Source: Lytechinus pictus
Taxonomy: Eukaryota
NCBI RefSeq assembly: GCF_037042905.1
Contig: NC_087245.1
Coordinates: forward strand, 4,092,001 to 4,156,000
DNA: 64,000 bases
Direction: 5' to 3'
Shown: piece after piece, positions 1-64,000 of the stretch
Position numbering within the stretch: the first letter of the stretch is position 1
Layout: each line of letters starts with the position of its first letter
Program-made: the position numbers and the translations under genes
The notes under the pieces: generated by a model
What the model was told of the DNA's origin: nothing
Databases searched by the model: none
The model's input: the letters and a program-made list of their open reading frames with translations, nothing else

Positions 1-1583
1 CAACAATCACCCCGAATCAAATCAATCAATGTATAAGCAGAATACCAAACATTCTTTTCTCGACTCTTGAAAGGGTTTTTTTTTTCTCATAAAGACGGCT
101 TGTACGAACTGGTACATGACGTAATACTCAGACGCTGCTTCTTCAGTAGCATCTCATGTAATTTCATCGTAATTCATATAGACCTGTTTACTAATACATC
201 CAAATGCTATGTATATCCTTCTATACAAAATAATGCTGTAAATTTTAAAGATTGTCCGATATTACAAAAACTATTTGAATTTATGTAAATTATATTCCAA
301 ATACTGTATTTTATTACTAACAAACGTCTCATTATGCAGGTTTACATGCTGGAACGATCCATGATATTGTATGCCTTCACAAATATTCATGAACCTACTC
401 TTTTCTTCAACGGAAGGTTGTTAAATGCCTTATGTGAAGAACATTTCCTGTTTATCACACATTGCGGATATGTTTACATAGTTCAGTTCTAAATGATGCA
501 TGTATATCATTTCCCCGGATCATTTCATCCTCAAATAAAAGAAATGTGTTTGCATTCTACCAACAATGTTGTCCTCGCTTCAATTTATTTCTCACTTTTG
601 TTTTCGATTCCAGTTTCACGCCAATCCTAGAATTCTGTCGAATTTTATAAGTCGATATGCCCATTATACAGTATTACGGGAAGTATATACATACCCCCCA
701 AAAAAAAGTTACAGAGAATGACTACTATTAATGTGATAAGAAATTTGTGTTTTTGTGCATTATTCGCCTATGTCGCTTGATATTTTAATAGAGTTCTGTT
801 GTGTTTTGTAAACATAATGTACATGATTTATTGCATGACAATGACGTGTATAAATCAACCTGCGTGTAATTACCATCTAGCTATTGTGGATTTTTTATCT
901 TTCAGAAAAGACTTGCAAGTATTTTAGGCTATATTCACTGTTTCTATCACCCACAGAGTTGTAGAGAACGTCCTATCAATAAATTACATCCACTGGGTTA
1001 ACTTCAATCAAAATTATTATTTTGAATATTGTTAACTGCGAAACGATATTTTATGTTTCATTGGAAAATGTAACAAAGTGCATTTAACCTTTTTAAGAAT
1101 GATAACTGATGTCTTTGCAGTAACCAATAACAACTTATCCTATGAAAGTGTTAGCTTAAAGCAACTAATCCTATTTATCACCGCATATATACGGACAAGG
1201 TCGTTTGTGAATAAATATTCCATGTCCATAAATTACTATCCAATTGCAAGTTATTTCTGACGAACACAATTAAAATGCCGTAATATACGACCGTATATAA
1301 GCGTGACCGTATCAAAGTAATTATGAATTAAATAATCTAGTTTCCGAAAAGTACGAACTGTAATATTTGCACTGTAATTGCAATTCCGCATTGACGTATG
1401 AAATGGTAATATATATAGTTTTACTCGTCATCAAAATATTTACAAAAGGCATTCTTTTGTTTTTAAATCATTTTTCACAAAATGTGCATGTATTTCAAAG
1501 AAAAGTAATGACTTTTCTCTCATTTTATACGCGTGGTTCAACCATAGTTTTGTTTTGTTTTATATTATGATGGCGATCCATAT

Positions 1584-1821
1584 CAGGGTCGGATCCACAA
1601 TTTTCCAAATTGGTGGGGGCCACATTCTTGTTAAAAAAATATTTTGACAAGCAAAAAATAGTATTTCAACCCAAGATGAAGTGGATTTAGGCACGACAAA
1701 TTTGACAAGAAATGTTTTCTCTTGCGTGTCAGTGCAAAACATTTTCAACTATTTTTTTAATTATTTTCTGGCTCTCAAAATGGGCAGGGGTCAGATTTGC
1801 TCCTGTCTGGATCCGTCACTG
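1584..1821. mobile_element. Small hAT-like MITE
   Basis: Imperfect TIRs cagggtcggatcca / tggatccgtcactg, with a degenerate 8-bp flank match (atccatat/atacgtat). Confidence 0.55.
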
Positions 1822-3469
1822 ATACGTATAATGTGTATAAGATTGCAAATATTATGTACTACATGTACATGATTAAACCCATAATCAAAAATAAAATAAA
1901 AATATCGGGTTATATCAACGATTTATTTAAACTATGGACCCACGCGTTTAAAATTCGTCTTTGCTTGTATTTTTATTTATTTTTTTTGTGTGGTAGTGGT
2001 GGTGGTGGTGAAGGGGGGTACTTATAAGATGTAGGGGTGGGCTATTGCTTAAGTAGTGACGACCTGTAGCTCCTTGGTCCGCTTCTTCTTTTATTTTTTT
2101 TTGCTTGACAGAAAATATTTGTACATCACTGCCTCTCAAGTCCTAGACTGCCCCTTGAACGGAAACGCGCAAAAACGTTTATTCATGATCGCAAAAAAAG
2201 TATTGTATTTTAATTAAAATTTCTAAAAATGGATTTGACATTCATATTTCATCTTGTACCTTCCATGATTGTAAAAAGGACCTGTTCCAAATAATCATAT
2301 ATTCTCTACAAATTCCCCCATTTTGTTCAGACAGACACTTGCTAACTTTACAATGTTGATATTTACATTTTAATCCTAGATCATGTCGCAATTTTTATGT
2401 TGGCGCAACTGTGACACATAACATCACAAACGGGTGTGTTCCCTGAAACTTCATCTTAACTTTTTATGATGAGGAAGAGTGTGGAAATTTGTAAAATGTT
2501 GGTTTAGAAATTGCAAAATTTTGAACTTTTTCACATTTTGAAACTGTTATCATGCAATATTTCGCCCAATTTCAGGATATAATAAGGCTTTGAGATATAT
2601 TTCTCCATGTGAAATGTTTAACAAATTGTAATCAAAGTTGGAATTATTCGCAATTATCTATTTTTAGCACAAATCACTTTTCAGTATTCCCATGAAACTT
2701 GCGGCATCACAGTCGCCACAAAAGGCCACAGTATCTGTGTAATCTTTTGTACTTCTTTAGAAATTCGAAGCTACATGAATTAATTTGCATTTCGTTGTCA
2801 CTCCACTCCATCCTTTTTACTTCCATGGTTTTCACAAAGATATGTATGGGCTCATGCACAAACATAATAGAGTCACTATTGTCCCCAGACAATTGAGTCC
2901 ATGAAATGCTTTGTAGGATCTGATGTTTGATACGCGCCTGCCTGGTGGAGAACAAGCCCGTATTATAAATACCATGGACCGAGTGTAAAGTTTGCACAGA
3001 TGGAATATCGGAATGGTGATGAAACTGAGAATACTTTGAAAAATCAATTCAGGACGACGCCATGCACTACAAGCATGTTACGTAATCACAAGCTGTTTAG
3101 TTTTGTGGAAGAATCGTGTCATGTTTTCTGTGTAGTGTAGCAACGTGAATAGCTCTCTCACTATTTTGTTGACAAGTCTTGCATTACGCGAACGCATTAA
3201 TAGTGCGTTTGAAGGGATTTACACTGAAGTTACATTATACATTATTTACCGTCAACAAGGAGGATTTCGTCTATTCTAGCATACATTTAACATTTGATTG
3301 CTGAACAAGTTTTGTGTAATTTCATATTAAAATATTTGGAGGAACGTTCGATTGCCGAGCTGTTCAAAAGTCACACCATTCGTCACTAGAAGTTAAAAGC
3401 GACCCTGCAAACGCTGTGGTGAAGGCATACTGATCTGGGCAAAATAACGACTACAAAGTAGGATTTAAA

Positions 3470-4309
3470 ATGGCAAGACGAGGAGAAGAGGAAAATATTG
3501 AAATGGGGGTCATTGGAAACACATCTACTTCTGATGAAGGATTGGGCTGCTGTGGAATCATTCTTGCAATTGTGTCGATAATACTCGTGATTTGCACGCT
3601 ACCCCTTTCACTTTTTGTCTGCATAGTAGTGGTTCAGGAGTATGAGAGAGCAGTTATCTTTAGACTTGGACGTCTCTTGTCTGGTGGTGCTAAAGGTCCA
3701 GGTCTCTTCTTCATCCTACCTTGCATCGATGATTACAAAAAGGTAGATCTTCGCACCATTTCATTTGATATTCCTCCTCAAGAGATTCTGACCAGGGATA
3801 GTTTGACCATCTCTGTGGATGCTGTGGTCTTCTACCGTGTCAAGAATGCTACCATCAGCATCGCCAATGTGGAAAACGCAGACAAGTCCACCAGACTTCT
3901 GGCTCAGACGACACTTCGTAATGTCCTGGGCACCAAGAACCTAGCTGAGATTCTTGCAGAACGTGAAGGCATCAGTCACTACATGCAGTCCACCCTCGAC
4001 AATGACACCGACCCTTGGGGTATCTTAGTAGAGCGAGTTGAGATCAAAGATGTTCGTTTACCAGTCCAGCTCCAGAGAGCCATGGCTGCTGAAGCTGAAG
4101 CTTCCAGAGAGGCTAGGGCTAAGGTGATTGCTGCTGAAGGAGAACAGAATGCTGCTCGTGCTTTGAAGGAAGCTGCAGATACTATGGCTGAATCTCCATC
4201 GGCTCTTCAACTGAGGTACCTACAGACCCTTAACACCATCTCAGCCGAGAAGAACTCCACTATCATCTTTCCACTACCCATCGATCTCCTCAAAGGTATC
4301 CTAAAGTAA
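3470..4309 (+). CDS. Stomatin/band-7 (SPFH) family protein, paralog 1, single-exon CDS, 279 aa
   Basis: Cys motif (GCCG) and a hydrophobic hairpin with the conserved Pro (TLPLS), followed by VVQEYERAVIFRLGR, GPGLFFILPC, RLLAQTTLRNVLG and LQRAMAAEAEASREARAKVIAAEGE...LQLRYLQTL...IIFPLPID. Collinear with human stomatin and C. elegans MEC-2 as recalled. Confidence 0.96.
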   Translation: MARRGEEENIEMGVIGNTSTSDEGLGCCGIILAIVSIILVICTLPLSLFVCIVVVQEYERAVIFRLGRLLSGGAKGPGLFFILPCIDDYKKVDLRTISFDIPPQEILTRDSLTISVDAVVFYRVKNATISIANVENADKSTRLLAQTTLRNVLGTKNLAEILAEREGISHYMQSTLDNDTDPWGILVERVEIKDVRLPVQLQRAMAAEAEASREARAKVIAAEGEQNAARALKEAADTMAESPSALQLRYLQTLNTISAEKNSTIIFPLPIDLLKGILK

Positions 4310-5422
4310 ATATTAACCCAAACTGTTTCATAATCGGAGAAAATTAGGGATGTCGACAGTTGATGCTATTTGATTAATTTCGATACGGTTTTCGTAGAGT
4401 CAATACTTGTAGGTAGTTGTCCCATCCATCAATTAAGGATCTGTATATGACCAGCTTTGCTTGTGATTCAACTCCCAGCTACCGGTGTGATTGACAAGGT
4501 CAATGCAGATACAATGTGGCCCTCAAGTATTAGTCATCCCTTTGACGCTGACAAAATAAATTATTTAAAAATCTTGAAATAAAATATTCCACTAGAATTT
4601 GATATTTCAATATCTCATTAATAAGACTTTTGGAAGTGGTTGGTTGCCTTCATTCTTTATTGAATTAAAATACGCTTGTCATGCAAGATTTCTTATCTGT
4701 TCATCTGTACGTATACAAGTATGATTACCAATATTGTAGTTTACGCAATCCACTTTTCTGCCATCGTTAGAACGAAAATTCGATGATGATAATGTTGTTT
4801 AACAAGTTTATTGAAATTGTGATTACAGTTTACATTAATTATTCCTATAATTTTATTTATATCTATACATGTTGTGATAATCAAACTATTTTGTTTGTAT
4901 GAAGTGAATACTGAAGCCTTTTTCCAATTTCTGCTTACATTAAATGTTATTCTCGTATATAGGTGACCTGTTTGTTTTTTGTTTGACTGTCTTAATTTAT
5001 TCACGGTTTTATAAAAAACAATATACACAGACACAAGCCGTATAAAGGTGGTTTTCGACGAGGACGTGCAAGGAAAATTGATAATGATACAGACATTTTG
5101 ACCACTTTTTTGTTTGTTACTGAAGCATGAATGAATGTGTAGGCCATTCCACATGAACTCACTGAAGAGTGAATATATCATAAATATCATAAGGAAAAAG
5201 GAACCAATATATTGGTACATGTCTCTCATTTTGAAATAAAGGTGGATTAAGAAATCATCTGTCTGGATAATGACCATCAGATTAGTAAAGAGAAGATTGT
5301 CGTTTTGATAACTTATCTGGTTTAATATTTGACACCATATTGTACTTAAAATGATCCTAAAGTAACGGAAGTAAGGCGCTACAGTAAGCAGGGTGCTTTC
5401 ACATCCTATAATCTTTCATGTA

Positions 5423-5745
5423 AGCGCTGTGGTTTAGCGGTTCTGACTCCACCTTGTAATCAGAGGGTCGTGTATTCAAATCCCACCATGGACTAGCGAC
5501 CTTAGGCAAGGCGTCGATCCACACTTTGCAACTCTCACACATTAGGTATCGGTATAGGAAACAACAGTCACTCTCAACCCAGGTGCTAATTGGGTACCTG
5601 CAGGAAACAACTGTCATTGTGGTTGGTTCAGCAAGTGTGCGCCTATAACAGGCACTAAAGGAGCTATGAATCCAGTGACCGGATAATAGCTTTTAGTAGT
5701 CGTAGATTGATATCGCGCTATATAAAATCAAATTATTATTATATT
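5423..5745 (+). mobile_element. tRNA-derived SINE
   Basis: Box A-like tggtttagcgg, box B-like attcaaatccc, core ctcaacccaggtg...tgggtacc, and tail gcgctatataaa...(att)n. Confidence 0.8.
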
Positions 5746-6064
5746 AGAATGAGGCACAAAAGGGAAGAAAGAAGAAGAATATAAAGATAAAAGTTATGTG
5801 ACTTTATGTTACAGTTACCCCTGTTATTTGATTGAGAAAAAATATACCTCTTTCAGGTCATCTTTCCAACATATCAAAATATCATTATTCCACACCCCTT
5901 GCTTACCAAACATGACATTTTGCTAATCCCTATTTTATCTTTATCTTTGTATCTATACTATAAAGAACTAAAACGAGAAACCCTCAGCTATGCACACACA
6001 TTATTGGTATACTGGGTAGGAGCTTTATAGCAAAAAAAATTGGCATAAGCTACATGTACTAAAT

Positions 6065-6194
6065 NNNNNNNNNNNNNNNNNNNNNNNNNNNNNNNNNNNN
6101 NNNNNNNNNNNNNNNNNNNNNNNNNNNNNNNNNNNNNNNNNNNNNNNNNNNNNNNNNNNNNNNNNNNNNNNNNNNNNNNNNNNNNNNNNNNNNN
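6065..6194. other. Assembly gap
   Basis: Run of N. Confidence 0.99.
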
Positions 6195-8339
6195 ACAAAC
6201 ATTTTTTGTGCAAATTTAATTTCATTTATGATTAGTGATTGCGCGTTTGGCAGATTAGAATGTACAGTATATATGCTGTTTTATACTTGGAATATGAAAA
6301 CATACGAAATAATAATTATCAAAACAAAATATCATACCGTACTCATTTGTGTGTCATTGAACTAGTTGTCACCGTTATTTCATAGAGCTATTACTGTAAT
6401 AGCTCTATGGTTATTTATACACGTATGATGATAATCAAATGTGATTGCAGAATAAATTAAAAGAAGGGAGAAAGGGAGAAAGAGAGAATAGACGACAGAC
6501 ATGACAGAGAAGGAATGATCGAGGGACAGGATCTGTTAGCAACCGATCGAAAGGGAGAGAATCTGAGGGAGGCGTATCTGTGCATGTGGGTGCGAGCATG
6601 CGTGTGTATGTGGGGTGTGTTTGTGTTATACAGAGAGAGAGGTGATTGATTGATTGATTAAATCATACATTAGGTACATGATTAAATCAAGGTATCTTGA
6701 TAGAATTCACATTAATGCACCGTTTTAGCACAAAAGGAAAATTAATTTAAAATGCTGTGAGAGAGGGAGGCAAGCGAGCCAAAAATAACCTTTTGATACA
6801 TAATTCAATTTGTTGTGACGGATTTTGATATGTTTAAAACATATATGATATAAAAATCAGTTGCAAAAACTTGATTTATGTATTGAAAAAGCTATTTTGG
6901 CTCGCTCGCTTCCCTCGCTCATAGCATTTTAAAATCAATTTAGCCCTTTATGTCATGTCTTGCCCCTAAAACTTTAGACTCATTACGCCACTGACCTCCG
7001 CCCAAACTAAAAAAAAATAATAATCCCTCATAAGAGAACAAAACAGCCCCAACCATGAATGCCGATCGACACCCATGGCTGGCCAGTGTATATGCTACTA
7101 ATATAACGGTGGTTTACTTTGAATTCTATCAAGATAATTATGAAATATGGTGCTTTCAACATTTTGTAGATAGCGCTCTTTAATGTTGATGAACGAAAAG
7201 CAAATCAGAGAGCCGACCTCAATTGTGATGTTTGGGGTGCGATTGTGCAAAAACAAAATCACAGAGCGGAAAGTGTGTTGCGATTTGCTTTTCACGTTTT
7301 AAAAAACAGCACCACAGAGTTGAATTCCGTTTTTCCTTTTTCATGAATGAAAAAAAAACCCGACTTATCCATCCGTACCATGATTGGTTTAACATAAAGG
7401 GAAAGGGAGACAGGTACAGACAGAAAATCAGGAAGTATTCCACTTTAGGTACGAAATGTGCTACTGTAATTTTACATCTCACCCCGCATCTCACATTCTT
7501 TATAGTGTAGATGATCGGTGCAAAAATAGCAAGAATTTTTCAGATTATGGCACAAGCATGAAATTTGGCTGACAGGTAGAGTAAATTGTGCTGAACATTT
7601 TTAGCTGGGAGTGTCAACTTGATCTCTCCTCGTATAGCAACAGTTACTAGGTAACTTATTTACATTAGCAACCGCCAAATTTGGGGTGTTATCTCAATTT
7701 TAAAACTATATTTTGACTTCTAAGCGCCAATTTCACAATCACATATCAAGCAACATTCCAAACTTGTATAGCAACAGTTGCTTAGCAACCTATTTTCCAT
7801 ATAAACTATAGATGATATTCCTGAATACAACATCTGGACATGATATTTTTATGAGAATGGTTATAACATCGGTCAAAGTATGAAACTTGGAATTTAAAAA
7901 AATATATATCTCTTATATAAAAAGAACGTACATTTAATGTGTAGCACATGCCTTCTAAAATTTTGGCATATATTTTGTCAACAAATCAAGCGTGCAATTA
8001 TGCTCGACAAAGAATATTAGAGGCATCAGAGGAATACATCAAGAAAGTTACAGTCATCATCCTCTTCGATGGGAAGATGAATTTTTCATCAATCGAAGTG
8101 TAAGAAATATTTCTCCCCATAAGGACATTGTATTGCGAGACAAAGTGATAGTGCCATCAGCAGAATCATTTCCATCTGATTTGGACATGCCAAGAAGTAT
8201 TGGAGGCATATGGAAGGAAGAAGTATATCAGAACTTAATGATACTGTTCTGTGGCAGAGTATGGATCACGTCCAGCCAACATGGCCAACCTGATATTACA
8301 AGTGCTTCACCTGTATGTGACAAAGTCAGCTGCGCATAG

Positions 8340-8790
8340 TCCTGCAAGATCTTTAAAGTCATGATAGATCTTGAAGCTGCAAGATCCCATTCGAAACACC
8401 TGCAATCGGAACTGACAGGTCAAATCAACTTCTGCAAGAGCTCAAGTCATGATAGATCACGGATCTGCAGGATCCACGCCAACACGCCTGAAACAGAACT
8501 GACCGGTTCAAATAAACTCTTGCGAGATCTTTTACGTCATGATATATCCTAGAGCTGCAGGATTGATCCAGGTCAAAACACCTGGAATCGGAACTAACAG
8601 GTCCAAATTAACTTCTGCAGAAGTCACGATAGATCATGTAGCTGCAGGATCCAGGCAAACACACCTGGAAATTGAACTCAATGATCCAAATCAACTCTAA
8701 CAGATCTTTCACTTCATGATAGATCCCGGAGCTGCGCAGATGCAAGTCAAAACACCTGGAGACGGAACTGACAAGTCAAAATCATCTCCT
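8340..8790. repeat. Degenerate minisatellite, about 88-90-bp unit, about 5 copies
   Basis: tcatgatagatc...agctgcaggatc...aaacacctggaa...ggaactgacagg recurs near 8359, 8447, 8537, 8623 and 8713. Confidence 0.85.
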
Positions 8791-9737
8791 GTTCATAGCA
8801 TTAGGTCCCGGAACAGCATGGAGAACTTAATGATCTTCATTGCAGGCTACGGAAGGGAGGGGTAAAACCAACGCCTTTCAAGCGACCGACTACTACGTTA
8901 GCAAGGGATAAAATGGTATCCATGCAAGCACTCATTTGGAAATTACATTCTGGCGAAATTTTGATGTTTGAAATGATTTTAAACTAAGTTGACCGAATCA
9001 ATTCTTGGCGGTCATTCTTTCACCTGTCCAAGATCAGAGATGTTTAGGTTGTAAGATCCCATGACCTCCTGGTGAGCTCTTGTAATCGTTCTTTCTACAA
9101 TAGTGACCTCTGGCTAAAAGTTTATTTTGTAGAATTCTTTCCAAGGGCATTGTAAAGGTAAACAGGGTCTCAAAATAGTTTAATCGGGCCCCATTGGAAA
9201 ATAGATAGCCACAAATTTCCAGAATGTCAACGGTTCTAGACTTCTAATTCACGATGATACAAGTGTCAATCAATTTCACCCCTATTGTCAATCACTCAGA
9301 TAAGTAATCATGAGGTCTATTATCATTCAATGATAAGTACGTAACTATACAGTAATAACAAACATTAACAAATAACCCTTTACTATCATGACTATGAAAG
9401 ACACCAAATAATTTAATCAATGGATGATCTTGTACATAATTATGTTTAGGTTAATCCCCAATATATATGGTTTCCAAATGGAGAAAGATTGGTTTTAAGG
9501 TGAGTTTTCTAACATGCAACAAGTATCACTATGCCAATGATAATGGAACCCATAGACATCGTTTTCGGAAATATAAACCATATCATGAGGTAGTTAGATT
9601 TGTGCAAGATTTTACGTTTTTAAGCATCTACAAGTATTAGAAGCTCACATTAATCATCTTACCATACGGCCTTTCACAATCAGTTGCAGAAAACATGTTA
9701 CTTAGCAACCGGTCTTTATCATTGGCGGGTATACACG

Positions 9738-11843
9738 CATGGACCTGGAAAGCGGGGGTGCTGAAGCACCCCCAAGATTTTCCCAGGGGGTGCTGCGTGT
9801 ATTATTTTCCATATGCAGCACCCCCTGGAATTCTAGTTGTTGTGCCACATAAGAGAAATGTATGGAAAATGACCAAAATCTCGTATTGAAACCCCTTTTT
9901 TGGCTTATCAAATTTCTTGGCACCAAAACGACCTTCATTTTGTAGTGAAACCTTTTTGCTCGTCAAATAGGCATGGGCGAATCCAGGGAGCCTAAGGGAG
10001 TCCCTATTGGCGGAGCAAAAAAAAAAAAGGGGGGGGGGCATTTCAAAAAGAAAAAGAAGGGAAAAGAGAGGAGAAAATAAGAGGACGAAGAAGAGTGAAT
10101 AAAATAAGGTGAGGGACGACTTGGAAAATAAAACAAAAAACCTTTCATGTCACTATATAAAGTTTTCGCTCGTGCTTCGCATTCGCATTGCATGTTTGAT
10201 GAGGTAGGCCTACATGAGATTCTTCCTCATTAGGTTGATATGGAGCTTAAAATATCAAGTTGATGGCAATATACAAAACAAATTTTAGCTCCGACATCGA
10301 GCTTTCATTATTTTGTTTGAGTAATGAAATGATTTTCAAAAAAGGCTCTGTAAAATGTCCGTATTATTGTCTCAGTATCAACATTTTCAGCTCGAGCTGC
10401 GCGCTCGCGTTATTTTTTTGTCAGGTATTCTCAGTCTTCGTGTATTCCACAAAGTTATCAAAATATCCCTTTTCAGGTTTGATTGTCAAAACCTATCCGC
10501 CAGCGCTGTGCGCTAACATTTTGATTGTGACTAATGTATACCTTAATAATTTCCTCTATAATAATAAGCAATTCTATAAAAAAAACTATTTAAAATCCCC
10601 TTTCCATAACATCACGATTTGCGCTCTTATTAATTTGTTGAAATATATACATCAAACCATGCATCCTATTCATAATTACAAAAGTGCTTAAAATGTCCAG
10701 TTTTCAGGAAGTAATATCAACAAATTTCGAGCTGTCATTAGGCTTATTAGATAAATAAATACAAACATAACATTTTCATGAAGTCCTAATAATTAAATTG
10801 TCCTTTTTTAGAATAGAATATCTCACACTAAGGAAGAGGAATAGAAGAAAGTCATCATTTTCATATGATGCCGAAATGTCCTAAGAATGTCCAGGTCCTA
10901 GATCAAAATAAAAATAATAAAAATATCAGCTTGCGCTTCGCGCTCACATCATTTTTAAGAGCGATCCATAATATCCACTTCACAATTTTCCTACATAGTG
11001 CTTGAATTAGTGCTTAAATTGACCCTTTTTCAGATAGGAATATCAAATAATTTCAGTTCGCGCTTCGCGATCACATTATTGATTTTCATGATAAAAAATA
11101 CATTTAGAATGCCCAGATACTAGCTATAAATATTAAACACACGCACGCATGTTTATTGAGATACACAGTTTGTTTTTTATTCAAAACATTCTTAAATTAT
11201 CCAGTTTCAGACTACAATTTTCTGCTCGCGCTTCGCGCTCACATTATTGATTTAGGATACCTAATTACCTATTCTTTTCATGATTTACAAAACATGAATA
11301 GAGTAACCCGTTTTTAGGTCTAAATCTTTTTTTTTCCGCTCACGCTCGCATTATTTAGTTATATGCCTATAACAATGCCCATAATTATAAAATATGCTTA
11401 GAATTTCCATTTTTAGTTTGGAATGTCAAAAAATTTCAGCTCGCGCTTCTCGCTCGCTTTATTTGTTTATTGAATGTGTATCGCTTTAGAGCTAACTACA
11501 AGTTAACAGTCCTCAACACCCTTTTCGATCAGTTATATACGCATTTTGTTCAGGATCACAAACATTGCCCACAATGTTCGATTTTCAGGACAAGATTAGA
11601 TAGCGCTTCGCGCTCGCACTATTTAAATATGGCTTATGAGAGGATTACTATGTTTTATAAGAATAAAGCAAAGAAGTGACTCTTACGAAGAAACAAACAG
11701 ATATCTTCTCTGAGTGGCCGATCGGGGAAAATATGGGTGAAAATATTTTTTCGCCCCCCCCCCTTATTCGCGAAAGCTGGATCCGCCCCTGAATTTAGGC
11801 CTACTTCAGCACCCCCAGCCAAAAAATCGTTCCCAGGTCCCTG
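9738..11843. mobile_element. Composite non-autonomous hAT-like element containing a second element (about 9972-11791)
   Basis: Termini catggacctggaa...gggggtgctg / cagcaccccc...ttcccaggtccctg, with 8-bp TSD tatacacg/tatacatg. The inner element is bounded by catgggcgaatccag / ctggatccgcccctg. Confidence 0.75.
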
Positions 11844-12812
11844 TATACATGGTAATCCAGGGGCAGATCTAGGATTTTCCAGGGGGGCACATTTTTCCGA
11901 GGAAAAATTTGACAAGCAAAAAAAACAAAACGCTCTTTAAATCTGTATATACAACCCTATTTACTATAATTGTTAACCTTGCAGTAGTTGTTTAACAGTT
12001 TAAACAAACATGATTTTAAAACTTGGTTGTGTTTAAGATTTTAAACAATGGTGCAAAACTAAGAGTTGTATCCCAAAAATAATCAAGAAAGGACTTCTCC
12101 ATCTTTTGACGAGAGGACGTACCTGCGTGCTTGGTCTCCCTCGTCATCCCTTTTTAGGGGTAACGATATGGCATTTGTTGGGAATAACATCCATCTTATA
12201 ACCAGCTATATTTCATACTGAATAATTATATTTTATATATTAGTCTTTGATTAGCATCCGTCCTCTTTGGAATAAAATGCTCATGAACTTTACTCATTGT
12301 GTGACAGACTATTGATTTATTCTCATTTTGTAACACTAAACAATCACCACGCTACATATACATGTATATCTCAAGTGTTACACTGTTCAAACAACTTCAT
12401 AAGGTAAACAGCGTTGTATAAAAATCTTTTTTTTTGTGCGTGTACGAGTCGAGGGAGAAGAGGTACATTTAGGGGGCAGTGTGGCTCTGTGTGTGCTACG
12501 TTGGTAAATTGCCAATTCGTCCACTGCCCACTCGTCTACTCACCACATGGTCTACTTTCATTTAGTCTAATGCCATTCCATCTATCAACATTTCGTCAAA
12601 CAAGCATTTGATCCAATCATCACTTCGTCTAATTACCAGTTCGTTTATGACCATTTCGTCTCATAACCAGTCGGTCTAATATCCATTTCATTATCATTCA
12701 TTTTGCACAATTTACCACTTAGTCCAATTAGACCAAATGGTATATGGACTAAATGGCTATTAAACCTATACTGGTTATTAGACGGAATGGTATTAGACTG
12801 GATGAAAGTAGA

Positions 12813-14471
12813 CTTTCACACTGCATTTCCTTGACCCAATACTATCCTTAGCCCCAGTGGCGTAACTACGGGGGGGGGGGCATGGGGGGGGGGCACGTGC
12901 CCCCCCCCCCCCAATCGGCTGGCCAAAAAAAAAAAAAAAACGGGGAAAAGGAGAAAAGAGGGAGAAAGGAAGAGAAACGTAGTGGGGAAAGAAGAAATTA
13001 TAATGTTACATTATATTATGTTATGTTATATTACATAAGAAGCATTTTTTTCATAAATTTATGAAACATTATTTGCTCAGGGCATATGTCTTCATTGTAC
13101 TTGGTGCTCGCATAGTCTGTTTAACGAGATATATGATCCTGTTGTACTAAAACCTCCCGTTTTCAAATCAATATACACCAAATATATTTCCTCGCAATTC
13201 GAGTTATTATTGTTTTATGTAGTGACATTTACTTCTTTTTCTTGACTACTTTAAGTGATTGCCCAATTTTAAGGTCTTAATATAAAACATTTCCTGTCCG
13301 TGCTAACGTTCGCATTAGTTGATTGGTGAGATGTCTGCTCTTCATGAATTCTTAAAATCAGTCCTTATAATGTCAATTTTTCTGATCTGAATATCAAAAT
13401 TTTTCAGCTCGCGCTTCGCGCTCGCATCATTTGGTTAGTGAAATACGTACGGTCTTAGTGAATTCCTACAAACAAGCATTAGAATGCCCCTCTTCAGGTC
13501 TGAATTTCATAATATTTCAGCTCACGCTTCGCGCTCGCAGTATTTGATTAGTGAGATGCGTATGATAACCATGATTACAATGACTACAAAAAGTGCTTCA
13601 TGTGTTTAGATGTAATTCTAACAAAATCAGCAAAGGATGGCACTAGCATTAGATGACTATGCTGAGAGACTTATACTCTTAAAGGATACCTAAAATATAT
13701 AGTCCTTAAAATGTACCTGTTTGGGGTCAATATATACAAAAGTTTCAGCTCGCGCCTCGCGCTCGCATTGTTTGTTTAGCGAGACAGGTACGTATCACGA
13801 TTACAAAAAAATTGCTTATAATGTCCCTTTTAGTTCTGAATTATCAAAAAAAAATTAGCTCGCGCTTCGCGCTCGCATTATTTGGTAAGTGAGATACTTA
13901 TCCGTTAAATGACATTGCATGTCCTTAAAATGTCTCTATTAGATCAGTATACCTGGCAACTGAGCGCGCTTCGCGCGCTCCCTAAGTTACTTGAATTTTT
14001 TGCTGGTGCCCCCCCCCAATGCCGTGACCCACGGTACGCCACTGCTTAGCCCCATACAATACTATCTTTTGGGGGGTTTCACACTGTCTTCTTAACCCAT
14101 ACTATTTGCTAAACCCGGGTTAATTCCTTAACCCGCACAGCTAGCACAGCTCATGAATATTGATGATTTTGCCACACAGAGCGTGATTAACGTGCATTTT
14201 GACTTCTGTGATTGGCTGATGCTTAGCCCCACTTTTCCTGAGCCGGGTTTTGTTTCATACTGCACCTCTTAGCACCGCAATTCTGGTGCTAGCACCGCAA
14301 TTAGCCGGCTAACCCTGCTTTTTTGCAGGGCCAGATAGCACCGTACTATTTACCGTGCTAGCCCACTTTGCTTATACGTAGTGTGAAACCTAAATGAGCT
14401 AAGCTTTAACCCCGGGAAATTGGTGGGGCTAAGGGGGTGCGGGTTAAGGAAAGTATGTGCAGTGTGAAAAG
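12813..14471. mobile_element. Middle nested MITE with ctttcacactgca / tgcagtgtgaaaag ends
   Basis: Inverted termini and internal ttagccc/ttaaccc repeats. It is split by the insertion at 12855-14044. Confidence 0.6.
12855..14044. mobile_element. hAT-like non-autonomous element with a perfect 8-bp TSD
   Basis: TIR cagtggcgta / tacgccactg. TSD cttagccc at 12847-12854 and 14045-14052. Confidence 0.9.
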
Positions 14472-14552
14472 CATATAAGTGGTGAGTGGACGAACTGATG
14501 GTAGACTAAATGATAGTATAAACGATTTGGCAATTGGAAGAATTGAAAATAT

Positions 14553-38734: not shown

Positions 38735-40221
38735 CGTCACAGTCTCCTGGTTGGTTAAAAATGGAGGCACCAGCCTTTCTGCTATCTACAGGGAGAGGAA
38801 ATGTGTAGGCCTAATTAATGCACGACACGAGACGTAGCTATAGGTTATCTACTCTCTGAGTTAAATACACCTTGGACTTCATACGATAAACTGGTGATAA
38901 CAAACAGTTTAACTAGTATAATACACACCAAATGCCAACCATTTGAATTCCTTGTGCATTTGCGTCAACTTAATATTTATTCTGCTGAAATCCGCAGAGA
39001 GAGAGAGAGAGAAATGTGTGCCTGTAGTCGTGCTGGATACATACACGTGACTGAGAGTTCCGTCACGAGTGAATCCTGTTCGAGAGGAAAGATTAAGAAC
39101 ATTTGAATAAATTATGGCATGTTGCCAATAGTAACCCACACTGTTAAACGATTGTCGTGCGATCAACACCGAGGTCGAGGTCATGTACCATAGCCACCTC
39201 GCGTCAAGGGTATAATTGTCTGTGGGTTGGGGGGGGGGGGGGGCCGCGGGGACGGACAGCCCCATTCATCATGAGCGGTGCAAGTTTGCACCTGTCCATT
39301 GGGAGGGTGGTCAACTAGCCCTTGATTTGTATCTAACATAACAGTAAATACAATAAAAAAAATATATATTTGTTACCCCCTCCGCTATCAAAATACCGCG
39401 AAGCCGCTCCTGAATAGACCGACCTGTACTACTTACATTATCTTTAATTCAGTCTTTTAACCCACCAGCATTTTACAATTATGATTATCTGGAAGGCACA
39501 TATTGCAAAACACTATGGCATATGTTGATGGGATAATCCAATTTGAAAAAGATGGAAATTATGTTAGCGAAACTGAGGAGAAAGTAAGAATTTATAAAAC
39601 AAAACGAAACAAAACAGAATATTTATATGGTTTAAAAAATTAAGGAAGTACACTTTATTTTCATTGTACAAAACCAGGAACGATTCAAAATCTACCTTGA
39701 TACTCGATTTCGACACTTTATTATTTGAAAAAATATGACAAATAGTTTACTTTAAAACAAATTTTTTGTTCACATTCATCATGAGTAGCATAAATATAAA
39801 TTTCCCTATCATCAATCAAATCATCAATAAAAAAACACAGATTGAAAAAATTACAGACTTTTCCCCAATTTCTACACACGTAAGCCAACTATTTCGTTCA
39901 GCTGGAATTAACAAAAAACAGCATAATACATCTTTTAAAAAAATTAATTAACAACTTCATGAGATGATTACAAAAAATATATTAATCTCCGAATTCTATT
40001 ACAAATGGTTTTGTTGAAAATGACTTAATGAAAGACGTCATAACATTTATACTTATAATATCATTTTTCGAATAAAGTAAGCTTGTTATGTTAATGAATG
40101 GGGTTAATTGAGTTGATCAGCGATCAGTTCAATAGTGGGCACCTGTCATATCATTATATTTATGTCTTCAGAATTCAAATGTAAATTAAATAAACATTAT
40201 TTGTATCTTTGCTTTAGGCAA

Positions 40222-40455
40222 ACCAGTAGCCTGTAACACAAAGCATAGCAATTAATCATATTGATTTTCACAATTGATTGTACGTATATGCAATCAATTA
40301 TTGTAGGAAAAATGTACTACGATTGAGACCATGTTCCTGTAACACAAAGGTTAGCGATTAATTTTACGCTTGATTTTCACGATTGATTGTACATTGTAGT
40401 CAATGGAATCAATCGTAGAAAAACCATTGCTAAGCTTTGTGTTACCGGGCCCCTG
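40222..40455. mobile_element. Short MITE with an internally duplicated left end
   Basis: cctgtaacacaaag occurs twice (about 40230 and 40336) and is inverted as ctttgtgttaccgg at about 40435. Confidence 0.55.
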
Positions 40456-40984
40456 GAGTGTCATAATTATAGGAATCATTATTACATGTAATGTCTGTTC
40501 CCAATGGCGTACATATAGGGACTCGGTAATGGGGGAGGGGCTCCCCCTAAAAAAATCCGTCCTAAAATCATATTTTCATTTTAAAAAAGTAAATATTGCT
40601 CTCTCACTTCACTTGTACGCGACTATTTAGACAATTTATTTCCGTACGACATCTCTTTGCCCCCTCATCAATTCTTTTTGCTCATTACGCCTATATTAAC
40701 TAAGTTGTTGTATTTACAATAGTGAATAGAAATGGCTACCGTCTCCATGGGCAGTACATTGTCGATCAATGCTAATTAAGTAGGCCTAATGGATAAATAC
40801 TGTCGAGATGTAAGTCTATATGCAAATATGCCAGTAAATATCATTATAAATGAACTTTAGATACCGTTGTTTTTCTTTCAGCAATAGATTGCGAATTCTC
40901 AAGAAAGAAGACTAAAAATAGCGCGTATAATGATGAGAGTAAAAAAGCATGTCTAATTTAGTCATCCATTATTTTCTCCTTTTG

Positions 40985-42476
40985 ATTTGTCAGGTACCTA
41001 TTACGTTTGTGTATTCCATAAAGTTCGAAAAATATCCCTATTCGGGTCTGATTGCCAAAACGTAACAGCTAGAACTGCACGTGCATTTTGATTGGTGAGT
41101 TATGTATATTTCATTATTAATTCTATAAGAAACTACTTAAAATCCGCATTTCATGACAGTTTATCAAAAATTTCGGCTCGCGATTTGCGCTAGCATTAAT
41201 TGTTAAAAATATATTAACTCTTGCATCCTATTCATAACTACAAAAGTACTTGAAATGTTAAGTTTTCAGGCCATATTAACATATTTCGTGCTCTCAATGG
41301 GCTTGTTAGATTAATAAATAAATAAATAATATTTTAATTTCATAATTAAATTTTCCTTTTTTCAGAATGGAATATCGACAAGTTTCATCTCGCGTTTAGA
41401 AAAAGGGAAATGAAGATAGTCATCATTTTCATGTGATGACGAAATGTCCTAAGAATATCCCGATCCTATATGTCAAAACTCAAGTAATAATAATGAAAAG
41501 TATAAGCTATTTATTAAGAGCGATCCATATCCACCTCATAATTTTCCTACAAAGCGCTTGAAATATAGAGCTTAAATTGACACTTTTTCAGATCGGAATA
41601 TGAAATAATTTAAACTCGCGCTTCGTGCTCGCATTATTGATTTTCATGATAAAAAATGTATTTAGAGTGCCCAGATTCTATAGGTCTAAATCTGAAACAC
41701 GCACACCCATGTCTATTGAGATACGCAGCTTGTTCTCTATTTAAATGGTTATCCAGTTTCAGATCAGAATATCAAAAATGTTCTGCTCGCGCTTTGCGCC
41801 CGCATTATTAATGTAGGAAGATCCCCAATTACTCATCCTTTTCATGATTTACAAAACATGAAAAAGTGTCCCGTTTTTAGGTCCAAGTCTCGAATTTTTC
41901 GGCTCGCGCTTCGCGTTCGCATGCATCTGATTGTTTAGTTATATATCTATCCTGTTCACGATTACAAAAAGTGCTTAGAATTTCCAGTCTTTAGGTAGAA
42001 CTGTCACAAACTTTCAGCTCGCGCTTCGCGCTCGCATTATTTGATTGTTGAAATATGTAACGTCTTCATGGCTAACTGCAAGCAATCCTTAACAGGTCCC
42101 TTTTCGATCATGAGATCAAAACGTATATTAAAAATTTCTGCTCGCGCTTCGCGCTCGCATTTATTATTTAGTTGCATACAATGTTCAAATTTTAGGACAA
42201 GTGAGGTGTGAATATTACACCACTCTCGTTTCTGATTGTTGAGTTATATACCTATCCTGTTCACGATTACAATAGTGCTTAGAATTTCCAATCTTTAGGT
42301 AGAACTTTAAAAAATGTCAGAATAAAGCTAAAAAGTGACTATTAGGACTACCCCTTCAAAGAGACAAACAAAAATCAACTTCGAGCGGCCGATCGGCCGA
42401 TCGGGGAAAATTTGGCCGAAAAAAAATTCCGCCCCCCCCCCCCCCCCCCCATTGGCGAAGGCTGGATCCGCCCCTG
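40985..42476. mobile_element. Truncated copy of the GCGAAGC-motif element (homologous to about 10415-11791)
   Basis: Collinear with the 10.4-11.8 kb copy and ends in gctggatccgcccctg. Confidence 0.8.
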
Positions 42477-43010
42477 CTGGATATTACCATGTAGACTATA
42501 TTCCAATTATTATTGAGTTTCATGTAATACTGTCAATTTAAAGGAATCCTCGCTAATACGTTCCCATGAAATAAAAGTCTATTAATTTGAATTATTGCAA
42601 TCAAGCGAATTAGAAGTTAGCTGAAGAAATTAATCAACGAGCCTGAAATTCTAGACTAGCAGTGTGTTTTAAAACCAAGGACAATGCATACAAATCATAG
42701 CCGACTCTTTAGAAAGATACCCTACTCTTGCTATACACACGCACAAATTGTGAATAGGTTTTCACTCATATTTAATGAAGTAAGCTCTCTCTATAGTTAG
42801 CTTGCGCTAGCGCTACGATACGTACGTCGCCTTTACGGAGCTAGGAGCTTGCTAGCCTTGATCTATCGTGAATAGTGACAGAAATTTATCCATCATCACT
42901 TTGTAATCTGATATTCTACGGCTTTTTCTTATTTTCCCATATGCGTCGCTTGGTTGTTGTGGTAGAAGCAGTGTACATTCTACACAATACGAGTATCATC
43001 ATACGATCAT

Positions 43011-43919
43011 ATGAGCAACAATCGTGTGAATCCTGACAATTCGAGTCAAATTGAACTGATGGCGCAGAAACAGAGAAGCAACGATGGGCAGTGGCAAGCC
43101 CAACATGATGAACAAGGCATTATTGGAGCAAATACCGCAGACCATAGCATTGGTTGCTGCGGGGTGTTCCTCATGCTTATTTCGGTGTTACTAGTGATCT
43201 GCACGCTCCCATTTTCATTATTTATCTGCATAAAGGTGGTTCAGGAGTATGAAAGAGCAGTTATCTTTAGACTTGGGCGTCTCTTGTCTGGTGGTGCTAA
43301 AGGACCGGGTCTCTTCTTCATCCTACCTTGCATCGAGGATTACAGAAAGGTAGATCTTCGTACCATTTCGTTTGATATTCCTCCTCAAGAGATTCTGACC
43401 AGGGATAGCTTAACCATCTCTGTGGATGCTGTGGTCTTCTACCGTGTCAAGAATGCCACCGTCAGCATCGCCAATGTTGAAGACGCAGGCAGATCAACCA
43501 GACTTCTGGCTCAGACGACACTTCGTAATGTCCTCGGCACCAAGAATCTGTCGGAGGTCCTGGCAGAACGTGAAGGTATCAGTCACTACATGCAGTCCAC
43601 CCTCGACCATGACACCGACCCTTGGGGTATCCAAGTAGAGCGAGTTGAGATCAAGGATGTTCGTTTACCTGTCCAGCTCCAGAGAGCCATGGCTGCTGAA
43701 GCTGAAGCTTCCAGAGAGGCTAGGGCTAAGGTGATTGCTGCTGAAGGAGAGCAGAATGCTGCTCGTGCTTTGAAGGAAGCTGCAGATACTATTGCCGAAT
43801 CTCCATCGGCTCTTCAGCTGAGGTACCTCCAGACCCTCAACACCATTGCAGCAGAAAAGAATTCCACTATTATCTTTCCACTTCCTATTGATCTTATCAA
43901 TGGTGTTATGAAAAAGTAA
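43011..43919 (+). CDS. Stomatin/band-7 family protein, paralog 5, single-exon CDS, 302 aa with a longer N-terminus
   Basis: Intact ORF with SPFH motifs, divergently oriented to paralog 4. A second in-frame Met (MAQKQ) could be the true start. Confidence 0.95.
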   Translation: MSNNRVNPDNSSQIELMAQKQRSNDGQWQAQHDEQGIIGANTADHSIGCCGVFLMLISVLLVICTLPFSLFICIKVVQEYERAVIFRLGRLLSGGAKGPGLFFILPCIEDYRKVDLRTISFDIPPQEILTRDSLTISVDAVVFYRVKNATVSIANVEDAGRSTRLLAQTTLRNVLGTKNLSEVLAEREGISHYMQSTLDHDTDPWGIQVERVEIKDVRLPVQLQRAMAAEAEASREARAKVIAAEGEQNAARALKEAADTIAESPSALQLRYLQTLNTIAAEKNSTIIFPLPIDLINGVMKK

Positions 43920-45108
43920 ACTCCATTGTAATGCCTGTAACACAATCCCACATCAAGAGACAGGCAATCACATCTTTTCATTTTGAAGAAGAATTTTTCA
44001 TTCAATTATTTGGAAGTTGGTAACTTTTATACTCTTAATGTTCTGGCTTTTTAATATGAGATTTTTTAATCTGATTAAGATAATTTGTTTAAGGCTGCCA
44101 AAACAGGAATCCTTTTATTTGGTAAATTGTAGGGTCTGTCTACACTGTGCAAATCCAGGGTGCAAATGCATTTCATAAGAGATGTTTGGGCATTTTCTTG
44201 CATGTAGTCATCAAAAATTATTTTGTTTGATAAAGAATTTTGAGCCATTTTGGGGTTATCGTTACTTAATTGTAGATTATTTTAAGCAAATCGAGATTAT
44301 TCTAGGCCTACCCGGTATATGTTTTTTTTCGCTCAAGACAGCATGTCATGCATTTATTTTGATGCTAAAATTCAAAGTCAGATTTGCAGTTCATTTGTCT
44401 TTTTCATACGCTACGTGTACCTTATGGTTGTTACATAAAAAATGGATCTCCTTACAAGCTTGGAAACTTAAATTGTTCATTGCACAGAAGGTGCAATCTA
44501 CAATGTACATGTAGAGTACATCTGTCTTCATGAATGGGTATTCACATTTTCAGATTGATTTCTATCTATAAAAAAAATATGTCAATCCTAATAATACTTA
44601 GGCCTATGCCTTTGATTTTGCACAAATGTATAGCAATCAAGACATTATTTGTGCCTGTACAGTATAGATTAAATAATACATTAATGGAATCATGTGCAAT
44701 CCTTTTAATTGATACATGGATGTACATGTATGACATGTTTCTCTCCGCAAATGGATTGATAATAAATGAAGTGCATGTAACGAAAGTGATCTACATGTAC
44801 ATGTATGTCACATTCCCTATCATATATATGTAACACAGGGTGTAGTCAAAATGCATGCGATATTTGATGTGTGTGCGGTTGCCATCTAGATGTAATTTAA
44901 ATAACCTAAGCATTAATCCTTCATTGTATAATTCACTCAGTAAATGTATACATGTACATGTACTGTACTATTAATTGGTATCTATGTGCACATCTTATCC
45001 TGTATTTCCATTTGTCTTTGTATATATGCATATCTAACTTATATCTTATTCTCACATTGTTTTTATATTTATTTTACCATTCAAAAATGGTAACTCTTTA
45101 CTCACATG

Positions 45109-45415
45109 GGGCCGTATTCTGAAGTCGGGTTTAACTTAAACTCAGGTTTAAAGTTGTGGTTTAAGTATGGATAGCCAATTGTTACGTAAATTACTAACAG
45201 TAGAGATATCATATTTCAGCTCATTTGGCTCTCAAATCATTCATAATTGTCTAGGAAGTATAAAAAGATGATTGTATTCACCATTGATGAATCAGGAAAG
45301 AGCACAGTAAACATAAGAAACATACAACATAGTAAAAATTTTGACACTTTTGGCTTCCCATAATTTTAGCACAGAGACCATGGTCTAAGTTAAACCTGAC
45401 TTCAGAATATGGGCC
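45109..45415. mobile_element. PIF/Harbinger-like MITE with 3-bp TSD
   Basis: TIR gggccgtattctgaagtcgggtttaactta / taagttaaacctgacttcagaatatgggcc, flanked by atg on both sides. Confidence 0.82.
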
Positions 45416-47100
45416 ATGGGGTATAATTAAATTCACAATTGGACCGCAGTAAGAAGTTGGTTGGTTACATTGAGAACAATTCTACTGTACATGTATTTGG
45501 ACATGTAGCTTCTGGGTGAAATTGATCCGAATCATGTTCACTTGTCTATCCATGTACATGTATGACAGTCTTATGAAGGAACTCTTTTATATCAAGGAGT
45601 TTTGCATGTTCTTCCTTGTGATTGATTATGTATTGTAGTGTATAGTGTTTAAACATACATATATCATTTGTTGTTTTCTCAGGGGTTTAGGGGAGAATGT
45701 GCATGATTTCATTATTGTAATTGTAAATTACACCTTGCATCTTTTTATTTCAATTCTCATGAGAGGTTTGTCCGTTTATTTGTAGAGTTTTTTTTTATAA
45801 ATCAGTGTTTGTTGAGTGTAATGAATTAATGAAAGTTGCATTCTATGACACACAAATTGGCATAATAGGATTCTCCTCCTGTTTGCTCATTACTATTAGA
45901 AAAAATGAGTGTACACATACATATGTACCTCAACAAAATTCTCTCATCAACAATTCTGTAACAACATTTTCTTCTTTTTTATTTCATATACAGAGCAAAT
46001 TACTGTACATGTACATGTAGCCTGCTGCTTGTATTGACAGGGCAAATAGGTGCAGACTTATTGTAATTCAATTGAACAGATTTTGTTATCAACTTGATAA
46101 CACTGACATCCTTTATAATTTATTAATTGTATTTGGATCGTGATGATATAATTTTATATATTTTTTTTTAGTTTTTAGTTCGAGAACAATTTGGTCGTAA
46201 GCTCATATAGGTGGATAATCAACTGTGAGCTGCATCTAGTGTGTCATTCTCCAAACGCATTGTGGATCTATCACCTATTATTAGTATCCTACTACAACAC
46301 TGCCCTTTTTTACTCTAGCGCCATCTCTAGTTATAAAATGAAGATTCTCGCAGATTTTGTTGCATCAAAGTCAAACTTGGCGTATTATGTTAACTATCAA
46401 TGGCAATTACGATTGAAAACAATGTCGATTGACTGTTGAGTGAAAATAAAGTAGTTGCTGGATTGATGACTGAAATTAACTGTAAACGGTTATTCGATGC
46501 AGCAGTTAAAAAAAATCCTCTATACATGTATATTTTTTTCTTTTTTTACAATAATTTGTGCAAAATCATCATACAATTTGAAACGATTCATGTACTTTCT
46601 TGTTAATGCTTTGTATTTACACTCTGTATTATATTAAAAAAAACAGTTATCAAGTCTATTTATATATTTGTGATCAGTAGTGATCATTAAAAAAAAATCT
46701 TCTTCATTTGAGTTTGATTGAAAAAATAACAAAGGATGCTGTTGACCTTTATTGTATTCGTACGTACATGTAGGATGCGTGAGTGACAGCGAGAGAAAGA
46801 GCGAGAGAGATTCTTTGGGGAATGAATGAGTAAGAAGGAGGGGGGAGGGAGGGGGGGATATGAATTTGGAGAGGGAGAAGGAGAGTGAAATACATGAGAA
46901 AAAGAATGTTAAAAACTGAAATGAATCGATGCAGGCGAGATGGAGATGTGAGTTTGATAGACATGTCAAACATCTTTTCTTTTATTTCATATTAGTGTGA
47001 TCTTTTATGGGGTTTCAATCAATAAAATAAAATACAGAAAAATAACTTACTAAATTACCTACCAAGAATGAACTAGGCCTACTACATTTTTATGAATCAA

Positions 47101-47131
<31 letters not shown>

Positions 47132-47289
47132 GGGGGGGGAGCTTGCTTCTCTCCCAATATTTCACTGATAGTGAAAATAATAAGAATAATTCACTCACTG
47201 ATTGATGGTGGGGGGGGGGGGTGGATGATGATGGAAGAGGCCACACTCTATTTTCTATTCATATCCTATGTTTCTTATACAATGTCAAT

Positions 47290-47773
47290 AAAGGGAAAGT
47301 TCACCCCGACGATAAGTTGGTTTTAATACAATCAGGGGAAAATATTGATGAAGGTTTAATCCGTCAAAGAATAATGAAGTTACGATTTTCTTTTGGTGAA
47401 GTCACAGACGAGCAGCTCCCCCATTATGTCGTGTTATATATAAATTTCACAATTAAAATCCCTTTTCTCAAAAGTTTAAAAGTGATTTCATTTATGTTGG
47501 GATTTTCCATCATGTAAACCATTCTGTACCCCCTTCTCTAAGAAAAATATTATATTCATCACATTCCGTTGAAAATATGAAATTTATTAACTTTATATTA
47601 ATTAGACCTATATATGAGGAGCTGCTCATAAATATGACGTCACAAATCAAAACATTTTAAATATTCTTACCTTTCTTATTCCTTGGTAGATATTCATTCC
47701 ACCTCCACCAACATTTTCCTCCATTTTTTTCTCCTTTTATTAAAATCGACCTCGGAATCAACTTTCCCTTTTA
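47290..47773. mobile_element. Older Kolobok-like MITE
   Basis: taaagggaaagtt ... aactttccctttta termini. A related left end (ttaaaggtcaagtccacccc) occurs near 29313. Confidence 0.55.
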
Positions 47774-50176
47774 CGTGGTTTAAATAACGGGAGGACTGTG
47801 CATGCCATTCAATGTTTCCGTCGTTTACAATGAAATCGCGCCCTCATACAAAACTCTCTCTGCCGCGAACTATTCATAATTATTTTGTTGCTTTGATTAT
47901 TAATGAATAAAATAATACCCAAATTATGTTTTATGTGTTCCTCCATATTTGATTCCTAGGATGTTCCATTTAATTATTATTTCTTTGCCTATAGTGACTC
48001 ACTTTTTTGTTCGTGATTTTATGGATGTTTGTTCATTCTTATAATATAACACTAAAAATTAGAGGAATTACATCCATCCATGTATTACATCGTGTTTACA
48101 TCAGAAAAGCATTTCCCCATGTCACCCTCGCATCCAATGACACAAAATGGAAGAATTTACGTACATATGTATATATATATTCAGCATGAATATAGTTTCT
48201 ATCATTTTGAGCAGAATGCTTAATTAAAAATGTCCTTGGCTTTATTGTCATCGTGGTATTGCGTTGTTTACGCAGGAACAACAGGAAATTGCAACTGCGA
48301 TACTATCTGGTGCATAGGGAAAGACCCATTTTAAATTATCTAATTAATATGGAAGAATTCTGAAGACATTCCATGATTGTCATTTGAGAGTGACCATGAC
48401 GTCATGAATCTAATGAAAATGCTTAGATCAGTCTCTTTTAATGCACGGCCCAAGTACTGCTTTCTTTATGGCTAAACCCAATGTTGAAATTTGTAGAGTA
48501 AAGGACTTTCATAATTATTTGGATATTCTTTTCCATTTAGTCGCTGTTTGTTCGTATGGTCAAGAGCAAGAAGGAGCCGAAAAAGTGATCACGATATAAT
48601 TTCCTGAAGGAACATTATAATATAAATGAAGAGGATATAGAATAATTGAAAATCAATAACGATGTCTGCATCGATTCTGGTTGTTTTGACCGTTTTATCG
48701 ATATTCGCCATTGGAGAGGGAAGTAAGTTTATCAAAATTATTTGACCAAGCAGCTGGAGATTGGTGTGTTATATCAGCTTGTACCCCACGCTCCCCCCCC
48801 CAAAAAAAAAAATGTTCTAACTATTGGATAAGGGAGCGTAGCGACCAACCGAAACGAATCATCTATTCGAACTGCTTGGAAAACAATTCAGGACTTGACC
48901 TACATGAACCATGCACGGGGCATGTGATTTCACCCTCCGATATAGGAGTGACAAGACTGCCAGTCAGGAAGCGGACCTGTGTTGTTAATCTCTCCATGCG
49001 TTTCCGAGTGAGCAATGCGAACGATCGAGATTTTTTTTACTTTTAAGAGCGAGTTTTTCACAGTTTGGAGATCTCTGAAATTAAAGTATAAAGGGTATTA
49101 TAACATGGATTGATGGTTTAAACGTCAATGGTGACCGAAGAGAAAAGTGATATTTGCATTTACAGAACTTTATTATTAACTTCCAAATAAATGAAGGCCT
49201 AAAGCATTTTTTCTGAATGGAATAGTACTCATCATGGTAGATAACAAAAGAACATAACCCCGGGATCGCTACCCTTCAGAGCATATTTTAGAGTCAAATC
49301 ACTAAATATTTTTAATAACCTATATTCTCGGTCAGGGGGAATATAGCGACGGAGCCATTAGAATAACAAGATTTCAGAGTGCTTTTGACAAAACAGACAA
49401 ATCGAGGGTGAACCGGAATTAGTATTTTTAAATTCGTGGTGGGAGAATGATTTGAAGAAAAAAGTTGTTTGCCAACCCTGAATCATATTCAGCATTGTGT
49501 TTGCTCGATAGTTTATATTGCAGGGAATCATTGACTTGCTGTACTCGAACTTTCAATCGTGTTAATAGAGCATTAACGTATTTTGAATCTAGATTTGCGA
49601 GAGAGCGTGAGGTGACCGGACGACAAAATTTTCGAATTTGAATATAGTAGAAGTCGTCATTTTAGATCCCATAACGACATGAATGGATATCGTATCATTC
49701 AATACACATTGTGAAAAATATTGTGTAAAATTTTAACCAGCACGAGGGTAATTATGTGTCCAACAAATGTTGGGCAGTATTTTACCCAATGCGGGAAGCA
49801 TATTGTCTAGTAATGTTAAATATATAAGCGGCAATTACTTTGGAATGGGCAAAATTTTCACCACGATGGATAAATAAAAATGCCCAATGTTGGTTGGAAA
49901 CATAATTACCATGATTACCCTCATGGAGCAGTTTTACCCAATATTTTTTTACCCGATATTTTTTTCGAAATGACGTTTTATTATTTATTATGATCTATGT
50001 TTTTGAGCCTAATGCGTCTCCATTACAATACGCCTAGTTACACAAGGCAATTGTTCATGGAAACGCGGTACTTTTGTCATTTACTTGATAAAGACGGTAT
50101 GTACTCGTCGAAAATTTGTAGACTTCAATAAATTTTGTTGGATTAAAGCATGAAAGTTTCAACCTTGGTTTTTTTT

Positions 50177-50214
<38 letters not shown>

Positions 50215-50738
50215 AGCCATATACATATAAGCCGCGTCTACCATTGTTCTCTTCATCCATTTCTTTCACAATATATATATATATGCAACCACTTTGTCTT
50301 AATTCTGTTTGGTCTCATCCCAAATGATCTAATGCTAGTTCATCTCCATTTGAACCCCCCTTTTTGTTTTTAGCCCATTTACCACTTTTTTCTAAATTCC
50401 AGGTGGGCGAAATACCCCTTTGTCTGATGACACATTAGTCTAAAGAACAATTTCATGTGAAAACATTACAATGATAATAGGAAGACGAAGTGTACATTAT
50501 ACCAAGTGAGAATTCGACCAAGTAGTGATGACTGGACCAAGTGGTAATTAGACCAAATTGACAGAAGATCAAATGCGTTTAACCTTGATATTTAGACAAT
50601 AGATGCTAGTGGAGGTGGGTTTTTTTCAGTCCAATCAATTTTGGGAAAGGGGTGTATATTGCCCGTTTGGAAGCCTCTGATCGGGATTTCAATACACTTC
50701 GCATAATTTATTGTTTTACATAATCATTTTGTTCACAG

Positions 50739-50983
50739 CTTGTCCTGTTGACATGGATTTGGTTCTAAACTCGTGTTACTCATGGCATCATTCTCCTCTT
50801 AGTGCAGTAGAGGCAGAGGGATACTGCCCTAAACAGACAGGACCAAGAACCCTAGCAATGTTTGCCTCCCAGCAAGAAGTCAGTCAGGTGTATACCTACT
50901 TTTACAATAAGTCTGGAATCCAAGCTGGACAGACGATCGAAGTGGCCATTTGGGTTGCCAATGCGTCTATAGGAATGCCGTCT
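50739..50983 (+). CDS. Exon A of the lectin-mucin-PAN gene: N-terminal part of a C-type lectin-like domain
   Basis: Acceptor ttttgttcacAG ends at 50738 and donor GTAAGT starts at 50984 (phase 0). Translation CPVDMDLVLNSCY...EAEGYC...LAMFASQQE...IWVA fits the CTLD pattern CP-x-SCY / EA-xx-C / LA-x-S-xx-E / WIG. Confidence 0.8.
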
Positions 50984-51585
50984 GTAAGTATGACACCCCC
51001 CTCGCCACCCGATTTCCCCTTTGCTTTCATAAGACTTCAAAATTCTTATTCCGGGGGGGGGGGGGCACTGGCATTAAAAAGTGGATACCATGCTCGTACC
51101 CGAAAGCAACTATAAATGGTTGATTTTCATGCATGGTCGGACAATGTCTAAGCACATGGATAAAAGAGTATCAAACTTACCGAATTAAACAAAAAATGTA
51201 TGCATTAAAAACATGAAAATGCAAGTTTAGGTTACTCTGAGATCAAATCATGATAGGTTAATAGCTTATGAAATTACTTTTGAAATTCTAATAAGGAACA
51301 TGGTGCCCACTTTGTAATGAATTGCATTGGAAAAAAAGGAACGAGCGAGCAACGCGAGCGAGTCCTAAGATAAATCTGAATTTCATGATTCTGTAAGATT
51401 TATGCAAACCGATAAAAATCAATCAGAATATGATGAAAAGTAAGATGTTGAAACGTAAAATACATAGATGTACAAATGACAACTTAGTGAAGTAAATGGG
51501 GGGGGGGGGGGGATACCACCACAAAGTAAAGGGCCTACGCCGATGTATTGAAAACCACCTGCTATTTTTCTTTCGTTTTATCCAG

Positions 51586-51679
51586 CTTGGTCTTGGTTGT
51601 ACCATCTTTGCCACAGGAGGCGTTCTGTCGGATGAGCCATGTAACATACCACACGGTGTCCTTTGTGAAATAGAACTCG
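51586..51679 (+). CDS. Exon B of the lectin-mucin-PAN gene: C-terminal part of the CTLD
   Basis: Polypyrimidine acceptor tttttctttcgttttatccAG (phase 0) and donor G|GTGAG at 51680 (phase 1). Translation LGLGCTIFATGGVLSDEPCNIPHGVLCEIEL fits the CTLD ending C...D-x-x-C...(I/L)CE. Confidence 0.82.
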
Positions 51680-52026
51680 GTGAGATTTGCTTACATTGTT
51701 CGTAGATTAAACTTGCTTCTTCCTTTTCTTCATTTTATGTGAATGCAGACAGAAGTAAGAAAGTATGAATAACTGCTGAACGGGATTAAGTGACAGACAG
51801 GCCGATCGATGAATTTTAGCTAGCGAGCAAAATCGATTCGCCAGGGATAAGTAGGTTAAAAAAAAAATTAAAATGCATTCTTCATTTCTTTGAAAAAAGT
51901 CATGTGACAAAATGACACATCTTTGTGATTTCTTTAAAATAACTAGTATCGCATGGGGCAACAGATCAGATACTTGCACAATGAGCTAATAATATTCATA
52001 TCAATTTCAATATCAATCCTAATGCA

Positions 52027-55000
52027 GATTCACCTTCAACAGAGCTCGCTACAACTGATCGAACGACTGATTCACCTTCAACAGAGCTCGCTACAACTGA
52101 TCTAACGACAGATTCACCTTCGACAGAGCTCGCTACAACTGATCAAACGACAGACTCACCTTCAACAGAGCTCGCTACAACTGATCTAACGACTGATTCA
52201 CCTTCGACAGAGCTCGATACAACTGATTTAACGACAGATTCACCTTCAACAGAGTTCGCTACTACTGATCTAACGACTGATTCACCTTCGACAGAGCTCG
52301 ATACAACTGATTTAACGACAGATTCACCTTCAACAGAGTTCGCTACTACTGATCTAACGACAGATTCACCTTCAACAGAGCTTGCTACAACCGATCTAAC
52401 GACAGACTCACCTTCAGCAGAGCTCGCTACAGTTACTGATTTAACGACAGACTCACCTTCAACAGAGCTCTCTTCAACTGATCTAACGACATATTTACCT
52501 TCAACAGAGCTCGCTACAACTGATCTAACGACAGATTCACCTTCAACAGAGCTCGCTAAAACTGATCTAATGACAGATTCACCTTCAACAGGTCTCGATA
52601 CAACTGATCAAACTACAGATTCACCTTCAACAGAGCTCGCTACAACTGATTTAACGACAGATTCACCTTCAACAGAGTTCGCTACAACTGATCAAACGAC
52701 AGACTCACCTTCAACAGAGCTCGATACAACTGATCAAACTACAGATTCACCTTCAACAGAGCTCGCTACAACTGATTTAACGACAGATTCACCTTCAACA
52801 GAGTTCGCTACAACTGATCAAACGACAGACTCACCTTCAACAGAGCTCGCTACAACTGATCTAACGACAGATTCACCTTCAACAGAGCTTGCTACAACTG
52901 ATCTTATGACAGATTCACCTTCGACAGAACTCGGTACAACTGATCTAACGACTGATTCACCTTCGACAGAGCTTGATACAACTGATTTAACGACAGATTC
53001 ACCTTCAACAGAGCTTGCTACAACTGATCTTATGACAGATTCACCTTCGACAGAGCTCGCTACAACTGATCTAACGACTGATTCACCTTCGACAGAGCTC
53101 GATACAACTGATTTAACGACAGATTCACCTTCAACAGAGTTCGCTACAACTGATCAAACGACAGACTCACCTTCAACAGAGCTCGCTACAACTGATCTAA
53201 CGACAGATTCACCTTCAACAGAGCTTGCTACAACTGATCTTATGACAGATTCACCTTCAACAGAGTTCGTTACAACTGATCTAACGACAGATTCACCTTC
53301 AACAGAGTTCGTTACAACTGATCAAACGACAGATTTACCTTCAACAGAGCTCGCTACAACTGATCAAACGACAGACTCACCTTCAACAGAGCTCGCTACA
53401 ACTGATCTAACGACAGATTCACCTTCAACAGAGCTTGCTACAACTGATCTTATGACAGATTCACCTTCGACAGAACTCGGTACAACTGATCTAACGACTG
53501 ATTCACCTTCAACAGAACTCGGTACAACTGATCTAACGACTGATTCACCTTCAACAGAGCTCGCTACAACTGATCTTATGACAGATTCACCTTCGACAGA
53601 ACTCGGTACAACTGATCTAACGACTGATTCACCTTCAACAGAACTCGGTACAACTGATCAAACGACAGACTCACCTTCAACAGAGCTCGCTACAACTGAT
53701 CTAACGACTGATTCACCTTCAACAGAGCTTGCTACAACTGATCTTATGACAGATTCACCTTCGACAGAACTCGGTACAACTGATCTAACGACTGATTCAC
53801 CTTCAACAGAACTCGGTACAACTGATCTAACGACTGATTCACCTTCGACAGAGCTTGATACAACTGATTTAACGACAGATTCACCTTCAACAGAGTTCGC
53901 TACTACTGATCAAACGACAGACTCACCTTCAACAGAGCTCGCTACAACTGATCTAACGACAGATTCACCTTCAACAGAGCTTGCTACAACTGATCTTATG
54001 ACAGATTCACCTTCAACAGAGTTCGTTACAACTGATCTAACGACAGATTCACCTTCAACAGAGTTCGTTACAACTGATCAAACGACAGATTTACCTTCAA
54101 CAGAGCTCGCTACAACTGATCTAACGACAGATTCACCTTCAACAGAGCTCGCTACAACTGATCAAACGACAGACTCACCTTCAACAGAGCTCGCTACAAC
54201 TGATCTAACGACTGATTCACCTTCAACAGAGCTTGCTACAACTGATCTTATGACAGATTCACCTTCAACAGTGTTCGCTACAACTGATCTAACGACAGAT
54301 TCACCTTCGACAGAGCTCGTTACAACTGATTTAACGACAGATTCACCTTCAACAGAGTTCGCTACAACTGATCTAACGACTGATTCACCTTCAACAGAGC
54401 TTGCTACAACTGATCTTATGACAGATTCACCTTCGACAGAACTCGGTACAACTGATCTAACGACTGATTCACCTTCAACAGAACTCGGTACAACTGATCT
54501 AACGACTGATTCACCTTCGACAGAGCTTGATACAACTGATTTAACGACAGATTCACCTTCAACAGAGTTCGCTACTACTGATCAAACGACAGACTCACCT
54601 TCAACAGAGCTCGCTACAACTGATCTAACGACAGATTCACCTTCAACAGAGCTTGCTACAACTGATCTTATGACAGATTCACCTTCAACAGAGTTCGTTA
54701 CAACTGATCTAACGACAGATTCACCTTCAACAGAGTTCGTTACAACTGATCAAACGACAGATTTACCTTCAACAGAGCTCGCTACAACTGATCTAACGAC
54801 AGATTCACCTTCAACAGAGCTCGCTACAACTGATCAAACGACAGATTCACCTTCGACAGAGCCCTCTACAACCGATCTAACGACTGATTCACCTTCAACA
54901 GAGCTCGCTTCACCTGGCCTAATGACAGATTCACCTTCAACAGAGCTCGCTACAACTTATCTATTGACAGATTCACCTTCAACAGAGCTCACTACAACTG

Positions 55001-55845
55001 ATCTAACGACAGATTCACCTTCGACAGTGCTCGCTACAACCGATCTAACGACACAATCACCTTCAACAGTGCTCGCTACATCTGATCTAATGACACAATC
55101 ACCTTCAACAGAGCTTGCTACAATTACTGATCTAACGACACATTCACCTTCATCAGAGCTCGCTACAACTGATCTAACGACTGATTTACTTTCAGCAGAG
55201 CTCGCTACAACTGATCTAACGACAGATTCACCTTCAACAGTGTTCGCTACAACTGATCTAACGACAGATTCACCTTCGACAGAGCTCGTTACAACTGATT
55301 TAACGACAGATTCACCTTCAACAGAGTTCGCTACAACTGATCTAACGACTGATTCACCTTCAACAGAGCTCGCTTCACCTGGCCTAATGACAGATTCACC
55401 TTCAACAGAGCTCGCTACAACTTATCTATTGACAGATTCACCTTCAACAGAGCTCGCTACAACTGACCTAATGACAGATTCACCTTCAACAGAGCTCGCT
55501 ACAACTGATCTAATGACAGATTCACCTTCAACAGAGCTCGCTACAACTGATCTAATGACAGATTCACCTTCAACAGAGCTCGCTACAACTGACCTAATGA
55601 CAGATTCACCTTCAACAGAGCTCGCTACAACTGATCGAACGACTGATTCACCTTCAACAGAGCTCGCTACAACTGATCTAACGACAGATTCACCTTCGAC
55701 AGAGCTCGTTACAACTTATCAAACGACTGATTCACCTTCAACAGGGTTCGATACAACTGATCAAACGACATTTTTAAATTCAACAGAGCCTGCTACAACT
55801 GATCTAACGACAGATTTACCTTCAACAGAGCTCGATATAACTGAT
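52027..55845 (+). repeat. Coding minisatellite, 42-bp unit (DSPSTELATTDLTT), about 90 copies
   Basis: Unit gattcaccttcaacagagctcgctacaactgatctaacgaca. The frame is preserved throughout; the only indels noticed are 3-bp insertions. Confidence 0.98.
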
Positions 55846-56349
55846 GTGCAATCGTCTGCAGAAAGCACTTCATCTACTCCAGATGTTTCAACATCCCTTA
55901 CAACTATCAATTTTCCAACAACCTATGGAACGACTGCTCTAACGTCAGAATCATCTGCAACTGAATTACGCACTTCACATACACAAAACCTAGGGACGAC
56001 TAAAGTCACATCACCGACTGAAATCACAGCAGTTGGTCCGGTCACAACTATGACAACAGAAAACAACACCCAAAGCGGCATGGTCCCTACTTTCAAATCA
56101 ATAGCTCATGAAACAGGAAAGTCATTTGTGTTACTTCATGTTAATTATTCTGTTTCATCAGTCGATGTACTTTCTACTCATGAAATGATTCAGACACGAA
56201 TCCGATGTGCATCAAAGTGCAGTGGATTATCCGAGTGTTATGCTTTCACCTACTCCCACATAACTCAAGAATGTTTGGTCGGAAGAAACGTTAGTTATCA
56301 GAGCCTGCATGGAACCAGTGGTATTACGTATAGAAAAATAGACCTGTAG
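52028..56349 (+). CDS. Terminal exon: acidic Thr/Ser-rich mucin-like repeat plus C-terminal PAN/apple-like domain
   Basis: Acceptor aatgcAG ends at 52027, and G+AT rebuilds the first Asp of DSPST. The exon is in frame with track ORF 52570..56349. The C-terminus CASKCSGLSECYAFTYSHITQECLVG has the PAN-like C-x3-C-x5-C-x-AF-x-Y...C spacing. Confidence 0.88.
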
Positions 56350-56360
56350 TATGATAAAAA

Positions 56361-56370
56361 AATAAATAAA
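56361..56370 (+). promoter_or_regulatory. Candidate polyadenylation signal (overlapping AATAAA) for the lectin-mucin-PAN gene
   Basis: aataaataaa just after the TAG stop. The motif is common in AT-rich DNA. Confidence 0.4.
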
Positions 56371-57129
56371 AAACGTAACGAAGTGCAGTATATTAAAATA
56401 TTTGGAAAATTGCCGATTTAATGTTTTATATTGACAGTATGAGATTGATGAGAAACGGAATCGTTGTAGGTAAGGTACATGGTGTATGACGGGATATGTC
56501 GTTAAAATTCAGAATGGTTAGCATGGAAAAAAAAAGATTCAGATGATTTTCTTTTTGTTTATAGTCTTTTTAATGATATTCATACCAATTTCCATATTTT
56601 AAAAACAGGTTTCGGAGATAATGTAGGTTTCCGACATTGTAATTACCTGAAAACATCTGTGAGCAAAATTCTACCAAAACATCTGTCCCTACTGAACAAC
56701 TTAGCATATCTGAAGCCCTTAGGATATATCCAATCTATAATATAGGTATCTTTAATTGAATCATGACATTATAGATGACTTACATGTGACACTGATCAAT
56801 AGGGATTCTCAATCACTATGAAAACAAAGCTGAAATAAGCAGGTGTATATTAGTTCAAATTAATTTTATCATAATACTGTCGTATTTTTTTTTAAGTGTA
56901 AAGAAAAAAAGCTTGGCTCCTTCTTTTGCACTTATCAATGCAAATTATTTACAAAACATTTAAATGCCCTTTAAGAACAACTCGATAAAAAGCATCTTGG
57001 CGATATCAGTTCAGTTCAATATATTTATTTTTCTTAGCATGAAATGACGGAATAACTTTTAGAAAAAAGGGGGGAAATACTTATATTATGATACTGATAA
57101 TGGTTCCTAGTGAAATTTGGCTCTATACA

Positions 57130-57419
57130 CAGTGGTGTAATGAGCCAAAAAAATCGAGGGGGATAGATATGGCGTTTCGCATAAAATTTATTTGAACATA
57201 TTTATTTTTGCGCACGAGAGTAGCGAGTGAGCAAAATTTTCGACATTTTTATTACAAAATCGAATTTTGTGATAGATTTTGACATAATATTCAGAAAACA
57301 ATATCATATTTCACTCTTAAATCTTTCATTTTCTTTCTTTTTCTCTTTTTTGTCTTGGTCGTGAAAAATTTGGGGAGCAAGAGCCACCCCAAGCCCCCCA
57401 CCCCATCTGTACGCCACTG
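57130..57419. mobile_element. hAT-like MITE
   Basis: cagtggtgta ... tacgccactg termini. A related fragment occurs at about 6770-6993. No clear TSD. Confidence 0.6.
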
Positions 57420-57514
57420 GTTTTATAGATAATTACGGGTCGTCCATATCATTTAGCTTCTTGACAAACTAGTGTGATTAAAGAGGAGGCTCCATACACC
57501 CCCCAAAAAATATA

Positions 57515-57734
57515 CACAGTAAAATTTTTTTTACAACGCTGTTTATTATATGAACCTTACAGTAATTGTTTAAATAGTTTAAACAAATGTTTAAATCTTA
57601 AGCAACAAAGTTTAATTTTCAATATCTAATCTTCAATAAATTAAACATGATTGTTTAAACGGTCAAACAAATATACTGTAAGTTTCATATAGTAAACAGC
57701 GTTGTATAAAATCTTAAACAGCGTTTTTACTGTG
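57515..57734. mobile_element. Palindromic AT-rich MITE
   Basis: cacagtaaaa ... ttttactgtg ends, with acaacgctgttta inverted as taaacagcgttgt. Confidence 0.65.
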
Positions 57735-60700
57735 TATGAATAGATAAGAGGTAAAAACAAATACGGTACCCTTTGTTCAATTGTATTATTTCTTATCAAC
57801 ACCGCAGTTTTCATCAAATTTCAATTGAATATTCATCAAATATCACCTGTTTACACACCAAAAACATGTATGACAGAATTACTTATTCACTCAAAAATTA
57901 GACATTATATATATCTATTTTCGCTCTCTCGTTTTACCTCCTCGAAATTATCAAGAATAGCGTTCCGTTTTCATAAACTTAGGCACTTCATCCATTGTTT
58001 TTCCTCACCTACCACGACCCTCAATGACGGTTTGCCTGACAAAACAGAACTGACCCAGTAAAAATACCGCGGAGCCAGAAACGGTCTTCTTCCTTTCCTC
58101 CTTGGCTCTGTACTACAGTCATGAGGGTATGAAGCATTTTTTTGTTTGTTTTTGCTTTTTGTTTGTTGGTTGTTTGTTTGTTTTTTGTTCGGGGCGGGGT
58201 TCTAGTGTATTTATGTACTAGGTCTGCTTGTATTTCAAACAATAATTGTTCGGATGCCGTACTTACAATAAGTTTAGACTGTCAATTAAAAATTTAAAGC
58301 GCTATGTGATAAATAGATCTTCGGTAGATTTGAAGTGCGTATATACTGTACTGATTACGGCAACAATATTGGGCAATATACCCCCTTTAACAAAGGCATA
58401 TTTACTATTTATTATATACACTCTCATTCCGAACGATAATCACAATGTGACACGTATTGTTTGCACTCGATCTCGCAATTTTGTCCAGTAATGTCAGATA
58501 TTCGACTCAAGATTGACCTTTTATCAGCTTGATCAAACAGACGCGTCAAATCACTAAGGGATTTCAGTGCTATCAACTCGGCAACGTCAAAGCGCCATGA
58601 TGGATGTCCCGAAATCTCTGGCGGAAAGGAGTTTCACGCAAGAAAAAGGTCTCCCGTTAAATAAATCAGTAGTCAAGAAAGCAAACACCGGTCTTTTTAC
58701 GTGAGACGGGTCCTGATTTAGATTTCATTTGCTATCATAGTTCATTTCTAAATTCTATTTCCGCGCAGAAAGTGTTGTTTTGAATTCATGTCCTACTGAC
58801 AGGCTCTGGTCAATGTTTTTGCTCTTTGTTGTAATGGAATTAAGTGGCTGATACAGAGAAAGGGAATAAATGAGAAATTGACAATGCCGATTATAAAGTG
58901 ATATAATTAAGAAAACCATGTTGATGATGATAAAGTATTGTTTCATAAATGTAAAGTAGTAACAGTAATTACAGTGTGACAATCATTAGCGATGCTGAAG
59001 AGAAGGCGGATGTTTATGATATATTGCAGTACGTGGTTAGGTACAGTGATGGTAGAATAGTGATAGGGAAATGACGATAATTATTGATGATGGCTGATGT
59101 CTTATCCTGTGATTAGGCCTACTCATCATCTGTTTTTCATTTGTCGCGAAAAATCTTAAATACAATGGAATCATACAAGGAGTTAAATTAGGAAGTGCAA
59201 AAATAATTTTGAAAAAAAAAATGAATGTAAGATCATTTAGTAAAGCCAAAGCACGGACAGCTAAGGACTACTGGCGCCATCTTTAGGGGTATAGGAGAGT
59301 GTTGCCCCCATACGAATACAAAAACAATATTTGGAAAAGGTCATTTGACTTAATGTTTGTATTTTTCCTTGAATATCTTGTCACCTTTTTGTAAGTCAAA
59401 ATCAATTTTTTTGGCTCTCTAATCTCTAACTTCACGCAACGGTGGCCATTTTTTATCTTGTTTTTTGGGGCTCATTTCGCCAGTGGTTCAAATAAGATGA
59501 TAATATAAACCATATGATTAATAAATAGTGCTCATAGTTATATCAATTATTGTTCGATGAGAATATACGTCATTGAAATGAATTCCTGAATATGCTCACA
59601 CTATTATCACATATGGGTTATATAAACAGTTTGCGGACGTTCTTGCAAAACACGTTTCTTCTTTTGACCTTATCAAGACAAAATTTGACAAAACTGTTCT
59701 TTCCTCACACAATGCAATTAATGCTTTTCGTCCCCAGTGTCCGATTAGACACCAATAGACTGAGGTATAGGGTGCCTGTATCAACATCTAAATCCCAGAT
59801 GGGAAGGGAATACGGCATCTCAACACCAACTAATGCCTTTCGATGAAAAATAACTTGCCTAATTCGTTAAATATTTATGTACTACATGTACATAGGTAGA
59901 TGATTATAAGGTACAGATGTCATACCTGAATGGCAATACTGTTGCAATGATGTATCCGAGATATGGGACCTGAGCATTTGTAAAGCCCTTCTTACACTAT
60001 GCGATCCGGTGCGACGCGATTTTTCAAGAAATCGCATTTTGCATTAAATATGAAAGTTCCAAGAAGTAAAATTATTTGATTTAAAGTTTGGCATATTGTA
60101 AGGAAAACTAAAATCATAAATTATTTTTACTGTGCGGCAAGCCCTACACTGTTTGAAAATTTCAACTTAAAAAATAAAAATTCCTGCAGCAGAGTCTCGA
60201 GAACACCTGTAATCTTTCTGCATTGTGTAATCTTACAAGCATTTTGTGTGAAATTACAGAAAATTTTGTGTATGTAACCATACAAATTTATTTTAATAAA
60301 ACTGTTTTCCCCCTTTTTAAAACAGAACTGTTCTGTAAAATTCTATAAAAATTTTATAAAATCTTTCCTGTTTTAACAATTTACAGAATGATTTGGTTAC
60401 TTCTTTCTGTAAAATCTGTTTTTTAATTTTTCTTCTGTAAAATCTTTTTTTTTTAAACAGTGTGTGGTCAGAGTAAAGTCCAAATCGGCTTCAAGTCGCA
60501 GCTGATGATGACGTCATTACGATTTGGATTGAATTTGTTTTTATTCATTCAGGGAGGCTCTAACTGGACTGATTATCGATTTCAGTAGTCCTACCATTAT
60601 TTTAAACTCTGATCCGTGATATTTTATTAGTTGGAATATCCATATCAAATGTTATCATAATTAATTTGAAATTCGGTTTGCAACGAATCGCATAGTGTGA

Positions 60701-61150
60701 GTCGGGCTTACCATATACATTTAGGCTAAATCCCAATCCTCCTCCTATGCACCAACCCCCCAAAAAATGGAAAGGAAGAGGAAGGGGAAGAGAATAAAAT
60801 TGAGAGAGGGTGAGAGATAGACAGACAGTAAGATGTAGACAGAGAGAAATTAAAGGAAGAAGGGAGGAGAACCCAATTTCAACATACATGTATCATCTTA
60901 CTCAATGCATGGACCTACCTGCTCAATGAAAGTTCTTAACGTCGTCGTTGTCTTGCTTGTCATTTTTCCATTTATTTTATCGTCATTTTCCTCCATCTCC
61001 TTTCAACTCCCAATCTAATTATTACCCTCCCCCTTTTTTCCTGTTTATAATCTTCCTCCTCCCGCTCCACTTCCTGCTCCTTTCTCATCATCATTGACAA
61101 TCCCTGTGGCCCGTTTTCTGATAGCAGGTTTAAAGTCGAAAGTTTACCCT

Positions 61151-62390
61151 CCGCGGCGGATCCAGCTTTCGCCAATAGGGGGAGGGGCGAAACAAAAAAT
61201 CACCCATATTTTCCCCGATCGGCCGCTCAAATTTGATTTTTTTTTTTTTTTTTTTTTTTTTGGGGGGGGGTTATTTTAAAGGGTAGTCCTAACAGTAACT
61301 TCTTAGTTCTTTTCTAACAAAACATAAATAAACAATCTCATATAAGCCCTAAATGAACAGTGCGAGCGCCAAGCGCGAGCTAAATTTTATGAACATTTCA
61401 TGTATTTTGTCCTGAAAATTGAACTATCTGAGCAATGCTTGTGATCGTGAACAAGATGTTTATGCAACTAAATAATTACTGCGAGCGCGAATCGCGAGCA
61501 GAAATTTTTAATATGTTCTGGCCTGATAAAAAAGGGACCTGTTAAGGACAGTTTGCAGTTACCAATGAAAACGATACATATTTCAACAATCAAATAATGC
61601 GAGCGCGAAGCGCGAGCTGAAATTTTGTGACATTCTGACATGAAAATTGGACATTAAGCAGTTTTCTGTAATCATGAACAGGATAGGAATTTAACTAAAC
61701 AATTAATGCGAGGGTGATGCCCGAGCGAAAAAAAAGAGATTTAGACCTAAAAACGGGGCACTCTATTCGAGTAATTTGATATCTTCCAAAATTAATAATG
61801 CGAGCGCGAAGCGCTAGAAGAAATCTTTTGATATTCTGATATGAAACTGGATAATTTAAGCACGATTTTAATAAAGAACAAGCTGCGTATCTCAATAAAC
61901 ATGATCGTGTGCACGTGTTTTTAGATGTAGACCTATAGAATCTGGGCATTATAAATACATTTCTTTTATTATAAAAATCAATAATGCGCGAGCTGACAAA
62001 ATTTATATAACGATCTGAAAAGGGTGAATTTAAGCACTATTTTAAACACTGTGTAGGAAAATTGTGAAGTGGATATGGATCGCACTTAACAAATGATGCG
62101 AGCGCGAAGCGCGAGCTGATGTTTTATTTATTATTTAGACCTAACACCGGGGCATTGTAAGGACATTTTGTCATCATTATTATGAAAATATTATTATAGT
62201 ATGAAAATGATGACTCTCTTCCTATTTCCTATAAGATGAAACTTGTCGATAGTCCATTCTGAAAAAGGGGGACAGTTTCATTATTAGGAATTAATGAAAC
62301 TGTTATCTTATTTATCAATCTAATATTAATGAGAGCGTGAAATTTTTTGATATTAAGACATGAAAACTGGACATTTTAAGCATTTTAAAA
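61151..62390. mobile_element. Inverted copy of the GCGAAGC-motif element
   Basis: Begins gcggatccagctttcgccaat and is collinear in reverse complement with about 41230-42476. Confidence 0.8.
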
Positions 62391-63510
62391 ATATTGTTTT
62401 ATACGGCCTACTTGAGTGCATATGGTAATCCTTCTATGCAGAGCTACTCGGCAGTTGATGGAGTGCAGGAAACCCATGTGCAGGAGAATGTCTTTCATTG
62501 ATAGGGGCGCAAGTGCGGTGGCGTGGTTTGCGTACATGTGAACTAACATAATGCGGTGCCACTGCGAGTAGGCCTATGCCCTATGGGGATCGGGCTGGCC
62601 GTTACGAGGCCGTAAATTAAACATGGGTATAATACCTCCTACGTACTTTTATTTCTGTTTTCAGCGTTTCTCTCAAGTTAGAAAGGACACCGGGGTCGGC
62701 TTGCCCCCCCCCCCATCCGCGCCTGACCCTGGTTTCTAAACCTCCCCTCTGGTCTAAGTGTAGTTTCACTATCATTGGTATTCTTAACATGGGTTAAACC
62801 CGGGTTTTAAATTCACTATGGAAATAATTATCCTCTTCTACCATGAATTTTTGGGTAAATTACTGCTTGAAGGGTGACTGCACCAAAGTTTTAAAACTTT
62901 CACTAAAGTTGGTTTCTCTTCAAAATGTGGTTTCTAGCAAGATTAATTGCAACCATTGCAGTAAAACAAAAACATTCATCACCCACATATAGTAAGATTC
63001 TTTATTCAATTTATTTTGTGCAAGATATATATAACAACCTATTTCTGCTTGGGACAATATCTTTCATTGGATGACATAGACCAGTAAAGGTAGATTGATC
63101 CGAACCGAGCTGGTGGCTATTAATGAAAATTGTATTGTGATTATAATTAATCCCGAAGCCAGGAAGCAGGAATCGTTGAAGCGATCTTTGGTAGGCATGA
63201 TGATATCACTTCCTCAATCACCTGGGGATCTAGGGACATTTACAGAGCGTGATCGTCTCGGAACCAGTCGGAAAGGTCGTATCACTGAGAGCAATTTAGC
63301 TTATTTAGTAATCACACATTCACACCGGTGAGACCGACTCCAGACCGATCAAAGCTATTACATTATTTTCAATGACATACCATCGGTCGATTTGGGTCGG
63401 TTTTCGTTTATGTGACAGGGGCATAATTTTTTTATAAAAAGGAAAGACGGGGACAAACTAACTAAGTATTTATTGTCTCCTTATATTGCGTGATTGAACC
63501 AGCAAATGTA

Positions 63511-63665
63511 TACTACTACTGCTACTACTACTACTACTACTACTACTACTAATCAATAGCAATAACAATGATAATAATAATAACAACAATAATGATGACA
63601 ATAATAACAATGATAATAATAGTAATGATGATGAGGATGATAATAATAACAATAACAATCATAAT
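63511..63665. repeat. (TAC)n/(AAT/AAC/GAT)n trinucleotide microsatellite, probably an expanded SINE tail
   Basis: Directly visible, and it abuts the 3' end of the minus-strand SINE. Confidence 0.9.
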
Positions 63666-63674
63666 GAATATAGA

Positions 63675-63965
63675 TAATCTAGGATTTGTATTGCGCACGT
63701 ATCCATCTTGTTACGCGCTCCGATATTAGGCCCTCCCCGGGTATGCTAGTCTACCGATTCCGGTGCTCGCAGTGGAATCGGTTCCGCTGCTCACACCGGA
63801 ATCGGAATTACTTCCTGTCGGTATACCCATTGACCTCACCTTGGTTGAGTGCAGCACAATGTGGGTAAATTTCTAGCTGAAGGGAAATACGCCATGGCTG
63901 GGAATCGAACCCACGTCCCTCAGACTGAAAGAGAAGAGTCTTAACCACGAGACCACGACGCCCCC
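63675..63965 (-). mobile_element. tRNA-derived SINE
   Basis: On the minus strand: box A tggtctcgtgg, box B ggttcgattcc, core cactcaaccaaggtgaggtcaatgggta (shared with the 5423 SINE) and tail gcgcaatacaaat. Confidence 0.85.
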
Positions 63966-64000
63966 ATCTCTGTTTCAATCATTATCTTTCTTCTAATTTT

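Follow-up and report, generated by a model that had tools for sequence, protein, structure and literature searches.

Five adjacent intronless stomatin genes of the sea urchin Lytechinus pictus share a nearly constant coding core, and comparison across two genera shows that this core is homogenised within each lineage by interlocus gene conversion, while the N-terminal heads, the first hairpin arm and the flanks escape, keeping their orthology. The genes lie in a 64,000-nucleotide stretch of contig NC_087245.1 (the window). The new result is the reason for the constancy of the core, which reflects not purifying selection alone but also active homogenisation by conversion. As an example of partial concerted evolution the array is clean, though it has precedents, and we hold with considerable confidence that the best overall explanation combines an old array, a retrocopy founder, conversion of the core, and one cage body carried with differing loops.

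As a first-pass annotation had claimed, five intact single ORFs of 279-302 aa lie on strands + - - - + at positions 3470-43919 (~40 kb), and all five match Pfam Band_7 with E values of about 1e-37 to 1e-39. Introns are absent from the coding sequence in every array gene. The genes, their segments and their orthologs are as follows.

S1, 3470-4309, + strand: single ORF of 279 aa, Band_7 E 1.2e-37; head 3470-3544, first hairpin arm 3545-3586, second arm 3587-3628, homogenised core 3629-4309; orthologs Sp_S1a and Sp_S1b in S. purpuratus locus L004.
S2, 21163-22017, - strand: single ORF of 284 aa, Band_7; head 21931-22017, first hairpin arm 21889-21930, homogenised core 21163-21846; ortholog S. 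purpuratus L004 18066-18914.
S3, 27490-28341, - strand: single ORF of 283 aa, Band_7; head 28258-28341, first hairpin arm 28216-28257, homogenised core 27490-28173; ortholog S. purpuratus L003 17713-18561.
S4, 37877-38734, - strand: single ORF of 285 aa counted from the first ATG, Band_7; head 38645-38734, first hairpin arm 38603-38644, homogenised core 37877-38560; orthologs L. variegatus L001 2410-3267 and S. purpuratus L003 10067-10927.
S5, 43011-43919, + strand: single ORF of 302 aa, Band_7; long head 43011-43151, first hairpin arm 43152-43193, homogenised core 43236-43919; orthologs L. variegatus P0005 (98% identical) and S. purpuratus L003 3482-4414.

S4 and S5 form a head-to-head pair. 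An extension of the S4 ORF to 38770 through a GTG is the product of a bacterial start rule, and the first ATG was used instead. DNA homology among the copies stops at the stop codon and in the hairpin, and the flanks cannot be aligned between paralogs.

The array of Strongylocentrotus purpuratus reads S5(-) S4(+) S3(+) S2(+) S1a(-) S1b(-), matching that of L. pictus in gene content, order and orientation apart from one additional S1 copy; S1a and S1b are a genuinely recent duplicate (head dS 0.31). Lytechinus variegatus has the S4(-)/S5(+) pair. The synteny read here covers the S. purpuratus array apart from ~15 kb separating S3 from S2, and the S4/S5 part in L. variegatus. The L. variegatus assembly contains this pair twice, 0.79 Mb apart and nearly identical, perhaps as a haplotig. 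Judged from this synteny, the array is at least as old as the Lytechinus/Strongylocentrotus split. The proposal that it represents a lineage-specific system does not hold, since S. purpuratus carries the array gene for gene and intronless stomatins are already present in Diadema. It had also been asked whether such clusters are ancestral and already described in this clade: the array is ancestral within the clade, but a literature search for a description of an intronless stomatin cluster there found no paper.

That the five copies are an assembly artefact, made of haplotigs or of scaffolds mis-joined or duplicated at two gaps, has a negligible probability. Two N gaps do lie inside the span (6065-6194 and 25585-26379), and the doubled L. 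variegatus pair may itself be of this kind. However, both gaps are intergenic and untouched by any ORF, the second sits within a single ~55-bp minisatellite that reads identically on either side, and the order and orientation S1 - gap - S2 - gap - S3 agree with S. purpuratus. The copies, numbering five in the sequence outside the two gaps, have cores that differ from one another by 8-12% and unrelated heads and flanks, match five distinct S. purpuratus genes by order and strand, and are represented by transcript contigs bearing copy-specific heads and UTRs. A collapse of the copies is likewise contradicted by the unique flanks, the divergence between copies and the synteny across three species.

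At the protein level, the hairpin Pro (VICT-x-P-[FL]-SLF) and the pre-hairpin Cys (GCCG in S1, S4 and S5, GFCG in S2, NCCA in S3) are kept by all five copies, and the 229 residues from VVQEYE to the C-terminus are almost invariant (dN 0.014-0.050); on these points the earlier description of shared hairpin residues and a nearly unchanging SPFH-to-C-terminal region was accurate. A second Cys (LPC) is retained in four of the five and is Phe in S3, the most divergent paralog (NCCA for GCCG, LPF for LPC, DVC for DVR). The N-termini, described as largely unalignable, are indeed very divergent (25-47 aa), but they are homologous: they share the skeleton M-A-x-x-G ... (V/I)-I-G ... S-x-(D/E)-(E/G)-x-G-C-C-G, and every head is recognisable in its S. 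purpuratus ortholog, with head omega of 0.10-0.18 for S1, S4 and S5 between L. pictus and S. purpuratus. The S5 head, MSNNRV-P...ELMA, also occurs in U, a sixth, unlinked intronless copy, and in Diadema, Apostichopus and Ptychodera proteins.

Core dS between paralogs is 0.21-0.40 in L. pictus and 0.13-0.30 in S. purpuratus, compared with 0.38-0.57 between orthologs across the genera and 0.38-0.61 for all cross-genus pairs of any orthology. In every core window the distance between orthologs equals that between cross-genus non-orthologs, so the orthology signal has been erased, not merely damped. The core tree parts by genus (support 90/92; 100% of bootstrap trees), and AU tests on the core reject all five orthogroups (p from 6e-10 to 3e-3). 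In a tree of head and hairpin together, every one of the six orthogroups is recovered at the smallest possible number of changes; there, AU tests reject the genus clades (p 5e-5 and 5e-41). The heads of paralogs differ by a dS of about 1 or more. Within the second hairpin arm the signal switches from one tree to the other. At nine core sites, of which eight are third codon positions, one base is carried by all five L. pictus copies and another by all six S. purpuratus copies. The L. pictus base is also found in the two L. variegatus copies checked, and S1 has it at all nine sites despite being inverted relative to S2-S4. The final ~110 nt of S5 retain some ortholog-specific sites.

One alternative without conversion is that each genus expanded its array independently and recently, by birth and death, from one or two ancestral genes. 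Such a course would fit the low within-genus core dS (0.13-0.40) and the parting of the core tree by genus, and S. purpuratus does show one recent duplicate, S1a/S1b. Separate expansions would not, however, have arrived at five matching heads in matching order. The two genera agree in gene order and strand, each head and first hairpin arm has a single counterpart in the other genus (with genus clades rejected), and the paralogs have strongly diverged heads and unalignable flanks. We know of no mechanism for copying heads between species or lineages, and regard independent expansion as extremely unlikely.

Convergence of the copies on the same silent states through lineage-specific codon preference or selection at synonymous sites is very unlikely as well. 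Core GC3 differs slightly by genus (0.47-0.48 versus 0.52-0.57), and the genus-fixed sites are silent third positions in all but one case. Yet U, which encodes nearly the same core protein in the same genomes, does not converge with the array: its dS exceeds 1 to every array copy, its GC3 is 0.66 and equal in both genera, and at six of the nine genus-fixed sites the base is the same in both of its copies, which do not track the genus-specific array state. Codon preference is also at odds with the equal ortholog and non-ortholog distances across the core. By these sequence comparisons U, whose orthologs differ by dS 0.62, takes no part in the exchange and serves as an unlinked control.

Interlocus gene conversion accounts for the pattern: since the array formed, the copies have exchanged sequence in both direct and inverted orientation. 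The exchange runs only from roughly the last part of the hairpin (S2 residues 53-60) to close to the stop codon, so the core is homogenised within each lineage, while in each copy the N-terminal loop, the first hairpin arm and all of the flanking sequence follow their own course. The neighbors S2 and S3 share a significant run of concordant variable sites (p<0.0005), and the run test for discrete recent conversion tracts gave no significance for any other pair, which suggests that most exchange is old, falling after the genus split and before that of L. pictus and L. variegatus. GC-biased conversion can leave raised GC3; no such rise was found in the array core (0.47-0.57, against 0.66 in U).

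The L. pictus genome contains six intronless and two multi-exon stomatin loci, with the intronless genes on contigs other than those of both multi-exon genes (the array on C1, multi-exon gene B on C15). Intron-containing relatives of the kind the annotation proposed to seek are present in the same genome, and the intronless genes form one clade sister to one of them, gene B (support 92/86 and 90/81). The five exons of gene B that match Diadema P0025 do so at 65-98.6%, two of them at 96.7-98.6%. These trees give moderate support to monophyly of the intronless genes, and a test of a separate origin for the Diadema intronless genes did not reject it (p 0.16). The U locus adjoins an Ank/MORN/zf-MYND gene, and the Diadema intronless genes adjoin the same Ank/zf-MYND neighbor. 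The stomatin gene of Saccoglossus extends over 92 kb.

At least six parental coding introns are missing together from all six genes and from the Diadema copies. Simultaneous intron absence, a separate contig and a persisting parent are the usual signature of a processed copy, and the founder was probably an old retrocopy of a multi-exon stomatin; at the age of the array, a poly(A) remnant or target-site duplication is not expected. The annotation's picture of a retroposed or intron-stripped founder that expanded locally stands as regards intronless coding sequence, surviving parent and local multiplication, but its clade support is moderate. That moderate support leaves some room for loss of introns without retrocopying, either singly or by cDNA recombination at the original locus, and at most a few codons separate the conversion boundary from the old exon junction CIK|VVQEYE, which hints at cDNA-like templates. 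We consider this route unlikely nonetheless, given the disappearance of every parental coding intron at once, the separate contigs and a multi-exon parent that is still intact. Under the retrocopy reading, the source was probably a gene B mRNA with the long MSNNRV...ELMA head; its retrocopying in the echinoid stem would have left an intronless gene at the U locus beside the Ank/MORN/zf-MYND gene. A copy of that gene would later have founded the array on C1, which would have reached five genes prior to the Lytechinus/Strongylocentrotus split, and four array genes would now begin at an internal Met of the old head.

Human stomatin (STOM) forms a 16-mer membrane cage of solved structure (PDB 9oh9, 9wkz; PMC12344292, PMC13724742); its flexible N-terminal loop (residues 1-28) sits on the outside of the cup. 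Human E59, R70, R205, E262, P245, P270 and P272 fall on invariant columns of the five-copy alignment (A1), and the homogenised part contains every residue used in the ring contacts of the human cage. The variable part is the counterpart of the flexible loop on the outside rim. This distribution suggests that the array most likely encodes five stomatin scaffolds that share a cage body but differ in their outer loops. The five copies could mix in one 16-mer cage wherever they are co-expressed, and a mechanosensory role, as the annotation suggested, would be hypothetical.

RNA data indicate that S4 and S5 are transcribed, over the following spans.

37400-39070, - strand: S4 transcript with 3′ UTR, CDS and at least 336 nt of 5′ UTR, colinear with the genome; 3′ end beyond 37400.
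42711-43399, + strand: S5 transcript with ~300 nt of 5′ UTR and the CDS start; the region examined ended at 43399.

Contig pieces from runs X1 and X15 tile most of the S4 span with short breaks, including the S4-specific head and UTRs; no splice joints are listed for this span, and stranded raw reads have the first mate on + only, indicating RNA from the - strand. At S5 an X15 contig spans 42711-43337, and stranded reads (depth 3-12) have the first mate on - only from about 42800, indicating RNA from the + strand. Transcription of S2 and S3 is indicated indirectly. Between 50 and 63% of the words of 26900-28900, covering S3, occur in eight runs, four from each of two studies (those of X1 and X15, which looked transcript-like), and RNA reads placed on the S4 core carry S2-type letters at all five listed differing sites, one of them unique to S2. 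These results contradict expression of only one copy.

Residues 23-282 of STOM, from just before the hairpin to the C-terminus, align end to end with S2 (E 3e-124), and the hairpin Pro, palmitoylatable Cys, ring salt-bridge residues and C-terminal beta-strand prolines are invariant in the five copies. However, STOM and its vertebrate relatives are multi-exon single genes, whereas the urchin has five adjacent copies free of coding introns, with cores kept alike by conversion and with proteins known here from genes and sequence comparison. Multi-exon, multi-isoform stomatin genes (gene B and isoforms X2/X4 of Diadema antillarum, X1/X2 of Ptychodera and X4/X5/X7/X10 of Haliotis rufescens) likewise join one identical core to alternative N-terminal heads, and one such isoform head is homologous to the long S5/U head. 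There the variety comes from alternative first exons spliced onto shared exons. In the array, by contrast, each head is fused to its own core in one ORF, the variable part extends through the first hairpin arm, and sameness of the core needs renewal by gene conversion.

Partial concerted evolution of tandem paralogs has been described for mammalian TLR1/TLR6 (PMC2077338) and KRTAP1 (bioRxiv 10.1101/282418), where, as here, paralogs within a lineage are closer than orthologs over one part of the gene while the other part and the flanks escape. The stomatin array differs in protein family, in the participation of inverted copies and in that the homogenised part would be the oligomerisation body of a ring-forming scaffold. 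Primate ELOA3 (PMC10664989) is a tandem retrogene array and, similarly, an intronless, tandemly amplified derivative of a multi-exon parent. Its units are near-identical whole repeats, whereas the stomatin array is alike in the coding core only, is old enough to be shared by more than one genus, and has given each copy its own head and regulatory DNA.

The array consists of five stomatin genes, S1 to S5, whose products match the SPFH domain (Pfam Band_7, PF01145) over profile positions 1-175/176, with E values of 9e-39 to 1.2e-37.

3470-4309, + strand: S1, stomatin, 279 aa, intact single ORF
21163-22017, - strand: S2, stomatin, 284 aa, intact single ORF
27490-28341, - strand: S3, stomatin, 283 aa, intact single ORF
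37877-38734, - strand: S4, stomatin, 285 aa from the first ATG, intact single ORF
43011-43919, + strand: S5, stomatin, 302 aa, intact single ORF

All five are unexceptional stomatin-subfamily proteins. Human stomatin and S2 align over residues 23-282 (E 3e-124), and the hairpin motif VICT-x-P-[FL]-SLF, which aligns with the human hairpin, is present in 5/5 proteins with an invariant proline (human P47). The cysteine preceding the hairpin (human C30) is also found in every copy, as CC in four proteins and as FC in S2; the alignment thus upholds the first-pass annotation, which had reported that all copies keep both residues. A second cysteine, within LPC (human C87), is shared by four of the five and replaced by phenylalanine (LPF) in S3. 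By homology with human C30 and C87, these cysteines occupy putative palmitoylation positions. From VVQEYE to the C-terminus, a stretch hereafter called the core, the proteins are almost invariant. The heads that precede the membrane hairpin, 25-47 aa long, had been called largely unalignable, but this description does not hold: they are highly divergent yet alignable on a common skeleton, M-A-x-x-G ... (V/I)IG ... S-x-D/E-E/G-x-GCCG.

Both assembly gaps in the region (6065-6194 and 25585-26379) are intergenic, and the gene order across them agrees with that of Strongylocentrotus purpuratus. The second lies inside a single minisatellite, with the same reading on either side. Its units of about 55 bp are rich in tcaatcaa and occupy 25405-25584 and 26380-26440, on both flanks of the gap, which probably represents unresolved copies of this repeat. 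Downstream of S5, the interval 50739-56349 holds an ORF on the + strand (52570-56349, 1259 aa) composed of Thr/Ser/Asp-rich repeats of about 14 aa (TTDLTTDSPSTELA type) and ending in a PAN/apple domain (Pfam PAN_1, E 9e-6). At the corresponding position downstream of S5, L. variegatus carries a gene of 1273 aa (locus L001, 15501-20909, + strand).

The best protein matches of the array genes come from sea urchins, the L. variegatus ortholog of S5 being 98% identical. That species carries S4 (-) and S5 (+) as a head-to-head pair, as in the window, and the S4-S5 neighbourhood is colinear between the two species at 78-91%. The annotated copies of L. variegatus, S. purpuratus and Diadema have coding spans equal to three times the number of amino acids plus three, so L. 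variegatus S4 and S5 lack coding introns. In S. purpuratus (AAGJ06000007.1, 3.78-3.84 Mb) the order is S5(-) S4(+) S3(+) S2(+) S1a(-) S1b(-), each a single ORF, which is the window arrangement (positions 4092001-4156000 of contig C1 in the 812 Mb assembly) reversed and with one additional S1 copy. This shared order and orientation establishes that the five-gene array is older than the split between Lytechinus and Strongylocentrotus, and that, contrary to the earlier idea of a lineage-specific system, it is not specific to this species.

Some differences between the species lie around the genes. The L. variegatus S4/S5 pair is present twice on CM031015.1, 0.79 Mb apart (L001 at 91.23 Mb and L002 at 92.02 Mb), with identical S5 proteins and S4 proteins that differ at one residue at least; this may be a segmental duplication of recent date or a haplotig that the assembly failed to collapse. 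The S3-S2 interval measures about 19.5 kb in S. purpuratus versus about 5.5 kb in the window, gap included. A reverse-transcriptase-like ORF fragment is found directly downstream of S. purpuratus S3 (locus L003, 19667-20338).

The constant core of these proteins is made by interlocus gene conversion, in which the inverted copies S1 and S5 take part. At the DNA level the five copies resemble one another (88-92.5%) only within coding sequence, between the hairpin and the stop codon, and the flanks are unalignable. Synonymous divergence (dS) among the window copies is 0.21-0.40 in the core but reaches about 1 or higher over the head and hairpin. Core dS among the S. purpuratus paralogs is 0.13-0.30, versus 0.38-0.57 for cross-genus orthologs and 0.38-0.61 for all cross-genus pairs, orthologous or otherwise. 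Since the paralogs are older than speciation and yet are closer to each other than orthologs are, sequence must have been exchanged between copies. Orthology was established for this purpose separately from the core, by synteny and by the heads.

Phylogenetic tests of the two parts of the genes give opposite results. A nucleotide tree of the core places the Lytechinus copies apart from the S. purpuratus copies (support 90/92, and 100% of bootstrap trees), and AU tests on the core reject all five orthogroups (p 6e-10 to 3e-3). The head and hairpin recover all six orthogroups, each with the fewest possible changes, and reject the genus clades (p 5e-5 and 5e-41). In a sliding window the signal switches from ortholog to genus in the second hairpin arm, and downstream of the switch the ortholog distance equals the non-ortholog cross-genus distance, so the signal of orthology has been erased.

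Individual sites trace the same pattern. At nine core sites, eight of them third codon positions, one base is shared by the five window copies and another by the six S. purpuratus copies, and both L. variegatus copies checked carry the window-type base at these positions. Such genus-fixed sites, which extend to the inverted copies S1 and S5, number nine fixed and two nearly fixed in the core and zero in the head or hairpin, whereas 20 of the 27 ortholog-private states fall in the head or hairpin. Upstream ortholog-private sites end at alignment nucleotide 240 and nearly fixed sites begin at nucleotide 261, which places the conversion boundary at S2 residues 53-60.

Convergence by codon usage would be another way to arrive at similar cores within one genome. 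This explanation is excluded by U, an unlinked sixth intronless stomatin gene, whose dS exceeds 1 against each of the array copies of its genome; U orthologs differ between genera by 0.62. No rise in GC3, as expected of GC-biased conversion, is seen in the array core. A Sawyer-type run test (25 tests) is significant for the neighbours S2 and S3 (p<0.0005), while the other pairs have p>=0.026 and none survives correction. Orthologs of the L. pictus-like and L. variegatus copies differ by a dS of 0.13-0.19, below any paralog pair. Judged from these sequence comparisons, the exchange seems to be mostly old.

The 5′ limit of the homogenised tract (38560-38602 in S4, and the equivalents in the other copies) lies within a few codons of a junction between CIK and VVQEYE in the parental multi-exon gene (contig C15 of the window genome assembly G000, about 944.5 kb; region L022). 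This exon junction falls between K57 and V58, and the array genes have no intron there. The near coincidence may simply reflect the onset of strong nucleotide conservation.

A six-frame search of the whole window genome for stomatin loci found, besides the five array genes on contig C1, one further intronless gene on C16, two multi-exon stomatin loci on C15 and one distant SPFH gene on C18.

C16:8492787-8493614: U, intronless stomatin
C15:14305099-14315920 (about 14.305-14.316 Mb): gene A, multi-exon and stomatin-family, more divergent, on a long tree branch
C15, about 0.873-0.945 Mb: gene B, multi-exon stomatin
C18:22667770-22668039: distant SPFH relative, 29% identity

The predicted multi-exon stomatin is therefore indeed present in the same genome, at two loci. 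Gene B comprises at least six coding exons over about 72 kb (one short exon was not found), with junctions that include CIK to VVQEYE and GPG to G. Its matched exons are 65-98.6% identical to the multi-isoform stomatin of Diadema antillarum (P0025), two of the five reaching 96.7-98.6%, and the Saccoglossus stomatin gene spans 92 kb. All parental coding introns are absent from the array genes, which are single ORFs.

In a protein tree, the intronless echinoid genes form one clade (support 92/86, or 90/81 when gene A is left out), and its sister group is the gene B clade (92/86 and 85/84), with moderate support. Inside the intronless clade, camarodont U and the array are grouped (98/94), and placing the array with gene B to the exclusion of U is rejected (p 0.02). 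The same kind of test does not reject an independent origin of the intronless copies in Diadema (p 0.16). Diadema setosum and D. antillarum each have a tandem pair of intronless stomatins, and the D. setosum pair adjoins an Ank/MORN/zf-MYND gene that is also the neighbour of U in S. purpuratus. The presence of intronless stomatins in Diadema beside the neighbour gene of U indicates that the intronless state is older than the split between Diadema and the camarodonts. The Diadema pairs lie at L026 10001-10957 and 18767-19684, and also in L024 and L025, and encode 318/319 aa and 305 aa. In Diadema, the ortholog of U by position groups with its tandem neighbour, apart from camarodont U (AU p 0.008), a hint of similar exchange in that pair; either conversion or a separate duplication could produce this grouping.

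The heads carry a further trace of this ancestry. S5 and U have in common a long head, MSNNRV-P...ELMA, that recurs in proteins of Diadema, Apostichopus and Ptychodera, and the starts of S1-S4 correspond to an internal methionine of this S5/U-type head. In the simplest history, an mRNA of the gene B type would have been retrocopied once at the U locus, and a later copy would have founded the array. The first-pass annotation had suggested a retroposed or intron-stripped founder. The absence of introns and the persistence of a multi-exon sister gene, the latter placed with moderate support, fit this suggestion, but the retrocopying itself is a reconstruction. Because such an event would be older than the Diadema/camarodont split, decay of its poly(A) tract and target-site duplications is to be expected.

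Expression was assessed by mapping stranded raw RNA reads (runs X19 and X20) and transcript-like contigs (runs X1 and X15) from the same species on 37400-43399, at low RNA depths of 1-12 and with about 6% of each run read. For S4, pieces of contigs cover most of 37400-39070, its head and UTRs included, and first mates map to the + strand only, corresponding to RNA from the - strand. S5 is covered from about 42711, with first mates on the - strand only and thus RNA from the + strand. No splice joints in S4 or S5 are listed in this mapping of 37400-43399, although UTR introns further upstream are possible, and the unique intergenic DNA of this interval has no RNA coverage. Where RNA reads on the S4 core (37943-38141) depart from the reference, at five listed sites, they match S2 every time, and at one of the sites the S2 letter occurs in no other copy; these reads are either cross-mapped S2 mRNA or an S4 allele converted by S2. 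Between 50 and 63% of the S3 stretch is held by eight runs, four from each of the two studies behind X1 and X15. Contig depth reaches thousands in RNA-like runs at 40200-40600 and 42000-42200, between S4 and S5, which suggests dispersed repeats or transposon fragments. Read spikes at 39229-39251 and 42429-42450 were rejected as transcripts, being poly-G/poly-C read artefacts.

The human protein provides a structural framework for the two parts of the array proteins. Structures of the 16-subunit stomatin cage are available (PDB 9oh9, 9wkz and others). The human hairpin (residues 29-53) bends at P47 (PMC13724742), and in stomatins this bend at the conserved proline leaves the N-terminus cytoplasmic (for the role of P47, PMC13724742). 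The N-terminal loop (residues 1-28), for the most part disordered, sits outside the cup and packs against the SPFH1/SPFH2 interface of its own subunit and the adjacent one (PMC13724742; PMC12407830). The ring-contact residues of the human 16-mer (E59-R70, R205-E262, P245, and P270/P272 of the C-terminal strand) correspond to invariant columns in the alignment of the five proteins; the S1 equivalents are E57, R68, R203, E260, P243, P268 and P270, S1 numbering being human minus 2. The variable part corresponds to the N-terminal loop and the first hairpin arm. From this distribution we infer that the array encodes five scaffolds that share a cage body but differ in their outer loops, and that could mix in one cage where they are co-expressed. 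A complex prediction with full-length S4 and S5 scored 0.00, giving no verdict either way.

Selection acts unevenly along the genes, with a pooled omega of 0.28 in the head, 0.15 in the hairpin and 0.06 in the core. Between genera, head omega is 0.10-0.18 for S1, S4 and S5, so these heads are not junk, and 0.72-0.84 for S2 and S3, where few sites are available. U, with a core omega of 0.01, therefore looks like the most constrained copy. It is conceivable, although we think it improbable, that the array is a selected system of constant bodies and variable heads, in which conversion is tolerated or favoured, keeping the ring surfaces interchangeable, and mixed 16-mers display combinatorial N-terminal loops on their outer rim. 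If so, the array would achieve through separate genes the diversity that the parent gene draws from alternative first exons, and the conversion boundary near the old exon junction would mark the boundary of a functional module.

Stomatin cages have been solved lately; in this array the cage body has stayed fixed through evolution and the loop and first hairpin arm have been varied five times over, which provides a natural set of variants for probing the function of the loop. The literature search turned up embryonic cell lines and larval immune models for Lytechinus, and among the papers searched it found no prior description of this array. The array is also a clean, well-controlled case of domain-limited concerted evolution, with orthology established by synteny and heads, U as an internal control and inverted copies involved. 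It carries a warning that trees built on the SPFH core will falsely present the array genes as lineage-specific expansions.

The component events are of known kinds. Partial concerted evolution is exemplified by TLR1/TLR6 (PMC2077338) and KRTAP1 (bioRxiv 10.1101/282418), and retrogene arrays by ELOA3 (PMC10664989). The combination of constant core and variable head is itself an old property of stomatin genes, since isoforms of a single gene that share one sequence downstream of a point just ahead of GCCG, and vary in the head alone, occur in Diadema antillarum (X2/X4), Ptychodera flava (X1/X2) and Haliotis rufescens (X4/X5/X7/X10). This older variety of heads is made by alternative first exons. 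We considered whether the five array heads descend from different parental first exons, and rejected this because the heads align with one another and S1-S4 start at the internal methionine of the S5/U-type head; moreover, the isoform junction of the other species lies further upstream than the variable/constant boundary in the array. Nor is the array a variable-first-exon cluster, since an S4 contig runs unbroken from the 5′ UTR and head into the core (38513-39070) with no joint listed. In protocadherin and UGT1 clusters, variable exons are spliced to shared constant exons, whereas in the array every head is joined directly to a core of its own within a single ORF. Thus, where the parent-type gene places alternative first exons on a shared core, the urchin array yields a like set of products from separate genes whose cores are renewed by conversion.

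Follow-up and report, generated by a model that had tools for sequence, protein, structure and literature searches.

The window, a 64,000-nucleotide stretch of Lytechinus pictus DNA, holds five intact, intronless stomatin (Band_7) genes, with S1 and S5 on the + strand and S2, S3 and S4 on the − strand:

S1: 3470-4309, + strand, intronless stomatin gene, 279 aa, core 3629-4285; open reading frame with Pfam Band_7 match, flanks orthologous to L. variegatus L012
S2: 21163-22017, − strand, intronless stomatin gene, 284 aa, core 21190-21846; open reading frame with Band_7 match, ortholog L. variegatus L017:16156-17010
S3: 27490-28341, − strand, intronless stomatin gene, 283 aa, core 27517-28173; open reading frame with Band_7 match, ortholog L. 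variegatus L017:10001-10852
S4: 37877-38734, − strand, intronless stomatin gene, 285 aa, core 37904-38560; open reading frame with Band_7 match, ortholog L. variegatus L013:10001-10858
S5: 43011-43919, + strand, intronless stomatin gene, 302 aa, core 43236-43892; open reading frame with Band_7 match, ortholog L. variegatus L013:2359-3267

All five open reading frames match Pfam PF01145 (Band_7) with E-values of about 1e-37 to 1e-39 and scores of 130-134 bits against a gathering cut-off of 23.6, covering the profile almost end to end. S4 is taken to start at its first ATG, which gives 285 aa; the mechanical list of open reading frames begins it at a GTG at 38770. RNA reads were found for S4, with the first mate on the + strand. 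In every copy, a hydrophobic stretch of ~29 residues with a conserved proline precedes VVQEYER and is predicted from sequence to form a hairpin. A short N-terminus, this putative hairpin, an SPFH domain and a helical C-terminal region, together with kinship to annotated stomatin/MEC-2 proteins, point to a stomatin-type architecture. The closest named relatives, at 73-89% identity, are ‘stomatin-like’, ‘band 7 protein AGAP004871-like’ and ‘MEC2-like’ proteins, and the stomatin core is ~78% identical at the protein level even to molluscs and amphioxus. The intronless type has six members, the sixth being an unlinked copy (C16) used below as a single-copy control, whereas matches to stomatin genes elsewhere in the genome, on C15, are divided into exons. 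The intronless state of all six suggests a retrogene origin.

Similar cores, diverged ends and tests for recombination

The 657-nt cores of S1-S5 are 90-95% identical, with synonymous divergence (pS) of 0.17-0.31 between paralogs. Outside the core, by contrast, in the N-termini, C-terminal tails and flanks, the copies either cannot be aligned or have reached saturation at synonymous sites. The original prediction, that 5′ ends and flanks lack evident similarity, was borne out for the flanks by blastn (word 7), which found none between the 1.5-kb flanks of different copies. It had also held that S1 and S2 differ at one position over about 200 bp. S1 4021-4220 and the reverse complement of S2 21255-21454 do differ only at 4063; the S2 coordinates first given were one base out of register, and the stretch is really 220 bp long:

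4002-4221, + strand: S1 side of the near-identical stretch; the sole difference from S2 is base 4063
21254-21473, − strand: S2 counterpart of this stretch, in inverted orientation with respect to S1

Homogenisation of the core is strongest where this stretch lies (core about 406-585, paralog pS about 0.10). In a run-length test that tolerated no mismatches, the identity of the stretch is not significant, since variable sites are scarce there across all copies.

Every motif grouping listed beforehand was found in alignments of the five copies. NVENADKST occurs in S1 and S2, NVEDAGRST in S4 and S5, and NVENADNST in S3; LDNDT is shared by S1 and S4, LDHDT by S2, S3 and S5; WGILV marks S1 and S2, WGIQV the other three; tail codons pair S1 with S4 and S2 with S5; and S2 and S4 both carry MAS.GKDD and GIMTK. 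Among the five copies, incompatibility affects 51% of the pairs of informative sites, and with the tail included every one of the ten 2|3 splits is seen (8 within the 657-nt core). The incompatible partitions claimed against a single duplication tree are thus real, but they carry little weight alone. On these copies alone, neither PHI nor NSS reaches significance in permutation tests (p 0.3-0.5), and parametric simulation on the best no-recombination tree yields about 7 distinct splits against the 8 observed in the core, as a star-like tree would lead one to expect. Homoplastic informative sites do exceed the simulated number (18 versus 8.8, P=0.004). Taken by themselves, the five copies provide weak evidence for exchange.

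A statistical signal of recombination along the alignment does emerge with wider sampling: with the L. variegatus orthologs included, making ten Lytechinus genes, PHI gives p=0.0002, and with 16 genes it gives p=0.0008. In a GENECONV-like permutation test, the window copies yield a single globally significant fragment, shared by S2 and S3 (global p about 0.003); a second fragment, of 229 bp, joins the S4 and S5 genes of L. variegatus (global p about 0.03). The S2-S3 fragment lies as follows:

21517-21568, − strand: S2 side of the identical fragment, core 279-330, 14 polymorphic sites, with species-pattern sites at 291 and 330
27844-27895, − strand: S3 side of the identical fragment, core 279-330

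Orthologous clusters and a polarised tract

The flanks of every window gene align to the flanks of a single L. variegatus gene only, at 78-88% identity, and the L. variegatus cluster has the gene order and orientation of the window. In Strongylocentrotus purpuratus, the N-terminal types are those of the window, in identical order. A tree of the N-terminal and hairpin region sorts the three species by locus, pairing, for example, S3 with Sp_X (99/98) and S5 with Sp_S5 (96/98). Flank orthology, this tree, and shared order and orientation together place the duplications before speciation. The core tree instead separates all Lytechinus copies from all S. purpuratus copies. In AU tests, every orthologous clade is rejected for the core (p 2e-7 to 5e-3), and species clades are rejected for the N-terminal part (p 1.7e-38 and 9e-5). 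In quartets of L. pictus and S. purpuratus genes, each locus pair has 18-33 sites with the species pattern, 0-9 supporting orthology and 0-2 with the cross pattern. In this comparison, core pS is 0.12-0.31 within a genome and 0.30-0.42 between genera, whatever the locus; paralogs are therefore closer than orthologs.

Within Lytechinus, the relation is only partial: between the two species, the S1 and S2 cores are intermixed, whereas S3, S4 and S5 still pair by locus. The clustering foreseen originally, by locus at the N-terminus and by species in the core, was accordingly found with S. purpuratus and only partly for the Lytechinus pair. Since the L. pictus/L. variegatus split, corresponding to roughly 10% neutral divergence, most core sites have remained orthology-like, which indicates that conversion is patchy and episodic, not fast. 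Over that interval, distinct species-pattern sites outnumber cross-pattern sites by a modest 18 to 7 (p=0.04), with locus pairs that are not independent. Individual codons illustrate lineage-specific states. For example, GCT at core 561 is found in S1-S4 of the window, whereas all L. variegatus and S. purpuratus copies lack it; at core 558 the five L. variegatus copies all read ATT (Ile), with ATG elsewhere except in S5; and a two-base change from CAA to TTA is found in S1 and S2 of both Lytechinus species, with CAA in every S. purpuratus copy. Several groupings first read as ‘diagnostic’ of exchange are present but old: NVEDAGRST of S4 and S5 is common to both other species, and NVENADKST and WGILV of S1 and S2 are common to L. 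variegatus, so that instead of recent exchange they record shared ancestry or events that predate the divergence of the two Lytechinus species. A hint of a segregating tract comes from L. variegatus, whose two S3 copies (possibly haplotypes) are unlike each other at the Gln/Leu codon characteristic of S1 and S2.

One transfer can be polarised. In the L. pictus lineage, ~47 bp of S1 were copied into the inverted S4, 34 kb away:

4246-4292, + strand: donor stretch in S1, core 618-664, with states common to S1 of L. pictus and L. variegatus
37897-37943, − strand: recipient tract in S4, core 618-664, outer bounds core 604-668

Over core 618-664, S4 matches S1 of both Lytechinus species and not L. 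variegatus S4, and 8 of the 9 differences from the latter turn S4 identical to S1; donor and recipient are both identifiable. In independent contigs from three runs (two studies), the 3′ portion of this tract (37897-37922) is linked to the 3′ UTR that belongs to S4 (span 37454-37922), with zero differences in two runs and, in the third, one other letter and two inserted bases. At the other end of the gene, contigs from these runs also reproduce the junction of the S4 5′ UTR with the beginning of the core. These short-read contigs break inside the core, and long-range phase across it is beyond their reach.

Synonymous divergence and the single-copy control

Between the two genera, pS of C16 is 0.43-0.45. 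Against the cluster, its core pS is 0.59-0.69 despite a similarly conserved protein; the core can therefore saturate, and synonymous constraint is not the cause of the likeness among cluster cores. Part of the contrast between N-terminus and core is nevertheless intrinsic, as unconverted C16 has pS of 0.43 in the core and 0.70 at the N-terminus between genera. Between L. pictus and L. variegatus, ortholog core pS in the cluster is 0.163, compared with 0.093 in C16 (Fisher p=0.02) and 0.090 in the cluster N-termini (p=0.008). This excess fits the import of paralog differences by conversion and is only suggestive, because noncoding divergence between the two species (12-20%, with indels) is close to it. 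GC-biased conversion leaves a frequent, not obligatory, footprint, and none was seen: all cluster genes of Lytechinus have a core GC3 of 0.47, below the 0.62-0.65 of unconverted C16 and only a little above the 0.36-0.41 of the S1-S4 N-termini. An ortholog pN/pS of about 0.4 argues that the locus-specific N-termini are under purifying selection.

Probable interlocus conversion, its alternatives and known systems

Our comparisons show concerted evolution of the core, the boundaries of that core and at least one polarised tract. Domain-restricted interlocus gene conversion among old stomatin duplicates is very probably the explanation. The central inference of the original prediction, that old duplicates, inverted copies included, are homogenised by recurrent short-tract conversion limited to the conserved domain, is supported by the grouping of N-termini by locus and cores by genus with conflicting AU tests, the dominance of species-pattern sites in the S. 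purpuratus comparison, the PHI result with L. variegatus orthologs and the S1-to-S4 tract.

We propose that the five genes descend from one intronless stomatin gene by old tandem and inverted duplications, and that the five-locus array was already present before Lytechinus and Strongylocentrotus diverged from their common ancestor, about 30-50 Myr ago. A part of ~660 nt, the SPFH domain and the next helical region, has, on this view, since been repeatedly overwritten by non-reciprocal, short-tract interlocus gene conversion. Copies in opposite orientation exchange as well, and unequal crossing-over there could not homogenise them without inverting the array. Conversion presumably ends at the core edges, where the N-terminal/hairpin region, the last codons and the flanks may be too diverged for heteroduplex. 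Conversions that overwrite the N-termini could also be purged, the N-termini being under apparent purifying selection. Meanwhile, strong protein constraint on the core may preserve identity for further conversion, making the process self-sustaining.

Homogenisation through reverse-transcribed mRNA, rather than DNA-DNA heteroduplex, would have the same outcome. Such cDNA-templated repair would suit a family whose six intronless members, set against the exon-by-exon C15 genes, suggest a retrogene origin. We regard it as quite improbable: short tracts of about 50-230 bp lie inside the gene and bring along no donor 3′ UTR or tail, the C-terminal tail and UTRs are locus-specific in the window, proximity is enough for ordinary ectopic conversion, and unlinked C16, which diffusible cDNA would not obviously spare, takes no part.

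It is very improbable that the pattern arose without exchange, from extreme protein constraint, codon-usage or RNA-structure limits on synonymous sites, and recurrent mutation on a star-like tree. Protein conservation reaching to molluscs and amphioxus, the non-significant PHI test for the five copies, the roughly 7 of 10 splits expected on a near-star tree with strong rate heterogeneity, and the somewhat lower core than N-terminal pS of C16 all fit such an account. However, C16 differs from the cluster at pS of about 0.6, and its orthologs differ more between genera than the cluster paralogs do within a genome. Moreover, constraint can neither group cores by genus against orthology nor yield lineage-specific states shared over four or five loci, and the GC3 shift between genera (0.47 versus 0.53) is too small for 18-33 identical parallel changes per pair.

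Some gene turnover does occur, as indicated by Sp_Z, an extra S1-like copy adjoining Sp_S1 in S. purpuratus (N-terminal pS 0.25), and by a second partial cluster in the L. variegatus assembly. As a general explanation, independent duplication or replacement of whole genes in each lineage, by birth-and-death or unequal crossing-over, would make the copies young, and we judge it highly unlikely. Flanks, N-termini, order and orientation correspond one-to-one with L. variegatus, and the S. purpuratus genes match by their N-terminal types; paralog flanks without detectable similarity and saturated N-terminal synonymous sites are unlike young whole-gene copies; and unequal crossing-over cannot both homogenise inverted members and preserve the orientation of the array.

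Finally, the assembly has two gaps within the cluster:

6065-6194, no strand: assembly gap between genes, 1.75 kb 3′ of S1; the sequence on either side is colinear with L. variegatus
25585-26379, no strand: assembly gap in the S2-S3 intergenic region; the sequence on either side is colinear with L. variegatus at similar spacing

Although long identical stretches among paralog cores break short-read graphs and the second L. variegatus cluster is a probable uncollapsed copy, consensus mixing or mis-joining of near-identical paralogs or haplotypes is extremely unlikely, since both gaps lie at least 1.1 kb from any open reading frame with flanking sequence in L. variegatus order and orientation, the L. 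variegatus orthologs, from an independent assembly, show most of the locus-specific core states again, the contigs described above reproduce the UTR-core junctions of S4, including the 3′ part of the S1-like tract, and separately deposited NCBI L. pictus proteins (P0009 and P0018), 1-2 residues off S1 and S3, keep the motif combinations of those genes.

Interlocus gene conversion is a well-known mechanism, and the stomatin cluster is a clear new example of it. Textbook cases include the primate gamma-globin genes, the inverted Hsp70 pairs of Drosophila and RHD/RHCE. As in these systems, the urchin paralogs predate speciation yet are closer within a lineage than orthologs are between lineages, the signal is mosaic along the gene, with short tracts and a sharp drop in identity at the segment edge, and inverted copies exchange without rearrangement of the array. 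The urchin case differs in its family and host, in its slow pace and in the lack of GC3 enrichment. Our literature search found no earlier report of gene conversion in the stomatin/SPFH family of camarodont sea urchins. For the Sp185/333 (SpTransformer) clusters of S. purpuratus, gene conversion or recombination among clustered members is discussed (PMC3091723, PMC8634487), with the stress on the diversification of immune effector genes that carry repeats and element mosaics. In contrast, conversion among the urchin stomatins preserves a highly conserved, housekeeping-type domain and leaves the variable N-terminus unconverted.

More broadly, the stomatins of Haliotis cracherodii and Diadema antillarum are computationally annotated with alternative-first-exon isoforms, which place a variable cytoplasmic N-terminal peptide on an identical SPFH core. 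The urchin cluster gives a similar repertoire of products; in the isoform systems, however, a single gene makes the core identical by construction, whereas in the window five separate intronless genes have cores kept 90-95% alike via conversion. By analogy, the cluster might be a multi-gene equivalent of these stomatins, in which selection favours conversion, or at least tolerates it in the core alone, and five stomatins with distinct N-termini retain an interchangeable SPFH/oligomerisation core and co-assemble in mixed rings, a reading that we consider unlikely. If it were true, the most homogenised stretch, the helical region behind the SPFH domain at core about 406-585, would be the part that needs to match between subunits.

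Five stomatin copies and the reach of their likeness

Five complete intronless ORFs in the window match Pfam Band_7/SPFH (E about 1e-37 to 1e-39), and among named proteins the best matches are sea-urchin entries called 'stomatin-like' and 'band 7 protein AGAP004871-like'. Among NCBI Lytechinus pictus proteins, one differs from S1 by a single residue and another from S3 by two. All five ORFs are independent of the two assembly gaps, which we left unfilled; the closest ORF end is 1.1 kb from an N run, and the sequences flanking each gap align to L. variegatus at the orthologous locus, where their order and orientation are kept and the spacing is similar.

Stomatin genes and assembly gaps in the window
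3470-4309, + strand: S1, intronless ORF with a Pfam Band_7/SPFH match
6065-6194, no strand: assembly gap (N run), intergenic
21163-22017, - strand: S2, intronless ORF with a Pfam Band_7/SPFH match
25585-26379, no strand: assembly gap (N run), intergenic
27490-28341, - strand: S3, intronless ORF with a Pfam Band_7/SPFH match
37877-38734, - strand: S4, intronless ORF with a Pfam Band_7/SPFH match
43011-43919, + strand: S5, intronless ORF with a Pfam Band_7/SPFH match

Between paralogs, synonymous differences (pS) reach saturation across the N-terminus and hairpin (0.5-0.9), fall to 0.17-0.31 in the 657-nt homogenised core (numbered separately below) and to ~0.10 in a valley at core 406-585, and climb again in the last codons. 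The drop, from 0.68 to 0.20, takes place within ~90 nt around the start of the VVQEYE motif, and the rise follows beyond PLPID; the homogenised stretch is longer in S. purpuratus, entering the hairpin at one end and running through the tail at the other. Core identity among the window copies is 89.8-95.4%. The original prediction had proposed conversion among these genes from shifting motif groupings, every one of which is present in our alignments, and from an absence of evident flank similarity between S1 and S2; we detect none between the flanks of different copies. S1 and S2 do differ, as it claimed, at a single base across 4021-4220, which is base 4063, but the matching S2 interval is 21255-21454, one base from the position given; the near-identical stretch is 220 bp in full, with that one differing base.

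How far do the five copies alone carry the argument? All ten possible 2|3 splits are present when the tail is counted, and half of the informative-site pairs are incompatible. Nevertheless, incompatible partitions are insufficient by themselves, because PHI and NSS give no signal on the window copies (p 0.3-0.5, incompatibility without spatial clustering). Eight distinct splits in the core are not unusual either, as about seven arise when sequences are simulated on the best no-recombination tree. Homoplasy, by contrast, is in excess, with 18 homoplastic informative sites against 8.8 simulated (P=0.004). Among the window copies one fragment reaches global significance, S2-S3 at core 279-330 (p about 0.003); the S1-S2 fragment is not significant in a run-length test allowing zero mismatches. 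PHI, NSS and the GENECONV-type statistics come from our own implementations rather than the original GENECONV and PhiPack programs. From the window alone, conversion is thus plausible, not demonstrated.

Other features lie between and beyond the genes. Opposite-strand ORF translations at 23921-24599 and 34613-35180 share a long near-identical peptide (GGGGHSTKKVVGVCRGRDKKRGPWSGLIVK...), and therefore represent a repeated element inverted between stomatin genes. A further motif, QGPGNDFL.GGA, is common to 11655-11915 and 18464-18787. The segment 52001-56000 is unlike the remaining window (GC skew -0.32 to -0.34, positive AT skew, GC 0.43), which suggests a strand-biased repeat or satellite. Elsewhere in the genome, intron-bearing stomatin genes on contig C15 (about 0.87-0.89 Mb and 14.30-14.32 Mb; L007-L011) match exon by exon, and the intronless genes may descend from a retrocopy.

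Core and N-terminal histories across genera

Comparison with two other urchins separates the history of the core from that of its surroundings. L. variegatus carries five genes, ordered and oriented as in the window, and S. purpuratus at least six, a lower bound that comes from its loci L019 and L018, which lie about 15 kb apart; the divergence of these two species is put at about 30-50 Myr ago (PMC12521550). Flanks of each window gene align only to those of the positional counterpart in L. variegatus (78-88% identity). The N-terminal and hairpin codon tree groups genes by locus across genera, and the core tree places all Lytechinus copies apart from all S. purpuratus copies. AU tests on the core reject each orthologous clade (p from 2e-7 to 5e-3), and on the N-terminal part they reject the species clades (p 1.7e-38 and 9e-5). 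In quartets of two loci from L. pictus and S. purpuratus, 18-33 sites group by species, 0-9 by orthology and 0-2 cross-wise. The cluster paralogs predate the genus split, yet coalesce later than it. N-terminal pN/pS between orthologs is about 0.4, indicating conservation that fits selection for locus-specific N-termini.

Could the core simply resist synonymous change? A sixth intronless stomatin gene on a separate contig of the same genome (C16:8492787-8493614, L005) serves as a control; L. variegatus and S. purpuratus each have a one-to-one ortholog of it, and we saw no exchange between it and the five-gene cluster. Its protein is similarly conserved (core pN about 0.05 against the cluster), yet its pS against the cluster is 0.59-0.69, and the core is therefore able to diverge freely. 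Between C16 orthologs, pS is 0.093 for the two Lytechinus species and 0.43-0.45 between Lytechinus and S. purpuratus. In the valley, paralog pS is 0.08-0.16 inside each of the three genomes, compared with 0.42-0.51 for C16 orthologs. Synonymous constraint is thereby ruled out as the cause of core likeness. Part of the contrast between N-terminus and core is nonetheless intrinsic, since C16 itself has a pS between genera of 0.43 in the core versus 0.70 at the N-terminus. A compositional shift between genera was judged too small to be the cause, and a search for a footprint of GC-biased conversion found none.

Both comparison genomes hold further copies. L. variegatus CM031015.1 has a second, partial cluster (S5, S4, S3; L014/L016, about 92.02-92.04 Mb), ~790 kb from the first (L013, L015, L017; about 91.23-91.26 Mb) and with other spacing. 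Core pS between the two clusters is 0.00 (S4), 0.02 (S5) and 0.08 (S3), and the second cluster could represent a haplotype that was not collapsed, or else a young segmental duplication. The Gln/Leu codon marking S1 and S2 differs between the two S3 copies, possibly a case of segregating conversion. The intronless S. purpuratus genes (at least six) include one extra S1-like copy, Sp_Z, and two that are missing from the gene calls returned for the contig; those on AAGJ06000007.1 include L018:3874-4710, L018:18066-18926 and L019:17626-18561.

Tracts, direction and read evidence

Conversion is slow and patchy, not rapid. Most sites still group by orthology between L. pictus and L. variegatus (6-38 per pair), although S1 and S2 are barely distinct by locus (six sites by orthology, four by species, three cross-wise). 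Counted as distinct sites, species patterns outnumber cross patterns by 18 to 7 (p=0.04), and PHI on the ten Lytechinus genes gives p=0.0002. Some lineage-specific states recur at several loci. Among the compared genes, GCT at core 561 is confined to window S1-S4; ATT (Ile) at core 558 is found in all five L. variegatus genes; and a two-base change to TTA (Leu) marks S1 and S2 of both Lytechinus species, where all S. purpuratus copies have CAA.

The 3' end of S4 (core 618-664, window 37897-37943) holds the clearest tract: eight of nine differences from L. variegatus S4 match S1 of both species. This polarises the event, with S1 as donor and S4 as recipient, and the two genes are mutually inverted and 34 kb apart. 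A separate tract, between S4 and S5, is seen in L. variegatus (229 bp, global p about 0.03), and S. purpuratus gives a PHI p=0.014 and an identical tail in three adjacent copies. Conversion has therefore recurred in all three lineages.

Is the S4 mosaic an assembly artefact? Three public runs, drawn from two studies, give contigs that join the S4 3' UTR to the 3' part of the tract resembling S1 (37454-37922); in two of the runs there are no differences, in the third one other letter and two inserted bases. Such contigs also cross the 5' side of S4 into the start of the core (38513-39070). They break inside the core, so its long-range phase rests on the assembly and its agreement with L. variegatus. 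In stranded RNA data at S4 the first mate falls on the + strand, the orientation that a - strand gene should give.

Raw reads of one RNA run (X21) carry other letters in the S4 core at 37943, 37967, 38060, 38099 and 38141 (3/4 to 16/16), with the non-S1 state in 3/4 reads at 37943. Logan contigs of other runs also have other letters at 38060 and 38099. Since all three runs differ at 38099, the rarer allele may simply be the one that the assembly's individual has at that site. The alternative letters may belong to S4 alleles, one of them lacking the S1-like state of core 618, or may come from cross-mapped paralog reads.

Place among known cases

The cluster is a case of classical interlocus gene conversion, or concerted evolution, confined to a conserved coding segment. 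The cross-species partition conflict and the polarised S1-to-S4 tract bear out the original prediction, inverted copies included. No new mechanism is revealed. What the locus offers is a compact, well-bounded natural case of domain-restricted concerted evolution (five loci, about 40 kb, both orientations), its array structure kept for roughly 30-50 Myr in model sea urchins with good genomes. It could serve to measure how long ectopic conversion tracts are, at what rate they arise and in which direction, in a very highly heterozygous animal. It also carries a warning for annotation: core-based trees misassign echinoderm orthology of these stomatins, and N-termini and flanks assign it correctly.

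In the literature searched, stomatin genes were nowhere connected with gene conversion or concerted evolution; the sea-urchin papers on conversion that turned up there concern Sp185/333. A parallel lies in products. In Haliotis cracherodii (P0044-P0049) and Diadema antillarum (P0023/P0024), annotated isoforms of single genes share an identical core and vary only in the peptide N-terminal to the hairpin (alignment A1); in Lytechinus and Strongylocentrotus, separate genes do likewise. The urchin cluster yields from separate genes a product repertoire similar to the one that alternative first exons give in Haliotis and Diadema, and one might speculate that conversion is favoured for the sake of such an N-terminal repertoire on a common core.

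Follow-up and report, generated by a model that had tools for sequence, protein, structure and literature searches.

What kind of gene, if any, carries the long acidic repeat in this Lytechinus pictus sequence? The ORF track of the window, as we call the whole 64-kb stretch of DNA that was analyzed, lists an entry that begins only at an ATG at 52570. The original prediction was that this entry misses a lectin domain and some 180 codons of repeat belonging to a hidden three-exon gene. Indeed, neither lectin exon is in the entry, nor are 180 codons of the repeat, and the predicted coordinates, splice sites, and phases are all borne out. Our analysis adds a fourth exon at the 5′ end, so that a gene model beyond the reach of an ORF scan is now corrected and completed.

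A spliced gene of four exons

The gene lies on the + strand at 48662-56349 and encodes a full product of 1,573 aa. Its parts are as follows.

48662-48722, + strand: exon 1, start codon (ATG) and 20-residue signal peptide (MSASILVVLTVLSIFAIGEG); phase 1 out (donor gtaagt)
50739-50983, + strand: exon 2, N-terminal two thirds of the C-type lectin-like domain, with the first three Cys, both helices, and the WVA strand; phase 1 in (acceptor cacag/CTTGTC), phase 0 out (donor CCGTCT/gtaagt)
51586-51679, + strand: exon 3, 94 nt, C-terminal third of the lectin-like domain, with three Cys, LSD replacing WND, and the closing ...LCE strand; phase 0 in (acceptor atccag/CTTGGT), phase 1 out (donor AACTCG/gtgaga)
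52028-55845, + strand: exon 4, first part (acceptor atgcag/ATTCAC), about 91 tandem 14-residue units forming an acidic Thr/Ser-rich mucin-type stalk of ~1,275 aa
55846-56124, + strand: exon 4, Ser/Thr-rich, non-repetitive linker, recognized from the translation
56125-56349, + strand: exon 4, C-terminal domain with four Cys, assigned to Pfam PAN_1, ending at the stop codon (56347-56349)
56361-56366, + strand: candidate polyadenylation signal AATAAA, 12 nt past the stop, a pattern match only

Joining 50739-50983, 51586-51679, and 52028-56349 gives 1,552 codons with zero internal stops, and these three exons are linked through canonical GT-AG sites in phase 0 and then phase 1. Upstream of them, 48662-48722 is the sole good candidate for a signal-peptide exon in 10.7 kb, and only five comparable hits occur in the 64-kb window when both strands are taken together. 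This exon provides a basis for the earlier description of the product as secreted. Apart from the signal peptide, no markedly hydrophobic 19-residue window occurs in the whole product, and its C terminus is polar, in agreement with the predicted lack of a transmembrane segment or glycosylphosphatidylinositol (GPI)-type tail. The transmembrane segment that, along with SEA or EGF modules, marks membrane-tethered mucins and group XIV CTLD receptors (CD93, thrombomodulin, and endosialin) is thus missing.

Most of the product is stalk. TRF reports a 42-nt unit at 52025-55845 in 90.8 copies, with 89% matches and no indels scored, and the consensus unit is 14 aa long (DSPSTELATTDLTT, ~91 copies). Segmentation of the translation gives 90 stop-free units, of which 88 have 14 residues and 2 have 15. 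Both length variants are whole codons, and the reading frame is unbroken over 1,439 codons. Synonymous changes are enriched among the units (101/222 versus 37/126 expected), a soft statistic given that the variants are not independent. With 47% S+T, 21% D+E, 7% P, and 0.2% K+R, the stalk has the composition of a mucin-type PTS tandem repeat, much as the acidic Thr/Ser stalk had been described, and the pI of the product is ~4. The stalk is probably densely O-glycosylated. The 14-aa unit was not found elsewhere in the L. pictus genome but is also present in Lytechinus variegatus. The parts listed above account for the whole product; the vWD, C8, and TIL modules and the C-terminal cystine knot of gel-forming mucins are not among them.

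Paralogs and the Lytechinus variegatus ortholog

Three tandem paralogs are located on another L. pictus chromosome (G000:C16, 8.02-8.055 Mb) and share the intron positions and phases of the window gene. Like the window gene, each has a signal-peptide exon, two lectin exons, and a mucin/PAN exon entered in phase 1; the second lectin exon measures exactly 94 nt in each of the four genes. The encoded proteins also share a six-Cys short-loop lectin-like domain, a Ser/Thr-rich middle, and a C-terminal PAN domain, and ahead of this last domain they carry unique S/T-rich stretches comparable to the linker of the window protein. They differ in size (288-586 aa) and in their mucin regions, which are non-repetitive or built from cassette exons, whereas the middle of the window gene is a single 3.8-kb array of ~91 units. 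In a tree of the lectin domains, which has no starred branch, the split between the window gene and its paralogs is not placed.

Database models agree with this architecture. For paralog A, the L. pictus RefSeq protein P0003 bears out the predicted signal-peptide exon, and colinearity across both junctions is seen in four RefSeq models (P0003, P0001, P0006, and P0020). The RefSeq models spliced in this manner come from L. pictus and Strongylocentrotus purpuratus. Among the family members, XP_054771007.1 of L. pictus is an “uncharacterized protein LOC129278903,” and XP_030837267.1 and XP_030837268.1 of S. purpuratus are labeled “cell wall protein DAN4-like” (“C-type lectin domain-containing protein” in UniRef). 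Protein database searches with the tail (lengths 791-2518 aa) and with the first lectin exon (74-234 aa) found no protein, and the search with the whole last exon returned solely compositional matches to salmon “mucin-5AC-like” proteins.

At the syntenic locus of L. variegatus, all four exons are kept, along with the acceptors of exons 2 to 4 and the donors of exons 1 to 3. Exon 1 is 93% conserved and exon 3 is 95% conserved, and the boundaries of exon 2 are the same there and in the paralogs. A gene is called at this locus; it starts at the exactly equivalent ATG and has a product of 1,273 aa, the locus sequence ending inside the repeat. Since identical intron positions and phases recur in three paralogs and in this ortholog, the gene model is more than a chance assembly of open frames, and both the spliced model and the identities of its domains are confirmed.

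Since the L. variegatus ortholog is already a called gene, only an ORF track of the prokaryotic style misses the gene. The original prediction also held that the architecture is not a named protein. This stands for the searchable literature, in which we found nothing on these accessions, on “DAN4-like” urchin proteins, or on a sea urchin combination of lectin, PAN, and mucin; it fails for the databases, where the shorter members are RefSeq models and the L. variegatus ortholog is called. The window gene is thus a new, giant member of an echinoid lectin-mucin-PAN family that is annotated but unstudied. Together, these genes define a small echinoid-specific family, combining a short-loop lectin-like domain, a mucin region, and PAN, that the databases label only “uncharacterized” or “DAN4-like.” The find is sound but fairly ordinary and touches no long-standing open question.

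The two end domains

The lectin-like domain comprises 112 aa, with six Cys at the expected positions and a Trp in the sequence ...IWVA.... The six Cys and this WIGL-strand Trp are invariant across all family members, and the Cys form the framework of a long-form domain (C1-C4, C2-C3, and an N-terminal C0-C0′ pair). Between WVA, the equivalent of WIG, and the next Cys there are 12 residues (10 to 12 across the family), whereas the other retrieved CTLDs have a mode of 35-39. Neither EPN nor QPD occurs in the domain, and in the profile alignment LSD occupies the position of WND in mannose-binding protein. Alignment thus confirms each feature of the short-loop CTLD originally proposed. The domain keeps the fold and all three disulfides without the long Ca2+/sugar-binding loop and lacks the features of classical Ca2+-dependent carbohydrate recognition, namely, a long loop with EPN or QPD and WND on strand β-4.

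Several searches support the assignment of this domain. A profile of exon 2 and its three paralogous counterparts matched only CTLD chains in the PDB (best, CLEC10A, 5e-5), 14 of 15 PDB hits of an exon 3 profile were the last strands of CTLDs, and the matches of a full-domain profile were likewise confined to CTLD chains. The spliced N terminus of the window protein scored 91 bits, end to end, against a family HMM built without it. Pfam Lectin_C (PF00059) gave no hit at an E value of ≤1 on four family proteins (P0001, P0003, P0006, and P0020) and none at an E value of ≤10 on the two window lectin exons scanned separately. When the family domain was modeled with AF2 (pLDDT, 74), the top 50 matches of the model were CTLDs only, both with Foldseek (probability, 1.0) and with VIA-align (Z, 9-12.3). 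The modeled sequence is the ortholog of a 42%-identical paralog, and it is from this relative that the N-terminal domain of the window protein is predicted to have a C-type lectin-like fold. Kinship with Link modules or intimin-type compact CTLDs was rejected, since every sequence or structure match is a canonical animal CTLD.

The best structural matches of the family-domain model are NK-receptor-type and other non-sugar-binding CTLDs, with LLT1 at a Z of 12.3 and an rmsd of 1.9 over 93 residues. LLT1/CLEC2D, CD69, CLEC9A, and the snake venom snaclecs share the fold, the disulfide framework, and the absence of a Ca2+/sugar motif. In contrast to the window domain, which has a 12-residue loop and heads a secreted mucin, they have a long loop that is not shortened, and most of them are membrane receptors or venom dimers. 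The loop-less domain is a compact natural version of the fold and may help in the study of non-sugar binding by CTLDs.

The C-terminal domain is, by its sequence, a PAN domain. Against Pfam PAN_1 (cut-off, 21.4), the tail of the window protein reaches 26.1 bits and the paralogs reach 23.6-28.9 bits; over the last 199 aa, Pfam found PAN families only. In the PDB, the family PAN profile matched PAN/apple chains exclusively, including MIC4 at 9e-9. All of the paralogs retain this domain, and four of its Cys are invariant in the family; a fifth Cys that the paralogs have in this region is missing from the window gene. The predicted PAN/apple module is therefore a PAN domain but not one of the apple subtype of factor XI and prekallikrein, in which six Cys include a third disulfide joining the first and the last; the window domain has four, and no family member has a Cys ahead of the RC...KC pair. 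AF2 modeled the PAN tail poorly (pLDDT, 51).

Possible roles of the product

How might such a protein work? It is likely that the gene encodes a secreted mucin-like glycoprotein that acts as an extracellular tether, spacer, or cross-linker, and we infer that its product, secreted and O-glycosylated, is a polyanionic tether or a mucin of the matrix. Once O-glycosylated, the stalk would form a stiff, hydrated, strongly negative rod. By the rule of thumb of ~0.25 nm per residue, its length would come to roughly 300 nm. Protein or glycan partners would be bound by the domains at its two ends, though not through Ca2+-dependent recognition of sugars, and the molecule would then serve as a tether, spacer, or cross-linker of the non-covalent kind in an extracellular layer, for example, mucus, glycocalyx, or apical matrix. 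A bolder version of this proposal, which we consider doubtful, is that the echinoid lectin-mucin-PAN proteins are undescribed extracellular tethers whose loop-less CTLD and PAN domain recognize two different matrix or microbial ligands. The Lytechinus member would then have become a ~300-nm rod by runaway expansion of its 14-residue acidic unit, and the repeat number would tune how thick or how charged a surface coat is, for example, a barrier in the gut, in the larva, or in the egg coat. Because the repeat has 0.2% Lys/Arg and is probably heavily glycosylated, only the two small end domains would reveal the protein in trypsin-based proteomes. In practice, so large a secreted protein could for this reason have been overlooked in mucus, adhesive, or skeletal proteomes.

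Two known proteins offer analogies for a secreted tether. Vertebrate lubricin (PRG4) has a long O-glycosylated tandem-repeat stalk between small globular binding domains and is not known to have vWD or cystine knot polymerization modules. Its logic of a stalk with two ends is that of the window protein, by analogy only; its ends are somatomedin B and hemopexin domains and its repeat is basic, whereas the window repeat is acidic. Caenorhabditis elegans LET-653 combines PAN-Apple domains, a mucin-like region, and a ZP domain, and its PAN domains anchor it to the luminal matrix (PMC4970718). It resembles the window protein in being secreted without a transmembrane or GPI anchor and in joining PAN modules to a Pro/Ser/Thr-rich O-glycosylated region, but it carries a pair of N-terminal PAN domains together with a functional ZP domain and lacks a lectin-like domain (PMC4970718). 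Moreover, its mucin region is short and non-essential, and its sequence kinship to the window protein is limited to the PAN fold.

Alternatively, the protein could belong to a tube-foot or other temporary adhesive secretion, the mucin stalk providing cohesion and the ends binding footprint, cuticle, or biofilm glycans. The two-ended architecture fits cross-linking, and proteins resembling mucins and lectins have been proposed, among others, as candidates for echinoderm adhesives (PMC7037938). Yet the sugar-binding loop is missing from the lectin-like domain, the vWD, C8, and EGF modules of the non-permanent adhesives in Table 1 of that paper are lacking here, and a PAN or apple domain is nowhere mentioned in it (PMC7037938). 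We therefore regard this role as unlikely.

A role as a biomineral matrix protein of spicule, test, spine, or tooth, in which the polyanionic, Asp/Glu-rich stalk would bind Ca2+ or calcite and the lectin-like domain would act as it does in SM50/SM30-type proteins, is very unlikely. What favors it is a lectin-like domain joined to a long repeat with an acidic composition, together with the presence of the eggshell matrix CTLDs struthiocalcin and ovocleidin-17 among the structural neighbors; these two, however, are just two of 50 equally good CTLD matches. The analogy with SM50 drawn in the original prediction proved weak, and no test here supports it. The SM50/SM30 family shares with the window protein secretion and an echinoid lectin-like domain next to repetitive sequence. 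Spicule matrix repeats, however, are rich in Pro, Gly, Asn, and Gln (Pro, Gly, and Asn in the SM50 type) and are not mucin-like, whereas the window repeat is Thr/Ser/Pro-rich and mucin-like, and neither SM50 nor the other SM proteins are known to have a PAN domain. Nor, in any search, did SM proteins stand out as close relatives: none of the five strongest family-like hits that carry a name is an SM protein, and the PDB holds none.

Finally, the unit similarity of the young repeat and the lack of any identical or near-identical protein in the databases searched might suggest a decaying or non-expressed copy whose long open frame merely reflects recent expansion of an in-frame repeat, but this is highly improbable. 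In the window gene, the reading frame and signal peptide are intact, as are all splice sites, the six lectin Cys, and the four PAN Cys; the L. variegatus locus carries a called gene; and every family-invariant residue is retained although the first lectin exon of the window gene is only 32-42% identical to those of its paralogs. Compared over the signal peptide, the lectin-like exons, and the start of the repeat, the two copies in L. variegatus likewise have intact splice sites, six lectin Cys, signal peptide, and frame. Between L. pictus and L. variegatus, 118 of 133 residues are identical, and the pN/pS of ~0.45 points to moderate constraint only.

The lectin-mucin-PAN gene and its counterpart in Lytechinus variegatus

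The original prediction joined three exons into one frame, and its coordinates, splice sites and phases all proved correct, with 1,552 stop-free codons when joined. Because the first of these exons (lectin exon a) has a phase-1 start, we searched upstream for a first exon and obtained one stand-out candidate, giving the following model:

48662-48722, + strand: exon 1, encoding MSASILVVLTVLSIFAIGEG; followed by gtaagt
50739-50983, + strand: exon 2 (lectin exon a); acceptor ...cacag, donor gtaagt, phase 0 at its end
51586-51679, + strand: exon 3 (lectin exon b); acceptor ...tccag, donor gtgaga, phase 1 at its end
52028-56349, + strand: last exon; acceptor ...tgcag, stop at 56347

With the signal-peptide exon added to the other three, the product has 1,573 aa. 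Five candidates for an exon of this type exist on the two strands of the entire window, and 48662-48722 has the highest hydrophobicity. The identical search, applied to one of the paralogs described below (paralog A), predicted a first exon that the L. pictus RefSeq protein (P0003) confirms at every residue. As had been noted, the list of open reading frames misses the lectin: the listed frame starts at ATG 52570, leaving out both lectin exons and 180 codons at the start of the repeat. The string AATAAA follows the stop at a distance of 12 nt. A TATA-like string, tataatataaat, is found by pattern match only at 48617-48628, 34-45 nt 5' of the ATG of the signal-peptide exon; its position suggests a very short 5' UTR.

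We reached the syntenic L. variegatus locus (GCA_018143015.1, CM031015.1) through orthologs of five stomatin (Band_7/SPFH) genes of the window, which lack introns and encode 279-302 aa:

3470-4309, + strand: stomatin gene
21163-22017, - strand: stomatin gene
27490-28341, - strand: stomatin gene
37877-38770, - strand: stomatin gene
43011-43919, + strand: stomatin gene

Their cores are near-identical and their N-termini different; synteny of the array extends to L. variegatus. Runs of N occupy 6065-6194 (130 bases) and 25585-26379 (795 bases) of the window.

All four exons of the lectin-mucin-PAN gene are present in L. variegatus, and the acceptors of exons 2-4 and the donors of exons 1-3 are kept. 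Exon identity is 93-95%, against 80-86% for the flanking and other non-coding DNA of the window. Over the signal peptide and lectin domain, 118 of 133 residues are identical, every Cys is kept, and pN/pS is 0.45 (Nei-Gojobori). The L. variegatus array opens with the same 14-residue unit. The assembly has two copies of the syntenic locus, separated by about 0.8 Mb, and one copy carries a called gene that begins at exactly the orthologous ATG (1,273-residue product, no Pfam match recorded). The sister species thus both conserves the gene and has it annotated.

Relatives among echinoids

Lectin exon a and the PAN-type tail, each used as a query against the L. pictus genome, both led to three shared places on a different contig (G000:C16, 8.02-8.055 Mb, minus strand). 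At each of them, 2-5 kb separate a tail from the lectin exon upstream of it. We derived the exons of these three paralogs (A, B and C) from the fetched genomic region. The window gene and all three paralogs agree in the following. Lectin exon a begins in phase 1, two bases ahead of the codon for the first Cys, and closes in phase 0 just after ...LPS. Lectin exon b measures exactly 94 nt in 4/4 genes; it begins four codons ahead of a Cys and closes in phase 1, which is also the phase at the start of the exon that follows.

Exhaustive searching with a profile of lectin exon a retrieved four full-length relatives. XP_054771007.1 (P0003), the L. pictus "uncharacterized protein LOC129278903", is 92% identical to paralog A, and P0020 is a relative of paralog C. 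XP_030837267.1 and XP_030837268.1 (P0001 and P0006) are annotated in S. purpuratus as "cell wall protein DAN4-like" and in UniRef as "C-type lectin domain-containing protein". All four models are colinear with the spliced genomic proteins over both junctions. Against an HMM built from the database proteins only, the spliced N-terminus of the window gene scores 91 bits over its full length, with both junctions gap-free. A search for sequencing runs listed no RNA run for the gene. We regard the gene and its architecture as very probably real.

The closest relatives are thus the short echinoid paralogs, an annotated, uncharacterised family on which our literature search found no paper; the window gene is its giant member.

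Lectin-like domain, stalk and PAN tail

A short-loop C-type lectin-like domain (CTLD) had been proposed, and both profile and structural comparisons bear this out. The profile of lectin exon a matched only CTLD chains in the PDB, in alignments that begin at the domain's first residue (CLEC10A best at 5e-5, then ASGPR2, snaclecs and others). For lectin exon b, 14 of 15 PDB matches were the last strands of collectin-type CTLDs, and the whole-domain profile matched CTLDs in 11/11 cases. Modelled with AF2, the family domain (first sequence P0003; pLDDT 74, pTM 0.68) shows its strands and helices in CTLD order. The top 50 Foldseek matches of this model were all CTLDs (probability 1.0, TM 0.61-0.72). 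An independent all-against-representatives alignment gave 57 chains at Z>=8, again with CTLDs throughout the top 50, and the best structural match was LLT1 (Z 12.3, rmsd 1.9, 93 residues aligned).

Six of the six Cys of the long-form CTLD are present. WVA is separated from the next Cys by 12 residues, where the other CTLDs retrieved have a mode of 35-39. There is no EPN/QPD, and LSD stands in alignment with the WND of mannose-binding protein. None of the four family proteins scanned matched Pfam Lectin_C at E<=1, a miss that we ascribe to these same three features. By fold the domain is thus a CTLD; as a Ca2+-dependent sugar-binding domain it fails, because the loop is reduced and EPN/QPD and WND are missing. 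On these grounds, identity as a classical C-type lectin is rejected. The loop-less CTLD is the most unusual feature of the gene.

The acidic Thr/Ser stalk is likewise as predicted. Tandem Repeats Finder reports a single array at 52025-55845 (42-nt unit, 90.8 copies, 89% matches), which segments into 90 units, 88 of 14 aa and 2 of 15 aa, with the consensus DSPSTELATTDLTT. Ser and Thr make up 47% of the stalk, Asp and Glu 21%, Pro 7%, and Lys and Arg 0.2%, for a pI of about 4; trypsin gives no peptides from the repeat. The frame is open along the entire array, though 5 of the 126 possible single-base changes to the unit give a stop. Synonymous differences among units are enriched (101/222 observed versus 37/126 expected), which is soft evidence because the units share ancestry. 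The 14-aa repeat unit was found at the window locus and the syntenic L. variegatus locus only: it occurs at no other place in the L. pictus genome, and we found no protein with this repeat in the protein database.

For the tail, the PAN assignment holds: with Pfam PAN_1 the tail reaches 26.1 bits, above the gathering cut-off (21.4), which P0001, P0003 and P0020 also exceed. The family tail profile matches PAN/apple chains only (Toxoplasma MIC4 at 9e-9, fungal oxidase PAN modules, factor XI, HGF and plasminogen). The AF2 tail model was too poor for use. Four Cys of the tail are invariant and the outer disulfide of the apple type is absent; a strict apple-domain protein is therefore rejected.

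Proposed role and variation within the family

The product is secreted, with two small globular modules set apart by a very long acidic Ser/Thr/Pro repeat. The absence of a transmembrane or GPI-type tail, foreseen in the original prediction, agrees with the 1,573-aa product, which has a polar C-terminus and no hydrophobic segment beyond the signal peptide. It carries neither polymerisation modules nor a membrane anchor, so we reject a gel-forming or membrane mucin. A suggested parallel with SM50 found no support as kinship with SM50-type spicule proteins. We class the gene as encoding a secreted mucin-domain glycoprotein with terminal binding modules.

What is established for mucin domains suggests a stalk with dense O-glycosylation that would be extended, strongly hydrated and negative; at ~0.25 nm per residue, it would span about 300 nm. 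The lectin-like end may bind a protein or non-canonical ligand, as NK-type CTLDs do, and the PAN end a protein or glycan. In LET-653, PAN domains fix a secreted mucin-containing protein onto a luminal matrix (PMC4970718). The entire molecule could act as a non-covalent tether, spacer or cross-linker of an extracellular coat. Set against adhesive, biomineral or other roles, this tether or coat reading is plausible, if somewhat short of an even chance.

Several observations concern other members of the family. P0006 ends in a non-PAN tail, and its neighbour P0001 is a partial model with two tandem lectin-like domains; these S. purpuratus models may be mis-joined. At the S. purpuratus locus on AAGJ06000012.1 (L032), translation of the gene range does not match the query protein. 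The stomatin-plus-lectin-mucin locus lies at 91.23 Mb and 92.02 Mb of L. variegatus CM031015.1 (L030 and L031), with near-identical exons and a gene called in one copy only; either a recent segmental duplication or an uncollapsed haplotype could account for the two copies. The mucin region of paralog B (G000:C16:8033608-8040490, minus strand) is made up of four near-identical 186-nt exons, phase 1 in and out and ~350 nt apart, whereas the window gene has its 42-nt array within a single exon. These exons contain TTDLPSTES motifs like those of the window-gene repeat, so the middle regions of the two genes may be related. They form a cassette array that could allow alternative splicing or copy-number variation.
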